This document shows positions 1 through 64,000 of a DNA stretch of 64,000 bases, piece by piece (the stretch's first letter is position 1; every line of letters begins with the position of its first letter). A program made the position numbers and the translations under genes. The notes beneath the pieces are model-generated. The model saw only the letters and a program-made list of their open reading frames with translations. It made no database searches and had not been told where the DNA came from. Source of the DNA: Candidatus Omnitrophota bacterium (GTDB taxonomy: Bacteria > Omnitrophota > Gorgyraeia > Gygaellales > Profunditerraquicolaceae); NCBI GenBank assembly GCA_025453445.1, contig JALOQJ010000005.1, positions 136-64,135 of the forward strand, in the 5' to 3' direction.

Positions 1-362
1 AAAAGACAAAAGCTAATACCGGTCTGACTGTAGTTTTGGCCCTGAATTACGGAGCAAGGCAGGAAATCACTGATGCGGCGCGCAAATTTGCCGAAGCAGC
101 TATGAGGGGGGAAATTAACCCCGCGGATTTAGATATTGATAAATTCAAATCGTTTTTTTATGATGCGGATTTGCCGGATCCTGAACTTTTAATCCGTACC
201 AGCGGCGAAATGCGCTTAAGTAATTTTCTTCTCTGGCAATTATCGTATGCGGAATTGTATTTTCCTGAAACTCATTGGCCGGATTTCGGCACAAGCGATT
301 TTAAAAAGGCAATTCGGGTATATCAGAAAAGAGAGCGGCGATTCGGAGGGATAAAATGTTAA
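1..362 (+). CDS. uppS: Undecaprenyl-diphosphate synthase, C-terminal part (5' end lies outside the window)
   Basis: The frame is open from position 3. Translation ends with RTSGEMRLSNFLLWQLSYAELYF, the UppS C-terminal signature, and NYG precedes it. Confidence 0.9.
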   Translation, partial: KTKANTGLTVVLALNYGARQEITDAARKFAEAAMRGEINPADLDIDKFKSFFYDADLPDPELLIRTSGEMRLSNFLLWQLSYAELYFPETHWPDFGTSDFKKAIRVYQKRERRFGGIKC

Positions 363-1153
363 TTAAACGCATGGCCAGTGCTATCATCCTGATCGGTGTT
401 GTTGTTGCCACAATTTATATTGACTGGGTTTGTGCAATAGCCGCAACCGTTTTTATCGGTTTCGGGCTGTATGAATTTTTTACAATGGTCGAGAAAAAAG
501 GCATTGGTATCTATAAGTATTTTGGCATCGGCATGGGCCTATTGATACCGCTATCAATACTTTTGCGTTTTGAGCTGACCAAAAAGTGGGAGCTTTTGTT
601 CGTTGTTCTGGCGTTATTTTTCTTAATCCTGATGCAATTCAACCGGCGTAAGAATAGTGGCGTAATCGTAGATATTTCTACCACTATATTCGGCATACTT
701 TATGTTTCATGGTTCTTTTCCTTTATTATTAAAATAAGGTACCTTGAGGGCGGTTTAGGGCTTTTGGCTGCCTTGTTATTAATGACTAAATTAGGAGATA
801 TTGGCGCTTATCTTGTTGGCAGCGCAATCGGTAAGCGGCCGCTCTTGCCACGGATCAGCCCGAAAAAAACCGTGGAAGGCGCTATAGCAGGTTTATTCTT
901 CAGCGCTTTAGGAGGCGTAATCAGCAGGCCATTTTTGCAATTATCATATCCGCACCTTATATTTATGGGGATACTGGTTGGTATTGCCGGTCAGTTAGGT
1001 GATTTATCGGAATCGCTGATGAAACGCGACTGCCAGATTAAAGATTCAGGTAATCTCCTGCCGGGGATGGGTGGGATATTGGATGAAATTGACAGCCTGC
1101 TTTTTACCGCACCCATCTTTTATTTTTATATGAGTATTTTGTTGGCCAAATAA
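356..1153 (+). CDS. cdsA: Phosphatidate cytidylyltransferase
   Basis: Multi-TM protein with the KRPLLPRISPKKTVEGAIAG CTP-transferase motif. It follows uppS as in the conserved uppS-cdsA-dxr-rseP arrangement. Confidence 0.85.
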   Translation: MLIKRMASAIILIGVVVATIYIDWVCAIAATVFIGFGLYEFFTMVEKKGIGIYKYFGIGMGLLIPLSILLRFELTKKWELLFVVLALFFLILMQFNRRKNSGVIVDISTTIFGILYVSWFFSFIIKIRYLEGGLGLLAALLLMTKLGDIGAYLVGSAIGKRPLLPRISPKKTVEGAIAGLFFSALGGVISRPFLQLSYPHLIFMGILVGIAGQLGDLSESLMKRDCQIKDSGNLLPGMGGILDEIDSLLFTAPIFYFYMSILLAK

Positions 1154-1159
1154 AAAATT

Positions 1160-2314
1160 ATGAAACGCATCGCTATTTTAGGCTCGACTGGTTCTATCGG
1201 CAGGAGCGCTTTGGAAGTTGTCAGGCATTTTCCGAAAGAATTCGAGGTAGTAGCTTTAAGTACAAATTCTAATGCTGTTCTTTTAGAGCAACAGATCAGG
1301 GATTTTCGTCCTGTCTTGGTTTGTGCCAATGATGCCTTAGGAGCGGCTAGATTATCAGGCTTATCAGGGAAAAAACTAAAAGTTTTTTCCGGGGGAAGCG
1401 GCTTATCTGAGATGGTCAGCGATAAGCGCATAGACCTGGTGCTTTTGGCGATCAGCGGCTCAGCTGCATTAGCACCCCTTTTGGCTGCAATTGAAGCTGG
1501 TTGTGATATTGCTCTTGCTAATAAAGAAGCATTGGTAATGGCAGGGCCGATAATTATGGAGCGGGCCAGAAAGAAAAAGGTAAAGATTATACCCGTAGAC
1601 AGCGAACAATCGGCAATTTGGCAATGCCTCAAGAATCAGGAAGATGCAGGATTGAAAAATATTTATCTTACTGCCTCTGGCGGCCCTTTAAGAAAAGTCA
1701 GAAAAGCCGACCTGAAAAAAATTTCCCTGAAAGAAGTGCTCAGGCATCCCCGCTGGAAAATGGGCAGGAAGATTACTATTGATTCAGCGACGCTGATGAA
1801 TAAAGGGTTGGAAGTATTGGAAGCAATGTATTTATTCGGAGCAGATATTGATAAAATCAGGGTATTAATTCATCCAGAGGCAATAATTCACTCTATGGTT
1901 GAATTTATCGATGGGGTTATATTGGCGCAGTTATCGGTTACGGATATGCGGATTCCCATTCAATACGCGCTAACCTATCCGAAGAGGCTTTCTAACGGCA
2001 TGGCCAGCGTTGATTTTTATAAATTATCCAGCCTGAATTTTGAAAAGCCTGACTTTACGAAGTTTCCCTGCCTGAAATTAGCCTATCAGGCAGCGAGGGA
2101 TCAGGGGACAGCGCCCTGTGTTTTAAATGCTGCTAATGAAGCATGTGTGGAGAGTTTTTTAAAAGGCAGGCTGCAATTTAGTGCAATACCTTCGGTAATT
2201 GAAAAAGTTTTAGCAAAACACAAATTGATTCTTAAACCGGATTTGAATGATATCTGCAGGCTGGATTTATGGGCACGCCAAGAGGCAGGCAGAATTATTC
2301 CTAGAATGGGGTAA
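1160..2314 (+). CDS. dxr: 1-deoxy-D-xylulose 5-phosphate reductoisomerase
   Basis: The N-terminus reads MKRIAILGSTGSIGRSALEVV, an NADPH Rossmann fold, and length and context are typical of Dxr. Confidence 0.95.
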   Translation: MKRIAILGSTGSIGRSALEVVRHFPKEFEVVALSTNSNAVLLEQQIRDFRPVLVCANDALGAARLSGLSGKKLKVFSGGSGLSEMVSDKRIDLVLLAISGSAALAPLLAAIEAGCDIALANKEALVMAGPIIMERARKKKVKIIPVDSEQSAIWQCLKNQEDAGLKNIYLTASGGPLRKVRKADLKKISLKEVLRHPRWKMGRKITIDSATLMNKGLEVLEAMYLFGADIDKIRVLIHPEAIIHSMVEFIDGVILAQLSVTDMRIPIQYALTYPKRLSNGMASVDFYKLSSLNFEKPDFTKFPCLKLAYQAARDQGTAPCVLNAANEACVESFLKGRLQFSAIPSVIEKVLAKHKLILKPDLNDICRLDLWARQEAGRIIPRMG

Positions 2315-2317
2315 TTT

Positions 2318-3394
2318 ATGATTTCTCTGGTAATATTTTTATTTGTTTTCGGTATATTGATTCTCGTGCATGAATTCGGGCATTTTATCGTTGCCAAAAA
2401 AGTTGGGGTAAGGGTAGAAAGGTTCTCGTTAGGTTTTGGTAAAGTATTGTTAAGCCGAAAAAGCAAGGGAACAGAATATACCTTGAATGCTCTGCCTCTG
2501 GGGGGCTATGTAAAACTCGCAGGGGATGTCCCGGGTGAATGTTCCGGAAAATCTGATGAATATTTGTCAAAAACTCCGGGTCAGCGCGCGGCAATAATTT
2601 TCTGCGGCCCGCTGGTAAATTATCTATTGGGATTTTTTTGTTTTTGGCTGATATTTTTTACCGGGTATCCGACGCTGACTACTAAAGTTGGCGGCCTGCT
2701 CGATGGTTTTGGCGCAAAAGATGCCGGTGTGCAAATCGGCGATCAGATTATCAGCGTAGACGGCCAAAAGGTGGCTTATTGGGAAGAACTGCAGAAAGCG
2801 ATGCAGGCAAAGGGCAATGTGCCGCAGATGAAATTTTCCATCCTGCGTAACGGCAAAGAAATCGGGCTGGAGATAAAAATTAAAGAAAAAGAAATACAGG
2901 ACTTAATCGGCTCAAAACAGAGTATTGGCTTAATCGGGATTACTCCGGTAGATGAAATTATCACAGTGCGCCATTCTTTTTGGCAATCATGTTTCTTAGG
3001 CATAGAAAAAACCTGGTATTTGACAGAAATGACTTATAAGGCCCTTTGGAGGATGATTACCGGAAGGCTGTCTTTCCGTGATTCAGTTACCGGGCCCTTG
3101 GGGATATTCTATATTACTTCCAAAGCCGCGCATCTGGGGATTATCGCCTTAATCCATCTTATGGCAGTGTTGAATATCAGCCTCGCTATATTTAACCTGT
3201 TGCCTTTGCCGGTATTAGACGGCGGGCATATTTTATTATTGGCAATAGAAAAAATCCGCGGCAGGGCTTTAAGCATAAAAGCCGAACAGGTAGTTACGCA
3301 TTTTGGGTTAACTCTGATTATTACGCTAGCGGTAATTGCTACTTACAACGATATTCTGAAATTTAAAGATAAGATTTTTACTTTTTTAAAATAG
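2318..3394 (+). CDS. rseP: RIP zinc metalloprotease RseP (site-2 protease)
   Basis: HEFGHF zinc motif, one PDZ domain, and an NLLPLPVLDGGH motif near the C-terminus. Confidence 0.85.
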   Translation: MISLVIFLFVFGILILVHEFGHFIVAKKVGVRVERFSLGFGKVLLSRKSKGTEYTLNALPLGGYVKLAGDVPGECSGKSDEYLSKTPGQRAAIIFCGPLVNYLLGFFCFWLIFFTGYPTLTTKVGGLLDGFGAKDAGVQIGDQIISVDGQKVAYWEELQKAMQAKGNVPQMKFSILRNGKEIGLEIKIKEKEIQDLIGSKQSIGLIGITPVDEIITVRHSFWQSCFLGIEKTWYLTEMTYKALWRMITGRLSFRDSVTGPLGIFYITSKAAHLGIIALIHLMAVLNISLAIFNLLPLPVLDGGHILLLAIEKIRGRALSIKAEQVVTHFGLTLIITLAVIATYNDILKFKDKIFTFLK

Positions 3395-3397
3395 CAT

Positions 3398-4459
3398 ATG
3401 AATTTAGCCCGCAAGAAAACAAAAACAATCAAAATTGGCAATGTTCTAATTGGCGCAGCTCATCCGGTAGCTATTCAGTCGATGGTAAAATGTAAAACCA
3501 GCGATAGCGGTAGGGCGATAAAAGAAATCAATTATCTGGAGCAATGTGGCTGCGAAATTGTGCGTTTGGCAGTAAAAGACAGCGCGGATGCTTCTAGTTT
3601 CAGGCAGATTAAGCGCAAGACTAATATCCCGCTGGTTGCTGATATTCATTTTGATTGGAGCCTTGCCTTAGAGGCAATAGAAAACGGTGCGGATAAAATC
3701 AGGCTAAACCCGGGGAACATTTATAAAAGAAGCCAGATACAGGAAATTGTTACGGCTTTAAAAATTGCCAAAATACCTTTACGTATTGGTTTAAATTCAG
3801 GCTCTGTGAAAAATATCTCCGGCCGGAAGATGAGCATGGCTGATAAGTTGGTGAACAGCGCTTTGGATTATATAAAGATTGTTGAGAAGATGGGGTTTAA
3901 TAATCTGGTAATTTCCCTGAAGGCGTCTACTGTAGTGGATACAGTGGATGCTTACCGTAAGATAAGCAAGTGTTGCGATTATCCGCTTCATTTAGGGGTT
4001 ACAGCAACCGGTTTGCCTGGTGAGGGAGCGATTAAGTCGGCAATAGCAATTGGCGCTTTGCTATTGGAGGGAATCGGTGATACAATAAGGATATCGCTTA
4101 CTGCCCGGCCCGAGGAAGAAATTAGGGTTGCCCGGGCTGTACTGCGTGCTTTGGATTTAAGGCATTTTGGCCCGGAAGTGATCAGCTGTCCTACTTGTGG
4201 CCGTTGCGAAGTGGATTTAGTAGGCTTAGTTCAGGAAATAGAGCAAAAAATTATCCAGGTCAAAGGAAACAAACCATTAAAAATAGCAGTAATGGGTTGC
4301 GTAGTCAATGGCCCAGGCGAAGCCAAGGAAGCGGATATCGGGGTTGCTTTCGGCAAAAATGACGGCCTTTTGTTTAAAAAAGGCAAAGCTGTGCGCAAAG
4401 TATTGTTTACGCAAAGCGCCGCTGCTTTATTGAAAGAGATAAAAAGAGCCAATGGTTGA
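3398..4459 (+). CDS. ispG: 4-hydroxy-3-methylbut-2-en-1-yl diphosphate synthase (GcpE)
   Basis: TIM-barrel N-terminus and a C-terminal CPTCGRC...GCVVNGPGE iron-sulfur motif typical of IspG. Confidence 0.95.
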   Translation: MNLARKKTKTIKIGNVLIGAAHPVAIQSMVKCKTSDSGRAIKEINYLEQCGCEIVRLAVKDSADASSFRQIKRKTNIPLVADIHFDWSLALEAIENGADKIRLNPGNIYKRSQIQEIVTALKIAKIPLRIGLNSGSVKNISGRKMSMADKLVNSALDYIKIVEKMGFNNLVISLKASTVVDTVDAYRKISKCCDYPLHLGVTATGLPGEGAIKSAIAIGALLLEGIGDTIRISLTARPEEEIRVARAVLRALDLRHFGPEVISCPTCGRCEVDLVGLVQEIEQKIIQVKGNKPLKIAVMGCVVNGPGEAKEADIGVAFGKNDGLLFKKGKAVRKVLFTQSAAALLKEIKRANG

Positions 4460-5711
4460 TAAGCTGAAAGAAAAAATTAAAGAAAAAATTATTACCCAAT
4501 ACCGCGGGTTATTGTCTACGGATAGTTTCAATAATACCGAGCTAAGGGAAAAGATTATTCAGGTTGCAGAAGACGTGCTTGATCGAGAACGCAATAATCT
4601 TTCCAGCGAAGAGAAAATCAAAATTATCAATGAGCTGGTGAATGAATTAACCGGCTTTGGGCCGATAGAGTCGTTATTTGAGGATCAGGCAGTTACTGAA
4701 ATTATGATTAATGGCCCGGATAAAATCTATGCTGAAAAAGGCGGCAAAACTGAATTAACCGGCTTGCGCTTTGATAATGAAGCGCAGCTGATGTATATGA
4801 TCAATAAAATGCTGGCACCGACACGCAGGCATGTTGATGAATCATTCCCTTATACGGAAATCTGCCTGAAGGACGGCTCGCGTGTGAATATTATTATACC
4901 TCCTCTGGCATTAGACGGGCCGGCAATTACCATCAGGAAGTTTTTAAAGGAAATCAAGACTGTAGAGGATTTACTAAAACTTGGTACGCTCGATGAGCGG
5001 ATGAGTGAATTCTTTATCGCTGCTATCAAGGCAAAAATAAATATAATCTTTAGCGGGGCAACCGGCGTGGGAAAAACTACGACCCTGAATGTGCTTTCCG
5101 GGCATATCCCTAATGAAGAGCGGGTTGTCACTATCGAAGATACTGCGGAATTGCACCTTATACAGGATCACGTGGTCAGGCTTGAGTCGCGCCAATCAAA
5201 CATTGAAGGCAGGGGAGAAATTACTATCCGCGATCTTTTCAAAAATTCCCTGCGTATGCGGCCGGACAGGATTATCATAGGAGAAATCAGGGGCTCAGAG
5301 GCTTTAGATATGCTGCAGGCAATTTGTTCCGGGCATAAAGGTTCATTGGTGGTACTGCATGCTAATTCTCCGCAGGATGTAATTTACCGGCTTGAGACGA
5401 TGATTTTAACTTCCGGCATAGCGATTAACCTGGAAGCAATTCACCGCCAGATTGCCACGGCAATAAATTTAATTGTCCAGCAGGAACAGTTGTTGGATGG
5501 TTCAAGAAAAATTACCCATGTTACTCAGGTCAATGGTTTGAAAAACGGGCAGGTAGTTTTGGAAGATATATTTATTTACGAATTAACCGGCGTTGATGCT
5601 AATAATAAGCCGCAGGGCAGGTGGAAAGCAACCGGTATAATTCCCTGTTTCTGGCCGTTATTTGAGAAAAGCGGTATAAAATTATCAAACAGGTTGTTTA
5701 ATAAGGATTAA
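4452..5711 (+). CDS. CpaF/TadA/VirB11-family type II/IV secretion ATPase, orphan
   Basis: Walker A motif SGATGVGKTT, Walker B/Asp box and His box arranged as in CpaF. No TadB/TadC or pilin genes are adjacent. Confidence 0.8.
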   Translation: MVDKLKEKIKEKIITQYRGLLSTDSFNNTELREKIIQVAEDVLDRERNNLSSEEKIKIINELVNELTGFGPIESLFEDQAVTEIMINGPDKIYAEKGGKTELTGLRFDNEAQLMYMINKMLAPTRRHVDESFPYTEICLKDGSRVNIIIPPLALDGPAITIRKFLKEIKTVEDLLKLGTLDERMSEFFIAAIKAKINIIFSGATGVGKTTTLNVLSGHIPNEERVVTIEDTAELHLIQDHVVRLESRQSNIEGRGEITIRDLFKNSLRMRPDRIIIGEIRGSEALDMLQAICSGHKGSLVVLHANSPQDVIYRLETMILTSGIAINLEAIHRQIATAINLIVQQEQLLDGSRKITHVTQVNGLKNGQVVLEDIFIYELTGVDANNKPQGRWKATGIIPCFWPLFEKSGIKLSNRLFNKD

Positions 5712-5716
5712 CTAAA

Positions 5717-6967
5717 ATGCTTTGGTCAAAAACTTTTATTCCCACTTTAAAAGAGACGCCTCAGGAAGCAGAATCAATAAGCCATCAGTTAATGCTCAAG
5801 GCTGGGCTGGTGCGCATGCTGATGGCAGGGGTTTATTCTTATTTGCCGTTGGGCCTGCGTGTTCTGAATAATATCGAAAAAATAATCCGTGCGGAGATGG
5901 AAGCAGCGGGTGCTGCGGAATTATTACTGCCTGCTCTGCAACCGAAAGAATTATGGGTTAAGTCCGGCCGCGATACGGTAATTGCCGATGTGATGATTGA
6001 GTTTATTGATCGCCGCGGTAGGCATATCTGCCTCGGGCCCACGCATGAAGAAGTAATTACTGAATTGGTTAAATCCTATGTTTCCAGCTATCGGCAGCTG
6101 CCTATGGTGCTATACCAAATTCAGGCTAAATTCCGCGATGAAATCAGGCCGCGTTTTGGCCTGGTGCGTTCCTGCGAATTTATTATGAAGGACGCCTATA
6201 GTTTTGATAAAGACCAGCAGGGGCTGGATAAAAATTATCAGGCAATGCATCAGGCATACAAAAGGATATTTAGCAGGTGTGGTTTAGATTTTTTAACCGT
6301 AGCTGCAGATTCCGGAGTAATGGGCGGCAGTGTTTCGCATGAATTTATGGTTGGGGCATCTGACGGTGAAGATATTGTCCTGCTTTGCCCGCAATGCAAA
6401 CAGGCAAAGCCGTTCAAAGATGAAACTAAATTGACTTGCCCGGAATGCGGAATTATCCTGCAAAAAACTAACACCCTGGAAGTCGGCCACATTTTTCAGC
6501 TGGGCACGAAATACAGCGCCGCATTAGGAGCGAATTTTGTTGATGATAAAGGTAAGCAGCAGCCTGTTATTATGGGTTGTTACGGCATAGGCGTTTCGCG
6601 CCTGATTGCCGCGATTATCGAGCAGAACCATGATAAAGACGGAATTATCTGGCCTGCAGAAATCAGCCCTTATCAGGTAAGTATTATTGCGCTTGATGTT
6701 ACGGATGAATTAATTTTTAAGAAAGCACTGGAAATATATGAAAAACTTAAAGCTGAAGGTATAGAAGTCCTGCTTGATGACCGTGATGAACGCGCAGGGG
6801 TGAAATTTAAAGACGCGGATTTACTCGGTATTAGCACGCAGATTGTTATCGGCAGGGAATTCTCGAAAACCGGCGCTATCGAGCTGAAGATGCGCCGTGA
6901 TAATAATAAAATTACAGGTAAAGCCGAAGAAATTTTAGGGAAATTAAAGGAAGTTTTGCATGGATAA
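5717..6967 (+). CDS. proS: Prolyl-tRNA synthetase, bacterial type but without the INS editing domain; a Zn-ribbon mini-insert replaces it
   Basis: The N-terminus is MLWSKTFIPTLKETPQEAESISHQLML. Class II motifs and a C-terminal anticodon-binding domain are present. The protein is only 416 aa, and CPQCKQ...CPECG sits where the INS domain normally lies. Confidence 0.9.
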   Translation: MLWSKTFIPTLKETPQEAESISHQLMLKAGLVRMLMAGVYSYLPLGLRVLNNIEKIIRAEMEAAGAAELLLPALQPKELWVKSGRDTVIADVMIEFIDRRGRHICLGPTHEEVITELVKSYVSSYRQLPMVLYQIQAKFRDEIRPRFGLVRSCEFIMKDAYSFDKDQQGLDKNYQAMHQAYKRIFSRCGLDFLTVAADSGVMGGSVSHEFMVGASDGEDIVLLCPQCKQAKPFKDETKLTCPECGIILQKTNTLEVGHIFQLGTKYSAALGANFVDDKGKQQPVIMGCYGIGVSRLIAAIIEQNHDKDGIIWPAEISPYQVSIIALDVTDELIFKKALEIYEKLKAEGIEVLLDDRDERAGVKFKDADLLGISTQIVIGREFSKTGAIELKMRRDNNKITGKAEEILGKLKEVLHG

Positions 6968-7424
6968 GGATGCAATTGTTGAGCAGTTAAAAGAAATAGT
7001 CGGCGTTTATTTGCAAAGCCAGGGCGTTGAATTGGTAGATTTAATTTACCGCCGTGAAGGCAGGAATTTAATTTTAGAGATATTGGCTGATTTGCCGGAG
7101 GGCGGAATTACTATAGGTGAATGCACCCGGCTGAATCGAGAAATCAGTGTGATTTTAGACGAAAGAAATATCCTGGATGAAAGTTATCTCCTGGGAGTTT
7201 CCTCTCCCGGTTTAGACAGGCCATTAACTGCTAAAAATGATTTTTTAAGATGCAGGGGCAAAGTTGCAAAATTTTTCCTCAAAGAAATTGTTAACGGAAA
7301 AGTGGAATGGGATGGCATAATTAAAAGGGTAGAAAATGACATGGTTTTTATTGACACAGAGGGAATGATTTTAGAAATTCCCCTTTTAAAGATAAACAGA
7401 GCAAAACAATTGCTTGATGTTTAG
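6960..7424 (+). CDS. rimP: Ribosome maturation factor RimP
   Basis: It lies immediately upstream of nusA-infB in the conserved rimP-nusA-infB arrangement, and size and sequence are typical of RimP. Confidence 0.85.
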   Translation: MDKDAIVEQLKEIVGVYLQSQGVELVDLIYRREGRNLILEILADLPEGGITIGECTRLNREISVILDERNILDESYLLGVSSPGLDRPLTAKNDFLRCRGKVAKFFLKEIVNGKVEWDGIIKRVENDMVFIDTEGMILEIPLLKINRAKQLLDV

Positions 7425-7448
7425 GAGAACCTTCAAGGAGAGATTATT

Positions 7449-8684
7449 ATGAGCCAGGAATTAATCGCAATTTTAGAACAGTTAGAAAGAGAAAAAGGAA
7501 TTAAGAAAGAAGTTTTAATTGAAGCAGTAGAAACCGCTTTATTAACTGCCGCGCGCAAAGCAGTGGATATCAAGCCGGAAGAAGAGTTGGAAGTAAAGAT
7601 CGATCCGACTGACGGTAAAATCCGGGCCTTTAGGAATAAGCAAGAAATTACTAATATTGATTTTGGCAGGATTGCCGCATCTACTGCGCGCCAGGTGATT
7701 GTGCAGAAAATCCGCGAGGCAGAAAAAGAGATCATTTTTACAGATTTTCAGAGTAAGGTTGGCGAGATTGTCTCTGGCACGGTTTACCGCTTTGAAAAAG
7801 GAAATATTATTGTTGATCTTCTCGGTAAGGCTGAAGGGATCCTTTTAAAGCGCGAGCAGTCGCCTAAGGAAGAATTTAAACAGGGCCAGCGTATCCGCGC
7901 TTTTATCGTGGAAGTTAAAAAGGAAGCCAAAGGCCCGCAGATAATTTTATCGCGTGCCCATCCTAATTTCGTAAAAAAACTATTTGAGCTGGAAGTGCCG
8001 GAAATTTATGAAGGTATCGTAGAAGTAAAATCAGTGGCGCGCCAGCCAGGAGAGCGGACTAAAATTTCCGTTTGCTCTAAGAATGAAAAAGTTGATTCTG
8101 TGGGTGCTTGTGTAGGCATGCGGGGAAACCGTGTGCGCAATATTGTCAATGAATTGCAGGGGGAAAAAATCGATATTGTCCGTTTTAGCGATGATATTAA
8201 GGAATATATAAAAGCTGCTCTTTCTCCTGCTGAAATAGCCCAGATTAATTTGAATAAAGAACACGTTAAGGCTGAGGTAATTGTGGAAAATGATCAGTTG
8301 TCGTTGTCAATCGGCAAGCACGGCCAGAATGTCCGCCTGGCTTCCCGTTTGATTGGTTGGGAATTGGATATCCGCACCAAAGAAGCTTTAGCTGCGGAAA
8401 AATTAGGCCCAGCTGCTCCGAAGGAAGCTGTTGTTGAAGAAGTAGAGGCAAAAGAGGAAGCGCCGAAAGAAGAGAAAAAAGAAAAGAAAGAGAAAAAGGC
8501 TGCTTCTTTGGAAGACTTGTCAGGGGTAGGCGAAAAAACTTTAACTATTCTAAAGGATGCAGGGTTTAAAAATGCCGAAGATATCGCGAAGGCAAAATTA
8601 GAGGATCTAGTAAATTTAAAAGGTATCGGCGAGAAGAAGGCGGAGAAATTAATTGCCGAAGCCAAAAAACTGATTAAAAAATAG
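7449..8684 (+). CDS. nusA: Transcription termination/antitermination factor NusA
   Basis: S1 domain, two KH domains, and a Lys/Glu-rich C-terminal tail with an HhH motif. Context is nusA-infB. Confidence 0.95.
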   Translation: MSQELIAILEQLEREKGIKKEVLIEAVETALLTAARKAVDIKPEEELEVKIDPTDGKIRAFRNKQEITNIDFGRIAASTARQVIVQKIREAEKEIIFTDFQSKVGEIVSGTVYRFEKGNIIVDLLGKAEGILLKREQSPKEEFKQGQRIRAFIVEVKKEAKGPQIILSRAHPNFVKKLFELEVPEIYEGIVEVKSVARQPGERTKISVCSKNEKVDSVGACVGMRGNRVRNIVNELQGEKIDIVRFSDDIKEYIKAALSPAEIAQINLNKEHVKAEVIVENDQLSLSIGKHGQNVRLASRLIGWELDIRTKEALAAEKLGPAAPKEAVVEEVEAKEEAPKEEKKEKKEKKAASLEDLSGVGEKTLTILKDAGFKNAEDIAKAKLEDLVNLKGIGEKKAEKLIAEAKKLIKK

Positions 8685-8693
8685 AGGAGAATC

Positions 8694-10886
8694 ATGGTAA
8701 CAAAGCCTAAAAAAATAAAACCTAAAGTTAAAAAAATTTCAGCGGTAAAGCACAAGCCGGAAGCAAAAAAAGCTGTTCCTAGGGCCAGCCGGCCCAAGCC
8801 AACAGCTAAGCCCCAGGTTAAGCCTAAGCTGGAAAAAATAATAAAGTCAACGAAGCCAAAAGTTATGCCTGTTGTTAAGCCGCAGGTTAAACCGGAAATT
8901 AAAGTTGCAGTGAAGCCTGAAGTGAAGGTTGCATTAAAACAGGAAGTGAAGCATGTAGTAAGGCCGGAAGTTAAACCTGAACTGAAGCCGGTAGTTAAAC
9001 CGGTAATAAAACCAGAAGTAAAGCCGGAAATAAAATCAGAGCATAAACCGGAAATAAAGCCTGTAATTAAGCCGGAAATTAAACCGGAGATCAAGCAGGA
9101 ATTTAAGCAGCAGGTTAAAGAGACGGCACATTTAAAAGAATTGGTATTAAAATTTCCGGTTATTGTAAAAGACCTTGCCATAAAGCTTCAGGAGAAACCA
9201 TCGATATTAATCAAAATGCTCATGGATATGCGCATTATGGCAGGGATTAATCAGGCATTAGATGAGGAAGCAGCAGCAAAGATCTGTGAAAAATTCGGTT
9301 TTAAAATCATACCAGCGCCCGGTGAAGAAGAATTGGCATTACGTGTGCATCAGGAAGCGGATAAGCCGCAGTCTCTAAAAGCGCGGCCGCCGATAGTTAC
9401 TTTTATGGGCCACGTTGATCATGGAAAGACTTCGCTTCTGGATGCGGTAAGAAAAACCAAAGTTGCTGAGTCAGAACACGGCGGGATTACTCAGCATATC
9501 GGCGCCTACCGCGTGCATCTTCCCCACGGGGATATTACATTTTTAGATACGCCGGGGCATGAGGCGTTTACTGCTATGCGTGCGAGAGGAGCGAAGATTA
9601 CCGATATCGTAGTTTTGGTTGTTGCCGCGGACGATGGGATCATGCCTCAGACTAAAGAAGCAATTGATCATGCGCGCGCCGCCGGTGTTTCTATTATTGT
9701 TGCTGTAAACAAAATCGATAAGCCGCAGGCAGATCTTGACCGGGTAAAAAAACAACTTTCAGAAATGGATCTTTTAGCTGAAGATTGGGGTGGTAAAACC
9801 ATTACTGTCCCGGTTTCTGCTAAGACCGGTGCGGGTATAGATAATTTGCTGGAAATGATTATTCTGGAATCTCAGATGCTGGAATTAAAAGCCAATCCGG
9901 ATCGTGCAGCCAGGGGTGTTGTGGTAGAAGCAAAGATGTCTAAGGGGAAGGGGCCGGTGGCTACTCTATTAGTGCAGAATGGCACATTGCATTTAAATGA
10001 GTTTATTATCGTAGGCAATTTCCTTGGCAGGGTGCGCGCGATGTTTAATCATCTTGGCCAGGCTGTAGCTGAAGCAGGCCCGGCTTATCCGGTGGAGGCA
10101 TTGGGTTTGTCGGGAGTTCCTGATGCAGGCGAGCAATTTTTTGTGATTAGCGATGAGAAACAGGCAAAGGAAATAATTGCTTTGCGCCAAGAGCAGGAAA
10201 AACAGGCTCAGGTCAAGCAGGTTAAGCGTATCAATCTTGAAGAATTACATGCGCAGATTAAAGAAGGGAAAATCAAGGATCTGAAGCTGATTATTAAGGC
10301 AGATGTGCAGGGTTCTTTGGCGGCAATCAAAGATACGCTCGACAAAACCAATACTTCGGAAATTAAGTTAGATATTATCCATGAAGGCGTGGGTAATATT
10401 AATTCGTCGGATGTAATCCTGGCAGTTGCCTCTAACGCCCTGATTTTAGGTTTTAATGTAGTACAGGATGATTTAGCTAAAGTAATATCGGCAAAAGAAG
10501 GCGTGGATGTGCGCGTCTACAATATTATTTATGAATTAGCTAATGATATTAAAGCGGCAATTGAAGGCATGCTTGAGCCAAAAATTAAGAAAGTATTCCT
10601 GGGGAGAGTAGATATAAGGCAGGTTTTTAAGCTTTCTCGTTCAGGCATGGTAGCCGGCTGCTTTGTGAGTAAAGGTAAGATTACCCGGCAGGCGGTAATT
10701 AACCTGGTGCGTAACGGCGAGCTGATTTTTGAAGGTAAAATCAGTAACCTGAAACGTTTTAAAGATGATGTAAAAGAAGTGGCTGAGGGTTTTGAATGCG
10801 GGATTACTCTTAGCGGTTTTGACAGTATGCAGGCAGGCGATGTTATTGAGGCATATGATATAGAGAAAGTGGCGCGTAAGCTATGA
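8694..10886 (+). CDS. infB: Translation initiation factor IF-2 with a repetitive KP-rich N-terminal region
   Basis: G-domain motifs [20 protein letters not shown] and NKIDK. The N-terminus carries tandem [10 protein letters not shown]-type repeats. Confidence 0.95.
8874..9114 (+). repeat. In-frame tandem repeats inside infB, encoding (V/I)KPE(V/I)KP units
   Basis: The motif gttaaaccggaa / gtgaagcctgaa recurs with a 15-18-nt period. This is low-complexity coding sequence in the IF2 N-domain. Confidence 0.7.
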
Positions 10887-11869
10887 AGAAAAGAATATTG
10901 AGCGGGATGCGGCCAACAGGAAAATTGCACCTCGGCCATCTGGTAGGTGCTCTGGATAACTGGATAAAATTGCAGGATGAGTATGAATGTTTTTTTATGG
11001 TTGCTGATTGGCATGCTCTTATGGGCGAATATGAAAAACCGCAAATTTTGCCTGAGTTTATCATTGATAACGTTGCCGATTGGCTGAGTGCCGGAATTGA
11101 TCCAGAAAAAGCCGTTCTATTCATTCAGTCGCAAGTACCTGAGCATCTGGAATTACAGATGATTTTTTCCTGCCTGACGCCTTTAGGCTGGCTGGAAAGA
11201 TGCCCGACGTATAAAGAACAATTGCGTGAGGTAAAAACCCGTGACTTACATACATATGGTTTTTTAGGCTATCCTGTATTGCAGGCAGCAGATATCCTGC
11301 TTTATAAAGCAGGTAAGGTGCCGGTAGGGGAAGATCAGCTGCCGCATCTGGAACTCACCCGGGAAATTGCCCGGCGTTTTAACAGCCTATATAATCATGA
11401 AGTTTTTTCTGATCCGGGGGCGATATTAACCAAGACTCCGCGGCTTTTAGGCTTAGATGGCAGAAAGATGAGCAAAAGCTATGACAATACAATTAATCTT
11501 TCTGATTCCGAAGATATTATAAAAAAGAAAATTTCTAATATGATTACCGATCCGGAAAGGATCAAGCTTGTTGATCCGGGCCATCCATCGGTTTGTAATG
11601 TTTTTGCTTATTACGCGGTATTTTTTCCTGAAATGAAGGATGAGCTGCATAAAGCTTGCGCGGATGCGGGATTAGGCTGTGTAGAGTGCAAGAAACGGCT
11701 GGCTTCCTGTTTGATAGAATTATTAAAGCCGATCCAGAAAAAACGCCATGATTTTTTAAAAGATAAGCAAATGATTTTAAAGATTCTCGAAGATGGAAAG
11801 GCCAGGGCTTCGGCTGTTGCCAGTGCAACAATCAGAGAAGTAAAGGCTGCAATGAAATTATCCCTATGA
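10883..11869 (+). CDS. trpS: Tryptophanyl-tRNA synthetase
   Basis: Class I HIGH-type motif (TGKLHLGH) and KMSKS. Length is 328 aa. Confidence 0.95.
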   Translation: MKKRILSGMRPTGKLHLGHLVGALDNWIKLQDEYECFFMVADWHALMGEYEKPQILPEFIIDNVADWLSAGIDPEKAVLFIQSQVPEHLELQMIFSCLTPLGWLERCPTYKEQLREVKTRDLHTYGFLGYPVLQAADILLYKAGKVPVGEDQLPHLELTREIARRFNSLYNHEVFSDPGAILTKTPRLLGLDGRKMSKSYDNTINLSDSEDIIKKKISNMITDPERIKLVDPGHPSVCNVFAYYAVFFPEMKDELHKACADAGLGCVECKKRLASCLIELLKPIQKKRHDFLKDKQMILKILEDGKARASAVASATIREVKAAMKLSL

Positions 11870-12645
11870 GCTATAAAATAAAGTTAGAAATTTTTGAGGG
11901 GCCGCTGGATTTGCTTTTATACCTGGTGAAAAAAGACCACCTGAATATTTATGATATTCCGATTACTCAGGTGACGGATCAATACCTGCAATATATAGAA
12001 TTAATGCGGTTGTTGGACCTGAATATCGCCGGAGAATTTTTAGTAATGGCAGCGACTCTTCTGCAGATAAAATCAAAAATGCTCCTGCCTGCTGAAGAAA
12101 ATCAGCAGCCTGAGGAAGAAGTAGACCCGCGCGCAGAGCTGGTGAAGCGTTTACTGGAATACGAAAGATTCAAAGAAATTGCCGAAAATCTGCGGCAGAA
12201 AGAAATCAGCCAGCAGGAAGTTTTTAAGCGGCCCAAGGGCGAAGAGGCTGCAGCTGAACTGCCTAAAGAGCCGAAGGAAGTTTATTTTGAGGCGAGTATT
12301 TTTGATTTAATCAGTGCTTTTTCAAAAGCGCTGGAAGATATTCCAAAAGAAGTATTCTATGAGATTATTAAGGATGAATTTACGGTTGAGGAGAAAGTGC
12401 ATCAGATTCTGCATCTTTTACTGGTTGAGAATTCTACGCGGCTTTCGGATTTATTTGCTCAGGCAAAACATAAATTAGACATTATTGTTACTTTTCTTGC
12501 CGTTTTAGAGCTGATTCGCATGAAAGAAATTGTCGCCCGGCAAAAGGGCATATTCGATGAGATAGAGATTACCCGGAACAAGGAGAATATTATACCTTAT
12601 GACAAACGAGGGCAGGCTCAAATTACTGAAGGGCCGCAGCAATAA
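11866..12645 (+). CDS. scpA: Segregation and condensation protein A
   Basis: N-terminal FEGPLDLLLYLV kleisin motif and ScpA-sized product. Confidence 0.85.
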   Translation: MSYKIKLEIFEGPLDLLLYLVKKDHLNIYDIPITQVTDQYLQYIELMRLLDLNIAGEFLVMAATLLQIKSKMLLPAEENQQPEEEVDPRAELVKRLLEYERFKEIAENLRQKEISQQEVFKRPKGEEAAAELPKEPKEVYFEASIFDLISAFSKALEDIPKEVFYEIIKDEFTVEEKVHQILHLLLVENSTRLSDLFAQAKHKLDIIVTFLAVLELIRMKEIVARQKGIFDEIEITRNKENIIPYDKRGQAQITEGPQQ

Positions 12646-13678
12646 TACAGATCCGCTTAAAACCGCAAGCCCGGGGCAGGAGACTGAAGAGGATGTAGTA
12701 TTGAATATTTCTCTACGGCCGCAGAAGTTCACTGAATTTACCGGCCAAAAAGAAATTATTGATAACCTCAAAATCTGCCTTGCCGCAGCAAAAGAAAGAA
12801 AAGAGCCTTTAGAGCATATATTGCTTTCCGGGCCTCCGGGTTTGGGCAAGACTTCTTTATCACATATTATCGCCCATGAAATGGGCACAAAAATTACCGC
12901 TACCTCTGGCCCTGCGATTGAACGCGCCGGAGATTTAATCGGGATTCTTACTAATTTAGAAAAAGGCGATATCCTCTTTATTGATGAAATCCACCGGCTT
13001 TCCAAAGTGGTGGAAGAATTTTTGTACCCGGCAATGGAAGGTTTTCAGATTGATTTTGTCATTGATAAAGGCCAGTTTGCCCGGACAATTAAGTTCAACC
13101 TTAAGCCTTTTACTTTAATTGGTGCTACTACCCGCACCGGCCTCTTAGCTGCGCCGTTAAGGGCGAGGTTTGGTATTTTCCACCATCTGGATTTTTATAA
13201 AATAGAAGACCTGGCTGTAATTATTAAGCATTCCGCGAAAATTTTAGGTGTCGAGATAGATAACGAAGCTGCAGATGAAGTGGCCCGGCGTAGCCGCGGC
13301 ACGCCCCGCATTGCCAATCGGCTTTTACGCAGGATCCGGGATTATGCGCAGGTAAAGAAAATCGGCAAAATCAATCTAACAGTTGCTTCAGAAACGCTGG
13401 ATGAATTAGGTATTGATAAAGCAGGCCTCGATGATATAGACCGGCGGGTATTAAAAACAATTTTGCAAAATTACAGCGGCGGGCCGGTAGGCGTGGAGTC
13501 TCTGGCTGCTACTTTAAACGAAGAAACTGATACTATCGTGGATACAGTTGAGCCTTTTTTATTAAAAGCAGGCTATATTAAGCGCACTTCCCGCGGCAGG
13601 CTGGCTACCAAATTATCCTTCGAGCATTTCGGGTTAAAATACAATAAAGAGAAGCAGGAAGAGTTGTTTGAGAAGTAG
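12599..13678 (+). CDS. ruvB: Holliday junction ATP-dependent DNA helicase RuvB
   Basis: LRP...F..F.GQ N-terminal motif, Walker A GPPGLGKTSL, sensor and arginine-finger regions. No ruvA is adjacent, and the true start may lie downstream of the long overlap with scpA. Confidence 0.9.
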   Translation: MTNEGRLKLLKGRSNNTDPLKTASPGQETEEDVVLNISLRPQKFTEFTGQKEIIDNLKICLAAAKERKEPLEHILLSGPPGLGKTSLSHIIAHEMGTKITATSGPAIERAGDLIGILTNLEKGDILFIDEIHRLSKVVEEFLYPAMEGFQIDFVIDKGQFARTIKFNLKPFTLIGATTRTGLLAAPLRARFGIFHHLDFYKIEDLAVIIKHSAKILGVEIDNEAADEVARRSRGTPRIANRLLRRIRDYAQVKKIGKINLTVASETLDELGIDKAGLDDIDRRVLKTILQNYSGGPVGVESLAATLNEETDTIVDTVEPFLLKAGYIKRTSRGRLATKLSFEHFGLKYNKEKQEELFEK

Positions 13679-13699
13679 TTTCGCGTCTGCCTTGTCCAG

Positions 13700-13800
13700 T
13701 TTCTCGCTCATTGATATTGAGCGGGTCCTGTCTGCCGATCCACCTCGCCGTCCTCGCTATTCGCTGCGGGCGGCAAGGTCTTCGTCTCGGCAGTCACCCG
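13700..13800 (+). repeat. Diverged, truncated family-2-like GC-rich element
   Basis: It shares gagcgggtcctgtc, cctcgccgtcctcgct and cagtcacccgcaag with the 270-nt family-2 repeats at 21484 and 22851, in the same orientation. Confidence 0.4.
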
Positions 13801-13805
13801 CAAGC

Positions 13806-13837
13806 AATGAATTCGCTCGAAATCCGTCATATTCATT
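13806..13837. repeat. Mini-hairpin whose arms reproduce the family-1 terminal inverted repeats (aatgaattcg...catattcatt)
   Basis: AATGAAT and ATTCATT arms flank a 12-nt spacer and are near-identical to the AATGAATCTG / CAGATTCATT ends of the 237-nt element. Confidence 0.5.
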
Positions 13838-13879
13838 TAAAGCTTATATTAGCGGTTGGCTTGGCTGGGATTTCGAGTA

Positions 13880-13919
13880 CCACAGAGTAGCTGACGTTTA
13901 AACGTCAGCTACTCTGTGG
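13880..13919. repeat. 40-bp perfect palindrome (ccacagagtagctgacgttt|aaacgtcagctactctgtgg)
   Basis: Read directly from the sequence. The two 20-nt arms are perfect reverse complements with no loop. Confidence 0.95.
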
Positions 13920-13937
13920 ATAACTTTCAAGATTCCG

Positions 13938-13961
13938 CAAAAACACAGTCAAGACCCACGC
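13938..13961 (+). repeat. 21-nt motif copy (caaaaacacagtcaagacccacgc)
   Basis: It matches AAAACACAGACAAGACACACG with 2 mismatches, and the same motif recurs at 14228, 21500(rc), 22866(rc) and 23945. Confidence 0.8.
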
Positions 13962-13976
13962 TATGATAGGTTTTTA

Positions 13977-14213
13977 AATGAATCTGGCGCGTTTTCGAGC
14001 GAATGTTGATTTTAGGCAAAGCATGCTCGAGTATTTTTGGGAATTCCGATGCCCCGCGAATGCGGGGCAATATCGGAACGGCGATGCTGTTTGAGGACAT
14101 TTTGCGTATAGCGCAAAATGGCCGAGTTCAGCAGCCGCCAAAAATACGAGAGACCTTTGCCGGCCCCGAAGGGGCAAAATCGACTTTGAGCGAGAAAATG
14201 CGGCAGATTCATT
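13977..14213 (+). repeat. Family-1 GC-rich structured element, copy 1 (candidate ncRNA or MITE-like element)
   Basis: It is bounded by a 10-bp inverted repeat, AATGAATCTG...CAGATTCATT, that extends to a roughly 19-bp closing helix. Internal hairpins are ccccgc-gaat-gcgggg, cattttgcg-tata-cgcaaaatg and gccccgaaggggc. It is GC-rich against an AT-rich background. The second copy is at 23709. Confidence 0.8.
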
Positions 14214-14227
14214 AAGAGATACTTTAG

Positions 14228-14251
14228 AAAACACAGACAAGACACACGCGG
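14228..14251 (+). repeat. 21-nt motif copy (aaaacacagacaagacacacgcgg)
   Basis: Consensus copy, located 14 nt after the family-1 element and 15 nt before the queH start. Confidence 0.8.
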
Positions 14252-14265
14252 GACTATATAAACCT

Positions 14266-14799
14266 ATGAAACTATTACTACATATCTGTTGTGCGCCGTG
14301 CATGATTTATCCGCTTGAGAGCCTGTACAAGCAAAAAACTGAGGTGACGGGATTTTTTTATAATCCTAATATTTGTCCGTTACCTGAATATCAGAAACGA
14401 AGGCAGGCGATAGTAGATTTATCGACTGAGAATAAATGTGAAGTAATTTATTCTGAATACCTGCCGTCGGAATTCATGCAGGCAGTAGAGCTGAATAAAG
14501 AGCAGCCGGTCAGGTGTCTAATCTGCTGGCGGCTGCGGCTTGAGAAAACAGCTCAGGCTGCCAAGGACAAGGGATTTGATTCTTTTTCTACCACGCTCTT
14601 AGTCAGCCCTTATCAGGATCAGGAAGCGCTTAAAAAAATAGGTGAAGATATTGCCGAACAAGCCGGCGTGTATTTTCATTATGAAGATTTCCGGCCGGGG
14701 TTCAGGAAGGCGCATAATTTAGCGAAAGAAAAAGGAATCTATTGCCAGAATTACTGCGGCTGTATGTATTCGTATATGGAAAGATGCGAAAAAAAGTAA
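14266..14799 (+). CDS. queH: Epoxyqueuosine reductase QueH (DUF208)
   Basis: HICCAPC motif at the N-terminus and CxxC later in the protein. queA and tgt lie downstream. Confidence 0.8.
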   Translation: MKLLLHICCAPCMIYPLESLYKQKTEVTGFFYNPNICPLPEYQKRRQAIVDLSTENKCEVIYSEYLPSEFMQAVELNKEQPVRCLICWRLRLEKTAQAAKDKGFDSFSTTLLVSPYQDQEALKKIGEDIAEQAGVYFHYEDFRPGFRKAHNLAKEKGIYCQNYCGCMYSYMERCEKK

Positions 14800-15920
14800 A
14801 GATTTTTAAATTTGCTATATTTTTCATTTTTTGTTTTTTAGTCCCCGCACTTTATGCCCAAGCTGGTGAGGTTGTCCGTGTTGCCATTATTCAGGATGCG
14901 CAATCTCTGAGCCTGAAGGTGAAAGGGTTTTACGAAGTTGTTGATCCCAAGGATAATAAAGTTTTATATCGCGGCAAAGACTTATTAACCACTGTCACCG
15001 TCTATAAAAATGGTATTTTACTTGGTAAAATGGTATCTCGCTTAGATAAACTTTTGGTAAGAGCGGAGGATCCTTATGCAGTAATGATAAATGGCCGCAA
15101 GTTCAGGGGTGGTATCACGCTGGCTAAAAAAGATAATTTGCATTTATTAGTAGTGAATAGTATTGAGCTTGAGGATTATATTAAGGGTATTTTATACCAT
15201 GAAGCATCGCACTATTGGCCGCTTGAAGCATTAAAAGCGCAGGCAATTGCAAGCCGCAGTTACGCTGTTTATCAGAAGCAGGCAAGTAGTAGCCGCGATT
15301 TTGACCTGACCAGTGATGTGTATTCTCAGGTTTATGGCGGACGGACTTCTGAGCGTTACCGTACTAACATAGCAGTGGATGAGACAAAGGGAATGTTGTT
15401 AATGTACCAGGGTAAAATCCTGCCAGCCTATTTTCATGCTACCTGTGCGGGACATACTGAAGATGCAAACAGGCTTTGGAATATTAATATTGCGCCTTTA
15501 AAAGGGGTGGTTTGTAATTTTTGCCAGGAATCGCCGCATTTTTTCTGGCATGTGGTTTTAAGTTTAGAAGAAATTGAGAAAAAATTAAAGGGCACTAATT
15601 ATGCTATGAATAATATAGAAGGAATTATTGTTGTGGATAGGGATCAGTCGAATCGTATCATTAACCTGAAGCTATTCAACAAAGATAAGTCTAAGAAAAT
15701 CCCGGCAAAAGATTTCCGGAGTTTAATCGGAGCAGATATCATCAGAAGCACGAATTTTCAGCTGGATATTGCCGGTAAAGACGTTGTAATCGAAGGCAAG
15801 GGTTGGGGGCATGGCGTGGGTTTATGCCAGTGGGGGGCTTATTTTATGGCTAAAAACGGCTCCACTTATCAGGATATCCTCGCATATTATTATCCGGGCA
15901 GCGTAGTTAATTCCCAATGA
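14784..15920 (+). CDS. SpoIID/LytB-domain protein (amidase enhancer family), secreted
   Basis: Signal peptide after the M at 14784, and the C-terminal WGHGVGLCQWGA SpoIID signature. Confidence 0.8.
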   Translation: MRKKVKIFKFAIFFIFCFLVPALYAQAGEVVRVAIIQDAQSLSLKVKGFYEVVDPKDNKVLYRGKDLLTTVTVYKNGILLGKMVSRLDKLLVRAEDPYAVMINGRKFRGGITLAKKDNLHLLVVNSIELEDYIKGILYHEASHYWPLEALKAQAIASRSYAVYQKQASSSRDFDLTSDVYSQVYGGRTSERYRTNIAVDETKGMLLMYQGKILPAYFHATCAGHTEDANRLWNINIAPLKGVVCNFCQESPHFFWHVVLSLEEIEKKLKGTNYAMNNIEGIIVVDRDQSNRIINLKLFNKDKSKKIPAKDFRSLIGADIIRSTNFQLDIAGKDVVIEGKGWGHGVGLCQWGAYFMAKNGSTYQDILAYYYPGSVVNSQ

Positions 15921-16906
15921 AATTAGCAGAATTCGATTATCATTTACCCAAAGAATTAATTGCGCAATATCCTCTGAAGGAGCGCGATGAAGCACGGCTT
16001 TTAGTCGTGCATCGTGCTGACGGAAAAATCGAACATTGCTCTTTTAAGGATTTTACCGGATATTTATCCGCAGATGACCTGTTGGTTTTAAATAATACAA
16101 AGGTTCTTGCCAGCCGCCTGGAAGGAAAGCGTAAAACCGGCGGCAGGGTGGAAGTTTTACTTCTAAAGAGAAATGCGGATTCTATATTTCATGCTTTAAT
16201 TAAGCCGGCTAGGCTGAAATTAAACGAAGAAATATTATTTAATCATGGCAGCCTTAAGGCTGTGATTGTTGGCCGCCAAGAGATACGCTTTAGCGATTGC
16301 CAGACAGGTAAAATTTATGATTACGGCCAGATGCCGCTTCCGCCGTATATCAAAAGAAAACCCGAAGCTTTAGATAGCGTTTATTATCAGACGATTTATG
16401 CAAAGCATGCCGGAGCAGTGGCTTCTCCTACCGCAGGCCTGCATTTTACCGATGAAATACTTAAAAATATTGCGAGTAAAGGCATCAATATTGCTTATGT
16501 TACTTTGCATGTAGGCCATGGTACATTCAAGCCGGTTGTAGCGGAAGATATTAAAGAACATAAAATGGAAGGCGAAGATTTTTTTATTGATGATCAGGCG
16601 ATCGGCCTAATAAATCAAGCCCGTGAAAAAAAAGGAAAAATTTTCAGCGTTGGCACTACCTCTAGCCGGGCGCTGGAAACATTAGCAGGCGGTAAAAAAG
16701 AAGGATCAACTAATCTTTTTATCTATCCGGGCTATAAATTTAAAATGGTTGATTGCCTGTTGACTAATTTTCATTTGCCGCGCACGACTTTATTTATGCT
16801 GGTCTGTGCATTCTCCGGCGAGAAGCTCGCTAAAGAGGCTTATGCAAAGGCGATTGAACAAAAATACCGTTTTTATAGCTATGGCGATGCGATGCTGATT
16901 CTTTAA
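15917..16906 (+). CDS. queA: S-adenosylmethionine:tRNA ribosyltransferase-isomerase
   Basis: MKLAEFDYHLPKELIAQYP N-terminus typical of QueA, and the full length of 329 aa. Confidence 0.9.
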   Translation: MKLAEFDYHLPKELIAQYPLKERDEARLLVVHRADGKIEHCSFKDFTGYLSADDLLVLNNTKVLASRLEGKRKTGGRVEVLLLKRNADSIFHALIKPARLKLNEEILFNHGSLKAVIVGRQEIRFSDCQTGKIYDYGQMPLPPYIKRKPEALDSVYYQTIYAKHAGAVASPTAGLHFTDEILKNIASKGINIAYVTLHVGHGTFKPVVAEDIKEHKMEGEDFFIDDQAIGLINQAREKKGKIFSVGTTSSRALETLAGGKKEGSTNLFIYPGYKFKMVDCLLTNFHLPRTTLFMLVCAFSGEKLAKEAYAKAIEQKYRFYSYGDAMLIL

Positions 16907-18735
<1,829 letters not shown>

Positions 18736-18743
<8 letters not shown>

Positions 18744-19092
18744 AATCAAAATGATTGAACAGGAAGTGACAAAAAAAGAAATGCCGAAGTTTAATGTCGG
18801 CGATACGGTAAAGGTGTTGACTAAGATCCCTGAAGGCCCGGATAAGATCCGCCTGCATCCTTTTGAGGGCATAGTAATTGCCAAGCAGGGTAGTGGCGTG
18901 CGCACATATTTTACGGTGAGAAAAGTTTCTTACGGCGAAGGTATTGAGCGGGTTTTCCCTTTATATTCTCCGAATATCGAACGCATTGAAATTCTTCGTT
19001 CTGGTAAAGTACACAGGGCTAAACTTTATTATTTAAGGGGTAAAGTCGGTAAACAAGCCACGAAGATCGAATCGCAGGACGGAACAAAATAA
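18736..19092 (+). CDS. rplS: 50S ribosomal protein L19
   Basis: Sequence and size match L19, and the gene follows trmD. Confidence 0.95.
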
Positions 19093-19105
19093 AACTTTTT
19101 TAAGA

Positions 19106-19708
19106 GTGCTCTATTACGAGCGTTATTTTAAGAAAAAAGGTTTTGATTTAATTATCGGGGTTGATGAGGCAGGCCGCGGCCCGCTGGCTGGCCCGGTAGT
19201 GGCAGGGGCAGTGCTTTTAAAAAGTACGCGTTTTAAAAATCGTATTGACGATTCCAAAAAATTAACCGCCCTGCAAAGAGAAAAAGCTTATCCAGAAATT
19301 GTCGCTAAGTCTGTTTTTGGCCTGGGGATTATAGGCGAAGATGAAATTGACCGCGTGAATATCCTTGTAGCAACAGGCATGGCAATGGAGGAGGCGATAC
19401 GGTCTTTGTTAAAGAAGCTCGATCCCTACAAAAAAAATAATATCCATGTCCTTGTTGACGGCGATGTTAAGCTTAATTTAGGCCTTCCCTATACTAATAT
19501 TATCAGAGGCGATCAAAAATCAAAAAGCATTGCCTGCGGATCTATCATGGCAAAAGTCACCCGGGACAGGATGATGGTTTTTTATGACACGCTCTATCCA
19601 GAGTATGGTTTTCTGCAGCATAAGGGATATCCTACAAAAACACATAAAGCGGCAATAAAAAAATTCGGCCTTTCCCGGATACACAGGGCCACATTTTCCA
19701 GTGTCTGA
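19106..19708 (+). CDS. rnhB: Ribonuclease HII
   Basis: GVDEAGRGPLAGPVV active-site motif. Confidence 0.9.
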   Translation: MLYYERYFKKKGFDLIIGVDEAGRGPLAGPVVAGAVLLKSTRFKNRIDDSKKLTALQREKAYPEIVAKSVFGLGIIGEDEIDRVNILVATGMAMEEAIRSLLKKLDPYKKNNIHVLVDGDVKLNLGLPYTNIIRGDQKSKSIACGSIMAKVTRDRMMVFYDTLYPEYGFLQHKGYPTKTHKAAIKKFGLSRIHRATFSSV

Positions 19709-20081
19709 CGGGCATTTATCCTTAGGAAAGAGCGGTGAAGATATAGCAGTGGATTTTTTAAAGGACAACGGCTATAAAATTATAGCCAGGAATTATAAGA
19801 TCAAGCTAGGCGAGATTGATATTATTGCTGAAGATAAAGGTACCCTCTGTTTTGTGGAGGTGAAAACCAGAAGCTCTGATAAATTCGGGCTGCCTGTTGA
19901 GGCAGTTAAAAAAGCAAAACAACAACAGATCTCCCGGGTTGCCCTTATGTACCTGAAGGACAAAAGTTTATTTGATAAAAAATCCCGTTTTGATGTTGTT
20001 TCAATTATAAATTCAGCTGAAACACAGAAAATAGATTTAATTAAAGACGCCTTTGAATTAAGCCATCAATATGGCTACTAA
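19701..20081 (+). CDS. yraN: UPF0102 family endonuclease YraN
   Basis: Size and the ...CFVEVKTR motif are typical of the YraN family, and it follows rnhB as in many genomes. Confidence 0.75.
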   Translation: MSDGHLSLGKSGEDIAVDFLKDNGYKIIARNYKIKLGEIDIIAEDKGTLCFVEVKTRSSDKFGLPVEAVKKAKQQQISRVALMYLKDKSLFDKKSRFDVVSIINSAETQKIDLIKDAFELSHQYGY

Positions 20082-20102
20082 AAATTCTTTAGGAGAGCAT
20101 AG

Positions 20103-20663
20103 ATGTATAAAGAAGCTACTTTAAAAAAATACCTTGATGATTTGGCGGCTAAATTGCCTGCTCCCGGAGGCGGATCAGCTGCAGCAATGAATGCGGCAAT
20201 GGGTGTGGCTTTAGTGAGCATGGTGGTGAATTTTACTTTAGGTAAGCCAAAATACGCCCAATATGACACAGAGTTAAAGCATATCCTTAAAAGGGCGGAA
20301 GATCTTAGGAAAGAATTCTTACATTTAGTAGATTTAGATGTTACGGCGTACAAAAGTAAAAATATGCGCGATGCTTTGAATGTACCGTTTATGCTTGCCC
20401 GGCTCAGCTTTGAGGCAATAAAATTATGCCCTGTCTTGATTAAAAAAGGCAATATTAATTTGATTAGCGATGTGGTAGTAGCGGCGATTTTCTTAGAGTC
20501 AGCTTTTACCAGTGCCTATTGTAATGTGGATATAAACTTAAAAATTTTAGATGATAAAAAGCTTGCTTCTGTCATTAGGAAAGAATTAAGCGCGAAAGAA
20601 AAAAGAATCAAAAAAATCAGAAAACTCGTGGAGGAGAAAGTTGGCAAAATTATTAGAGGGTAA
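20103..20663 (+). CDS. Cyclodeaminase/cyclohydrolase family protein (FTCD C-terminal domain; methenyl-THF cyclohydrolase-like)
   Basis: The LPAPGGGSAAAMNAAMGVALVSMVVNFTLGK motif is characteristic of the FTCD_C / FchA family. Confidence 0.7.
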   Translation: MYKEATLKKYLDDLAAKLPAPGGGSAAAMNAAMGVALVSMVVNFTLGKPKYAQYDTELKHILKRAEDLRKEFLHLVDLDVTAYKSKNMRDALNVPFMLARLSFEAIKLCPVLIKKGNINLISDVVVAAIFLESAFTSAYCNVDINLKILDDKKLASVIRKELSAKEKRIKKIRKLVEEKVGKIIRG

Positions 20664-21483
20664 ACCGCTTGCGGAAAAAATTAAAGAAGAGATAAAAGCA
20701 CAAATTCAGGCATTGGGGATTAAGCCTGTTTTGGCTAGTGTTTTAGTAGGCGAGAATGCCGGTGCTGAAGCCTATGTCAAATCACAAAGCAAAGCCGCAG
20801 AAAATTTAGGGATTGTTTATCAATTTCATAAGCTTGATGCAGCTACAACGGAAGTTGCCTTAATTGAATTTATCAAGAAACTAAATAGCGATAAAAATGT
20901 TAACGGCATTATTATTCAGATGCCGCTTCCAGCGCAAATAGATTATAAAAAAATCTCTCAATTTATTTCTGCGGAAAAAGATGTTGAAGGCATGCATCCG
21001 GCAAATATAGGTAAAATAGTATTCGGTAAGGCGAAGATTCTACCCTGTACGCCGGCGGCAGTAATGGAGCTTTTAAATAGCACGGGCGTTGATTTATACG
21101 GTAAAGAGGTAGTGATTGTCGGCCATAGCGAAATTGTAGGCAAGCCTTTAGCGCTTTTGTTGCTTGAAAAATTTGCTACTGTTACAGTAGCTCATATCGG
21201 TACCAGCAAAGCTGGCAAATTAGAAGAGCATATTAAGAAAGCTGAAGTATTAATTGTGGCAGTGGGTAAGGCGGGGTTAATCAAAGGTGATTTAGTTAAA
21301 GAAGGCGCAATTGTCATTGATGTTGGGATCAATAGGGTGGATGGTAAGATTGTCGGCGATGTGGAGTTTGAAGCGGCAGAGAAGAAAGCAAGCTACATTA
21401 CACCTGTTCCCGGCGGTGTCGGTCCACTGACTGTAACTATGTTAATGCGTAATTTAGTCGAAGCTGCGAAATTACAAAAATAA
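20641..21483 (+). CDS. folD: Bifunctional methylene-THF dehydrogenase / methenyl-THF cyclohydrolase
   Basis: Length is 280 aa. The FolD motifs VGxxxxSxxYxxxK, PGGVGP and TVTxxH-like are present. Confidence 0.95.
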   Translation: MAKLLEGKPLAEKIKEEIKAQIQALGIKPVLASVLVGENAGAEAYVKSQSKAAENLGIVYQFHKLDAATTEVALIEFIKKLNSDKNVNGIIIQMPLPAQIDYKKISQFISAEKDVEGMHPANIGKIVFGKAKILPCTPAAVMELLNSTGVDLYGKEVVIVGHSEIVGKPLALLLLEKFATVTVAHIGTSKAGKLEEHIKKAEVLIVAVGKAGLIKGDLVKEGAIVIDVGINRVDGKIVGDVEFEAAEKKASYITPVPGGVGPLTVTMLMRNLVEAAKLQK

Positions 21484-21753
21484 GTTCTTTGGATTTTTTC
21501 CGTGTGTCTTGTCTGTGTTTTTTCGGGTAGTTTACGAGGGGGCGGGTCCTGTCGAGGCATATTTCTTGCAGGAACGCACGATTTTCCCCGGCGTGGAAAA
21601 TCGCGCTCGGCTCCTCGGCCTCGCTCGTCCCAGACAAGATTAGTGCGGGGGACACCGTGCCCGCTCGGCCTGCGGACGTCCTGCTCGAATCGCGCCTCGT
21701 CAATCCGCTTCGACAGGATAGAAGTCGCGCTCAAAACCGGCCAAGTCACCCGC
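21484..21753 (+). repeat. Family-2 GC-rich structured element, copy A
   Basis: Roughly 95% identical to 22851..23120. It starts immediately after the folD stop codon. Its left end carries the reverse complement of the 21-nt motif at 21500-21521. It contains the hairpin cgattttcc-acgccgg-ggaaaatcg. Confidence 0.85.
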
Positions 21754-21769
21754 TAAGACTGGTTTAAAT

Positions 21770-22345
21770 ATGAAAAATAAAAATGTCTATATAATCGCAG
21801 GGCCGAATGGATCGGGTAAGACAACCTTTGCAAGGATGTTTTTGCCTGATTATGTAAGTTGCCCAAATTTTGTAAATGCCGATCTTATTGCTCAAGGGCT
21901 GGCTCCTTTTGAGCCGCGCAGCGCGGCGATTAAAGCGGGTAAACTTGTTTTGCAGCAAATTCATGAATTTGCCGGGCGTAATGTTGATTTTTCTTTTGAA
22001 ACAACTCTATCCGGTAAATCTTACGCGAATTTACTAAGTGAATTAAAACTAAAAGGCTATGCAGTATATCTTTTTTTTCTTTGGATTCCCAATACGGAGT
22101 TAGCAATAGCCCGAATTAAAGACAGAGTTAAGGAAGGCGGACATAATGTACCGGCTGAAGATGTTAGGCGGCGTTTCCGTCGTGGTCTCAATAATTTTTT
22201 CAAATTATATGAGCCGTTGCTTGATTCGTGGATGCTGTTTGATAATTCTCAGGCTAAGCCGGTCTTGATAGCAAAAAGGCGTAATGGCCACATGGAAATA
22301 ATAAATGAAAAATTATTTGAAGCAATTCAGGAATCTTTGAGGTGA
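21770..22345 (+). CDS. Zeta-toxin/AAA_33-like P-loop kinase (COG4185-like), candidate toxin
   Basis: MKNKNVYIIAGPNGSGKTTFARMF Walker A near the N-terminus and a roughly 190-aa zeta-like fold. Confidence 0.7.
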   Translation: MKNKNVYIIAGPNGSGKTTFARMFLPDYVSCPNFVNADLIAQGLAPFEPRSAAIKAGKLVLQQIHEFAGRNVDFSFETTLSGKSYANLLSELKLKGYAVYLFFLWIPNTELAIARIKDRVKEGGHNVPAEDVRRRFRRGLNNFFKLYEPLLDSWMLFDNSQAKPVLIAKRRNGHMEIINEKLFEAIQESLR

Positions 22346-22348
22346 TGT

Positions 22349-22501
22349 ATGAAAAAAAGAATGTCCGTAGAAGATAAGGCTGAAGCAGCGCTGAAGGCAG
22401 CGGTAAGAAAAGTTGTAGAAGAGCATAAGAAGACCGGCCGGCCTTTAGCAATATGGGAGAATGGTAGGGTTATGCAAATTTCTCCGTATAAGATAAAGTA
22501 G
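22349..22501 (+). CDS. Small basic 50-aa protein (MKKRMSVEDKAEAALKAAVRKVVEEHKKTGRPLAIWENGRVMQISPYKIK), candidate partner or antitoxin
   Basis: Not in the ORF table because it is under 60 aa. A GAGGTGA RBS lies 5 nt upstream, and the ATG is 4 nt after the kinase stop. Confidence 0.45.
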   Translation: MKKRMSVEDKAEAALKAAVRKVVEEHKKTGRPLAIWENGRVMQISPYKIK

Positions 22502-22519
22502 GTGTTAAGTTATAGATAG

Positions 22520-22849
22520 ATGAAAACAATTGTTCTTTTGACTATATCAAATGTGTTTATGACTTTTGCCTGGTATGGGCATCTGAAGTTTAAAAATTCG
22601 CCGCTCTGGATTGTAGTTTTAATCAGCTGGGGCATTGCTTTTGCCGAGTATTGTTTTCAGGTGCCGGCAAACCGTATCGGCTCTTATAAATTTAGCGCGG
22701 CACAGTTAAAGACAATTCAGGAAATAATTACTCTTGTAGTATTTGCAGTATTTTCTGTGCTCTATCTTAAAGAAGAATTCAAATGGAATTATGCTGTAGG
22801 TTTCTTGTGTATCTTACTAGCGGTGTTTTTTATATTTAAGAAGTGGTAG
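22520..22849 (+). CDS. DUF486/DMT-superfamily small membrane protein
   Basis: 109 aa with four predicted TM helices and a pattern resembling DUF486. Confidence 0.6.
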   Translation: MKTIVLLTISNVFMTFAWYGHLKFKNSPLWIVVLISWGIAFAEYCFQVPANRIGSYKFSAAQLKTIQEIITLVVFAVFSVLYLKEEFKWNYAVGFLCILLAVFFIFKKW

Positions 22850-22850
22850 A

Positions 22851-23120
22851 GTTCTTTGGATTTTTTCCGTGTGTCTTGTCTGTGTTTTTGCGGGTAGTTT
22901 ACGAATGGGCGGGTCCTGTCGAGGCATATTTCTCGCAGGAACGCACGATTTTCCCCGGCGTGGAAAATCGCGCTCGGCTCCTCGGCCTCGCTCGTCCTCT
23001 AAAGTTTATTTAGGGAGGACACCGTGCCCGCTCGGCCTGCGGACGTCCTGCTCGAATCGCGCCTCGTCAACCCGCTTCGACAGGATAGAAGCCGCGCTCA
23101 AAACCGGCCAAGCCACCCGC
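22851..23120 (+). repeat. Family-2 GC-rich structured element, copy B
   Basis: Near-identical to copy A except for an 18-nt equal-length substitution block (cagacaagattagtgcgg versus tctaaagtttatttaggg). It starts 1 nt after the stop of the upstream gene and carries the motif reverse complement at 22866-22887. Confidence 0.85.
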
Positions 23121-23184
23121 GAGAAATGAACTATTTTAGATAAGTACTCAACCAAAATAGCAAATTTGATCAAAGAGGGATAAA

Positions 23185-23688
23185 ATGGAAATCGAAGTTA
23201 TTAAGATAATCGTTTATCCGGTATTAGTTACTTTTCTTACGATAACGATAGCTAAATTTCATTTTGAAAAAGATAGAAAAGTAGAATATCTTAGGGCTAA
23301 AGATAAAGTAGCGATAGATTTAATAAGGTGTCTTTGTAATATGCTTACTCACATGTGGGAAATGGTGAATATCGATCGCTGGGTGGCTAATGGTAATTCT
23401 AATCCAGATCTTCCTCAGAAACGACTACAAGCTAGAAATAATTTTTACCAATCTAGGAATGATACTACTATCTTATTAGGACTTATGGGGTTGTATTACG
23501 GTACTAAAATAGTGGATAGGATATCCCAGCTTATATCTGATTTAAACGATATGGTGAATAGTAATAATTTTTCCGCTTTTGATAAGTGGGATAATTTTAG
23601 AAGAAAAAAGTTGTTACCCATTCTAAATAAAGTTCATAAGGAATTAAAGTATACCGTATTTGATAGACCGTTTTGGGATTTAGGTTAG
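23185..23688 (+). CDS. Hypothetical membrane-anchored protein, very AT-rich gene
   Basis: N-terminal TM helix (IIVYPVLVTFLTITIA). Codon usage is far more AT-rich than in neighbouring genes. Confidence 0.5.
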   Translation: MEIEVIKIIVYPVLVTFLTITIAKFHFEKDRKVEYLRAKDKVAIDLIRCLCNMLTHMWEMVNIDRWVANGNSNPDLPQKRLQARNNFYQSRNDTTILLGLMGLYYGTKIVDRISQLISDLNDMVNSNNFSAFDKWDNFRRKKLLPILNKVHKELKYTVFDRPFWDLG

Positions 23689-23708
23689 AGTAGTTTTGGT
23701 GTTTGATA

Positions 23709-23937
23709 AATGAATCTGGAGCGTTTTCGAGCGAATGTCGATTTTAGGCAAAGCATGCTCGAGTATTTTTGGAAATTCCGATGCCCCGCGAATGCGGGGC
23801 AATATCGGAACGGCGATGCTGTTCGAGGAGCATTTGCTAGAGCAAATGCGACGAGTTCAGCAGCCGCCAAAAATACGAGAGACCTTTGCCGGCCCGCCGA
23901 AGGCGAGGCAAAATCGACTCTGAGCGAGAAAACCGAC
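23709..23937 (+). repeat. Family-1 GC-rich structured element, copy 2
   Basis: It has the same AATGAATCTG...CAGATTCATT ends and the same hairpins as copy 1, with compensatory changes: gcatttgc-taga-gcaaatgc, and cgcc-gaa-ggcg. Confidence 0.8.
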
Positions 23938-23944
23938 AGATTCA

Positions 23945-23968
23945 TTAAAGCGTAAATACACAGACAAG
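23945..23968 (+). repeat. 21-nt motif copy (aaatacacagacaagacaaacgcg)
   Basis: Located 7 nt after family-1 copy 2 and 29 nt before the metF TTG start. Confidence 0.75.
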
Positions 23969-23996
23969 ACAAACGCGAAACAGTAAGGAGTGAAAA

Positions 23997-24866
23997 TTGA
24001 ATTTTAAAGAGAAGATACAGACTGGGAAATTTGTGGTGACGTCCGAGATTGGCCCGCCTAAGGGGGTTGAGACAAAGACTCTTTTGGAGGATGCGGAATT
24101 AATTAGGGGCAAGGTTGATGGGATTAATGTTACTGATTTACAAAGCTCAGTAATGCGCTTAGGTTCACTTGCTGTTTGCGCCTTGTTGAAACAAGGTGGC
24201 TTTGAGCCGATATTCCAGTTAACTTGCCGTGATAGGAATCGCCTTGCTTTACAGTCAGATGTTTTATCAGCTGCAGCACTCGGGATTGAAAATCTCTTAC
24301 TTCTTACTGGCGATCATCCGGCAATGGGCGATCACCCGGAAGCAAAGCCGGTTTTTGACCTTGATTCAGTGCAATTATTGCAGGTAGTAAAGAAGCTGCA
24401 GGAAGGCGCTGACATGAAGGGTAATAAATTAATTGGCGAGCCGCCGAAATTCTGCATGGGCGCTGTGGTTAATCCCGGAGCAGACCCATTGGAGCCGCAA
24501 ATAATAAAGATGGAGAAAAAAATTGCTGCTGGTGCGGAATTTTTCCAGACACAGGCAGTTTATGACATAAAAACTTTCGAGAACTTTTTAAATAAAACCA
24601 AGCATTTAAAAACTACGGTTATGGCAGGTATAGTTTTATTAAAATCCGCAGGTATGGCGCGCTACATGAATAAGAATGTCGCCGGAGTATTTGTGCCGGA
24701 TAATTTAATCAAGGAGATGGAAGAGACAAAAGACAAACAAGCTAAGTCTGTGGAAATTGCTGCGCGCTTAATCAAAGAATTAAAGCCAATGTGTCAGGGG
24801 ATTCATATTATGCCTATCGGCTGGGATAAGGTTGTACCGAGAGTTTTAGAGGCAGGTGGATTATAA
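23997..24866 (+). CDS. metF: Methylenetetrahydrofolate reductase (MetF-like)
   Basis: TTG start with an AAGGAG RBS. VTSEIGPPKG and the TIM-barrel MTHFR pattern are present. Confidence 0.8.
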   Translation: MNFKEKIQTGKFVVTSEIGPPKGVETKTLLEDAELIRGKVDGINVTDLQSSVMRLGSLAVCALLKQGGFEPIFQLTCRDRNRLALQSDVLSAAALGIENLLLLTGDHPAMGDHPEAKPVFDLDSVQLLQVVKKLQEGADMKGNKLIGEPPKFCMGAVVNPGADPLEPQIIKMEKKIAAGAEFFQTQAVYDIKTFENFLNKTKHLKTTVMAGIVLLKSAGMARYMNKNVAGVFVPDNLIKEMEETKDKQAKSVEIAARLIKELKPMCQGIHIMPIGWDKVVPRVLEAGGL

Positions 24867-24868
24867 CA

Positions 24869-27454
24869 ATGGGTAATTTGCCTCAGATCCCGGGTGCCAA
24901 GAAAAAAGGCGTAATATTAATTGATACTAAGGATGACTTAAGTAAATTAGAAGGCCAGCTCATTTTTGATACTGTCTGTATCGATGGACCGGAACAATTT
25001 TCTTTTAATTTAGCCAAGTCTCTGAAAGAAAAGTATAAAGTCGGGGTTAAGGTTGTAACTAAGGATGCTTTTACCGGCGAGTTACCCGGCGATATCGAGG
25101 CAATAAATAGCCCGATACAGGAAATCGTCGGTGAGGGCAAAGCAGAAGCAGTAAAATTTAAAAACGGAAAAGCTGTTGGTATAAGTCTGGTTTTATTTAT
25201 TAATCAGGAATTGACGACTGGCGCGGATCAAAATTGCGCCAGTGTTGCCTCTGTAGGCAAAGGAGATAATATGTCAGATGTCCTTATTCAATTAGGCACC
25301 AAAGGAAGCGAAGCAGTATTAAATCTCACCCGTGGCGCGCTGGAAAAAGCAATTAAAGAAAAAGGCACCGGGCAAGCAGTTAGTTTTCCCGAGACAAATT
25401 ATTTTTTCCCTCTGATTAATGCTTTATTAAAAATTGAAGTAAAAAATCTAGGCGACTGCCTTGAAGTTTTAAAGCAAGCCGAGGGTTTAAATAAAAATCA
25501 GGCAGCTGTTAATGGTTTTAATTTAGCTGCCCTAGGTGGAATATTAAATAAAGGTATTGCAACTTTGCTTTGTGAAGAAATACTAGCGGTTTTGGCCTGT
25601 GCTGATAAAACACATCCTCAAGAGGGTTATGCTGGATTTCTTTCCGATACTTTATTGCGGTCGTTGGGTATCCAGCTGGTCGATGGCAGAATCGCCGGGA
25701 TTGCTGTAATTTTAGGCCCGGCAAAAGATGAAGATGCAGCAGTGCAATTGGTAAGGGATTTTCAGAGCAGGAGTATTGTCAGCCTGCTGGTGGGTAATGT
25801 TGCTGGCAATACTTTTAAAAAGCAGCTGGAAAATAAAAAAATCGAGATGGGCCTTGAGAATTATATCGTGCCTTTAGGCGAAGATTACCTCTCGGCGATT
25901 TATGCGGCAAACTGGGCAGTGAGAGCGCCGTTAATGTACGGCGGGCTGAAGAGCGGCCAATGGCAGAATATTTTAAATTATACCAAAGACAAAGTTCCGG
26001 CATTCATCGTGTTGCTAACTCACGTTGATGAAGTAATTGTGGCCACTGGTTTGGGCGTATTAGCCATGGGTTTCCCGATTATTACTGATTTAGAAGTGCC
26101 TCAGTTGGGAAAAATCGATACTACTTTGTATGAAGCATTGGTTACGGAAAAAGATTACAAAAAATTAGCCGGTAAATGTATTGAAGTAAGGGGCCTGAAA
26201 GTCAAAATTGCCCAGATTCCTGTGCCTGTGCCCTATGCTGCGGCATTTGAAGGAGAACGGGTAAGGCGGGAAAATTTACATATCGAATTCGGCGGTAAAG
26301 CAAGCCAGGCATTTGAGTTTCTCACCACTAAGCAATTAAATGAAATTGAAGACGGCAAAGTGGAATTAATCGGCCCGGATATCGACCAGCTTGAGCAGGG
26401 CAGCAGGTCTATGCCTTTGGCAATTATTGTAGAAGTTGCCGGACGTAAAATGCAGAAAGATTTTGAGCCGATTTTGGAACGCCAGATTCACCGTTTTACA
26501 AATTATGCCATGGGCCTGATGCATGTAGGACAACGCGATATGAACTGGATCAGGATTTCCAAAGACGCTTTTAATAAAGGCTTCCGGATTAAGCATATAG
26601 GGGTAATTCTGCATGCTATGTTACATCAGGAATATAGTGCCATAGTTGATAAGGTACAGGTAAAGCTTTACACAAAACAAGCTGACGTAGAAAAATTATT
26701 GCCGCAAGCAATGAAATCCTATGCTGAACGCGATGAGCGTTTAAGCGGAATGACTGATGAAAGTGTGGATACTTTTTATTCCTGCCTTTTATGCCAGAGT
26801 TTCGCTCCGAACCATATTTGTATGATTACGCCTGAGCGCTTGGGTTTGTGCGGCGCTTATTCATGGCTTGATGGTAAAGCATCGTATGAAATTATGCCTA
26901 CCGGGCCGAATCAGCCGGTTGCTAAAGGTGTAGCAATCGACAAAAATAAAGGCGAGTGGAAAAATATCAATGATTTTGTTTTTGCCAAATCTAATAAAAC
27001 TATCGAGAAAGTAAATATGTATTCGTTGATGGATGCGCCGCAATCATCATGCGGTTGTTTTGAATGCATTGTGGCAATCATCCCGGAAGCAAACGGGGTA
27101 ATGGTTGTGCATCGTGATTATTCAGGGATGACACCCAGCGGTATGACTTTTACTACACTTGCCGGATCAGTCGGCGGAGGAGTGCAGACTCCGGGATTTT
27201 TAGGCGTGGGGAAACTTTATATTGCCAGTAAGAAATTTATCTCTGCAGAAGGCGGTTTAAAAAGGCTGGTCTGGATGCCTAAAGAATTAAAGGAGTTATT
27301 AGGGGATAAGCTTACAAAACGCGCAGAAGAGCTGGGTGTGCCGGACTTGCTTGAGAAAATTGCCGATGAAACCAAGGCTAATACTTCCGAAGAGCTGTTA
27401 AATTTTCTGCAGCAGGTAAAGCATCCGGCTTTAGAGATGGAGCCTTTAATTTAA
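24869..27454 (+). CDS. acsB: Acetyl-CoA synthase catalytic subunit (AcsB/CdhC-like) with a roughly 130-150-aa N-terminal extension
   Basis: A-cluster region motifs CLLCQSFAPNHICMITPERLGLCGA, SCGCFEC, VWMPKELK and a C-terminal KIADET...HPALEMEPLI. The C-terminal two-thirds aligns well with acetogen AcsB as I remember it. Confidence 0.85.
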   Translation: MGNLPQIPGAKKKGVILIDTKDDLSKLEGQLIFDTVCIDGPEQFSFNLAKSLKEKYKVGVKVVTKDAFTGELPGDIEAINSPIQEIVGEGKAEAVKFKNGKAVGISLVLFINQELTTGADQNCASVASVGKGDNMSDVLIQLGTKGSEAVLNLTRGALEKAIKEKGTGQAVSFPETNYFFPLINALLKIEVKNLGDCLEVLKQAEGLNKNQAAVNGFNLAALGGILNKGIATLLCEEILAVLACADKTHPQEGYAGFLSDTLLRSLGIQLVDGRIAGIAVILGPAKDEDAAVQLVRDFQSRSIVSLLVGNVAGNTFKKQLENKKIEMGLENYIVPLGEDYLSAIYAANWAVRAPLMYGGLKSGQWQNILNYTKDKVPAFIVLLTHVDEVIVATGLGVLAMGFPIITDLEVPQLGKIDTTLYEALVTEKDYKKLAGKCIEVRGLKVKIAQIPVPVPYAAAFEGERVRRENLHIEFGGKASQAFEFLTTKQLNEIEDGKVELIGPDIDQLEQGSRSMPLAIIVEVAGRKMQKDFEPILERQIHRFTNYAMGLMHVGQRDMNWIRISKDAFNKGFRIKHIGVILHAMLHQEYSAIVDKVQVKLYTKQADVEKLLPQAMKSYAERDERLSGMTDESVDTFYSCLLCQSFAPNHICMITPERLGLCGAYSWLDGKASYEIMPTGPNQPVAKGVAIDKNKGEWKNINDFVFAKSNKTIEKVNMYSLMDAPQSSCGCFECIVAIIPEANGVMVVHRDYSGMTPSGMTFTTLAGSVGGGVQTPGFLGVGKLYIASKKFISAEGGLKRLVWMPKELKELLGDKLTKRAEELGVPDLLEKIADETKANTSEELLNFLQQVKHPALEMEPLI

Positions 27455-27466
27455 CAACTTTTTTGC

Positions 27467-27494
27467 TTGACGAGAGGGCTTTGTGAGGTATAAT
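27467..27494 (+). promoter_or_regulatory. Sigma70-like promoter (ttgacg-N16-tataat)
   Basis: Read from the sequence. The -10 box ends 9 nt before the ATG at 27504, which suggests a leaderless or short-leader transcript. Confidence 0.45.
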
Positions 27495-27503
27495 AAAACA
27501 GAA

Positions 27504-28382
27504 ATGCGTAAATCCTACCCTATGGCATTCAACCAGTTAAAACAATACAGGATCATTTTTTTCGCTGCCTGCGGTTTGCTATTTTTTATCAGCAGTGTTT
27601 ATGCTGATAATGATTTTTCCGGCTCTTCCGGCAAGAGTATCTCTGAAGAGAAAAAAGGCACGGTAATTTTTGGCAAAGAAAAAAACAGGCCATCTCCTCT
27701 CGATGCTTTTATGAATAGTAATTCCACTGATTATGCCACAAGCGATATCCATGGTGATAGTGTCAAAGTTTACCGTGACAATGGCTTAGAGGCACAACGC
27801 AGAGGGGATCTGGATTTAGCGCTTAATTATTATCAGAAAGCAGTTGAATTGAATCCCGGCTATGCTGTTGCTTATAATGATTTAGGTATAATCTACGAAG
27901 CAAAAGGCGATACTAAGCGCGCGGAAGAAAATTATCTGCAGGCAATTAAGTTAGAGCCGGATTACTTAAGCCCATATTCAAATTTAGCTTTGATCTATGA
28001 AAACAGGCGTGATTTTAAGGACGCCGCTTATTACTGGAAAAAACGTTCTGAACTAGGCTCAAGCAGTGATCCTTGGACAGTGAAAGCAAAAGCGCGTTAC
28101 GAATCTATACAGTTGACAAACAGGGGCGAATCTTCTATCGCCGATGCCCGGGAACAGGATGTAATTAATCTTACCCAGAATATTTCTCAGCAGAAATCGC
28201 TCCTCAGAAAGAGCAATAAGGAGCTGGCGCAGGATTATTTTATAAAAGCAAAACAAGACTTTCAAAAAGGCTTTGACTTGCAAGCCTATAAGACAGCTTT
28301 GGATGCTGCTCAGCTTGATCCTGATAATGATAGTATCGAAGAGTTTGTAAGAAAACTACATATAAGATTACTGTCGAAGTAA
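27504..28382 (+). CDS. TPR-repeat protein with an N-terminal signal/anchor
   Basis: Hydrophobic N-terminus and multiple TPR units (AxxYxxLGxxY pattern). The start was moved from the GTG at 27483 to the ATG at 27504. Confidence 0.6.
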   Translation: MRKSYPMAFNQLKQYRIIFFAACGLLFFISSVYADNDFSGSSGKSISEEKKGTVIFGKEKNRPSPLDAFMNSNSTDYATSDIHGDSVKVYRDNGLEAQRRGDLDLALNYYQKAVELNPGYAVAYNDLGIIYEAKGDTKRAEENYLQAIKLEPDYLSPYSNLALIYENRRDFKDAAYYWKKRSELGSSSDPWTVKAKARYESIQLTNRGESSIADAREQDVINLTQNISQQKSLLRKSNKELAQDYFIKAKQDFQKGFDLQAYKTALDAAQLDPDNDSIEEFVRKLHIRLLSK

Positions 28383-28433
28383 ACCACAAAAATTTTGTTC
28401 CTGCCAAAAGAATAATTCCATGCGTTATTTTTA

Positions 28434-30977
28434 ATGAGTGAGAAACGATTATACTTATTGGACGCAACGGCATTTTGTTACCGGGCATATTATGCGCTTA
28501 CTAGCCTGGCAACTTCTTTTGGCCAGCCGACAAACGCAATATACGGGTTCATTAATATAATAAACAAGATCCTCAAAGATAATAATCCGGAATATCTGGC
28601 AGTGTGTTTTGACGTTTCAAGGGAAACGTTCCGGACGAAAAAATTCGCCGAATATAAAATTAACCGTCCGCCGATGCCTGACGGGTTGTCCAGCCAGATT
28701 CCTTTTATTAAAGATATTGTCAAAGCATACGGGATTACAATTGTAGAAAAGGCAGGTTTTGAAGCTGATGATATTATCGCCAGCCTCTCGAGCAAAGCAA
28801 AAGAAGAAGGCATGCCGGTAATGATTGTCAGCTCTGATAAAGATATATTGCAGTTGGTGGATGAGAATACTTCTGTGTTTAGTCCATATAAAGATATCGG
28901 CACTTTATATGATAGGGATAAGGTTTTAGAGCGCTTCGGGATTATGCCGGAGCAGATTCCTGAATTAATCGCTTTAATGGGTGATCAGGTGGATAATATT
29001 CCGAGTATCCCGGGAATCGGGGAAAAAACTGCCAGCAGCCTGATCAAGCAATTCGGTACAGTGAAAAAAATCTTGAGCGATCTTGAAGCGGTCACTCCTG
29101 AAAGAATCAGAGAATCAATCAGGAATAATTCAGAAACGGTTGAATTAAATCATGAGCTTGCGCTTTTGGATAAAAAAGTCAGCCTGGATATTGATTTAGA
29201 GCAGCTAAAAATTAATTCTCCGGATTATCCGGGGCTGCTGAGGATTTTTAAGCAGCTTGAATTCAAGAAATTTTTAAAAACCCTGCCAGCAGCGCCGGGT
29301 GAGCAAGAAGCAGAGACAGAGGTGGTTGTTTTAAAGGATAAGGATCTAGCTGGGTTATTAAAACCGGTAGATGAATTGTTTTTAACCGGTGACAGCGCTG
29401 AGAAGCTGATTTTTTGCGTCAAAGATAAAATTTTCCGTATAGAAAATCCCGGTGAGGTTACAAAAAAGATTTTAGCTGATGCCAAGATTAAAAAAATCAG
29501 CCACGATTTAAAAAAATTAAAAGTTACTCTGGCAAAAGAAAAGATTAATCTGGAAGGCCTGTATTTTGATACATTAATCGCCGCATATGTGCTCAATCCT
29601 TCAAAAGCAGGGTATAGTTTGACTGATTTGGCATGGGATTATTTAAGCGGCGCTCCTGAGGAAAAAACTTTAGGTGGGGTTGCGGCAATGAAGTTAATTT
29701 TAGCTCTGAGGCATAAGCTGGAAGAAGAATTAAAAGAAAAGTCGCTCTTCAAGCTTTTTCAGGATACAGAGATGCCGTTGGCAGAAGTTCTGGCGCAGAT
29801 AGAGCTGACAGGCATTAAATTAGACCTCCCGGTATTGGAGCAGCTGGATAAAGACCTTGGTAAGAGGTTGAAAGAATTAATTGAAGGTATCTATAAGCTA
29901 AGCGCAATTGAATTCAATATTAATTCTCCCAAGCAGCTCAGGGAAATCCTCTTTGAAAAATTAAAATTACGTGTGGTTAAAAAGACTAAAACCGGTCCGT
30001 CTACGGATGAAGAAGTACTAAGGGTATTGGCAGAAACTCATGAGTTGCCAAAGCTCTTGTTGGAATACCGGCAGTTAACAAAGCTGAAAAATACTTATAT
30101 TGATGCATTACCTGCTTTAGTTGATCCGCTAACAGGCAGGGTGCATACCTGGTTTAATCAGGCAGGCACCGAGACAGGCAGGCTGAGTTCTAATAACCCC
30201 AATCTGCAGAATATCCCGATTAAGACGGAAATCGGCTCGCGGATCAGGAAAGCAATTATTGCTTTTGATAAAAAAAGTGTTTTACTTTCCTGTGATTATT
30301 CTCAAATAGAATTAAGGATCCTGGCGCATTTGTCAGGCGATGATAATTTAATTCAGGCATTTATTAGAGGCGATGATATACACAAGGCTACCGCAGCTTT
30401 GATTTATAATGTTGAAGAAAAAGACGTAAACGATGAAATGCGTGTTGTTGCCAAACGGATTAATTTCGGAATAGTTTATGGCTTAAGTTCTTGGGGCTTG
30501 GCGCGCGATTTAAAGCTTCCGGTTGAAGAAGCGCAAGTATTCATTGATGCCTATTTTATCCGCTACCCTGGAGTGAAAGAATATATTGAGTCGCAAATCG
30601 CGCTGGCTAAGAAACAAAAATTTGTCAGTACGATTCTCGGTAGAAGAAGGTATCTGCCGGAAATTGACAATAAAAATCAGGCAGTTAATCAGCTTGCTCA
30701 GCGCCAGGCAGTGAATACGCCTATACAAGGTTCTGCCAGCGACCTGATTAAATTGGCGATGATCCGTATCGCAGGCTGTATCGAAGAAAAAAAATTAAAC
30801 AGTAAAATGATCCTGCAGATTCACGACGAACTGTTATTTAATGTGCCGGAAAATGATTTGGATAGTTTTACCGCTTTAGCTAAAGACAGTATGGAGAATG
30901 TTTTAAAACTAAATGTGCCAGTGAGGGTCAGTATGAAAAAAGGCAAAAACTGGCTGGAAATGGAGGAGATAAAATGA
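28434..30977 (+). CDS. polA: DNA polymerase I
   Basis: 5'-3' exonuclease N-terminus, and polymerase motifs A (DYSQIELR), B (RRxAKxxNFGxxYG) and C (QIHDEL). Confidence 0.95.
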   Translation: MSEKRLYLLDATAFCYRAYYALTSLATSFGQPTNAIYGFINIINKILKDNNPEYLAVCFDVSRETFRTKKFAEYKINRPPMPDGLSSQIPFIKDIVKAYGITIVEKAGFEADDIIASLSSKAKEEGMPVMIVSSDKDILQLVDENTSVFSPYKDIGTLYDRDKVLERFGIMPEQIPELIALMGDQVDNIPSIPGIGEKTASSLIKQFGTVKKILSDLEAVTPERIRESIRNNSETVELNHELALLDKKVSLDIDLEQLKINSPDYPGLLRIFKQLEFKKFLKTLPAAPGEQEAETEVVVLKDKDLAGLLKPVDELFLTGDSAEKLIFCVKDKIFRIENPGEVTKKILADAKIKKISHDLKKLKVTLAKEKINLEGLYFDTLIAAYVLNPSKAGYSLTDLAWDYLSGAPEEKTLGGVAAMKLILALRHKLEEELKEKSLFKLFQDTEMPLAEVLAQIELTGIKLDLPVLEQLDKDLGKRLKELIEGIYKLSAIEFNINSPKQLREILFEKLKLRVVKKTKTGPSTDEEVLRVLAETHELPKLLLEYRQLTKLKNTYIDALPALVDPLTGRVHTWFNQAGTETGRLSSNNPNLQNIPIKTEIGSRIRKAIIAFDKKSVLLSCDYSQIELRILAHLSGDDNLIQAFIRGDDIHKATAALIYNVEEKDVNDEMRVVAKRINFGIVYGLSSWGLARDLKLPVEEAQVFIDAYFIRYPGVKEYIESQIALAKKQKFVSTILGRRRYLPEIDNKNQAVNQLAQRQAVNTPIQGSASDLIKLAMIRIAGCIEEKKLNSKMILQIHDELLFNVPENDLDSFTALAKDSMENVLKLNVPVRVSMKKGKNWLEMEEIK

Positions 30978-32362
30978 AGGTAGTAATGTGTGCATCTGAG
31001 GTGGTACCTTTTGCCAAAACAGGCGGCTTAGCAGACGTGGCAGGCGCTTTACCATTAGCCTTGGAAAAAGAAGGCCAGGAAGTAATTATTATCATGCCTT
31101 GTTACAAGATGATACGTAACGGAAAGTTTGATCTTAAGAAAGTCAAAGAAGATGTTTCTTCTGCGTCAATCGGGAAAAACATCAAAGTTTATTTTATTGA
31201 AAATGACGCTTATTTTGGCCGCGATTTTCTCTATGGCGATAAAACCGGCGATTATAAAGATAATCTGGAACGTTTTTCTTATTTTTCCAAAAAAGCCCTG
31301 GACTTATTAAAAGAAATAAATTTTAAGCCTGATATTATCCACGTGCATGATTGGCAGGCATCGTTAATCCCGGTGTACCTTAAAACATTATACAAGGATG
31401 ATGTTTTTTATAAAAGCATCCGCACAATTTTAACTATACACAACATCGGATACCAGGGCCTGTTTGCCAAGGAAGAATTCCCCAAGCTCGGGCTTGACTG
31501 GAGCCTGTTTACCATGGAAGGCCTGGAATTTTACGATAAAATCAATCTGCTTAAAGGCGGAATGGAATTTTCCGACTTAATTAATACTGTTAGCCCGACT
31601 TATAGCAAAGAAATTCAGACAAAAGAATTTGGTTTTGGCCTGGATGGAGTATTGGCCAAGCGCAGTAACGCGCTATTCGGTATTTTAAACGGCCTGGATT
31701 ATGATATTTGGAATCCGGAAACAGATAAGTTTATTGCCAAGAATTTTTCTGTTGATTCGGCAGAAGGCAAAACCAAGGATAAAGAAGACCTGCAGAAGCT
31801 TTGTGGATTACCGCTTAAAAAAGACGTTCCGCTTTTCGGCATTGTCTCGCGCTTGGCTGAACAAAAAGGGTTCGATATTCTGGCCGAGGCAATTGAAAAG
31901 ATCTGCAAATCTGATTTGCAGCTGGTAATTTTAGGCACCGGCGATTTGAAATACCATATTTTGCTTGAAGGAATGGTAAAAAAATATCCCAGGGTAATTT
32001 CTTTAAATCTGAAATTTGACGATGCGTTGGCGCATAAAATATACGCCGGTTCAGACATATTCCTTATGCCTTCTAAGTATGAGCCCTGCGGTTTGGGGCA
32101 GTTGATTAGTTTAAGGTATGGGACAATCCCGCTTGTTTTTAAAACCGGCGGCCTTGCAGATACGGTAAACGAGAAAAACGGGTTTGTTTTCTCCAAATAT
32201 TCAAAGGCTGAATTGCTGAAAGCGATAAATAGGTCGTTGAAAGCATTTAGTGTGAATAAAACCTGGAAGGCGCTGGTTGAGCGCGCGATGCAGGATGATT
32301 TTTCCTGGGGGGAATCTGCCCGCGAATATATTAAACTATATGCAAAAGCAAAAGCTGCTTAA
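30974..32362 (+). CDS. glgA: Glycogen synthase
   Basis: The N-terminal KTGGLADV motif and GT-B fold length. Confidence 0.9.
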   Translation: MKVVMCASEVVPFAKTGGLADVAGALPLALEKEGQEVIIIMPCYKMIRNGKFDLKKVKEDVSSASIGKNIKVYFIENDAYFGRDFLYGDKTGDYKDNLERFSYFSKKALDLLKEINFKPDIIHVHDWQASLIPVYLKTLYKDDVFYKSIRTILTIHNIGYQGLFAKEEFPKLGLDWSLFTMEGLEFYDKINLLKGGMEFSDLINTVSPTYSKEIQTKEFGFGLDGVLAKRSNALFGILNGLDYDIWNPETDKFIAKNFSVDSAEGKTKDKEDLQKLCGLPLKKDVPLFGIVSRLAEQKGFDILAEAIEKICKSDLQLVILGTGDLKYHILLEGMVKKYPRVISLNLKFDDALAHKIYAGSDIFLMPSKYEPCGLGQLISLRYGTIPLVFKTGGLADTVNEKNGFVFSKYSKAELLKAINRSLKAFSVNKTWKALVERAMQDDFSWGESAREYIKLYAKAKAA

Positions 32363-32954
32363 GAAAAAAATCATTATCGGAGTTACTGGTAGTTTTGGCA
32401 GTGGCAAGAGCACGGTAAGTTCAATGTTGGCTTCTTGCGGCGCTTTTGTCGTTGATGCGGATAAGATTAGCCATGAACTAATTAAACCCGGCAGTGTAGT
32501 TTATAAAAAAATTATCAAAAGTTTTGGTAAAGATATTCTTGCTGTGGGCGGCAGTATAGATAGGAAAAAATTAGCAGCAATTGTTTTTTCTAAAGCACCC
32601 TTACTTAAAAAATTGAACAGCCTGATACATCCGGTAATTATCCGCCGGATGAAGCAGGAGATTAAAAAAGCAAAGCAGCAAATCATAGTTTTGGATGCCC
32701 CTTTGCTTATAGAGGCAGGTTTAAAAAAAGTTGTCGATAAATTAGTAGTAGTAAAGATTAAAAAAAACGAGCAGATACAACGTCTCCGGAACAAGGCTGG
32801 TTTACGCAGGGATGATATATTAAAGAGGATCAAAGCGCAGGTTTCACTTTCAGATAAGGTCCGCCTGGCGGATTTTGTAATAGATAATAGCGGCTCAATC
32901 GGAAAAACAAAAAAACAGGTAAAAAATATTTGGAGGAAGCTGTGGAGAAATTAG
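32340..32954 (+). CDS. coaE: Dephospho-CoA kinase
   Basis: [15 protein letters not shown]-loop. The start was moved to the ATG at 32340, overlapping the glgA 3' end. Confidence 0.85.
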
Positions 32955-34198
32955 ATATACGTGGATTAAAAGACATGAAAATAACCGAGTTGAATAAATT
33001 AGCCAAAGACTTAAACGTCAACGGCGCCAGCGGCCTGAAAAAACAGGATCTGATTTTTAAGATCCTTCAGGGCCAGGCAGAAAAAGAAGGGTTGATGTTT
33101 GGCGAGGGTGTTTTGGAAATCCTGCCAGAAGGCTTCGGCTTTTTAAGGTCGACAAATTATAATTATCTTCCTTGTCCTGACGATATTTATATATCGCCCT
33201 CACAAATCAGGAAGTTTGATTTAAGGACTGGAGATACGGTAAGCGGAGAAATCCGGCCGCCAAAAGAGGGCGAGAAATATTTTGCCCTGTTGAAAGTGGA
33301 AGCAGTCAATTTTGAAAATCCGGAAGTTGCCAAAGATAAGGTGCTTTTTGATAATCTGACGCCAATCTATCCGCATGAGCATTTTATTCTCGAGACTGCT
33401 CCTGAGGAAGTTTCTATGCGGATTATGGATTTATTGACTCCCATCGGCAAAGGCCAGCGCGGGTTGATTGTTGCCCAGCCTTACAGTGGAAAAACTGTGT
33501 TATTGCAGAAAATCGCCAATGCTATCACTACCAATCAGCCGGATGTAGTTCTGATTGTCCTTCTGATTGACGAACGTCCGGAAGAAGTTACGGATATGCA
33601 GAGGCATGTTAAGGGAGAGGTTATTTCATCTACTTTTGACGAACCGCCGGAAAGGCACGTTCAGGTCGCGGAAATTGTCCTGGAAAAAGCCAAAAGGCTG
33701 GTCGAGCATAAAAAAGATGTAGTAATCCTTCTGGATAGCATTACCCGGCTTGCCCGCGCTTATAACTCAGTTGTCCCGCATAGCGGCAAAGTTTTATCAG
33801 GCGGTATTGATTCTAATGCCCTGCAAAAACCCAAGCGTTTCTTTGGAGCGGCACGCGGTATAGAAGAAGGCGGATCCCTGACAATTATCGCCACAGCCTT
33901 AGTTGATACCGGCAGCCGTATGGATGAAGTTATTTTTGAAGAATTCAAAGGTACCGGCAATATGGAACTGCAATTGGACAGGAATTTGTTCCAGAGAAGG
34001 ATTTACCCGGCGATTGACATTAAACGTTCGAATACCCGGCATGAGGAGCTGCTTTTAAAGCCGGATATACTGCAGCGCTCCTGGATATTGAGAAAAGTTT
34101 TAAATGAGCTGAGTAATGTTGAGGCAATGGAACTGTTAATTGAAAAATTAGCAAAAACAAAAAATAACGAAGAATTTTTAAAGAGTATGAACCAATAA
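32930..34198 (+). CDS. rho: Transcription termination factor Rho
   Basis: N-terminal RNA-binding domain, Walker A and Q/R loops. Length is 422 aa. Confidence 0.95.
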
Positions 34199-34221
34199 TA
34201 AAATAAAAGGGAGGAAATAAA

Positions 34222-34422
34222 ATGAAAGACAAGGTACACCCCAAATATCAGGAAGCAGTAATTATCTGCGCCTGCGGAAATACGATACATACACGTTCCA
34301 CTAAACCGAGTATCCGCGTGGAAGTTTGTTCGAAATGCCACCCGTTTTTTACCGGTAAGCAGAAATTCGTTGATTCTGCCGGGCGCGTGGATAAATTCAT
34401 GAAGAAATACGCTAAAAAATAA
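34222..34422 (+). CDS. rpmE: 50S ribosomal protein L31
   Basis: HPKY N-terminus and a CxxC...CxxC zinc ribbon. Confidence 0.9.
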
Positions 34423-34425
34423 AAC

Positions 34426-35490
34426 ATGTTCGATCAGTTGAAGAAATTAGAAAGCCGCTACGATGAGCTCGAGCAGCTCCTTGGCCAGAACGAGATTATT
34501 TCTGACAAGGAACAGTATGCCAGGCTTGTGAAGGAATATTCCGGTTTAAAGGAAGCTGTTTTGTTGTTTCGTGAATATAAAAAAGTGGCTGTTGAGGCCG
34601 AAGGCATGGAAACTGTTTTAAGCGAAAAACATGATGCTGATTTTCTTGATTTAGCTAAAAAAGAGCTTGAGTCTTTGATGCAGAAGAAGCAGGAGTTGGA
34701 AGGACGGCTGAAAAAAGAACTCGCCGGAGAAGACAAGGATTTGGGCCGCGACATCATCGTGGAAATCCGGCAGGGAACAGGGGGTTTGGAAGCAGGCTTG
34801 TTTGCTGCTGATTTGTATCGCATGTATACCCAGTATGCCACTAATAAAAAATGGGATACAGAGGTAATGGCAAGCCATGAATCAGAGCTGGGCGGCTTAA
34901 AAGAAGTAGTGTTCAGCGTTAAAGGCAGGGATGCTTATAAGCGGTTTAAGTTCGAAAGCGGGGTGCATCGTGTGCAGCGTGTGCCTTCTACTGAAGCTCA
35001 AGGTAGGATTCATACTTCTACGGCAACTGTAGCAATTATGATAGAGCCTAAAGAGGTTGATTTGGTAATCGAGCCTAAGGATTTGCGAATTGATACGTAT
35101 CGTGCTTCCGGCCCTGGCGGGCAGCATATGCAAAAAAGCGATTCCGCTGTCAGGATTACTCATATTCCTACTGGTGTTGTGGTTGCCTGCCAGGATGAAC
35201 GCTCCCAGCTGAAGAATAAAAATAAGGCAATGAGGATTTTAGGTGCCCGCCTTCTGGATAAAAAAGAGCAGGAGGAAGCCAAAAAAAACGCCGCGGCAAG
35301 AAAATCTCAGGTTGGCTCAGGAGACAGAAGCGAAAAAATCCGCACTTATAATTTTCCCGACCGACGGGTGACTGATCACCGGATTAATTTATCGCTTTAT
35401 CGCCTTGAGGCAATACTGGATGGCGATTTAGAAGAATTGTCAGATGCGTTGATCAAAGCATCTGAAGAGAAAGCCAAAGAGAATGAATGA
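34426..35490 (+). CDS. prfA: Peptide chain release factor 1
   Basis: GGQ motif ([10 protein letters not shown]) and the RF1 domain arrangement. Confidence 0.95.
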
Positions 35491-36274
35491 GGCGGAATTA
35501 TTATTCAGCGAAATATTAAAATGCAATAGATCGTCTTTATATCTTAATAAAAATTTACGCTTGAATAAAACTAAAGCTGTTGAGATTTCCCATGTATTAA
35601 AAAGAAGGATTACAGGCGAGCCTATACAATATATCCTTGGTAAAACAGAATTTATGGGTATGGAGTTTAAAGTAACGCCGGATGTGTTGATTCCGCGGCC
35701 TGAAACAGAAATATTGGTGGAAGTAGTTATAAAATTGGTTAATTCATTTTCATCAACACACCAAGCGCTGAAAATTTTAGACATAGGCACAGGCTCGGGT
35801 TGTATCGCGATATCTCTGGCGAAATTGCTTACTAATGTTGAAATCTATGCCGTTGATGTTTCAGAAAAGGCTTTACAGGTAGCCAAGGAGAATGCAAAAT
35901 TAAATAAAGTCAAAATTAATTTTTTCCAGAATGATGTATTGTCAGCCATCAGCTTTCAGCCATCAGCTTTCAGCTTAATCGTTAGTAACCCGCCTTATGT
36001 CAGAGCTGCAGAAATTAATCAGCTGCAAATTGAAGTACAGCGTGAACCGCATATTGCCCTTGACGGAGGCAGAGATGGTTTGGATTTTTATCGCGATATC
36101 ATAAAATATGCTGCCAGGGCTCTGAAAAATAATGGTTATCTGGCTTTGGAGATCGGTTTTCGGCAGCTTAAAGGAATAAAAAATATTTTTCACAAATCCA
36201 ATAAATTTGAGATAATAGAAGTAGTAAAAGACTATAATTATATAGAAAGAGTTGTCATCGCAAAATTAAAATAG
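35483..36274 (+). CDS. prmC: Release factor glutamine methyltransferase
   Basis: NPPY motif and a SAM-binding DIGTGSG motif. It follows prfA. Confidence 0.9.
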
Positions 36275-36287
36275 GGCCAGAGATAAA

Positions 36288-37550
36288 ATGGATAAATTAA
36301 TTATTGAAGGCGGAGTAAGATTAAAGGGTGAGGTAACGATTTCAGGAGCTAAGAATGCGGTATTGCCGATACTGGCAGCAACGCTTTTAACTGATGATGC
36401 CTGTATTATTAAGGGTGTTCCGGATCTACGCGATACCAACACTATGCTGAAGATCTTGAAGTCTTTAGGCAAAAATGTAGAATTCGATAACGGCGTTGCG
36501 ATTATTTCGCAGGCTAAAAATACCAGCCACATTGCTGATTACAAACTGGTTTCTACGATGCGCGCATCTTTTTGTGTTTTAGGCCCGCTCTTAGGCAAGC
36601 TTAAAAAAGCAAAAGTTTCTCTTCCTGGTGGGTGTATTATCGGTGTGCGGCCGGTAGACCTGCATATCAAGGGTTTGAGGGCATTAAATGCCGAGATAAA
36701 TATTGAATCAGGTTATGTGGTTGCAACTGCTTCTAAACTTAAAGGGGCAGAAGTATATCTGGGCGGTGTTTATGGCTCTTCAGTTTTGGCGACTGACAAT
36801 GTAATGATGGCAGCCTGCCTTGCGCAGGGTAAAACCATTATTGAATCCGCGGCATGTGAGCCGGAAGTGTTTGATTTGGCTGAATTCTTGATAAAAATGG
36901 GCGCAAAAATCAAGGGGCACGGTACACCTACTATTGAAATTGAAGGTGTCAAACAATTACATGGAGCACAGCATAAAATTATCCCTGACAGGATAGAAGC
37001 CGGAACTTTTATATTAGCATCCTTATTGACCGGAGGAGATATTACAATAAAAAATATTTTCCCCCGTCATCTGGGAGCAATGATTGATAAATTGCAAGAA
37101 GCTGGCGTGGATATTAAATCAACGGATAATACAATGCGTGTTGCCCTTAAAGGAAAGCTGAAGCCGGTAAATATTTCTACTTTGCCTTATCCGGGATTTC
37201 CTACGGATATGCAGGCGCAGATAATGAGCTTGATGGCAATTACACCCGGTATCAGCGTGATTACGGAAAAAATTTATCCCGATAGGTTTATGCATGTAGC
37301 AGAACTTAACCGTATGGGCGCGCATATACAGAGAGAAGGGCCTTATGCAATTGTTTCCGGAGTAAAAGAGTTATCCGGCGCTCCGGTAATGGCATCGGAT
37401 TTACGCGCTTCGGCATCTTTGGTATTAGCAGGGTTAGTTGCAGGCGGCAAGACTTCTATTTCGAGAATATATCATTTGGAGCGCGGGTATGAATTTATGG
37501 AAGATAAATTGCGAGTTTTAGGTGCCAAGATCTGGAGAGAGAAAGAATGA
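36288..37550 (+). CDS. murA: UDP-N-acetylglucosamine 1-carboxyvinyltransferase
   Basis: Typical MurA N-terminus (KLIIEGGVRLKGEVTISGAKN) and the active-site Cys region. Confidence 0.95.
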   Translation: MDKLIIEGGVRLKGEVTISGAKNAVLPILAATLLTDDACIIKGVPDLRDTNTMLKILKSLGKNVEFDNGVAIISQAKNTSHIADYKLVSTMRASFCVLGPLLGKLKKAKVSLPGGCIIGVRPVDLHIKGLRALNAEINIESGYVVATASKLKGAEVYLGGVYGSSVLATDNVMMAACLAQGKTIIESAACEPEVFDLAEFLIKMGAKIKGHGTPTIEIEGVKQLHGAQHKIIPDRIEAGTFILASLLTGGDITIKNIFPRHLGAMIDKLQEAGVDIKSTDNTMRVALKGKLKPVNISTLPYPGFPTDMQAQIMSLMAITPGISVITEKIYPDRFMHVAELNRMGAHIQREGPYAIVSGVKELSGAPVMASDLRASASLVLAGLVAGGKTSISRIYHLERGYEFMEDKLRVLGAKIWREKE

Positions 37551-38110
37551 TTCTGATGATCGATAATTATGATTCTTTTACCTATAATCTTGTCCAGTAT
37601 TTTGGCGCATTGGGCGCGGATATCAAAGTATATAGAAATGATAAAATTACCATTAATGGGATCAAGAAATTGCGCCCTGAAAAAATCGTCATTTCTCCCG
37701 GCCCGGGAAGGCCGGAGAACGCGGGAATTTCTCCTCTGGTGATCAAAGAATTCGCCGGAAAGATCCCCATACTTGGCGTCTGCCTCGGCCATCAGGCAAT
37801 CGGTTATGTTTATGGCGCGAAAATTGTGATTGCTGAAAAATTAATGCACGGCAAAACCTCGTTAATTTATCATAACCAGAAGGATATTTTTAAAAATATT
37901 CCTAATCCTTTTGAAGCTACCCGCTATCACTCGTTGCTGGTTGAAAAAAAGAACCTGTCTGAGTGCCTGGAAGTAATTGCACGGACAAAATGCGGTGAGA
38001 TTATGGGTTTAAAGCACAGAAGCTATCCTCTTTGGGGTTTACAATTTCATCCCGAGTCAATTTTGACCAAATCAGGCAAAGACATACTGAATAATTTTCT
38101 AAAGATATGA
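37547..38110 (+). CDS. trpG: Anthranilate synthase component II / glutamine amidotransferase
   Basis: Class I GATase triad with GVCLGHQ. Confidence 0.85.
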   Translation: MILMIDNYDSFTYNLVQYFGALGADIKVYRNDKITINGIKKLRPEKIVISPGPGRPENAGISPLVIKEFAGKIPILGVCLGHQAIGYVYGAKIVIAEKLMHGKTSLIYHNQKDIFKNIPNPFEATRYHSLLVEKKNLSECLEVIARTKCGEIMGLKHRSYPLWGLQFHPESILTKSGKDILNNFLKI

Positions 38111-39114
38111 TTGAAGAGGCAATAAAGCAGTTATCTTCGGGAAAAAACCTTGCTGCCGGATGCATGAAAGCGGTAATGGAAGAAATTATGAGCGGCAAGG
38201 CTGAAACTGCTCAGATTATCCCTTTTCTCTCTAAGCTCAATCAGCAGGGCGAAACTGCCGAAGAATTGGCTGCGGCAGTAGAAGTAATGCGCGAGCATGC
38301 AGTAAAAATACAATCCAAGCATAAAGTTATTTTAGATACCTGTGGCACTGGAGGAGATAAGAAGCATACCTTCAATATTTCTACGGCAGTAGCTTTTATT
38401 GCTGCAGCTGCAGGTATTGCGGTTGCTAAGCACGGGAACCGTTCTGTTTCCAGTAAATCAGGCAGCGCAGATGTGCTGGAGGCTTTGGGAGTTAATATTA
38501 ATCTGCCTAAGGAAAAAGTAGAAAAATGCCTTGATGAGATTGGGATTGCTTTTTTATTCGCCCAGAATTTTCATCCGGCAATGAAATTTGCCATGCCGGC
38601 GCGAAAGGCAATCGGAGAAAAAACCATTTTTAACTTCTTAGGGCCATTAAGTAACCCTGCGAATGCCACGCACCAGTTGATCGGAGTCTATGATGCTGCC
38701 CGGGCGAATATTTTAGCTAATGCTTTGGCAAGGCTTGAGGCAAAACATGCTTTGATTGTTTGCGGCAGGGATGGTTTGGATGAAATTACTACTACAGCAA
38801 AGACGCTAATTTATGAAGTGCGCGGGGGCCAATTGAAAGCGCAATACGAAATTTCTCCTGAGGACTTCGGAATTAAAAAAAGCAAATCTGGGGATTTAAG
38901 CGGAGGCACGGCGCAGGAAAATGCAAAAATTTTACTGGGAGTATTAAATGGCGAGCATTCTGCCTGCCGTGACGCTGTGATTCTAAATGCTGCAGCGGCA
39001 ATTTATGCGGCTGATAAGGTGAAATCAATTCATGAGGGCCTTAGCTTGGCAGAGGATGCCATAGATAGCAAGGCAGCTTTAAAAAAACTAGAACAGTTAA
39101 AAAACTTTTCTTGA
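38107..39114 (+). CDS. trpD: Anthranilate phosphoribosyltransferase
   Basis: GTGGD motif and the KHGNRSVSSKSGSAD motif. Confidence 0.9.
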   Translation: MIEEAIKQLSSGKNLAAGCMKAVMEEIMSGKAETAQIIPFLSKLNQQGETAEELAAAVEVMREHAVKIQSKHKVILDTCGTGGDKKHTFNISTAVAFIAAAAGIAVAKHGNRSVSSKSGSADVLEALGVNINLPKEKVEKCLDEIGIAFLFAQNFHPAMKFAMPARKAIGEKTIFNFLGPLSNPANATHQLIGVYDAARANILANALARLEAKHALIVCGRDGLDEITTTAKTLIYEVRGGQLKAQYEISPEDFGIKKSKSGDLSGGTAQENAKILLGVLNGEHSACRDAVILNAAAAIYAADKVKSIHEGLSLAEDAIDSKAALKKLEQLKNFS

Positions 39115-39908
39115 AAAAAATGAAAAAAAATGATGCCTTGAAAGAAATTATAGTTAAGAAACAAGAAAAAATCATTTTGGCTAAGCAGCAGATGCCGGAG
39201 GAAGAATTAAAGGCTAAAGTTCAAGGCCTTGCTGTAACACGGCCATTCATTGAGGCAATAAATAAGCCGCGCCAGATCAGCCTGATTGCCGAGATAAAAA
39301 GGGCATCTCCTTCTTGCGGGGTTATCCGCGAAGATTTTAATCCGCAGGCTATCGCTAAAATTTACGAAGAGGCAGGTGCTGCTGCAATTTCTGTATTAAC
39401 TGAAGAGGATTATTTTTTAGGCAGCCTGAATTATCTTTCTGAAGTAAAAAATACAACTGGCTTGCCAGTTTTAAGAAAAGATTTTATTTTAGAGCCGTAT
39501 CAGGTTTATGAATCGCGCCTCGCTGGCGCGGATGCCATACTTTTAATTGCCGATTTACTTTCTAAGGATAAATTAGTTGAGTTGATGCAGATAGCCGAAA
39601 CTTTGGGGCTTGATTGCCTGGTGGAAGTTCATACAGAAAAAGAATTAAAAAAAGTTTTAAATTTAAAAGTGCCTTTAATCGGTATCAACAACCGCGATTT
39701 ACATACACTGGAAGTTGATTTTAAAATTACCGAGAGATTGTTTCCTTTGGTTTCCAAAGATAAAATTATCGTAGTGGAAAGCGGAATTAAGAGCCGTCAG
39801 GATACCTTGTTTTTTAAAATTTTAGGAGTTAATGCCCTCTTGATTGGCGAGGCATTTATGCGCGCAACTGATATCCGCAGGCAAGTCGAAGAAATTATGG
39901 GATGGTAG
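39111..39908 (+). CDS. trpC: Indole-3-glycerol phosphate synthase
   Basis: IAEIKRASPS motif and TIM-barrel length. Confidence 0.9.
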   Translation: MKKMKKNDALKEIIVKKQEKIILAKQQMPEEELKAKVQGLAVTRPFIEAINKPRQISLIAEIKRASPSCGVIREDFNPQAIAKIYEEAGAAAISVLTEEDYFLGSLNYLSEVKNTTGLPVLRKDFILEPYQVYESRLAGADAILLIADLLSKDKLVELMQIAETLGLDCLVEVHTEKELKKVLNLKVPLIGINNRDLHTLEVDFKITERLFPLVSKDKIIVVESGIKSRQDTLFFKILGVNALLIGEAFMRATDIRRQVEEIMGW

Positions 39909-39911
39909 CTG

Positions 39912-40535
39912 ATGATTAAGGTTAAAATTTGCGGGATTACTAATTCAGCTGATGCCCAAGTTTCGGTAAAAGCCGGTTGCGATGCCCTGGGGTTTATATT
40001 TTATAAAAAGAGCCCGCGCTATATCAGTCCTGGCGAAGCCTGTACGATAATCAAAAAAATACCCAGCCGGATTATTAAAATTGGAGTATTCGTTAATAAC
40101 AAAGAGGATTATATAAAACGCATTGCAAAACTTTGCCGGCTGGATATGCTGCAATTCCACGGTAATGAATCAGCGCGGTTCTGCGCTAGTTTTAGAGATT
40201 ATAAGATTATTAAAACTTTCCGCATAAAAGATAAATCCAGCCTGAAAAATATCTTAAAATACAAATTGTTTGCTTATCTTTTTGATACCTATGTTAAGTC
40301 AAAAATAGGCGGTACGGGTAAGGTGTTCAACTGGAAGTTGGTGCGGCATATAAAGGGATTAACCCGGCCGGTGTTTCTTTCGGGCGGGCTAAATGCTGAA
40401 AATGTAAATCGCGCCGTAGCTGTAGTATCTCCGGAATGGGTGGATGCTTCAAGTTCTTTGGAAGCATCTCCCGGTAAAAAGGATCATAAAAAAGTGAAAC
40501 AATTTATTAAGGTAGCAAAGAAATTGAAATCGTGA
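39912..40535 (+). CDS. trpF: Phosphoribosylanthranilate isomerase
   Basis: KICGIT N-terminus and 207-aa length. Confidence 0.85.
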   Translation: MIKVKICGITNSADAQVSVKAGCDALGFIFYKKSPRYISPGEACTIIKKIPSRIIKIGVFVNNKEDYIKRIAKLCRLDMLQFHGNESARFCASFRDYKIIKTFRIKDKSSLKNILKYKLFAYLFDTYVKSKIGGTGKVFNWKLVRHIKGLTRPVFLSGGLNAENVNRAVAVVSPEWVDASSSLEASPGKKDHKKVKQFIKVAKKLKS

Positions 40536-40567
40536 TATACTAAAAAAATTAAGGAGAATTAGCATAG

Positions 40568-41746
40568 ATGTTACCGAATAAAAAAGGATATTTTGGGGAA
40601 TTTGGCGGAAGGTTTGTTCCGGAGACTCTTGTTTATGCCTTGGATGAATTAGAAAAAGTTTATGCCTTGGCAAAGCACGACCGGAGATTCCTTAAGGAGC
40701 TCGATTATTACTTAAAAGAGTATGCCGGTAGGCCGACGCCGCTATATCTGGCAAAAAATCTCAGCAAGTATTTAAAGATTAAGAAGGTTTACCTTAAGAG
40801 AGAAGATCTTTTACATACTGGCGCGCATAAAATTAATAATACCTTGGGTCAAATCCTCTTGGCAGTAAAAATGAAAAAGCCACGTGTGATTGCTGAGACC
40901 GGAGCTGGCCAGCATGGCGTGGCTACGGCTACAGTTGCTGCACTTTTTGGTTTAAAATGCGATGTTTACATGGGCACAGAAGATATCGAAAGGCAGAAGC
41001 CTAACGTTTTTCGGATGAAATTATTAGGTGCTCGGGTAATTCCTGTATCAAGCGGCGCAAGGACGCTAAAAGATGCAATGACTGAGGCTCTGCGTGACTG
41101 GGTAACTAATGTGCGTAATACTCACTATATTATCGGCACAGTTGCCGGGCCGCATCCCTATCCAATGTTAGTGCGCGATTTTCAGTCGGTGCTAGGCAAA
41201 GAAGCAAAAAAACAAATTTTACAAAAAGAAAACAAGCTACCTGATTACTTAGTTGCTTGCGTTGGCGGCGGAAGTAATGCTATGGGGTTGTTCTATCCTT
41301 TTTTTAATGATAAATCCGTAAAATTCATTGGTGTGGAAGCAGGAGGCAGAAGTATGGGGGAAGGAGAGCATGCGGCGACTTTGGTTGTCGGCAAGATTGG
41401 CGTGCTACACGGTACAAAGTCAAATTTACTGGAGGATAAATTCGGCCAAGTTAATCTCACGCATTCTATCTCTGCAGGGCTTGATTACCCGGGCGTTGGG
41501 CCGGAACATGCTTTTTATAATAAAACCGGCAGGGCAAAATATGTTTCGGTTAATGATAAAGAGGCTTTAGAAGGGTTTGAGCTGCTGGCAAAATTAGAAG
41601 GGATTATTCCTGCTCTGGAATCAGCGCATGCAATTGCCTATTTAAAGAAGATGGCAAAACGCGCCAGAAATTCTACGGTAATAGTTTGTCTTTCCGGCAG
41701 AGGAGACAAAGATTTAGGGATAGTAACGCAGAGATTAAAAGTATGA
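40568..41746 (+). CDS. trpB: Tryptophan synthase beta chain
   Basis: PLP motif HTGAHKINN and the GGGSNA motif. Confidence 0.95.
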
Positions 41747-42531
41747 ACCGTATCGAAACTAAATTTAAGCAATTAAGGAAAACCAAAGAAAAAGCTTTTA
41801 TTGCTTTTATCACCGCAGGTTACCCCAGCCTTGAGGCAACTTATAAATTAGTCCTGGAATTTGCCAAGTCTGACGTGGATATCGTAGAATTAGGCGTGCC
41901 GTTTTCCGATCCTATTGCCGATGGGACGGTAATCCAGGAGTCGTCGCAGGCAGCACTGAAAAAAAAAGTAAATCTTAATGATATCCTGCGGCTGGTGAAG
42001 CGTTTGAGGCAGCATACTGATATCCCGCTTTGCCTGATGACTTATTACAATCCCGTGTTTTGTTTTGGGGAAGAAAAGTTTATCAAGGCGGCAAAAGCTG
42101 CAGGTGTAGACGGTATTATTGTGCCGGATCTTTTGCCTGAAGACGGCAGGCAGTTAACAAAACTGGTAAATAAATTTCAAATAGATAATATCCTGTTTAT
42201 TTCGCCCACTACTTCAAAAGCAAGGATGAAGTATATTGCTTCTTTGTCAAAAGGTTTTATTTATTATGTATCTCTGACCGGTATAACCGGCGCGCGCCAG
42301 TCTTTGGCTGCGGATTTAAAAAGCAATCTTAAGGCGATTAAAAATATTACTTCCAAACCCGTTTGCGTTGGGTTTGGAATTTCTACTCCAGCACAAGTAA
42401 GAGAAGTATCTGGTATCTGCGACGGAGTAATTGTTGGGAGTGCTATTGTAAAGAAAATCAGAGAGAATATTAAAAATCCCCGTTTAACAAAAATTATTGG
42501 CAACTTTGTATCCCGCTTAGCAAATGTATAA
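41743..42531 (+). CDS. trpA: Tryptophan synthase alpha chain
   Basis: ATGA overlap with the trpB stop. The N-terminus reads [11 protein letters not shown]...FITAGYP. Confidence 0.9.
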
Positions 42532-43792
42532 AAAAACCAAATTAAGCAACGGGCTAAAGGTGATTACTCACCGCATGCCGTCTAAGCAATCAGTATCCCT
42601 GGGTATCTGGATCAAAACAGGCGGAAGGTATGAGCCTGCGCAGGTTAAGGGGGTTGCGCATTTTATCGAGCATTTGCTTTTCAAGGGCAGTAAAAAATAT
42701 TCCTGCCGTAAGATTAAAGAATCAATCGAGGGTATAGGCGGTTCATTGAACGGTTTTACTTCAGAAGAGGTTACCTGCTATTTGGTAAAAATTCCTGCAA
42801 CGTATCTTAATCTGGCGATGGATATTCTCTCAGACATGGTAATTAATCCGTTATTTCTTCCGGCTGATATCGAAAAAGAGCGCACAGTAATCCTGGAAGA
42901 AATAAAAATGTATAAAGACCTTCCACAAAGCTACGTCCATGAATTACTCGATGGACTAATGTGGCCAAAACAGCCGTTAGGGGAAAGTATCCTCGGTACT
43001 TTTGAAACTATCTTACGGATGAAAAAAAATGATTTAGCAACATTTAAGAAGCAATATTATACACCGCCTAATATTGTGCTTAGCGCAGCAGGTGCTTTAG
43101 ACCACTCCCAGCTGGTTAGCAGGGCAAGGCATATTTTTTCCGGGCGTTGCGAAAAAAAGATGAACGGGTTTTTAAAGGCTGAAGAAATACAAGTTAAGCC
43201 ACAGCTGGAGATATTTTACAAAGAGACAGAGCAGGCGCATTTAGCTTTGGGTTTCCATAGTTTTAAAAGGGGGCATCCTTTAAAACATGCCCTGGGCCTG
43301 TTAAATATAATTTTAGGCGGTAATATGTCCAGTCGGCTTTTTAATGAAGTAAGGGAAAAAAGGGGTTTAAGTTATGAAATCGGCACACAGCTAAAACGTT
43401 TTGAAGACACCGGGGCATTTCTGGTGCATGCCGGCATGGATAATAAAAAAGTTATCCCGGCAATAAAATTGATTTTAGAAGAGTTGTCAAGGGCAAAAGC
43501 AAAGGTAGTTACTGAAGATGAATTCCGACGGGCAAAAGATTTCTATCTCGGGCAGTTGATGCTTGCTTTGGAAGATACAATGGATAGCATGCTCTGGATC
43601 GGCGAGACTACTGTTGCTTTAGATAAGGCCTATACTTTGGAAGAAATAATCAAGGAAGTCAGGTCTGTGAAGCGGCATGATTTGCAGGAAGCAGCAAAAC
43701 AGGTTTTTAAAGAAAATAATTTGAACCTGGCTTTAATCGGCCCGCTGAAAAATAAAGAAGCAGAGATATCGGGTATCTTGAGGCTAAATTAA
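42524..43792 (+). CDS. M16-family zinc peptidase (pitrilysin-like)
   Basis: HFIEHLLFKG inverted zinc motif (HxxEH). Confidence 0.85.
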   Translation: MYKKTKLSNGLKVITHRMPSKQSVSLGIWIKTGGRYEPAQVKGVAHFIEHLLFKGSKKYSCRKIKESIEGIGGSLNGFTSEEVTCYLVKIPATYLNLAMDILSDMVINPLFLPADIEKERTVILEEIKMYKDLPQSYVHELLDGLMWPKQPLGESILGTFETILRMKKNDLATFKKQYYTPPNIVLSAAGALDHSQLVSRARHIFSGRCEKKMNGFLKAEEIQVKPQLEIFYKETEQAHLALGFHSFKRGHPLKHALGLLNIILGGNMSSRLFNEVREKRGLSYEIGTQLKRFEDTGAFLVHAGMDNKKVIPAIKLILEELSRAKAKVVTEDEFRRAKDFYLGQLMLALEDTMDSMLWIGETTVALDKAYTLEEIIKEVRSVKRHDLQEAAKQVFKENNLNLALIGPLKNKEAEISGILRLN

Positions 43793-43795
43793 ACT

Positions 43796-44818
43796 ATGGA
43801 TTCTATAATGTCTTTACCGGCTATCATTATATTATTTATTATACTTACGCTGCTTTCATTCTTTTTTTCTTCTTCTGAAACTTCTATTATTGGTTTAAGT
43901 AAGATCCGCCTGCGCCATATGCTTTCCCGCGGGGTCAAGGGCGCGCAGAGTATCCAGCGTTTGATGTCTAACCTGGATAAGTTTATCGTAGCAATACTCG
44001 TGGGCAATAATTTTGTCAATATTGCCATGTCCAGTATTGCTACCGGAATTTGTGTGCTTATCTTTGGCTATAAATGGGGTATTCTTATTGCCAGCCTTAG
44101 CACGGCATTTTTTGTATTAATTTTTTGCGAAATAACCCCAAAGATTTTAGCGATTAAACATACGGAAAGATTCGCCTTATTCGTTGCGCCGATAATGGAG
44201 TTATTCATTAAAATATTTAATCCGGTAATTTCTCTTTTTACCGGTGCCAGCGACCTTCTGCTGAAGCTTTTGAGGATAAAACCTGGGAAGCGCTCGCCTT
44301 TGATTACCGAGGAAGAATTGCGTTTAATGATAGAGCTGGGCAAAGAAGAAGGTTTTTTAAGTGTCGAAGAAGGGAAAATGTTGCAGCGTATTTTTGAGTT
44401 CGGCGATACTAAGGTAAAAGATGTGATGGTGCCTAAAGATAAGATTATCGCGGTGGATATTAATACGACTTCTGAGGCATTATTGAATATTTTTGTGGAA
44501 GAAGGGCATGCCCGGCTGCCGGTTTATAAAGGTACGCCGGATAATATTGTGGGAATAGTTTATGCCCACGATCTATTGTATATACTTAAAGATAAGGGGT
44601 TATTTCTGCTGCAGGATCTGTTACACGAGGTATATTATATATCTTTAGAAACGCCGGTGCATGAGGTATTAAAGAAATTCCAAGCGGATAAGGTGCAAAT
44701 TGCCATTGTGGCTGATAAGCATAATAAAACCCAGGGGTTAGTAACACTAGAAGACCTCACCGAAGAAATTGTCGGGGAAGTTGAAGAGAAGCATATAAGG
44801 CATAATACTCATAAATGA
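43796..44818 (+). CDS. CNNM/CorC/HlyC-family protein (DUF21 transmembrane domain plus CBS pair)
   Basis: Four TM helices at the N-terminus, followed by CBS domains. Confidence 0.85.
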   Translation: MDSIMSLPAIIILFIILTLLSFFFSSSETSIIGLSKIRLRHMLSRGVKGAQSIQRLMSNLDKFIVAILVGNNFVNIAMSSIATGICVLIFGYKWGILIASLSTAFFVLIFCEITPKILAIKHTERFALFVAPIMELFIKIFNPVISLFTGASDLLLKLLRIKPGKRSPLITEEELRLMIELGKEEGFLSVEEGKMLQRIFEFGDTKVKDVMVPKDKIIAVDINTTSEALLNIFVEEGHARLPVYKGTPDNIVGIVYAHDLLYILKDKGLFLLQDLLHEVYYISLETPVHEVLKKFQADKVQIAIVADKHNKTQGLVTLEDLTEEIVGEVEEKHIRHNTHK

Positions 44819-44830
44819 CCCCTGAAATTA

Positions 44831-44859
44831 TTGACAGAGTGTTTAACCTGTGGTAATAT
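44831..44859 (+). promoter_or_regulatory. Consensus sigma70-type promoter (ttgaca-N17-taatat)
   Basis: Read from the sequence. It sits about 35 nt upstream of a strong AAAGGAGGAG RBS. Confidence 0.5.
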
Positions 44860-44894
44860 AACTTTCATATCGGAAGTTAAAAAGGAGGAGTAGA

Positions 44895-45044
44895 ATGGCA
44901 GAAAAGGGATATTGTGTAAAATGTAAGGATAAAAGAGAAATAAAAGACGAACAGAAAGTTACGATGAAAAACGGCCGTGCAGCAGTGAAGGGCAAATGCC
45001 CGGAATGCGGCACTGGTATGTATAAGATTTTAGGCAAAAAATAA
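44895..45044 (+). CDS. Small 49-aa zinc-ribbon protein (CVKC...CPECG), absent from the ORF table
   Basis: Strong RBS, the consensus promoter upstream, and two CxxC pairs. Confidence 0.55.
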   Translation: MAEKGYCVKCKDKREIKDEQKVTMKNGRAAVKGKCPECGTGMYKILGKK

Positions 45045-45131
45045 TCCTCGGTAAAGTTATAGTATGATTCCACAGATAAAAAACAGATTGCACAGATTCT
45101 AAACGAAATCTGTGAAATCAGCACTTAATCT

Positions 45132-45569
45132 GTGAAATTATTTTTAAAAGAGGAAGTACCAATAGAAACTAAAAAATTAGCCCTGCGTATTGCAGCAATT
45201 GTGAAGGAGAAAAAAGGCGAGGATGTAGTTGTTTTGGATATGCGGCCTCAGGCAAGTTTTTGCGATTATTTTGTGATCGTAAGCGCCAATTCCTTAAGGC
45301 AAGTTAATGCAATCGCGCAAGCAATAGCAGAAGATTTATCGAAAGTTCGAATAAAACCTCTCTCAAAGGCTTTGTCGGCAGATGAGTCCGGCTGGATAGC
45401 CATGGATTTCTCAAGCGTAGTAGCGCATATATTTTATAAGCCGATGAGAGAGTTTTATTCTTTAGAGCGCCTGTGGTCCGACGCAAAAAGAGTTAGAATT
45501 GAAAAAAAATATTCAAGACCTGTTAATCCCCGTAATAAAAAAGTCACTAGAAAACTTAGGGCTAGCTGA
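45132..45569 (+). CDS. rsfS: Ribosomal silencing factor RsfS (Iojap family)
   Basis: Central motif ...VVLDMRPQASFCDYFVIVSANS.... The true start may be downstream of 45132. Confidence 0.8.
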   Translation: MKLFLKEEVPIETKKLALRIAAIVKEKKGEDVVVLDMRPQASFCDYFVIVSANSLRQVNAIAQAIAEDLSKVRIKPLSKALSADESGWIAMDFSSVVAHIFYKPMREFYSLERLWSDAKRVRIEKKYSRPVNPRNKKVTRKLRAS

Positions 45570-47127
45570 AGGCTTAACCTCGGAAATAATCCTCGATTTT
45601 CCCACTGACGCGCATTTCGGCGAATTATCCACAAGCCTACCTTTAAAATTAGCCAAGGCATTTAAAAAATCTCCGGTTAAAATCGCCAAGGAATTAACCG
45701 ATATTATTAAAAGCGAATTGGAAAAAAACAACCTGGCTAAGTATATCCGGGAAATTAAAGTTGAGGGAGCGGGGTTTATTAATTTCTATTTCAGCAATGT
45801 TTTCTTTCATGAATATCTGCAGGGTGTGTTAATTAATAAAGAAAAATCATTTCAGCCTAATCTGGGAGCTGGAAAGCGTGTTTTAATCGAATTTGTCAGC
45901 GCTAATCCTACCGGGCCTTTGTCCGTGGCTCATGCACGCCAGGCAGTTGTCGGAGATGTCCTGGCAAATATCCTTTCTTTTTTAGGATTTATTGTAGAAA
46001 AAGAATATTACCTGAATGATGAAGGAAATCAGATTAACATCCTTGCTGCTTCCACGGGTTTAAGGATGCGTGAATTGCAGGGGGAGGCTATTAATTATTA
46101 TCAGGGCGATTATATCAAGGATATTGCCGCAGGTATGCTTAAGCGTGGAATTAAGATTGAAGATTCTCCTGATTATCCGGCGGATTATATTTTAAAAATT
46201 ATCCGGCAGGAATTGGATGATTTTGGAGTGAAGTTTGATACTTGGTTTAGCCAAAAATCATTAGGCGCAAGCAACAGGATTAAAAAGACGCTGGATTTAT
46301 TAAAACAGAAGGGTTTTCTTTACGAAGAAGATAGCGCGCTTTGGTTTAAGTCTACTCAGTTTGGAGACGATAAAGACAGGGTAGTAATTAAAAGTGATGG
46401 CAGCTATACGTATCTGGCGCCGGATATTGCTTATCATGAAGATAAGTACAAGCGTGGTTTTGACTGGTTGATTAACCTCTGGGGCCCAGATCATCACGGA
46501 TATATTAATCGTCTGAAGGCTTCGGTTCAGGCACTTGGTAAAGATGCCAAATCGCTTTCAATTATAATCGTGCAGCTGGCAACAATTTTTCGCAGCGGTG
46601 TGCCGGTGCAGATGTCTACACGCCGCGGCCAGTATATCACCTTAAGGGAAGTGTTGAACGAAGTCGGGCCTGATGCAGCAAGGTTCTTTTTTGTGATGCG
46701 CCGCACTGCAAGCCATCTGGATTTTGATTTGGAAGTTGCCAAGAAACAAACTTCGGAAAATCCCGTCTATTACGTGCAATATGCTTATGCTAGAATCTGC
46801 AGTATTTTGCGCAATAATCCTTCTGGAGCCAAGCCCGTGGATGCGGATCTGGCACTGTTAAAAGAAAAAGAAGAAATTGAGTTGATTAAGAAACTTTGGC
46901 AGTTTCCGCATATCCTGCATATGTGCCTTGTAACCGAAGATCCTTATATGCTGACAGTTTATTTGCAGGAAGCAGCAGAGTATTACCACAAATTTTATGA
47001 CTTACATCGCGTCTTAGGCGAAGATGAAAAATTGACGCAAGCCCGGCTTGCGCTTTGCGAAGCAACTAGAATAGTGATTGCTGTTGGGTTAGAGCTGTTG
47101 GGTATTGCCCGTCCGGAGAAGATGTAA
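45499..47127 (+). CDS. argS: Arginyl-tRNA synthetase
   Basis: Class I HIGH-type motif, KMSTR (MSTRRGQ), and a C-terminal DALR domain. Confidence 0.95.
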   Translation: MKKNIQDLLIPVIKKSLENLGLAEGLTSEIILDFPTDAHFGELSTSLPLKLAKAFKKSPVKIAKELTDIIKSELEKNNLAKYIREIKVEGAGFINFYFSNVFFHEYLQGVLINKEKSFQPNLGAGKRVLIEFVSANPTGPLSVAHARQAVVGDVLANILSFLGFIVEKEYYLNDEGNQINILAASTGLRMRELQGEAINYYQGDYIKDIAAGMLKRGIKIEDSPDYPADYILKIIRQELDDFGVKFDTWFSQKSLGASNRIKKTLDLLKQKGFLYEEDSALWFKSTQFGDDKDRVVIKSDGSYTYLAPDIAYHEDKYKRGFDWLINLWGPDHHGYINRLKASVQALGKDAKSLSIIIVQLATIFRSGVPVQMSTRRGQYITLREVLNEVGPDAARFFFVMRRTASHLDFDLEVAKKQTSENPVYYVQYAYARICSILRNNPSGAKPVDADLALLKEKEEIELIKKLWQFPHILHMCLVTEDPYMLTVYLQEAAEYYHKFYDLHRVLGEDEKLTQARLALCEATRIVIAVGLELLGIARPEKM

Positions 47128-47131
47128 GTGA

Positions 47132-47289
47132 GTGCACAATTTACGGAACGAAGTGAACGTAAATTGTATGCACGAACTTACCCCACACCCAGGCAGCAGA
47201 ATAAAAAGCTAATGTTTTCTGGGTGTGGGGTTAATTCGCACAGCGACTTATGTTCATCCGCTTTTAGCGGATTCCATAAGTCGCGTGCT
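47132..47289 (+). repeat. Three-hairpin intergenic element, copy 1 (argS-recJ spacer)
   Basis: Hairpin 1 is gtgcacaatttacg...cgtaaattgtatgcac. Hairpin 2 is ccccacacccag-N26-ctgggtgtgggg. Hairpin 3 is gcacagcgacttatg-(atccgct-ttt-agcggat)-cataagtcgcgtgc. Confidence 0.75.
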
Positions 47290-47295
47290 CATTAA

Positions 47296-48984
47296 ATGCA
47301 AAGCCATAAAATCCTCAATATTCATTCCCTTCATAGTAAACTTCAGGATACTCTAAGTAAAGAATTAAAAATTTCCAAAGTCCTGGCTCAGGTATTAATT
47401 AACCGCGGGATTAAGTCTATCCAAGAAGCCGAAGAATTTCTTAAAATTGACCCCAAAAACCTCATCGATCCATATTCTTTTCGTCATATGCATACAGCAG
47501 TGAGCCTGATAAAAAAAGCGCTTAAAGATCAAGAAAAAGTCATGCTCTGCGGCGATTATGATGTAGATGGCATTACTTCTTTGGCTTTGTTAAAAGGCAC
47601 TTTTTCAAAACTCGGGTTGGATACTTTACATTATATACCTCACCGGGTGAAAGACGGCTATGGCCTGAATAAAACAGCTGTGGAGCTTGCCCGGCAAAAA
47701 AAAGTTAAGCTGTTGATTACTGTTGACAGCGGCACTACCAGTTTTTCCGAAGTAGAGGAATTAAGGAGATCCGGCATAGAAGTAATCATTACTGATCATC
47801 ATGAGCCGGCGCATGATAGGCTTCCTGATGCCTCAGCGATTATCAATCCAAAAATAAAAGGTTCTGCTTATAAATTTAAGGAATTAGCCGGAGTAGGGGT
47901 GGCTTATAAATTATGCCAGGCTCTGACAAATAAAGTATTGGCTGAAGAGCTGGATTTGGTGGCTCTGGGAACAATTGCTGATGTGGTTTCTTTGACCGGA
48001 GAAAACCGGATTATCGCAAAATTAGGCTTGGAATGCCTTTCTAATACAAAAAGAATCGGGATTAAATCGCTGGTAGAAGCAAGCCGCTTGCGCAGCAAAG
48101 AAATTAATTCGACTTTTGTCAGTTTTATTCTCGGGCCGCGGCTGAATGCCAGCGGCAGAATGGATTCTGCAGAAGCTTCTTTAAATCTTTTGCTTAGCCA
48201 GGATAAGGAGGAGGCAGATATACTTGCTAAGTCCATTGATGCCTTAAACCGCCAGCGCCAAAAAATAGAAAGCGGCATTTTAGAAGAGGCACATGATTTA
48301 ATCAGCCGTGAAGTAAATTTTAAAGACCATAAAATAATCGTTGTTGCCAAAGAAGGCTGGCATCAGGGTGTTTTGGGGATTGTTGCTTCTAAACTGGCAG
48401 ATAAATTCTTCAGGCCTACGATAGTTATTTCATTGAGCGAAAATTTGTGCAAAGGCTCGGGCCGTTCGATAAAAAATTTCCATCTTTTTCATGCTTTGCG
48501 GGATTGCGCTGAACATCTGGAAAGTTTTGGCGGGCATGCTCACGCTGTCGGCTTGATAGTTTCCAGGGGCAATATTGAAAATTTTAAAAAAGAAATTAAC
48601 CGGCTGGCAAAAGAAAGATTAAGAGTAGAGGATTTACTGCCGAGTGTTGATATAGATATGGAGCTGAGCCTTGCTGATTTAAGCAGCTCACTGGCTCAGG
48701 AGTTGCAAACTTTGGAGCCTTTTGGCACAGGTAACCGCGAGCCGTTATTTTATAGCCGCAACCTTAAGCTAAAAGGCGAGCCGCAGGTCTTAAGCCGCGA
48801 TACTTTGAAGTTCTGGGTTACCGATGAAGAGATTACTTATCCTGTGATTGGTTTTGGCATGGCAAGTTTCAAAGAAAGCCTGATAAATGCCGCTTCTTTG
48901 GATTTGGTTTATATATTGGGAATTGATACCTGGCAAGGCGATGAAAGCATAATTCTGGAAGCCAAAGATATATTCTTTAAATAA
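47296..48984 (+). CDS. recJ: Single-stranded-DNA-specific exonuclease RecJ
   Basis: DHH motifs (GDYDVDG, DHH) and the DHHA1 domain. Confidence 0.9.
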   Translation: MQSHKILNIHSLHSKLQDTLSKELKISKVLAQVLINRGIKSIQEAEEFLKIDPKNLIDPYSFRHMHTAVSLIKKALKDQEKVMLCGDYDVDGITSLALLKGTFSKLGLDTLHYIPHRVKDGYGLNKTAVELARQKKVKLLITVDSGTTSFSEVEELRRSGIEVIITDHHEPAHDRLPDASAIINPKIKGSAYKFKELAGVGVAYKLCQALTNKVLAEELDLVALGTIADVVSLTGENRIIAKLGLECLSNTKRIGIKSLVEASRLRSKEINSTFVSFILGPRLNASGRMDSAEASLNLLLSQDKEEADILAKSIDALNRQRQKIESGILEEAHDLISREVNFKDHKIIVVAKEGWHQGVLGIVASKLADKFFRPTIVISLSENLCKGSGRSIKNFHLFHALRDCAEHLESFGGHAHAVGLIVSRGNIENFKKEINRLAKERLRVEDLLPSVDIDMELSLADLSSSLAQELQTLEPFGTGNREPLFYSRNLKLKGEPQVLSRDTLKFWVTDEEITYPVIGFGMASFKESLINAASLDLVYILGIDTWQGDESIILEAKDIFFK

Positions 48985-48986
48985 AA

Positions 48987-49214
48987 TTACGCTCGGGTAA
49001 TTGCGCCTTTTTTGATGCACTTAGTGCAGAGAAAAACTTTTTTCGCACGGCCGTTTACAAGGATACGCATTCTTTGCAGGTTAGGCAGAAACTTACGTAT
49101 GTTCCTGCGGCTGATTTTACTTCCTGTTCCGCCTTTTTTCTTGGCAAGGCCTTTACGCACTAAAATTTTTCCTGCAACCGCTTTTTTACCGCATATATGG
49201 CATATTTTTAACAT
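48987..49214 (-). CDS. rpmB: 50S ribosomal protein L28
   Basis: RRNIRKFLPNLQRMRI...VFLCTKCIKKG matches bL28, and an AAGGAGTA RBS lies on the - strand. Confidence 0.9.
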   Translation of the reverse strand: MLKICHICGKKAVAGKILVRKGLAKKKGGTGSKISRRNIRKFLPNLQRMRILVNGRAKKVFLCTKCIKKGAITRA

Positions 49215-49239
49215 TTTTAATTACTCCTTTAATGAGCAG

Positions 49240-49414
49240 ATAATTTACGGAGCGAAAGCGACGTAAATTATAGCTACTGTTAATTAAATGATTATCAGCG
49301 TCTGCGAATTAAACCCCACACCCAGCTACATTGAAATCTTTTATTTAGTATCTGGGTGTGTGGGTCAAATTCAGGCATACAACTTCCGTTCGCTTGCGCT
49401 CCGTAAGTTGTGCC
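49240..49414 (+). repeat. Three-hairpin intergenic element, copy 2 (rpmB divergent spacer)
   Basis: Same three-hairpin architecture as 47132, with compensatory changes in the hairpin 1 arms (cacaatttacg becomes ataatttacg). Hairpin 2 again has the ccccacacccag/ctgggtgtgtggg stem. Confidence 0.75.
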
Positions 49415-49545
49415 TTCATTTGAAGTATACTTGAAAATTCAGCCTTGTCAAATAATTAAATAAGAAAATCCTTGCTCTAATCCTCAATCAGGAGGTATAC
49501 TATAAGCACAAAATTTAAAGCGCAAAAATAATCAGGAGGTATAGA

Positions 49546-50739
49546 ATGCCTAAAACCTTAAAAGTCATCAGTATTGTTCTTTTCTTCTTTAGCCTGCTTC
49601 CCATTGTTTCTTCCCAAGCCCAAACCACTGACTCCATCCGTATTATTACCTACTATCCCTCACCCTACGGCAGTTACCGTGAACTAAGGACTAAAAGGCT
49701 GGCCATTGGTGATGATTATATTAAAACTGGCGTTCCTCCTGATAAATACGACTGGCAGGAATATGCCACTGATCCAATGCATAATATTGGTTATAATACA
49801 GACTTGGTAGTCCAAGGCAATGTGGGGATTGGGACAACGATGCCGGAATCCAATTTGGATATTGTTCAGGAAAATGGATTCCCGGTTATTTATTTAGATG
49901 GTTATGGGACAAGATCAGGAACAGTTAATTACGCCCCCCATTTTATTGGAAGGACTGCGCGTGGTACAGCAGCTTCTCCGCAAGCGACTCAATTAGGTGA
50001 TGGTTTGCTTGTTTTGCGTGGACTAGGCTATGGTTCAGGTGGATGGGTTGGCGGAAACTCCGGCTCCGGCCAGATAATAGTTTATGCAGATGGAGACTTT
50101 ACTAGTACTTCGTCTCCGGGAAAAATTATATTTTACACTACCCCTATAGATAGTACTATTAGTTCCGAGAGGATGATTATTAGTTCATCCGGCAACGTCG
50201 GCATCGGGACGACCAGTCCGCAAACGCCTGCGCCTGGAGGCGGCACTACCGGGAATTTAGATGTTAATGATGTTTATTTAAGAAGCACCGGTAAGTGGGC
50301 AAGCCAAGGTGGTGGAGGCGTTGTGCAGATGGTTTCTACTAACTATACGGGAACTATGGATAGCGCGGGTATTCCTTGGGATAATACAATTCCACTTTAT
50401 AGCGAAGGTAGCGAAATACTTACTTATGTCTTTACCCCGAAATATCCAGACAGTATGATTAGGATTGATGTTGTTGTTTCTGGTGATGAGATAGGCCAGA
50501 CTACCGCAATAGTGGCTTTGTTTAACGGTACGACCTGTGTGGATGCCGTTGCCAGTTATGGCCATGATTCACCACACGATTATAATTTGCTTTATACGGA
50601 ATCATCCGGCAGCACAAGCGCCAGGACATATTCAGTACGCGTGGGTAATATGCGGGTTAATTCTTCCAATGATATAGCTAACCCTCCTTTAGGTGGAAAG
50701 TATATTTCCAAAATGATTATTACAGAAATCCGCACCTGA
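49546..50739 (+). CDS. Secreted protein with tail-fibre-like GNVGIGTT(x)P repeats
   Basis: Signal peptide, two GNVGIGTT motifs, and a Gly/Ser/Thr-rich stretch. Confidence 0.6.
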   Translation: MPKTLKVISIVLFFFSLLPIVSSQAQTTDSIRIITYYPSPYGSYRELRTKRLAIGDDYIKTGVPPDKYDWQEYATDPMHNIGYNTDLVVQGNVGIGTTMPESNLDIVQENGFPVIYLDGYGTRSGTVNYAPHFIGRTARGTAASPQATQLGDGLLVLRGLGYGSGGWVGGNSGSGQIIVYADGDFTSTSSPGKIIFYTTPIDSTISSERMIISSSGNVGIGTTSPQTPAPGGGTTGNLDVNDVYLRSTGKWASQGGGGVVQMVSTNYTGTMDSAGIPWDNTIPLYSEGSEILTYVFTPKYPDSMIRIDVVVSGDEIGQTTAIVALFNGTTCVDAVASYGHDSPHDYNLLYTESSGSTSARTYSVRVGNMRVNSSNDIANPPLGGKYISKMIITEIRT

Positions 50740-50765
50740 TAAAACTAGGGGATGTTTCTTATTAA

Positions 50766-50828
50766 AATAGGGACAGCGACCATTTTTTTCGATACTTACC
50801 CAAAAATAAATGGTCGCTGTCCCTATTT
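50766..50828. terminator. 21-bp perfect inverted repeat (aaatagggacagcgaccattt-N21-aaatggtcgctgtccctattt); likely a terminator, possibly an operator
   Basis: Read from the sequence. It is followed by tattta and a tataat box 7 nt before the helicase ATG. Confidence 0.4.
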
Positions 50829-50849
50829 ATTGATGGTATAATCATAATA

Positions 50850-53800
50850 ATGGAAAATAAAATCTTAGAAGGCTTGAATAAAGAGCAGAGAGAAGCGGTT
50901 ACGCACAAGCAGGGGCCGCTGTTGATTATTGCCGGTGCTGGCACAGGCAAAACTATGGTAATTACCCGCAGGATTTCCTGGCTTTTATCCGAAGGCTTGG
51001 CTAAAACCAGTGAAATTTTAGCGCTCACTTTTACTGATAAAGCATCTCAGGCGATGCAGGAACGCGTAGATATACTCCTGCCTTATGGTTATACAGATAT
51101 CTGGATTTCTACTTTTCATGCTTTTGGAGACAAAATACTGCGGGAAAATGCGGTGATTGCCGGTTTAAACCCTGATTTTAAGGTTTTGACTCAGGCGGAG
51201 GCAGCAGTATTTTTCCGCGAGCATCTTTTTGAATTTAACCTAACTTATTTCCGGCCATTATCTGATCCTACGCGTTTTATTGAAGCATTAATTTCTTTTT
51301 TTAGCCGGGCAAAAGATGAAGATATTTCACCTGAGGAATATTTAAAATATGCGCAGTCCCTTGCTATAAAGGCAAAAGAGAACCCCGAAGATAAAGCGCT
51401 CGAAGAAGAAGCTTTGCAGCAAATAGAAATAGCTGGAGCATATCTCAAGTATCAGGAATTGCTGGCAAAAGAAGGGCTGTTGGATTTTGGTAATCAATTT
51501 TACCTAAGCCTTAAGCTTTTGCGCGAGCATCCCTTAATTTTAAAAAAATACCAGCAGCAGTTTAAATATATTTTAGTTGATGAATTTCAGGATACTAATT
51601 TTGCGCAATTTCAGATTATCAAATTACTGGCTGGTGCGCATAAAAATATTACAGTCGTGGCAGATGATGACCAGTGCGTGGTTGCCGGCACGCTTATAGA
51701 AACGCCCGAAGGTAGAAAGAAAATTGAAAATATAAAGAGGGGCGATTTAGTCCTCACTGCTGTAGGCAAGGGCCATTTGGCTACCTCTAAAGTAACTAAC
51801 GTGTTTAAGAGAAGAAAAAAGACTAGGCTGCTAACTTTTGAAACAGAAAAAAGCAATAAAATTACAGTAACATCAAATCACAAAATGTTCTGCTATGTGC
51901 CGGTAAAGCTTAAAAATAAAGAGAAGAAGATTTATTATGTTTACCTGATGTTGAGAAAAGATTTAGGCTGGAGATTGGGGATTACTGATGATTTGGCGGT
52001 AAGATTAAAATTAGAACGCAGCGCTGATAAAATAATTGGTTTACGTTCTTTTGATACTGAACAGGAAGCTCAATTTTTTGAAACATTCCTTTCTTTAAAA
52101 TATAGCATACCCACAGTATGTTTCATGAAGAGAAAAGGGGTGCGTATAGTAGATGACTGGCTCAAGCGGCTTTATACGGAATTTAATACAGAAGAAAGTG
52201 TAAGGAAATTGGCTAAAGATTTAGATATAGACTTAGATTATCATCACTATTGCCTGGGTGCAGTGACCAGGGGCAATAAAATAAGGATAAAAATAAATGT
52301 TTATCTTTGTTACCGCAGGCATATATCAAAAGAAAGAAAAAACAGAATATTGAAAAATCCTTCTATTATGCATCAGGTTAGCTTAGAGACTTCAGATATC
52401 CAAACAATAACTAAATTAAGGAAACTGGGATTTAATTTGAGGAAGGCAAAAAAAGGTTTCAGGGTAAGGTATGACCTTGCCGATATTAAGAAAATAGAGG
52501 ATATTGCTTTTAAACTCAAGGAAATTACCGGCGGTATATTGGAATATAAATTCAGCCTCGGTAAGTTCAATGTAGTAAATTTACCGGCTCTGGTAATACC
52601 TGCCTCTAATATTTTGAGAGGGCATTATCTACCGGTTAGAAAGGAAAATAGTATTATTTATGATAGAATCGTAGGTATTAGAGAAAAAGAAACTACTGCA
52701 ACAGTATACGATTTAGAGATAGGGCGGACTCACAATTTTATTGCTAATAAAATAGTGGTGCATAATTGTATTTACCGTTTCCGGGGTGCTGCTTATTCTA
52801 ACCTGTTAAATTTTATTAAGGATTTTCCGGAGAGTAAAAAAGTCAGTATCGTCCAGAATTACCGTTCAACACAAGCAATCCTTGACAGCGCATACCGTTT
52901 GATTCAGCAGAATAATCCTGAGCGTTTTGAAGTAAAAGCAGGCATTAATAAGCAGCTTGTTGGTGTAACCAAAGGTGGCAAAGCTCCTGAGCATTTGCAT
53001 TTTGATACTCATTCTACTGAAGCGGATCAGGTTGCCGGATTGATTAAAGAAAAGATGAAGTCAGGAGATTCCCATTATCGTGATTTTGCTATTCTCGTGC
53101 GTTCCAATTCCGATGCCCGGGCTTTTTTGCAGGCATTGAATATGCAGGATATTCCCTGGCAATTCAGCGGTAATCAGGGGCTTTACAGCCGGGAAGAAGT
53201 AAAGCTTTGTATTAATTTCTTGCGCGTGGCAGCTAATCCTTCAGATTCGTTGAGCCTGTATTATCTGGTTAGCTCCGAAGCATATAATTTTAATCTTTCC
53301 GAATTGACTGTCATAAGCCATTATTCTAAACGCAGGAATAAGCCATTATATTTGGTTTTTCAGGATATCGGTAATATTGAAGAACTTGAGGTTACCAGCG
53401 ATGCCACAAAAGAAAAAATAAAAAATATTTTAAGCGATTTGGAAAAATTCCTTAAAACCAGCCGGCAAGAAACTACCGGAAAGTTATTGTATAGTTTTTT
53501 GACGGAAACCGGTTATTTAAAATCGCTTACCCAAAATCAGAATCTGGAAAACGAAACTAAAATTCAGAATTTAGCTAAGTTCTTTAATATCGTGCGTGAT
53601 TTTGAATTAGTAGCAAAGGAGGACCGGGTAATTAGTTTTGTAAATTACCTGAATCTTCTGATTGAAGCAGGCGATGATCCCTCTACTGTGCAGGCGGATT
53701 TAGACAGCGACGCGGTGAACGTGTTGACGATTCATAAGGCAAAGGGGCTGGAATTTAGGGTAGTATTTTTAGTCAGCCTTGTGCAGGGCCGTTTTCCCTG

Positions 53801-54854
53801 GCCGCGCAGGGCCCAGACTTTTGAATTGCCGGATATAATGATTAAAGAAGTGTTGCCTACTGGAGATTTTCATATTCAGGAAGAGCGCCGGCTTTTTTAT
53901 GTGGGAATGACCCGTGCCAAAGAAGAGCTTTACCTGACCAGCGCTGCTGATTATGGCGGCAGCCGCCTGAGGAAGGTAAGTCAATTTGTTGCTGAGGCTC
54001 TGGGTAAGGAAATGCCGGCTGTGGAAAAGAAAAAAACCAGCGCCCGCGAGGCGATTGAACGTTTCGCTTTGAAAAAAGAATCTCTGCCTTCAGCACAGCA
54101 AATTTTTCCCGAAGGTAAATTAGTTAATTTAAGTTATTACCACATCGATGATTATTTAACCTGCCCCTTAAAATACAAATACGTGAATATCCTGCGCGTG
54201 CCGATTATGGAACACCACACAGTAATTTATGGCCGCGCCATGCATGATGCAGTGAGCAAATATTTTCAGTTTAAATTAATCAATAAAAAAATGAGCCTCG
54301 CAGATTTATTAAATGCTTTTAGGGTTAGTTTTGACCCGCAGGGATTCTTAAGCGAAAAACACCAGCAAGAACGTCGTTCTACCGGTGAAAAAGCATTGAT
54401 ACGTTTTTTTGAGGAAGAAGAGAAGCTTGCAGCTCGTCCGAAATTCATCGAAAAAGAATTCTCTTTTATATTAGAAGATAATAAGATTTCCGGCCGCTTT
54501 GACCGCGTGGATGAAGATAAAGATGGCGCAATAATTATGGATTTTAAGACTTCGCAGATTAAAACCCATAAAGATGCAGATAAGCGTGCTGCAGAAAGCC
54601 TGCAGCTTAAACTTTATGCTTTGGCTTATCAGAGGATGTCCGGCAGCCTGCCTAAAAGCGTAGCGTTATATTTTCTGGAATCCGGCATGGTCGGTAAAAG
54701 CAGCATTGGCGAAGATGATTTGGAGGAAATTAAGGAAAAAATTAAGGAAGTCTCCGCAGGTATCCGTAAGGGAAATTTTTCAGCTGCGCCTGCTTATATG
54801 GGTTGTGCCTATTGTGCCTACAATCAGATTTGTCCTTCTGTCTTGATTAAATAA
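50850..54854 (+). CDS. UvrD/PcrA-family helicase fused to a C-terminal PD-(D/E)xK / 4-Cys (Cas4- or AddB-like) nuclease domain, interrupted by an intein
   Basis: Helicase motif I GAGTGKT, motif II VDEFQDTN, and motif III split as ADDDQ|C...HN|CIYRFRGA. The C-terminal nuclease region ends with YMGCAYCAYNQICP. Confidence 0.85.
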   Translation: MENKILEGLNKEQREAVTHKQGPLLIIAGAGTGKTMVITRRISWLLSEGLAKTSEILALTFTDKASQAMQERVDILLPYGYTDIWISTFHAFGDKILRENAVIAGLNPDFKVLTQAEAAVFFREHLFEFNLTYFRPLSDPTRFIEALISFFSRAKDEDISPEEYLKYAQSLAIKAKENPEDKALEEEALQQIEIAGAYLKYQELLAKEGLLDFGNQFYLSLKLLREHPLILKKYQQQFKYILVDEFQDTNFAQFQIIKLLAGAHKNITVVADDDQCVVAGTLIETPEGRKKIENIKRGDLVLTAVGKGHLATSKVTNVFKRRKKTRLLTFETEKSNKITVTSNHKMFCYVPVKLKNKEKKIYYVYLMLRKDLGWRLGITDDLAVRLKLERSADKIIGLRSFDTEQEAQFFETFLSLKYSIPTVCFMKRKGVRIVDDWLKRLYTEFNTEESVRKLAKDLDIDLDYHHYCLGAVTRGNKIRIKINVYLCYRRHISKERKNRILKNPSIMHQVSLETSDIQTITKLRKLGFNLRKAKKGFRVRYDLADIKKIEDIAFKLKEITGGILEYKFSLGKFNVVNLPALVIPASNILRGHYLPVRKENSIIYDRIVGIREKETTATVYDLEIGRTHNFIANKIVVHNCIYRFRGAAYSNLLNFIKDFPESKKVSIVQNYRSTQAILDSAYRLIQQNNPERFEVKAGINKQLVGVTKGGKAPEHLHFDTHSTEADQVAGLIKEKMKSGDSHYRDFAILVRSNSDARAFLQALNMQDIPWQFSGNQGLYSREEVKLCINFLRVAANPSDSLSLYYLVSSEAYNFNLSELTVISHYSKRRNKPLYLVFQDIGNIEELEVTSDATKEKIKNILSDLEKFLKTSRQETTGKLLYSFLTETGYLKSLTQNQNLENETKIQNLAKFFNIVRDFELVAKEDRVISFVNYLNLLIEAGDDPSTVQADLDSDAVNVLTIHKAKGLEFRVVFLVSLVQGRFPWPRRAQTFELPDIMIKEVLPTGDFHIQEERRLFYVGMTRAKEELYLTSAADYGGSRLRKVSQFVAEALGKEMPAVEKKKTSAREAIERFALKKESLPSAQQIFPEGKLVNLSYYHIDDYLTCPLKYKYVNILRVPIMEHHTVIYGRAMHDAVSKYFQFKLINKKMSLADLLNAFRVSFDPQGFLSEKHQQERRSTGEKALIRFFEEEEKLAARPKFIEKEFSFILEDNKISGRFDRVDEDKDGAIIMDFKTSQIKTHKDADKRAAESLQLKLYALAYQRMSGSLPKSVALYFLESGMVGKSSIGEDDLEEIKEKIKEVSAGIRKGNFSAAPAYMGCAYCAYNQICPSVLIK
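51675..52766 (+). mobile_element. Intein (364 aa) inserted in helicase motif III
   Basis: N-terminal CVVAGTLIETPEG (block A), TSNH (block B), VYDLEIGRTHNFIAN (block F), and a terminal VVHN followed by a +1 Cys (block G). It is in frame. The roughly 200-aa central domain is presumably a homing endonuclease. Confidence 0.8.
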
Positions 54855-54909
54855 ATATCAATAAATTATAATTGCGTGATTGCCGGTTTAGAAGTAAAAT
54901 ACTACTAAT

Positions 54910-55743
54910 ATGAAGAAAGTCCCTGTCAGTGTTAGTCATAAGTTTAAAATATCTGTAGTCATCCTTGTTTTTTTTCTGGCGATATTCCGGCTTCTGGATA
55001 TTCTCTATCTGCCGTTTTTTAATCCAGCCGTAGATTTGATACCTGATAAGGCCATTTTAATTATTGTTATCTGTGTGCTGGTGTATCTTTGGATTCAGGA
55101 GACACGGGATTATTATAATCTTCTGCGCTTGAATAATGATTTAGCAAGCACGCATGAGCAGCTGGAGCAGGCGGAAGTAGAAAGTATTACTGCTCTTATG
55201 AAAGCAGAAGAATCCAAGGATCCTTATACCTATGGCCATTCAGACCGAGTTACTAAATTAGCATTGGCCATTGCCGAGAGGATGAATCAGGATGATAATT
55301 TTAAAAAAATAATTTCCCGCGCAGGCCTCTTGCATGACATCGGAAAAATCGGCATACAAGACGCCGTGCTTTTAAAGCAGGAAAAATTAACCGATGCGGA
55401 GTGGGAAATTATCAAAAGCCATTCTCAGCAGGGGGCGAAGATTTTAGAGCCGTTAAAATTCCTTGCTCAGGAAAGAAAGATTATTTTACATCATCATGAA
55501 CGCTATGACGGTAAAGGCTATCCTGATCGCCTGATGGGAGAAGAGATCCCCCTGGGGTCGCTGATTTTAGCAGTGGCAGATGCATTTGATGCAATGAATT
55601 CACAGCGGCCCTATCGTCAGGCAATGGAAAGAGTTGCAATCATAGCTGAATTAAGCAGGTGCCGCGGCACCCAGCATAAAGCTCAGATTACTGATACTCT
55701 CCTGAAGTTGCTGGAGGAGAGGCCGGAACTTTGGGATAAATAG
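54910..55743 (+). CDS. Membrane-anchored HD-GYP domain protein (putative c-di-GMP phosphodiesterase)
   Basis: HD motif (LLHDIGK) and the HHHERYDGKGYP HD-GYP signature. One or two N-terminal TM helices. Confidence 0.8.
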   Translation: MKKVPVSVSHKFKISVVILVFFLAIFRLLDILYLPFFNPAVDLIPDKAILIIVICVLVYLWIQETRDYYNLLRLNNDLASTHEQLEQAEVESITALMKAEESKDPYTYGHSDRVTKLALAIAERMNQDDNFKKIISRAGLLHDIGKIGIQDAVLLKQEKLTDAEWEIIKSHSQQGAKILEPLKFLAQERKIILHHHERYDGKGYPDRLMGEEIPLGSLILAVADAFDAMNSQRPYRQAMERVAIIAELSRCRGTQHKAQITDTLLKLLEERPELWDK

Positions 55744-55753
55744 GAGAGACAAC

Positions 55754-56704
55754 ATGTTTAGGGAAAAAATTAAAGTATTGGATTGTACTGTCCGCGACGG
55801 CGGTTTGATTAATAATCATGATTTTGATTTGAGGTTTGTCAGGGAAGTTTATAAGGCTCTTTCAGAGGCGGGTGTAGACTATATGGAAATAGGCTACAAG
55901 AATTCAAAAAAGTTATTTTCTCCCAAAGAATTCGGAAAATGGAAATTCTGCGAAGATGATGATATTAAAAAAGTCGTTGAAGGTATAGAATCTAAAACAA
56001 AAATTTCCGTAATGGTAGATGTGGACAGAGTAGATATTGAAGATGTGCCTGCGCGCAAACTTAGCCCGGTGCAGATGATCAGGGTGGCTTCTTATGTTAA
56101 GGATATAGATAAGGCGATATTTCTGGTAAATCATTTTGCCGATAAAGGGTATGAAACGACAGTAAATATTATGGCAATCTCGCGGGCGCTGGATAATGAG
56201 CTGACAGAATGCCTGCATCAGCTGGAAGAAGAAAGTAAGGCAAAAGTAGTTTATATTGTAGATAGTTTCGGCGCATTATATCAGGAGACAACCGAATTCC
56301 TGATCAAAAAGGCGAGGCATATCTTAAAAAGTAAAGAGGTAGGGATTCATGCGCACAATAATCAGCAATTGGCTTTTGGCAATACCATCGAAGCAATTAT
56401 CCATGATGCTAACTATGTTGATGCCACTGTCTACGGATTAGGCAGGGCTGCGGGAAATTGCCCTTTGGAATTAGTTTTAGGATTTTTAAAAAATCCGAAA
56501 TTCGATATCCGGCCAATACTTGATTTAATCTCCAAGGAGTTTATTCCTTTGCGGGAAAAAATAGAATGGGGCTACATCATTCCTTATGCGATTACCGGTA
56601 TTCTGGATGAACATCCCCGTGCAGCTATGGCTTTGCGCAGCAGCGACAAAAAAGAAAATTACCGCGAATTCTATGACAGCTTGGTCGGGGAAGTTGAAGA
56701 GTAA
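55754..56704 (+). CDS. HMGL-like/DRE-TIM aldolase family protein
   Basis: LDCTVRDGG resembles the TLRDGEQ metallolyase motif, and the protein is TIM-barrel sized. The assignment is tentative. Confidence 0.5.
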   Translation: MFREKIKVLDCTVRDGGLINNHDFDLRFVREVYKALSEAGVDYMEIGYKNSKKLFSPKEFGKWKFCEDDDIKKVVEGIESKTKISVMVDVDRVDIEDVPARKLSPVQMIRVASYVKDIDKAIFLVNHFADKGYETTVNIMAISRALDNELTECLHQLEEESKAKVVYIVDSFGALYQETTEFLIKKARHILKSKEVGIHAHNNQQLAFGNTIEAIIHDANYVDATVYGLGRAAGNCPLELVLGFLKNPKFDIRPILDLISKEFIPLREKIEWGYIIPYAITGILDEHPRAAMALRSSDKKENYREFYDSLVGEVEE

Positions 56705-56706
56705 AT

Positions 56707-57339
56707 ATGGATGTTGCAAAGTTTAAAGTACTGCCCCTTTTGGGGATTCTTAGGGATATAGAGCAGGAAATAATTGAACCATTGATTGAGACGATTATTG
56801 CAAGCGGCCTGAAGACAATCGAAATTACTATGAACACAAAAAATGCCGCAGCTTTAATCCGCCGGGCAGTTGAATTATCGGGTAAACAACTAGTGATTGG
56901 CGCAGGGACAGTTTTAACTTCGGATGATTTAAAATCTGCACTTGATGCTGGTGCGACATTTATCGTTACGCCGGTTTTGGTTAAGGAAGTTTTGGGCTAT
57001 TGCCTGAAAAATAAAATTCCCATTTTCCCCGGTGCACTCACCCCGCAGGAAATTTACACAGCGTGGTTTGAAGGTGTCACCATGGTAAAAGTTTTTCCGG
57101 CAAAATTTTTCGGGCCGGAATATTTCAAAGAAATTAAAGGCCCTTTTAAAGAGATTAAACTTTTGGCCTGCGCAGGAGTGACTGCGGAAAATCTTAAAAG
57201 TTATTTTTCTAATGGCGCAGATGCTGTTAGTTTCGGCGCCAGCGTGTTTAGGCAGGATTGGCTGAAAGAAAAAGATTTTTCCAGCATTAAGCGAAGCATT
57301 AAAGAATATCTGCAGGCATTCCGGGGGCAATATGCCTAA
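56707..57339 (+). CDS. eda: KDPG / 4-hydroxy-2-oxoglutarate aldolase
   Basis: LVIGAGTVLTSDDLKSALDAGATFIVTP matches the Eda family. Confidence 0.8.
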   Translation: MDVAKFKVLPLLGILRDIEQEIIEPLIETIIASGLKTIEITMNTKNAAALIRRAVELSGKQLVIGAGTVLTSDDLKSALDAGATFIVTPVLVKEVLGYCLKNKIPIFPGALTPQEIYTAWFEGVTMVKVFPAKFFGPEYFKEIKGPFKEIKLLACAGVTAENLKSYFSNGADAVSFGASVFRQDWLKEKDFSSIKRSIKEYLQAFRGQYA

Positions 57340-57751
57340 TTTTGGGCTTGGCCTGGATAAAGAAAAAGCCCTTGCTGAAAAAATGCTGCAGCTGGGGGTT
57401 CGCGAAGAGGATATTGTCGAGAACTTTATCAGATCAGGCGGCCCAGGCGGACAGAATGTAAATAAAACTTCTACCTGCGTGTACCTGAAACATCTTCCTA
57501 CCGGTATAGAGATAAAATGCCAGGAAGAGCGCTCTCAGGCGCTGAACCGTTACCGCGGCCGGCAGATTTTAATGAAAAAAATAGAAACCCTGATTTTAGG
57601 CCGGCAATCCGCAGAAAGGCAGCGTATTGAAAAAATCCGCCGCCAGAAAAAAAGAAGGTCAAGAAGAGCGAAATTAAAAATATTGGAGGCAAAACGCCGT
57701 CAGGGAGAAAAGAAACGGCTGCGCGCGCCTGTGCAAGAAGGGGAGGAATAA
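57332..57751 (+). CDS. arfB: Peptidyl-tRNA hydrolase ArfB (alternative ribosome rescue factor)
   Basis: GGQ motif (SGGPGGQNVNK), roughly 140 aa, and a basic C-terminal tail. Confidence 0.85.
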   Translation: MPNFGLGLDKEKALAEKMLQLGVREEDIVENFIRSGGPGGQNVNKTSTCVYLKHLPTGIEIKCQEERSQALNRYRGRQILMKKIETLILGRQSAERQRIEKIRRQKKRRSRRAKLKILEAKRRQGEKKRLRAPVQEGEE

Positions 57752-58282
57752 ATGAAATACCTGTTTAGTTTGATTTTGGCAGTATTTTTATCAGCTGCCA
57801 TGGTTTCGCCGGCTTTGGCTAAAGAAAAACCTTCTTCCAAATTGCAGACGCAGAAGCTTGATTTGAATGCTGATAAAGTAAAAGAGATTATCACCATGGA
57901 GGATAAATTCGATACTGACGGGTTTTCTGTTATTACGATAGCCAGGCCTAAGGCAGATAAAATCGGCAGTTTTACTGTTCCCGGGCGTTTTAAAGCAATA
58001 GAATTCGCGGATTTATACGGAGATGGGGCCAAGCAGATCGCAGTGTATTTTGAAGGCAAGGATGCCTCTAATCATCTGGTACTTTACGGTATAAAAAATA
58101 ATAGAATATCCAGGATATTCGGGGTTGATAGTGCCTGCGATATAGAAGGGGATTTCAGCACTGTTCTGGCGCGGATAACAATAGATAAGCCTGTTTGCGA
58201 GGAAGGCAGCTGCTATTGCCCGGAGCAGCCTGAGCATGAGATCTGGATCTGGACCGGAGAAAAGTTTATCCGGGAGCGGTAA
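57752..58282 (+). CDS. Secreted hypothetical protein
   Basis: Signal peptide [23 protein letters not shown]. No family recognised. Confidence 0.5.
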
Positions 58283-58302
58283 TAGGTGTTACGAATATGC
58301 TG

Positions 58303-58331
58303 TTGACTTATCGCTAAAAATATTATATAAT
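58303..58331 (+). promoter_or_regulatory. Consensus sigma70 promoter TTGACT-N17-TATAAT upstream of rpsO
   Basis: Read from the sequence. An AAGGAGG RBS follows 13 nt later. Confidence 0.6.
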
Positions 58332-58358
58332 CATTTGTTTGTAAAGGAGGTGGCAGAG

Positions 58359-58628
58359 TTGGTTTTAGTCAAAGACAAAAAGAAGAATATTATTGACAGT
58401 TACAAAGTCCATACCAAAGATACTGGTTCAGCGGAAGTGCAGATAGCGCTCCTGACCGAGAGAATCAATAGCTTAAGCGGGCACTTTCAACTGCATAAAA
58501 AAGACCATCATTCCCGCGGGGGGCTGTTGGCGTTAGTCGGAAGGCGCCGCAGGCTCTTGAGTTATCTGAAGAAGAAAGATATCAAAAAATATGAGGGGAT
58601 TTTGGAGAAGCTTGGCCTCAGGAAGTAA
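58359..58628 (+). CDS. rpsO: 30S ribosomal protein S15
   Basis: [16 protein letters not shown]...[12 protein letters not shown] matches S15. TTG start at 58359, 8 nt after the RBS. The listed ORF start at 58236 is an upstream in-frame extension. Confidence 0.9.
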
Positions 58629-58646
58629 AAGGAAAGGTAAAACATA

Positions 58647-60728
58647 ATGCAAGAAGGTATTCTAAAAGCTAAATTCGGTGATAATGATTTGATCCTGCAG
58701 ACCGGTAAAATTGCCAAACAAGCAGGTGGTTCTGTTACTGTGCAGTGTGGCGGAACCGTAGTATTGGTAACTGCTTGTATGTCTAAAGGAGTCAAGGAGG
58801 GGCGGGATTTTTTTCCTCTTACCGTAGAATACCAGGAGAAAACCTATGCCGCAGGCAGGATTCCCGGAGGGTTTTTTAAAAGAGAAGGCAGGCCCTCAGA
58901 AAGCGAAATCTTGACTGCGCGTTTGATTGACCGGCCGATCCGGCCGCTTTTCCCTGAAGGACTGTTTAATGAAGTACAGGTAATGGGAATGGTCTTATCC
59001 AGCGACGGAGCAATTGACCCTGATGTTTTAGCTGTTAATGGCGCTTCCGTGGCTTTATTAATTTCTGATATTCCTTTCAGCGGGCCTTTAGCCTGCTGCC
59101 GTGTGGCGCGGCTTAATCAACAATTTATCCTGAATCCTACTTATGCGCAATTAGAGAAAGCTGATTTAGAGGTAGTGCTTGCCGCAAACAGTGAAGGCGT
59201 GGTCATGCTTGAATCTAAGGCGCAGGAAGTATCCGAAGAAATATTCCTTGAGGCGGTAAAATTCGCTTTTGAAAGTTTACAGCCGATTATCCACTTGCAG
59301 AAAGAATTTGCCAAATTATACGGCAGGCCTAAGGCAAAAATTGAATATAGAAAAATTGACCCGGCTTTGCAAAAGAAGGTTGAAGAATTAGCGCAAAGTA
59401 AATTAAAAGAAGTTTATGCTTTGTCCAGAAAAGAAGAACGCGAAGAAGCAGTAGATTTATTAGCCAAAGAGCTGGAAGCTACGCTTACTCAGGAAGGCTA
59501 TCTTGCTGCGGATATAAAAGTTGCATTACATGAGGTAGAAAAAGACGAAGTAAGAAGGAAAATTTTACATCAGAATGTACGTATAGACGGCCGCGCATTT
59601 AATGAAATCAGGCCGATTACCTGTGAAGTTTCCGTGCTTCCGCGCACACATGGCTCAAGCTTATTTACCCGTGGCCAGACCCAGAGTTTAGCTATAACTA
59701 CTCTTGGTACCGGCGAAGATGAGCAGATGATTGAGGCGTTGGAAGGTGAGAAATATAAATCTTTTATGCTGCATTACAGCTTTCCGCCTTTTAGCGTGGG
59801 AGAGACTGGGCCGGTACGCGGCCCGGGCCGCCGTGAAATCGGGCATGGCGCTTTGGCAGAAAAAGCGCTGCTTGCGGTAATGCCTTCAAAAGAAAAATTT
59901 CCTTATACGGTCAGAGTGGTCTCGGAAATTTTAGAGTCCAACGGTTCATCGAGCATGGCTACTGTGTGTGCTGCGACTCTATCATTAATGGATGCCGGTG
60001 TTCCGATAAAAGATACAGTTAGTGGTATTGCTTTAGGTTTGATTAAGGAAGGCGATAAAGCGGTAATTCTGACTGATATCGCAGGTTTAGAGGATCATTT
60101 TGGCGATATGGATTTTAAGGTTGCAGGGACAAAAACAGGCGTTACTGCTGTACAATTAGATTTAAAGATTCAGGGAATTGATTTAAATTTACTGCAAAAA
60201 TGCCTTGCGCAGGCAAAAGAAGCGCGTTTCATTATTTTAGAAAAAATGCAGGCTGTGCTCGTGGCGCCGCGGCAGGAATTGTCCGCATATGCGCCGCGCA
60301 TTGATGTCATAAAAGTGAATCCTGAAAAAATCGGCGAGTTAATTGGGCCGGGCGGCAAGACAATCAAGGCAATTATTGCTGCTACCGGAGCCAGTATTGA
60401 TATCCAGGACGACGGGACAGTTTTAGTCGGATCTACTGATGCTGTGAAGTCAGGGGATGCGATTAAGATGATCAAGGCGATTACAGATGAGGTTGAAGTC
60501 GGCCGGGTTTATCTGGCTAAGGTTAAACGGATTATGCCGTTCGGCGCTTTCTGTGAAATTGCCCCGCGCAAAGAAGGACTGGTGCATGTTTCTGAATTGG
60601 CAGGCCATTTTGTCAAAAGTGTCGAAGAAGTTGTCAAGATAGGCGATGAAATCAGGGTCAAGGTTATCGGCGTTGACGAAATGGGCCGGATTAACTTAAG
60701 CAAGAAGCAAGCCGAAGAAAAAGCTTAA
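58647..60728 (+). CDS. pnp: Polyribonucleotide nucleotidyltransferase
   Basis: Two RNase PH domains, KH and S1 domains. It follows rpsO. Confidence 0.95.
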   Translation: MQEGILKAKFGDNDLILQTGKIAKQAGGSVTVQCGGTVVLVTACMSKGVKEGRDFFPLTVEYQEKTYAAGRIPGGFFKREGRPSESEILTARLIDRPIRPLFPEGLFNEVQVMGMVLSSDGAIDPDVLAVNGASVALLISDIPFSGPLACCRVARLNQQFILNPTYAQLEKADLEVVLAANSEGVVMLESKAQEVSEEIFLEAVKFAFESLQPIIHLQKEFAKLYGRPKAKIEYRKIDPALQKKVEELAQSKLKEVYALSRKEEREEAVDLLAKELEATLTQEGYLAADIKVALHEVEKDEVRRKILHQNVRIDGRAFNEIRPITCEVSVLPRTHGSSLFTRGQTQSLAITTLGTGEDEQMIEALEGEKYKSFMLHYSFPPFSVGETGPVRGPGRREIGHGALAEKALLAVMPSKEKFPYTVRVVSEILESNGSSSMATVCAATLSLMDAGVPIKDTVSGIALGLIKEGDKAVILTDIAGLEDHFGDMDFKVAGTKTGVTAVQLDLKIQGIDLNLLQKCLAQAKEARFIILEKMQAVLVAPRQELSAYAPRIDVIKVNPEKIGELIGPGGKTIKAIIAATGASIDIQDDGTVLVGSTDAVKSGDAIKMIKAITDEVEVGRVYLAKVKRIMPFGAFCEIAPRKEGLVHVSELAGHFVKSVEEVVKIGDEIRVKVIGVDEMGRINLSKKQAEEKA

Positions 60729-60731
60729 AAA

Positions 60732-62897
60732 GTGAGAGAAAGAAGATTAAATGAAATCAAGGGCCTGATCCTGATTGCAGCGGCACTGATTGTGCTGGCA
60801 AGCCTGATTTCATTTACACCTTTCGACCTTTCCCTTTATACCTCTCATCCAAATTTTCCTCCTAAAAATCTTATCAGAAGTTTCGGGGCTTATTTAGCCG
60901 GTGCAATTTTATTTCTTTTCGGATGGGCAGGCTACCTTATTCCGGTGTTTATTCTATTTTTCGGAGTAATGCTCTTCAGGCAGGAGCTGCCTGATTTGCG
61001 GCTTCCGAAAATCTTAGGCTTTTTAGTCCTCTTGTTATCAATTAGTTCCCTTGTAAGTATATCCGGGGTAAATAATGAGGCCATCCGTTTTTCACACGGC
61101 GGTTTCTTAGGGTTTAGCCTTTCGCGTTTCATAGTAAATTATTTCGGCACACTCGGCGCCTACATTATATTTATCACTCTTAGCCTCCTGGCACTTGCTT
61201 TGACTACCGAAGTTTTAATTTCAGCTTTCCTGAAAAAAGCAGTAAACAAATCAAGGTCTTTAGCCGATGGATTCTTTAGTTTAAAAACTAAAATTAAAAT
61301 CAAACCCATTACGCTTAAGCCTTTGAGGCCGGTTAATAAGCCGAAGATTAGCGCAAACGAAATAAACATAAAAGAAGATGCCTCTAAGCTTTCGTTGGTG
61401 TCAAAACCGAAAATTCAGATTAAAGAAAAGCCTGAAACAGCGCAAATAAAAACACGTCCGCAAGAGTTAAAAATCGGGGATTATGTTTTACCGGGACTGG
61501 ATCTTTTGGATGTTCCTCCGCCTGTAGAAGCCCGGCAAATTAAAGAGGATCTTGAGGCAAACGCGCGTATTCTAGAGGATACGCTTGCGGATTTCGGGAT
61601 TACGGTTAAGGTTACTGATATTGAACGCGGGCCGGTGATTACCCGTTATGAACTTGAGCCTGCGCCGGGGGTAAAATTAAACCGCATCGTCGCCTTAAAC
61701 GACGATATTTCACTGGCAATGAAAGCGCCTTCAGTAAGGATTGTTGCTCCTATCCCGGGAAAGGCAAGAGTTGGCGTAGAAGTCCCTAATTCGCAGAGTA
61801 ATTTTGTTTATCTAAAAGAGGTTTTTGTTTCCAAGGAATTTCAGGAGTCAGATTATAAAATTCCGCTTGTGCTAGGCAAGGATATTTCCGGGCATCCGGT
61901 GATTACAGACTTAGGGGATATGCCGCATCTTTTAATTGCCGGCACTACTGGTTCTGGAAAAACTGTCTGCGTAAACTGTTTGATTTTATCCATGCTTTTT
62001 AAGTCCTCTCCTAATGAAGTAAAATTTGTTATGGTTGATCCGAAAATGGTGGAATTAGCGCCTTTTAACGGCCTGCCGCATCTTCTTTGTCCTGTAGTGA
62101 CTGATGCCAAGAAAGCAGCAGTGGCTTTGCAATGGATTGTTAGTGAAATGGAAGATCGTTATCAGCTTTTAGCAGGTATCGGCGCAAGAAATATAGAATC
62201 CTATAACGAAAAATCCGAACAGAAAATGCCTTATATCGTCGTGCTTATCGATGAATTGGCGGATTTAATGATTGTCTCACGCGATCTGATTGAAAATGCG
62301 ATTACGCGCCTGGCGCAGCTTTCTCGCGCAGTAGGGATTCACTTAGTCTTGGCAACTCAACGGCCTTCTGTTGATGTTATCACTGGCGTAATTAAAGCAA
62401 ATTTTCCTGCCCGGATTTCTTTTAAGGTTGCTTCCAAAGTAGATTCCCGCACTGTCCTTGATATGAACGGAGCAGATAAATTATTAGGTAAAGGCGATAT
62501 GTTATTTTTGCAGCCGGGTGAAGAAAAATTAATCCGCGCGCAAGGGTCGTTAATCACCGATAAAGAAATAGAGCGCGTAGTGGATTTTGTCAGGCAGCAG
62601 GCACAACCGATTTACAACGAAGAGATATTAAAAGAACAGCAGAAAAGCCATTTTGGCAACGGAGAGAAAGACGAGCTCTATGATGAAGCCGTAAGGATTG
62701 TCATGGAGGCTAATCAGGCATCTGCCTCGATATTGCAGCGCCGCCTGCGTTTAGGTTATACCCGCGCTGCCCGCATTATCGATACAATGGAAGTAGACGG
62801 TATGGTCGGGCCCTTTGAAGGCAGTAAGCCGCGCAGGATTTTAATTGACCGCGAGGCATGGCTAAAAAAAGATTTACTAGAGAAAGAAGATAAATAA
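60732..62897 (+). CDS. ftsK: DNA translocase FtsK
   Basis: N-terminal TM domain, Walker A GTTGSGKT, and a C-terminal gamma domain. Confidence 0.9.
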   Translation: MRERRLNEIKGLILIAAALIVLASLISFTPFDLSLYTSHPNFPPKNLIRSFGAYLAGAILFLFGWAGYLIPVFILFFGVMLFRQELPDLRLPKILGFLVLLLSISSLVSISGVNNEAIRFSHGGFLGFSLSRFIVNYFGTLGAYIIFITLSLLALALTTEVLISAFLKKAVNKSRSLADGFFSLKTKIKIKPITLKPLRPVNKPKISANEINIKEDASKLSLVSKPKIQIKEKPETAQIKTRPQELKIGDYVLPGLDLLDVPPPVEARQIKEDLEANARILEDTLADFGITVKVTDIERGPVITRYELEPAPGVKLNRIVALNDDISLAMKAPSVRIVAPIPGKARVGVEVPNSQSNFVYLKEVFVSKEFQESDYKIPLVLGKDISGHPVITDLGDMPHLLIAGTTGSGKTVCVNCLILSMLFKSSPNEVKFVMVDPKMVELAPFNGLPHLLCPVVTDAKKAAVALQWIVSEMEDRYQLLAGIGARNIESYNEKSEQKMPYIVVLIDELADLMIVSRDLIENAITRLAQLSRAVGIHLVLATQRPSVDVITGVIKANFPARISFKVASKVDSRTVLDMNGADKLLGKGDMLFLQPGEEKLIRAQGSLITDKEIERVVDFVRQQAQPIYNEEILKEQQKSHFGNGEKDELYDEAVRIVMEANQASASILQRRLRLGYTRAARIIDTMEVDGMVGPFEGSKPRRILIDREAWLKKDLLEKEDK

Positions 62898-63622
62898 TGA
62901 CAAAAGAGACAGTAGGCGCAAGGCTGAAAAAATTACGCCTGGAAAAGGGCTTTAGCCTGGAAGAGGTGCAGAAAAAGACAAAGATTCATCCTAGTATCCT
63001 TAAAGCAATCGAGGAAGACAGCCTGATAAATTTAAATCCGGTATACGTAAAAGGTTTTTTAAAAATTTATTGCCGTCTGCTCGGTGCTGATCCGCGTAAT
63101 ATCATCCCTGACTACAGAGAAATCAAAACTGAGGTTCAGTTAAAGCCTAAGGCAGCAGTAGGAAAGGTGGCTCGTTTTTCTCTGCCGCGGATTAACTTAA
63201 AAATAGTTTTTATCATACTTGGCGCTATAATGGCTGTTTTTTTAACAGTTGGCCTGATAAAGTTGATTGCGCACCAGCTGAAAAATAAAGTACCCGTGCC
63301 TATAGCCAGAAAAACCCAGGTATCTTCAGAAATATTTTCTAAGGCTCGGGCTCCGTCTTCTTCAGGCATTAGGCTGGGCATCCGCGCCAAAGATAAGTGT
63401 TATGTCAGTTTAAAAGTTGACGGCAGGACTGTCTTCCAGGGAGAATTAAAAAAGGGAAGATTTGAGAGCTGGCAGGCAAAAGATAAAATTGAATTTGCTT
63501 TAGGCAATGCCGGAGTTGTAGATTTGGAAGTAAACGGTAAATTAATTTCTAATCTTGGTAAAAAAGGCCAGGCTCTTAGAAATGTTGTTGTTACCAGAGA
63601 CGGCTTAAGCATTAAGAAATGA
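62897..63622 (+). CDS. rodZ: RodZ-like protein (XRE-type HTH plus TM plus DUF4115)
   Basis: N-terminal HTH (LRLEKGFSLEEV), one central TM helix, and a C-terminal beta-rich domain. Confidence 0.7.
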   Translation: MTKETVGARLKKLRLEKGFSLEEVQKKTKIHPSILKAIEEDSLINLNPVYVKGFLKIYCRLLGADPRNIIPDYREIKTEVQLKPKAAVGKVARFSLPRINLKIVFIILGAIMAVFLTVGLIKLIAHQLKNKVPVPIARKTQVSSEIFSKARAPSSSGIRLGIRAKDKCYVSLKVDGRTVFQGELKKGRFESWQAKDKIEFALGNAGVVDLEVNGKLISNLGKKGQALRNVVVTRDGLSIKK

Positions 63623-64000
63623 ACCCAGCCCTTCCTAAAAATGGTAATTTAACAAGCGATGTGAGGAAGGGCGGGGTAAAAAAAGCCGGTATTTTAAGTT
63701 TGGGTTGCCCGCGCAACCTGACAGATTCAGAACATCTTTTAGGTAAGCTTAAGAAAAGCGGCTACTCTATTGTAGATATTGCCGAGGCAGAGGTAGCTTT
63801 TGTGAATACCTGTGCTTTTATTGAAGATGCCAAGGCTGAATCGATTGAAGCGCTCCTTGATTTAATTGAGCTGAAAAAAGAAGGAAAGCTCAAAAAAATA
63901 ATTGCCTGCGGTTGCCTTGTGCAGCGCTATAAGGACGTTTTAGAAAAAGAATTTCCCGAGATCGATGTTTTTACCGGGACATTTGCTTTCGAGCATTCTT
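63619..64000 (+). CDS. rimO: Methylthiotransferase RimO/MiaB family, N-terminal part (continues beyond the window)
   Basis: The MTTase N-domain reads ILSLGCPRNLTDSEHLLGKL. ATGA overlap with the rodZ stop. Confidence 0.7.
   Translation, partial: MNPALPKNGNLTSDVRKGGVKKAGILSLGCPRNLTDSEHLLGKLKKSGYSIVDIAEAEVAFVNTCAFIEDAKAESIEALLDLIELKKEGKLKKIIACGCLVQRYKDVLEKEFPEIDVFTGTFAFEHS

Follow-up and report, generated by a model that had tools for sequence, protein, structure and literature searches.

The two adjacent genes at positions 21,770–22,501 of the window (the whole 64,000-nt stretch of Candidatus Omnitrophota DNA that was analysed) form a self-contained, horizontally mobile two-gene unit, in which the gene for a short P-loop kinase of the zeta/PezT superfamily is followed directly by that for a basic 50-aa protein. 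The reading that we prefer, with a probability of about 0.55, is that of a horizontally mobile type II-like toxin–antitoxin (TA) module with the toxin encoded first, in which the kinase would be toxic and the small protein would neutralise it. The candidate status of the pair rests on its gene structure, the family and fold of the kinase, its catalytic residues, the strict pairing and the co-divergence of the two genes, their mobility and the presence of an empty site; from these observations we infer the toxicity, the neutralisation, the binding mode and the substrate.

According to the proposed mechanism, the kinase would transfer phosphate from ATP to a hydroxyl group on an essential metabolite or a nucleotide-type substrate, and this action would lead to growth arrest. 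UDP-GlcNAc is probably not the substrate; the best guess is a target like that of AvrRxo1, NAD for example. The 50-aa protein would be made from the same mRNA as the kinase by translational coupling and would bind the kinase stoichiometrically, with its long helix blocking the nucleotide/substrate cleft, as epsilon, PezA and Arc1 do. The sequence-only reading of this DNA had put forward a candidate TA pair; the pairing, the zeta-type kinase and the gene order agree with that proposal, but the basic character of the partner and its lack of an antitoxin domain do not.

Organization of the locus

The candidate toxin gene occupies positions 21770..22345 of the forward strand (identified from the ORF, Pfam and the structural model) and encodes 191 aa, and the candidate antitoxin or partner gene lies at 22349..22501 on the same strand (ORF and homologues). 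The TGA stop codon of the kinase ends at 22345 and the ATG of the small ORF begins at 22349, leaving 3 nt between them. A 50-aa ORF starting 4 nt after the stop had been described; the ORF exists, with the sequence as quoted, but three nucleotides intervene and the start codon begins at the fourth base past the stop. The good ribosome binding site (RBS) claimed for it was confirmed as a GAGG Shine-Dalgarno sequence at 22339–22342 of the forward strand, inside the last kinase codons and 6 nt 5' of the ATG. Because this RBS sits in the stop region of the kinase gene, translation of the small ORF is probably coupled to that of the kinase. Upstream of the kinase are located folD and a non-coding repeat, and the counts of predicted promoters and terminators around the pair did not exceed the shuffled expectation.

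Family, catalytic residues and fold of the kinase

The earlier description of the 191-aa product as a zeta-toxin-like P-loop kinase was upheld by the Pfam family Zeta_toxin (PF06414), which matched residues 56–147 at 41.1 bits (cut-off 22.3; E 1.7e-10), and the NCBI name of the protein is “zeta toxin family protein”. Of the combined zeta/AAA_33 label, only the first half stood, AAA_33 scoring 24 bits, under its cut-off of 27. The Walker A motif, G11–T19 within ...IIAGPNGSGKTTF..., follows the GxxGxGK[ST] pattern as an invariant G11-P-N-G-S-G-K-T18, and the other key residues are D38, E77-T78-T79, R115, R119 and G123-G124-H125. The Walker A motif, D38, E77, R119 and H125 were unchanged across the aligned kinase homologues (30–87% identity), and E-T-T at positions 77–79 was invariant in the family alignment.

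Zeta and PezT kinases are among the few families of TA toxins that act on metabolites and not on translation. A catalytic Asp (D67 in zeta, D66 in PezT) deprotonates their substrate, and D38 appears to be the counterpart of zeta D67, as placed through the published Rv0366c numbering rather than by residue-level superposition. The GTXR motif that binds UDP-GlcNAc is absent after E77, where the protein continues as T78-T79-L80-S81-G82 and both the Gly and the Arg of GTXR are missing. Because this motif is not conserved, UDP-GlcNAc, the target implied by the sequence-only reading, is unlikely.

The AlphaFold2 model of the kinase (pLDDT 84, pTM 0.82) was matched best in a Foldseek search of the PDB by AvrRxo1-ORF1 (E 2e-9, TMq 0.79–0.82), followed by zeta (1gvn/3q8x, E ~3e-7) and PezT (2p5t, E ~5e-7), all of which outranked polynucleotide and nucleotide kinases. 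The kinase keeps the zeta-type catalytic set, and by its model it belongs with AvrRxo1, zeta and PezT and not with the housekeeping nucleotide kinases that had been considered as the alternative assignment. At the sequence level, PDB searches with the single sequence and with a narrow profile returned P-loop matches only; with a broader profile of the kinase family, the E value was no lower than 0.043 for PezT and, better, 1.4e-4 for Pnkp1 (4xrp).

This advantage of Pnkp1 in the profile search, the place of polynucleotide kinases as the next structural matches after the zeta family and the strongly basic character of both proteins (pI 9.65 for the kinase) are points in favour of a kinase of RNA or DNA ends or of tRNA, comparable to Pnkp or T4 PNK, with the basic 50-aa protein as a nucleic-acid-binding specificity factor or as a substrate, and not as an inhibitor. 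We consider such an activity improbable: the Pfam assignment is to Zeta_toxin and not to a PNK family, AvrRxo1 and zeta rank first by fold, none of the RNA-repair partners (phosphatase, ligase or Hen1) was found nearby, and no RNA-binding fold was recognised in the partner.

The 50-aa partner protein

The small ORF had been called unannotated, but it is present in the NCBI record as the hypothetical protein MUC39_01775 of a Candidatus Omnitrophica MAG; yet it could be assigned to no family in the libraries that were tried (Pfam, NCBIfam, PADLOC and PHROGs). Nor was a description of the family found in the literature on COG4185, the pSYSG zeta protein and reversed-order zeta systems. Homologues of 49–52 aa number in the hundreds, and the family comprises 1,011 cluster representatives at E <= 1e-3 (clusters at 50% identity). 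The AlphaFold2 model (pLDDT 82) consists of a helix (residues 7–29) and a beta-hairpin (33–37/40–45) and matched no fold in the PDB, not even the Arc1 chains of 4z8q. The sequence is hydrophilic, and a toxin fold could not be recognised in the protein; H26 is invariant or nearly so, and position 6 is Ser or Thr.

No HTH, RHH, AbrB or Phd domain, nor any other known antitoxin domain, was detected in the partner, and no conserved operator was found upstream of the pair among the compared loci. Phd/YefM (PF02604) was considered and rejected: the helix-strand-strand arrangement resembles YefM residues 9–44 by eye, but the comparison of profiles was not significant (hhalign E 0.17, probability 0.35%), the YefM HMM scored 1 bit for the partner, and 6 of 150 family members gave sub-threshold matches, the best at E 0.0016.

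The protein is basic, as had been stated (pI 10.2; median of the homologues 11.1, range 10–11.8), and a partner of this kind might also bind nucleic acids. To our knowledge, the antitoxins of the zeta family are acidic helical bundles. A small basic partner, which the sequence-only reading had taken as a hallmark of type II modules, is no antitoxin hallmark, and the combination of a partner with a pI of 10–11.8 and a kinase with a pI of ~9.7 counts against the TA reading, as does the failure to detect a DNA-binding motif or a known antitoxin domain in the partner.

Pairing and co-divergence of the two genes

The comparison covered 88 related loci (80 from species-representative genomes of several phyla; 81 distinct loci), and in all 88 the small ORF is located immediately 3' of the kinase gene, no kinase being found without its partner. 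Its conservation beside homologous kinases, on which the sequence-only reading had made its proposal depend, therefore holds in these loci, and it extends to the plasmid homologues described below. Among the 81 distinct loci, 74 have a spacer of −4 to +3 nt, 25 share a 4-nt ATGA overlap, and most show the junction gagg[tc]aa/ATGA. An upstream antitoxin or a third gene of the module was also sought, but the 88 loci share no conserved gene or sequence upstream.

The dN/dS ratio was 0.06–0.08 for both genes, which are thus under strong purifying selection. The conservation of the small ORF is far beyond chance, because its homologues are found in the hundreds, the pairing has no exception and its own dN/dS is ~0.06, with synonymous sites near saturation. 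At the same time, the distance matrices of kinase and partner were closely correlated (Mantel r 0.83), a value reached by none of 999 permutations.

In one locus (L055), two additional copies of the partner gene occur without a kinase gene; the first is intact and retains the last 24 nt of a kinase gene, and the second has a different N-terminus. A kinase that is never alone, together with orphan partners, is the asymmetry expected of a toxin–antitoxin pair. These orphan copies also bear on a type VII-like arrangement with reversed roles, in which the harm would come from the small basic protein and phosphorylation by the kinase would neutralise it. Enzymes serve as antitoxins in other systems, and the (near-)invariant H26 and the Ser or Thr at position 6 are modifiable residues; however, the intact orphan of L055 would be lethal under such a model, and with a hydrophilic small protein that lacks a recognisable toxin fold the arrangement is very improbable.

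Two further points count against the TA reading. The proteins are conserved to a degree that is unusual in TA pairs, and a toxin-first order with 1:1 coupling offers no obvious route to an excess of antitoxin.

Mobility and genomic context

In the window, the pair is part of a local 1,367-nt indel cassette, bounded on the left by R1, a GC-rich intergenic repeat copy of 271 nt with no assigned strand (21483..21753), which fills the spacer between folD and the kinase gene, and on the right by R2, a copy of the same 271-nt repeat, likewise without strand (22850..23120) and 94–97% identical to R1. A syntenic contig (L098, 84–88% nucleotide identity) lacks the kinase gene, the small ORF and DMT_6, and this empty site contains one copy of the repeat against two in the window. 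DMT_6 is a membrane-protein gene (DUF486; 22520..22849, forward strand; Pfam DMT_6, E 1e-49) that accompanies the pair only in this window and is unlinked to it at other loci, so it was rejected as a module member and is regarded as a passenger. The repeats were not identified as a known RNA, giving no Rfam match (gathering threshold or E <= 1) and no tRNA, with folding z-scores of −0.5 and −1.4.

Nucleotide homology between loci spans the region from the kinase ATG to the stop codon of the small ORF and no further. The flanks of the loci contained 139 proteins and 170 Pfam families, none recurring more than five times, and the context differs even between kinases that are ~80% identical. The generic layout of TA modules is seen in the pair: two small co-directional genes that overlap or nearly do so, inherited as one unit, in varied contexts and on mobile DNA. 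Homologues 45–55% identical were found on plasmids of Synechocystis, Nostoc, Legionella and Parabacteroides, and their partners gave scores, in descending order, of 40, 27, 15 and 6 bits against the small-protein profile. The Synechocystis pSYSG pair is located between DarTG-like, PIN/DUF433 and restriction-modification genes, the Nostoc pair between VapC pairs, and the Legionella pair next to a Tn3 transposase gene. The clade ranges over Omnitrophota, where the pair is common, other uncultivated phyla, cyanobacterial plasmids, Legionella and probably gut Bacteroidales.

Five more distant kinases were also compared. Those of Piscirickettsia, Rhizobium and Lactobacillus (30–36% identity) have an unrelated small acidic ORF upstream, in the canonical order, and those of Phaeobacter and Chroococcidiopsis have no small ORF adjacent. 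The comparison suggests that the downstream protein fills the antitoxin slot in the present clade.

Some copies of the pair adjoin AbiEi/AbiEii, restriction-modification, DarTG-like or PIN genes, and many TA modules serve as defence systems. Both facts are compatible with a dedicated anti-phage abortive infection function, in which the small protein would hold the kinase inactive until infection; only the selected function separates this reading from the TA one, with which it overlaps. We rate it as a minor prospect, and nothing supports the defence reading that had been offered specifically. In PADLOC-DB 2.0, the kinase gave matches restricted to the P-loop (E >= 1e-3) and the partner none; most loci lie outside defence islands, with defence or TA neighbours only occasional; and the 50,697 phage records searched gave four distant matches, IMG/VR none. 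Nothing specific for the pair was found in PADLOC, PHROGs, INPHARED or IMG/VR.

Most neighbours are ordinary housekeeping genes and not defence or mobile-element genes, which counts against the TA reading. Together with the frequency of the pair in Omnitrophota, the very strong purifying selection, the equal divergence of both genes, the absence of the UDP-GlcNAc motif and a partner with neither an antitoxin nor a DNA-binding signature, it is what a non-toxic small-molecule or nucleotide kinase (for salvage, stress or cofactor modification) with a 50-aa regulatory or stabilising subunit would lead one to expect, a pair that is neither addictive nor growth-inhibiting. We regard such an accessory subunit as unlikely, since the pair is present or absent between closely related genomes, is plasmid-borne inside TA/defence clusters in cyanobacteria and Legionella, varies in context at ~80% kinase identity and leaves orphan partner copies, and since the nearest characterised relatives of the kinase (AvrRxo1, Rv0366c, zeta and PezT) are all growth-inhibiting toxins.

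Significance of a proposed toxin-first clade

The locus and the partner family of ~1,000 clusters suggest that a separate clade with a toxin-first order exists. As an antitoxin, the partner would rank among the smallest proteinaceous ones and would have a new fold. We see an even chance that the 50-aa family is a large group of unrecognised miniature antitoxins, encoded downstream of a whole clade of short zeta-like kinases that they neutralise and that would poison cells through a substrate other than UDP-GlcNAc, and that these account for part of the “orphan” toxins. The 2023 census reported many “orphan” zeta toxins, and partners were sought in it only upstream (PMC10532202). If the proposal is true, downstream partners would account for part of the orphan zeta/PezT toxins, and the substrate of the kinase would widen the known chemistry of this family. 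The case also illustrates that known systems can have a missing half encoded by an ORF of 50 aa, a size that the customary length limits pass over.

Comparison with known systems

The epsilon/zeta and PezAT (Streptococcus) systems share with the present kinase the P-loop kinase fold (Foldseek E ~3e-7, TMq 0.6–0.7), Walker A, the catalytic Asp and PF06414. However, zeta/PezT toxins are UDP-GlcNAc 3'-kinases of 240–290 aa with GTXR, whereas the kinase here has 191 aa and lacks that motif, and the sequence-level match with PezT is marginal (E 0.043 with the family profile). The genes of epsilon and PezA lie upstream, and their products are acidic three-helix bundles, PezA carrying an HTH and zeta systems using a separate omega repressor; there is no cognate epsilon/PezA gene upstream of the present kinase.

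Rv0366c (PezT-Mtb) is a 197-aa zeta-like kinase whose bacteriostatic effect has been demonstrated by experiment and is relieved by its antitoxin (PMC6362051). By the published residue numbers, and not by sequence alignment (PMC6362051), its GPNGAGKS, D36, E75, R116 and H122 have the spacing of GPNGSGKT, D38, E77, R119 and H125 here, and GTXR is absent from both kinases (PMC6362051). Its antitoxin, PezA-Mtb (Rv0367c, Mycobacterium tuberculosis), is encoded upstream; this 129-aa protein, RHH/ParD-like at its N-terminus and PezA-like at its C-terminus, showed no homology to the 50-aa partner.

The pSYSG pair of Synechocystis sp. PCC 6803 consists of the zeta toxin family protein WP_041428288 and the 59-aa hypothetical protein WP_011153774, which were mapped in this analysis to sll8004/ssl8003. 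These genes had been listed only as “related to TA modules” and failed the authors’ identification criteria (PMC4963859). The kinase is 54–55% identical to that of the window and belongs to the same clade with the same architecture; the small ORF is downstream and overlaps the kinase end, scoring 15.5 bits against the partner profile. The pair is plasmid-borne, in an island of TA and restriction-modification genes, and its partner has diverged and lacks H26 and W36.

The closest structural match of the kinase model is AvrRxo1-ORF1 (Foldseek E 2e-9, TMq ~0.8), whose substrate is NAD and whose product is 3'-NADP. AvrRxo1 differs in its 421 aa, its type III secretion N-terminus and its 19% identity to the present kinase, and Arc1 (81–121 aa, all-helical with three to four helices and a KExFD...YExxYY motif) is not homologous to the partner here, which is a basic 50-aa protein with a helix and a beta-hairpin and without the YY motif. 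[quoted passage not shown] AvrRxo1-Arc1 of Xanthomonas oryzae pv. oryzicola thus combines, like the present pair, a zeta-superfamily kinase encoded first with a small downstream partner, and the toxin-first order noted by the sequence-only reading has a real precedent in the superfamily.

Results

The layout proposed in the sequence-only reading was borne out. A plus-strand ORF for a 191-aa zeta-like P-loop kinase (N-terminus MKNKNVYIIAGPNGSGKTTF) occupies window positions 21770–22345, and an ORF for a 50-aa basic protein, with the sequence originally quoted, follows at 22349–22501 (+). The TGA stop of the kinase gene and the ATG of the small ORF lie three bases (tgt) apart, and a GAGG motif at 22339–22342, within the final kinase codons, lies 6 nt 5′ of this ATG. 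The kinase matched Pfam Zeta_toxin with 41.1 bits (curated cut-off 22.3; E 1.7e-10) and scored slightly under the cut-off for AAA_33, and the small protein gave zero matches in Pfam, NCBIfam, PADLOC and PHROGs. The small ORF had been described as unannotated, but it should be counted as annotated, since the public Candidatus Omnitrophica MAG record already lists it as “hypothetical protein MUC39_01775”, next to a kinase entered as “zeta toxin family protein”. A weak sigma-70-like site inside the kinase gene (22119–22147, plus strand; AAGACA-17-CATAAT, 9/12 matches) could provide a separate transcript for the small ORF; such sites were not more frequent in the region than in shuffled sequence, and promoter and terminator scans around the pair yielded nothing useful.

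A word-indexed search returned 218 homologues of the small ORF, nearly all of 49–52 aa and 68–80% identity. Using the kinase as the query, 80 loci from species-representative genomes and 8 from metagenomes were collected, and the small ORF proved to be conserved beside homologous kinases, with a homologue directly 3′ in 88/88 loci. The genomes were labelled Omnitrophota, Planctomycetota, Elusimicrobiota, Patescibacteria, Syntrophaceae, Clostridia, Verrucomicrobiota, Desantisbacteria and Ratteibacteria. Among 81 distinct loci, the spacer was −4 nt (ATGA overlap) in 25 and 0–3 nt in 48; the small ORF started with ATG in 74, and gagg mostly lay within the final kinase codons. Both genes are protein-coding and strongly constrained: in pairwise Nei–Gojobori comparisons, with synonymous sites near saturation, pN and pS were 0.10 and 0.71 for the small ORF (dN/dS ~0.06) and 0.16 and 0.76 for the kinase gene (dN/dS ~0.08). 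The protein distance matrices of kinase and partner were correlated (Mantel r = 0.83, reached in 0/999 permutations) with the same mean divergence of 0.285; in inheritance and in divergence, the pair behaves as a single unit.

The window's DNA resembles that of the other loci from the kinase ATG (21769–21780) to the end of the small ORF (about 22460–22500), with no common DNA in the flanks upstream or downstream. The nearest flanking genes of 70 loci encoded 139 proteins assigned to 170 Pfam families, the commonest of which (DUF4143/AAA_14 and methyltransferases) occurred only five times each; the flanking genes thus differ among loci, and no conserved third component was found in them. These neighbours are mostly housekeeping genes, CysRS, thymidylate kinase and epimerases among them, and TA or defence genes are few (AbiEii twice, HTH_3 three times, GIY-YIG twice). 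Such surroundings, and a protein conservation unusually strong for a TA pair, count against a toxin–antitoxin reading; a rival explanation is a non-toxic kinase with the small protein as its accessory subunit, to be weighed against the mobility of the pair described below.

In the window, the pair interrupts a Wood–Ljungdahl methyl-branch cluster, with the FTCD_C cyclodeaminase and FolD genes on one side (20103–21483) and the MTHFR and ACS/CODH beta subunit genes on the other (23997–27454). Two GC-rich direct repeats of 271 nt (21483–21753 and 22850–23120; 94–97% identical, period 1,367 nt) enclose the pair together with a DMT_6 membrane-protein gene (22520–22849). Window positions 10990–26469 have a syntenic counterpart of 84–88% nucleotide identity in the metagenomic contig L098, which carries FolD, a single repeat copy, an unrelated 136-aa ORF and MTHFR in this order, with no kinase, small ORF or DMT_6 gene. 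Close relatives thus differ by insertion or deletion of the three-gene cassette, which was either gained at the repeat or lost between two copies of it.

The DNA from folD to metF is a hypervariable spot, with a family-less 167-aa ORF in the window (23185–23688) and in L098 the 136-aa ORF, also of no family. The 271-nt repeat has a GC content of about 62% against a background of about 40% and is dispersed and intergenic; the single L098 copy lies at 10314–10603, and copies of 76–84% identity occur in other intergenic contexts (contigs L099–L102; L044, 1236–1330). Three pairs of a hairpin inside it (GATTTTCC...GGAAAATC) have undergone compensatory changes in L044 (GTGTGCC...GGCACAC); the element had no Rfam match, and its whole-element folding z-score was not significant. 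A recombination site, a MITE or an RNA are candidates for its nature. Short scattered copies of its 5′ end (TGTGTCTTGTCTGTGTTTTT) occur at 13935–13960, 14228–14248 and 23951–23980 (minus strand), and a second repeat family at 13697–13880 is common to L098 (2915–3017, 11080–11223) and L101 (10176–10350).

Beyond the close relatives, tblastn against plasmids gave 596 records, with the best matches (40–55% identity) in Synechocystis PCC 6803 pSYSG, Geminocystis, Legionella pneumophila, Nostoc, Crocosphaera and Parabacteroides. In 4/4 plasmid loci inspected, a “hypothetical protein” of 55–65 aa overlapped the end of the kinase gene; the partners of Nostoc (40.3 bits), Legionella (27.5) and Synechocystis (15.5) clearly matched the small-protein profile, and that of Parabacteroides did so marginally (6.5). 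The plasmid surroundings are those usual for TA modules: on pSYSG, the pair lies between a DarTG-like pair (DUF4433 and macro-domain), a nucleotidyltransferase gene, the gene of a restriction-modification S subunit and a PIN/DUF433 pair; in Nostoc, VapC pairs lie on both sides; in Legionella, the pair adjoins a Tn3 transposase. By position, the pSYSG pair appears to be sll8004/ssl8003; Kopfmann et al. described sll8001–ssl8005 as “related to TA modules” but short of their criteria (PMC4963859). A dedicated abortive-infection system is a further rival, under which the pair would serve defence; defence-type neighbours surround it on pSYSG, they are few among the 70 loci, and the pair was essentially absent from phage genomes.

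More distant kinases of Piscirickettsia, Rhizobium and Lactobacillus (30–36% identity) are directly preceded by a small acidic ORF, unrelated to the small-protein family (0 bits or less), and those of Phaeobacter and Chroococcidiopsis (34% identity) are longer proteins with no small ORF adjacent on either side. Because three of these five kinases carry an unrelated upstream ORF and two carry none, the toxin-first clade appears to be a branch of its own, where the downstream protein would take the upstream antitoxin's place.

The AlphaFold2 model of the small protein (pLDDT 82) comprises a disordered basic N-terminus, a helix (7–29) and a beta-hairpin (33–37/40–45), and no significant fold match was found in the PDB (best E 0.95). 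When 1.84 billion cluster representatives were searched exhaustively with HMMER, 1,011 proteins matched at E ≤ 1e-3, 55 of them at E ≤ 1e-10; of the best 150, nearly all were stand-alone proteins of 40–90 aa. The family can be summarised roughly as [KR]A..AL+.AV..V.E.H++.G.PL.VW.[ND]GKVV, with A11, A14, A18, H26, W36 and G39 at least 90% conserved in an alignment of 150 diverse representatives. One match, P0287 (112 aa), is a fragment from the end of a contig, where the C-terminus of a kinase runs in frame into the small protein, by either natural fusion or a sequencing frameshift; another, P0261 (129 aa), carries the domain in tandem duplicate. Homology to Phd/YefM, suggested by an alpha1-beta2-beta3 resemblance to YefM seen by eye only, failed testing: 6/150 family members gave sub-threshold Pfam matches (best E 0.0016), profile–profile comparison by hhalign with a real alignment of the YefM family gave E 0.17, and YefM scored 1 bit with the small-protein profile.

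The AlphaFold2 model of the kinase (pLDDT 84, pTM 0.82) grouped with zeta toxins rather than housekeeping nucleotide kinases, in line with the initial proposal: the top Foldseek match in the PDB was AvrRxo1-ORF1 (4z8q/t/u/v; E 2e-9 to 5e-8, TMq 0.79–0.82, identity 19%), followed by zeta (3q8x, 1gvn) and PezT (2p5t), and then by polynucleotide kinases, PFK-2 and nucleotide kinases. Across homologues of 30–87% identity, G11, N13, G14, G16, K17, D38, E77, T78, T79, R115, R119, G123, G124, H125, P128, R135, D152 and N159 were invariant, so that the zeta-type catalytic residues (Walker A, D38, E77, R119 and H125) are kept. By published residue numbering, this pattern matches that of the 197-aa Rv0366c (PezT-Mtb), with GPNGAGKS at 9–16, Asp36, Glu75, Arg116 and His122; Rv0366c lacks the GTXR UDP-GlcNAc motif, is bacteriostatic and rescued by its antitoxin, and its pocket was judged by its authors to be nearer to AvrRxo1 than to PezT (Tandon et al.; PMC6362051). 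Since T-T-L-S-G rather than G-T-x-R comes after E77 in the window's kinase, UDP-GlcNAc is an unlikely substrate.

The sequence-level tie to solved zeta toxins is weak, with the broad kinase-family profile matching PezT at E 0.043 and the RNA-repair kinase Pnkp1 at E 1.4e-4. The kinase is basic (pI 9.65) and the partner very basic (pI 10.2 in the window; family median 11.1), which counts against a TA pair, and so does the finding of no recognisable DNA-binding or antitoxin domain in the partner. A rival explanation is a kinase that acts on nucleic acids, with the small protein as its basic adaptor; the Foldseek ranking places polynucleotide kinases below the toxins.

No kinase of the toxin-first clade was seen without its partner. 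The Omnitrophota locus L055 carries three small-ORF copies, one of them 3′ of a kinase. An intact orphan follows an unrelated ParA-like ATPase, and directly before it stand the final 24 nt of a kinase gene, including the ribosome-binding site; the third copy, with a different N-terminus, follows an AbiEii gene and an unassigned ORF overlapping its start. Each copy lies within a repeat of 195 nt, with 44-nt palindromes after it. The locus resembles a cassette array (positions 1145–1412, 2834–2920, 3547–3775 and 5678–5957) with perfect 44-nt palindromes (GTAATTCTGGGGACATGTACATTTTGTACGTGTCCCCAGAATTA) as separators, and a DUF4143/AAA_14 ATPase lies between small-ORF copies. A toxin gene in first place counts against the TA reading, as the source of an antitoxin excess is then hard to see. 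In a last rival the roles are reversed, and the small protein would be toxic and the kinase neutralising. Partner copies without a kinase, with the reverse never seen, are what a toxin–antitoxin relation predicts, and the same asymmetry was reported for arc1 (PMC4938570).

Discussion

The best-supported reading of the pair is a toxin-first type II-like TA module, in which the kinase would act as toxin and be neutralised, through direct binding, by the 50-aa protein translationally coupled to it. The results establish gene structure, family, fold, catalytic residues, pairing, co-divergence and mobility; toxicity, neutralisation, binding mode and any substrate are inferred. The 2023 PezAT census reported orphan zeta toxins and sought partners upstream only (PMC10532202), and no description of the downstream family was found in the literature; the pair is thus not a new kind of system, but extends a known kind with a previously undescribed partner family. 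Its closest analogue in gene order and fold is AvrRxo1-Arc1, and in kinase size and motifs Rv0366c-Rv0367c.

Follow-up and report, generated by a model that had tools for sequence, protein, structure and literature searches.

Mosaic palindromic DNA repeats in Omnitrophota: an apparently undescribed family with two copies around recJ and rpmB

Co-transcribed intergenic or intercistronic repeats of about 100–160 bp that form hairpins in mRNA are known from Neisseria (Correia elements) and from mycobacteria (MIRUs): Correia elements end in 26-bp inverted repeats and show TA duplications, and MIRUs are tandem direct repeats whose ends overlap the stop and start codons of the neighbouring genes. 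Other short hairpin repeats include the intervening sequences of rRNA, the STRR repeats in P12 of cyanobacterial RNase P RNA, mitochondrial GC clusters and double-hairpin elements; such palindromic insertions occupy peripheral helices of rRNA and RNase P RNA as well as intergenic DNA, and are sporadic among relatives. Active MITE or REPIN populations normally include near-identical copies. Inverted doublets have also been described: BIME-1 of E. coli consists of a REP, an L linker and an inverted REP (PMC3333891), and the REPINs of Pseudomonas are inverted doublets of REP-like sequences, non-coding DNA that is gained and lost (PMC3116915). Here we analysed a window of 64,000 nucleotides (the whole stretch of DNA presented) from an Omnitrophota bacterium, in which the initial annotation had proposed two copies of a three-hairpin element around recJ and rpmB. 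We conclude that these copies belong to a non-coding family of dispersed palindromic DNA repeats with a mosaic structure, and are not a signal specific to recJ or rpmB; the family is almost wholly confined to Omnitrophota and apparently undescribed.

Both copies exist, far above chance, by pattern, folding and covariance-model evidence. The pattern of the first hairpin, AATTTACGGANCGAANNNNACGTAAATT, matches only at 47138–47165 and 49242–49269, with 0 matches expected from shuffles, and CCCCACACCCAG and its complement are confined to the two central hairpins, besides one chance match with 2 mismatches. Folding z-scores range from -8.6 to -10.0 as RNA on either strand and are -10.6 and -7.2 as DNA, and a covariance model of the arm (R1), run over the 64-kb window, returns exactly four arms (E = 7e-13 to 3.5e-6). 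The borders first proposed were too narrow, by 3–11 nt at each end (Table 1). The TAA stop codon of argS (47125–47127) provides positions 1–3 of the left arm of copy 1, which pairs identically in the RNA and DNA minimum-free-energy folds, and the ATG of recJ (47296) directly abuts the outer end of the right arm, TTAA (start distance 0); an SD-like GGAGAAG lies in the 3' end of argS, upstream of the element. The nested hairpin that had been ascribed to the third hairpin of both copies is a CCGC/GCGG mini-hairpin in the right-arm loop; by the arm-model alignment it is peculiar to copy 1 and absent from copy 2. An open reading frame of 55 aa within copy 1 (47128–47295) has no Pfam match, and we judge its frame not to be conserved, given the variable loops and indels of other copies. 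The sequence of copy 1 is also found in two further assemblies; an exact metagenome scan with its right-arm marker recovered nothing, not even the source contig, so the sample is probably absent from that collection. Copy 2 had been placed in the 5' region of a plus-strand gene as well as upstream of rpmB. Only the second location stands: on the minus strand it lies in the rpmB leader, between promoter and SD, the outer end of its left arm abutting that SD (CTCCT, 49224–49228, minus strand). This left arm is weaker than the other three, with mismatches in its basal stem. From the predicted rpmB promoter, the transcription start would fall at the outer edge of copy 2, which would thus be transcribed.

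Table 1. Positions of the two elements, their parts and the neighbouring genes in the window
Feature	Position	Strand	Remarks
argS	45499–47127	+	Pfam DALR_1, tRNA-synt_1d, Arg_tRNA_synt_N; stop codon = first 3 bases of copy 1
Copy 1, complete element (171 bp)	47125–47295		Fills the entire argS-recJ spacer; from arm-model matches
Copy 1 left arm	47125–47181	+	TAAG/TGA/G-stem-loop-C/GAA/CTTA; R1 67.0 bits, E = 7e-13
Copy 1 central hairpin (hp2)	47181–47230		CCCCACACCCAG (47181–47192), 26-nt loop, CTGGGTGTGGGG (47219–47230)
Copy 1 right arm (inverted unit)	47230–47295	-	R1 56.2 bits, E = 2.4e-10
recJ	47296–48984	+	No SD between copy 1 and ATG
rpmB (ribosomal protein L28)	48987–49214	-	Pfam Ribosomal_L28
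Copy 2, complete element (194 bp)	49229–49422		Essentially the entire rpmB 5' leader, minus strand
Copy 2 left arm	49229–49288	+	R1 38.3 bits, E = 3.5e-6
Extra segment of copy 2 (25 nt)	49289–49313		Arm inner end partly duplicated (…GCGAATTAAA); from alignment of copies 1 and 2
Copy 2 central hairpin	49314–49364		CCCCACACCCAG, 26-nt loop, CTGGGTGTGTGGG with one extra T
Copy 2 right arm	49365–49422	-	CAAA/TGA/A…T/GAA/TTTG; R1 65.4 bits, E = 1.7e-12
Promoter-like site of rpmB	49424–49451	-	TTGACA, 16 nt, TATACT; 11/12 matches; conserved in relatives L003, L005 and L007

Across the family, a full element (145–195 bp) consists of an arm hairpin, a central hairpin and the same type of arm inverted, the right arm being the reverse complement of the left-arm type and the whole a strand-symmetric quasi-palindrome; we recovered 47 such +/- pairs of arms, which enclose central hairpins of 15–97 nt. 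An arm reads 5' T-N-A-R, TGA, a variable stem of 14–18 bp with its loop, GAA and Y-T-N-A; its internal loop is a conserved 2x2, TGA/GAA (a T-A pair and a tandem G·A), and the conserved inverted motif RTGAG…CTCAY marks both ends of the element. The central hairpin is exchangeable: it begins with CCC, finishes with GGG, most commonly has the stem CCCCACACCCAG/CTGGGTGTGGGG and carries a free loop; non-selected copies of this stem have 1–2 changes or more, consistent with decay. The compensatory change suggested by the two window copies is real and extends through the whole family. In alignment A3, 95.3% of arm-stem cells are paired (72.9% in shuffles, 22–37% in slid controls) and 15 of the 19 base pairs of the arm stem show double changes; alignment A4 agrees, the shuffles overall giving 73–75%. 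The outer T-N-A-R covaries with the inner Y-T-N-A (position 4, A-U 99 and G-C 43; position 2, A-U 78, U-A 33 and C-G 16). The extension of the middle stem by gcgaattaa / ttaattcgc, part of the original description, is not a conserved pairing: it contains a C·A mismatch in copy 1, and each segment pairs inside its arm, with the outermost T-N-A-R. Pairing within arms (92.8%) exceeds that across arms (67.2–67.8%), and does so in 46 of the 46 elements tested. Covariation and this within-arm versus cross-arm test together ruled out two other folds, a closed four-way junction with AATGAG/CTCATT as its closing stem and the long hairpin that RNAfold prefers for copy 2.

The conserved RTGAG…CTCAY ends recall a classical MITE of the IS5/Harbinger type, in which a DDE transposase mobilises the element and a 3-bp TAA (TNA) target is duplicated, and both demonstrably derived insertions, copy 1 of the window and a copy downstream of nusB (L038), are indeed flanked by TAA…TAA. 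We nevertheless consider this origin very improbable. Only 10 of the 47 elements have directly repeated trinucleotides at their flanks, so that the TNA as a target duplication is rejected as the rule for the family; the 'flank' covaries with the inner tetranucleotide and therefore belongs to the hairpin; the two arms of an element differ, yet both preserve their individual hairpins, whereas a transposase that binds double-stranded DNA has no need of arm-specific hairpins; and no autonomous partner was found in the loci or in the plasmid, phage and IMG/VR collections, which held no family matches either.

The initial annotation had allowed that these two copies might be the only ones; the family proved to be dispersed. 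A genome scan found the central hairpin in 104 stretches from about 39 species-level genomes, nearly all Omnitrophota, with 1–11 exact central hairpins per species genome, and a metagenome scan added at least 120 further stretches or contigs. The arm model detected 164 arms (152 + 8 + 4), forming the 47 complete elements. The sampled DNA contains about 1 element per 20–30 kb, and one exact-pattern locus (L091) lies in the complete 1.82-Mb chromosome CP070807. Neighbours are unrelated housekeeping genes, including genes of the rib operon, groES-groEL, rpsH-rplF and pilB/pilC-type genes, and all-against-all clustering of 1284 ORFs from 100 loci revealed housekeeping families only and no recurrent neighbour protein. 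Within the small sample available per genome, no near-identical copies or master-copy populations were seen, the highest identity in one genome being 84.5% and the mean 71.6%, versus 68.1% between genomes; the 12-bp central stem is identical across genomes of 39–55% GC. Against Rfam, the whole window gave nothing at the gathering threshold, and a permissive scan of 46900–49700 gave chance microRNA and snoRNA matches only (best E-value 0.49, to a microRNA model). A full-text literature search returned nothing relevant on palindromic, MITE or repeat elements of Omnitrophota.

Comparison of orthologous sites reveals gain and loss. In the relatives L003, L005 and L007 the argS-recJ distance is 6 nt, 3 nt or -1 nt (an overlap), the empty junction of L003 reading TAAttttctATG; copy 1 is an insertion, made exactly between the argS stop and the recJ start once the lineage had separated from the closest relative sampled. 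At rpmB, L007 has an empty leader, L005 keeps a remnant of 40 nt and L003 has just one arm; copy 2 dates from an earlier insertion, between promoter and SD of rpmB, and is eroding in relatives. Neutral decay in other genomes, considered at the outset as a possible outcome, is thus seen in part, at the rpmB site. Junctions of the rib operon are occupied in some species and vacant in others, and elements at the same junction differ in their central hairpins; L018 and L082, which are orthologous sites, carry the central loop in opposite orientations. Further filled and empty pairs include L165 versus L020, with flanks 93–98% identical, where the filled allele takes the place of a 49-nt spacer and is not added to it; other filled sites keep little or none of the empty-site spacer, their flanks being only about 70–85% identical. 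Arm hairpins can stay well paired despite decay of the rest of the element, as in L003, and this persistence could mean selection in place.

About 12 of some 35 solo occurrences of the central stem lie within structural RNAs: RNase P RNA (up to three helices), 23S rRNA, c-di-GMP-I riboswitches and one FMN riboswitch. The RNase P genes of L237 and L250 are nearly identical outside the hairpins (compared by eye, not computed) and differ in P3 (CCCGCCAC…GTGGCGGG versus the family stem) and in P12. The CCCCACACCCAG/CTGGGTGTGGGG helix might act as a 'hairpin-tip cassette', portable and dependent on a dedicated, phylum-wide trans-acting system, either DNA machinery that swaps tips in register or an RNA- or DNA-binding factor that recognises the helix, although we hold this to be improbable. 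The sites of such a factor may then be P3 and P12 of RNase P RNA, 23S rRNA, riboswitch helices and the intercistronic elements. The three-hairpin element of the window would, on this reading, be the commonest docking platform of the cassette. In-register swapping of hairpin tips, if true, would be a kind of mobility so far undescribed.

The genomic setting bears on whether RNA or DNA is the constrained form. All the elements examined are in spacers that are probably transcribed, and 26 of the 47 follow a stop codon and precede the next start in the same direction. The stop codon provides arm positions 1–3 in 31 arms, T-N-A-R often being the TAA of the upstream gene; a start codon follows 0–4 nt past the arm, with no SD, in 20 cases, and an SD directly abuts the arm in about 30, the start codon then being 10–15 nt away in about 26. 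This placement and regular spacing, together with the strong arm covariation and a stem sequence common to many species, would suit an mRNA-level role of the three hairpins, in leaders or between cistrons, in processing ('punctuation'), stabilisation or the coupling of translation; the invariant central helix would serve a phylum-specific RNA-binding factor as its handle, and for that reason also occur in RNase P RNA, 23S rRNA and riboswitches, as it does. We regard an RNA-level role of this kind as rather unlikely on several grounds: read as mRNA, the hairpins show no surplus of G·U pairs over A·C mismatches (29 versus 39, p = 0.27); the perfect strand symmetry singles out no transcribed strand; loop orientation flips between orthologues; the sites of close relatives are empty or decayed without sign of compensation; the neighbours share no function and no Rfam family matches; and about 85% of elements adjoin a gene start, as any intergenic placement would lead one to expect. 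The 'regulatory leader' and the 'sRNA' among the options initially listed are not supported, given the unrelated neighbours, the empty argS-recJ sites, the decay at the rpmB site, the strand symmetry, the absence of a G·U excess and the want of an Rfam match, and the third option, a 'REP- or BIME-like element', is the best fit.

We therefore favour, with a probability of roughly 0.55, a BIME/REP-like mobile palindrome under DNA-level constraint that is co-transcribed and is not a dedicated riboswitch or sRNA, because A·C mismatches are no rarer than G·U pairs, orthologues can have their loops in opposite orientations, and RNase P genes that look near-identical differ by swapped hairpin tips. 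Since the hairpins are Watson-Crick-perfect on both strands, the constrained form would be single-stranded or cruciform DNA, or else a palindrome-copying process, and not folded RNA. Hairpin intermediates would generate new copies and the swaps of central hairpins, landing preferentially at TAA/TNA by gene borders and at the tips of existing hairpins. The engine could, tentatively, be a trans-acting, hairpin-specific enzyme of the HUH/Y1 kind; somewhat more doubtfully, it may be template switching during replication or gene conversion, seeded by microhomology at TAA or CCC/GGG. Once inserted, the element would be co-transcribed and fold as three independent stable hairpins; the neighbouring stop codon, SD and start codon would stay usable, which would explain its tolerance. 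If the host gains anything, for instance more stable mRNA, that gain would be secondary.

Our search for a mobilising gene bears on a more specific alternative, a canonical REP/BIME system with a RAYT (a REPtron), in which a domesticated Y1 transposase would recognise the arms as REPs and the outer T-N-A-R and inner Y-T-N-A would act like the cleavage-site/guide pairing of IS200/IS605. The arms are indeed imperfect palindromes with a conserved internal mismatch (the tandem G·A) and a conserved 5'-foot motif (TGA-G), and occur as inverted pairs around a conserved linker, like BIME-1 (PMC3333891); target duplications are not consistent (matching flanks in just 10 of 47 elements); the complementarity of flank and inner tetranucleotide parallels the guide/cleavage pairing of IS608 (PMC3201880, PMC5934647); and Y1-domain proteins are common in Omnitrophota. 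However, with queries that were approximate sequences (IS608 TnpA, YafM), no transposase or Y1/HUH gene adjoining arms was found in about 220 element-bearing loci. An abundant Omnitrophota RAYT family of 224 aa is flanked by GGGACGGTTCT/AGAACCGTCCC instead and had no arms within 10 kb (four loci), and a syntenic Y1-like family of 390–410 aa, with a transmembrane helix predicted from reading its sequence, had none in five loci (105 kb). As copies also number at most tens per genome, not hundreds, with no GTAG motif and no master-copy populations, a canonical REPtron appears unlikely. One Y1-domain ORF beside a central hairpin (L064) was rejected as a candidate: it merely follows a c-di-GMP-I riboswitch that contains the hairpin, and its orthologues lack arms.

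Several points also weigh against the mobile palindrome that we favour. The sameness of the 12-bp stem across genomes calls for a sequence-specific constraint beyond our proposal; the regular spacing to start codons and SDs could reflect an RNA function; arm hairpins persist where the rest of the element has decayed; the roughly 220 loci yielded no mobilising gene; no near-identical copies were seen in the small sample per genome; and in L165 the spacer was replaced, the other filled sites likewise keeping little or none of it.

The host phylum is uncultured, with very small cells and little-known genome dynamics. Elements that sit on the stop codons, SDs and starts of housekeeping operons show how much structured RNA a compact junction within an operon can absorb; the shared central hairpin ties intergenic repeats to helix replacement in essential RNAs, and offers a concrete system for the spread of palindromes without an obvious transposase. 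In practical terms, these repeats will break Omnitrophota MAG assemblies, create false ORFs, such as the 55-aa frame of copy 1, and distort RNase P RNA and riboswitch models.

The similarities and differences with the described systems can be set out as follows: (i) like BIME-1 and the REPs, the elements are extragenic, place two inverted imperfect-palindrome units around a well-conserved linker, are co-transcribed with their neighbours, and have in each unit a conserved stem mismatch and a short conserved motif at the hairpin foot. Unlike them, they lack GTAG, the 5' foot being T-N-A-R-TGA-(G/A/C); their linker forms a hairpin of its own, whose stem is conserved phylum-wide; their copies number in tens, not hundreds, and no unit-flanked RAYT was found in the roughly 220 loci; and their arms are highly diverged, structure being conserved instead of sequence. 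(ii) As with the REPINs, these are inverted doublets behaving as non-coding DNA that is gained and lost; REPINs, however, conserve a long hairpin between the REPs and form master-sequence populations, whereas here cross-arm pairing is poor (67%), the arms fold on themselves and no near-identical copies were seen. (iii) The ends of IS200/IS605 elements (IS608) likewise have subterminal hairpins, no target duplication and a flank that pairs with an internal tetranucleotide (PMC3201880, PMC5934647), but they are strand-asymmetric and recognised by an element-encoded TnpA, in contrast to a symmetric palindrome without a linked TnpA. (iv) Element ends overlap the stop and start codons of the neighbours, as in MIRUs; neither Correia elements nor MIRUs have the mosaic of arm, central hairpin and arm, or a stem common to structural RNAs. 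(v) Like the palindromic insertions of structural RNAs, the family hairpin occurs in helices of RNA genes and in intergenic DNA, with a sporadic distribution; unlike them, a single 12-bp stem replaces helix tips in register, even in P3 of RNase P RNA, and is common to riboswitches and an intergenic mosaic element throughout a whole phylum. The REP/BIME/MITE group thereby gains a structurally distinct family of repeats.

Re-reading bore out the account of the region's sequence given in the initial annotation: the pattern of the first hairpin, here the left arm, matches the window only at 47138-47165 and 49242-49269, shuffled sequences being expected to give no match, and the 12-mer CCCCACACCCAG and its complement are confined within the window to the two middle hairpins. 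Both copies have RNA folding z-scores of -8.6 to -10.0 against shuffled sequence on either strand and DNA folding z-scores of -10.6 and -7.2, and an identical locus occurs in two assemblies besides that of this Candidatus Omnitrophota MAG. With a covariance model of the arm hairpin, the 64-kb window yields four arms and no more, and these set the borders in the table. Copy 1 begins with the TAA stop codon of argS, and its last base adjoins the ATG of recJ. Copy 2 had been placed in the 5' region of the plus-strand gene that follows it; since it is flanked by the rpmB SD and a predicted minus-strand promoter, we place it in the rpmB leader. The SD region 5' of that plus-strand gene (start at 49546) is directly duplicated (AATCAGGAGGTATA…, 49486-49520 and 49530-49564, 71% over 35 nt), with no long ORF after the first copy. 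The window also holds long direct repeats (13975-14166 and 23707-23895; 21483-21753 and 22850-23120; 91-97% identical), probably the first repeat family of the initial annotation, in which the arm model has no significant match (best E about 2), and a run of AARCCNGAARTN-like repeats of 12-nt period (8854-9119), presumably a coding low-complexity repeat.

The arm was defined with RNAalifold on 18 copies and by counting pairs in sets of 36 and 150 arms. It reads, 5' to 3', T-N-A-R, TGA, a variable stem and loop, GAA and Y-T-N-A; 95% of its modelled pairs form, whereas shuffles reach 73-75% and slid controls 21-37%, and 15 of 19 pairs show both-sided changes. The TGA/GAA loop could hold one T-A pair next to a tandem G·A, and covariation with the inner Y-T-N-A makes the outermost T-N-A-R part of the arm helix. 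The right arm is the left-arm unit on the opposite strand. Pairing is 92.8% within arms and 67.2% across them, and better within arms in 46 of 46 elements, so a closing stem across the element, a single long hairpin and the previously proposed extension of the middle stem were all discarded. The centre is exchangeable: it may be (i) the invariant stem, (ii) that stem with 1-2 changes, among them one compensatory pair (locus L065), or (iii) an unrelated hairpin that likewise starts with CCC/CCG and ends with GGG/CGG.

Solo central hairpins were also found within RNAs recognised by Rfam (table). Two RNase P genes, in loci L237 and L250, appear by eye nearly identical outside the hairpins; one has CCCGCCAC…GTGGCGGG as its P3 where the other has the family stem, P12 likewise differs, and CCC…GGG is common to the borders of the replaced hairpins. 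No other observation points so clearly to in-register replacement of hairpin tips. In L250, P12 has given way to another palindromic insert, about 100 nt long and made of CGCGGAACTA-type repeats (about 10510-10620), a hint that there are several families of hairpin cassette. A second hairpin of the FMN riboswitch (L076, 3177-3248) has a 47-nt insertion.

Coordinates of the element copies, their neighbours, hairpin-bearing RNAs and Y1 genes (L numbers are loci from other genomes or contigs; the rest lie in the window)
Feature	Location	Strand	Remark
argS	45499-47127		upstream neighbour of copy 1
Copy 1	47125-47295		argS-recJ spacer
recJ	47296-48984		after copy 1
rpmB	48987-49214	minus	between recJ and copy 2
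rpmB SD	49224-49228		borders copy 2 on rpmB side
Copy 2	49229-49422		followed by gene without Pfam match
Promoter-like site, strong	49451-49424	minus	TTGACA, 16 nt, TATACT; conserved in three relatives
RNase P RNA	L237 1077-1465	minus	hairpin in three helices, including P3 and P12
RNase P RNA	L250 10404-10836	minus	central hairpin
RNase P RNA	L228 1745-2239	minus	central hairpin
RNase P RNA	L034 1564-1962	plus	central hairpin
23S rRNA	L186 1-1109	minus	central hairpin
c-di-GMP-I riboswitch	L049 2852-2967		central hairpin
c-di-GMP-I riboswitch	L064 7843-7955	minus	central hairpin
c-di-GMP-I riboswitch	L167 3353-3450		central hairpin
FMN riboswitch	L076 3177-3372	minus	central hairpin in one helix
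390-410-aa Y1 protein	L064 6566-7741	minus	syntenic, widespread in Omnitrophota
390-410-aa Y1 protein	L113-L117, about 10001-11194		same family
RAYT-like gene and flanking repeats	L116 8790-9660		
RAYT-like genes and flanking repeats	L118, L120, L121, L124		around Y1 genes

Searched once for the middle hairpin, the species-representative genomes yielded 104 stretches, which, after removal of about seven chance or doubtful matches, represent about 39 genomes with 1-11 exact copies each, labelled mostly Omnitrophota and otherwise Planctomycetes-type or plain 'bacterium'; GC tags in the names of several MAGs span 39-55%, with one further MAG at 65%. A metagenome scan added at least 120 stretches, and the hairpin is absent from IMG/VR, a plasmid collection and a phage collection. 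A common architecture recurs on both sides of the hairpin across loci.

The argS-recJ junction reads TAAttttctATG in the closest relative (RecJ 89% identical) and TGAgtaATG or TAATG in more distant ones; copy 1 was therefore gained in the lineage of the window. In the leader of rpmB, one relative (L007) lacks the element, a second (L005) keeps a 40-nt remnant and a third (L003) one well-paired arm. We take copy 1 as a lineage-specific insertion and copy 2 as an older one. These three relatives also carry intein-free orthologues (968-985 aa) of the window's 1334-aa UvrD/AddA-type helicase-nuclease (50850-54854), which has an intein, with Intein_splicing and Hint domains, at residues about 271-640. 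Which junctions of the ribBA-ribH-nusB operon hold the element varies by species, and a search by flanks gave further filled and empty pairs. In L165 compared with L020 (flanks 93-98% identical) the element stands in place of an SD-containing 49-nt leader; other filled sites, with flanks only about 70-85% identical, keep little or none of the empty counterpart's spacer. Of 47 elements, no more than 10 have flanking trinucleotides that are directly repeated. Two orthologous half-elements (L018 3393-3439 and L082 171-217) comprise the left arm and central hairpin without the right arm; the central loop of one is inverted relative to that of the other, as though it had turned over between the inverted arms of the stem.

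Being a quasi-palindrome, the element folds in the same way on either strand. In functional RNAs, G·U is usually accepted much more readily than A·C; in arms with inferable transcription direction, G·U pairs (29) do not outnumber A·C mismatches (39). In copies outside the search pattern's selection the middle stem is mostly altered, which fits decay from a consensus. These counts, the loop inversion and the altered stems speak for constraint on the DNA itself, or for copying by which perfect palindromes are restored, and we infer that DNA is the level concerned. A role as RNA is a serious though less likely rival, and some observations speak against the DNA reading: a search for near-identical copies found none, arms are still paired where the remainder of the element has decayed, and placement relative to stop, SD and start codons is very regular. 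A stop codon occupies arm positions 1-3 in 31 arms; 20 arms have a start codon 0-4 nt past them without an SD, as copy 1 does towards recJ, and about 26 abut an SD and have their start codon at a distance of 10-15 nt, as copy 2 does towards rpmB. However, empty sites are operon-junction spacers of 0-6 nt, and much of this regularity is expected from insertion at TAA stops in such junctions.

As to a mobilising agent, ORF clustering gave no recurrent neighbour gene, and a Y1-like ORF occurs in only one of the 120 metagenome loci listed, 1.7 kb from the element. The sole Y1-domain gene adjoining a central hairpin (L064; Pfam Y1_Tnp, 3e-11; NCBIfam REP_Tyr_transpos, 70.9 bits, slightly below the cutoff of 80) was rejected as partner, the hairpin sitting in the preceding c-di-GMP-I riboswitch, and in that genome only. 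It belongs to a syntenic 390-410-aa family which, read by eye, has an N-terminal RAYT-like Y1 domain with an HUH motif (HLH) and a catalytic-type Tyr (AYIHLNP), then what looks like a TM helix, and lastly a C-terminal domain; 5' of the gene lie a c-di-GMP-I riboswitch with terminator and two direct repeats GAAAGTGCCAGGCACAAAC, and 3' a 155-aa ORF followed by giant ORFs of 1560-8192 aa. RAYT-like genes of 223-226 aa make up a large family in Omnitrophota, the 224-aa RAYTs (1332 matches at E <= 1e-15); inverted GGGACGGTTCT / AGAACCGTCCC repeats flank them, a layout like that of a classical REPtron and with no relation to the three-hairpin element, and no arms were found near them. One such gene, present in L116, is missing at the corresponding place in L115.

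Since Y1 and RAYT genes have no link to the arms in the loci examined, the likeness to REP/BIME elements (PMC3333891) and to IS608 guide pairing (PMC3201880, PMC5934647) is structural and stops short of membership. The finding itself holds, and its best classification is as a new family of mosaic palindromic repeats in Omnitrophota, BIME/REP-like in kind.
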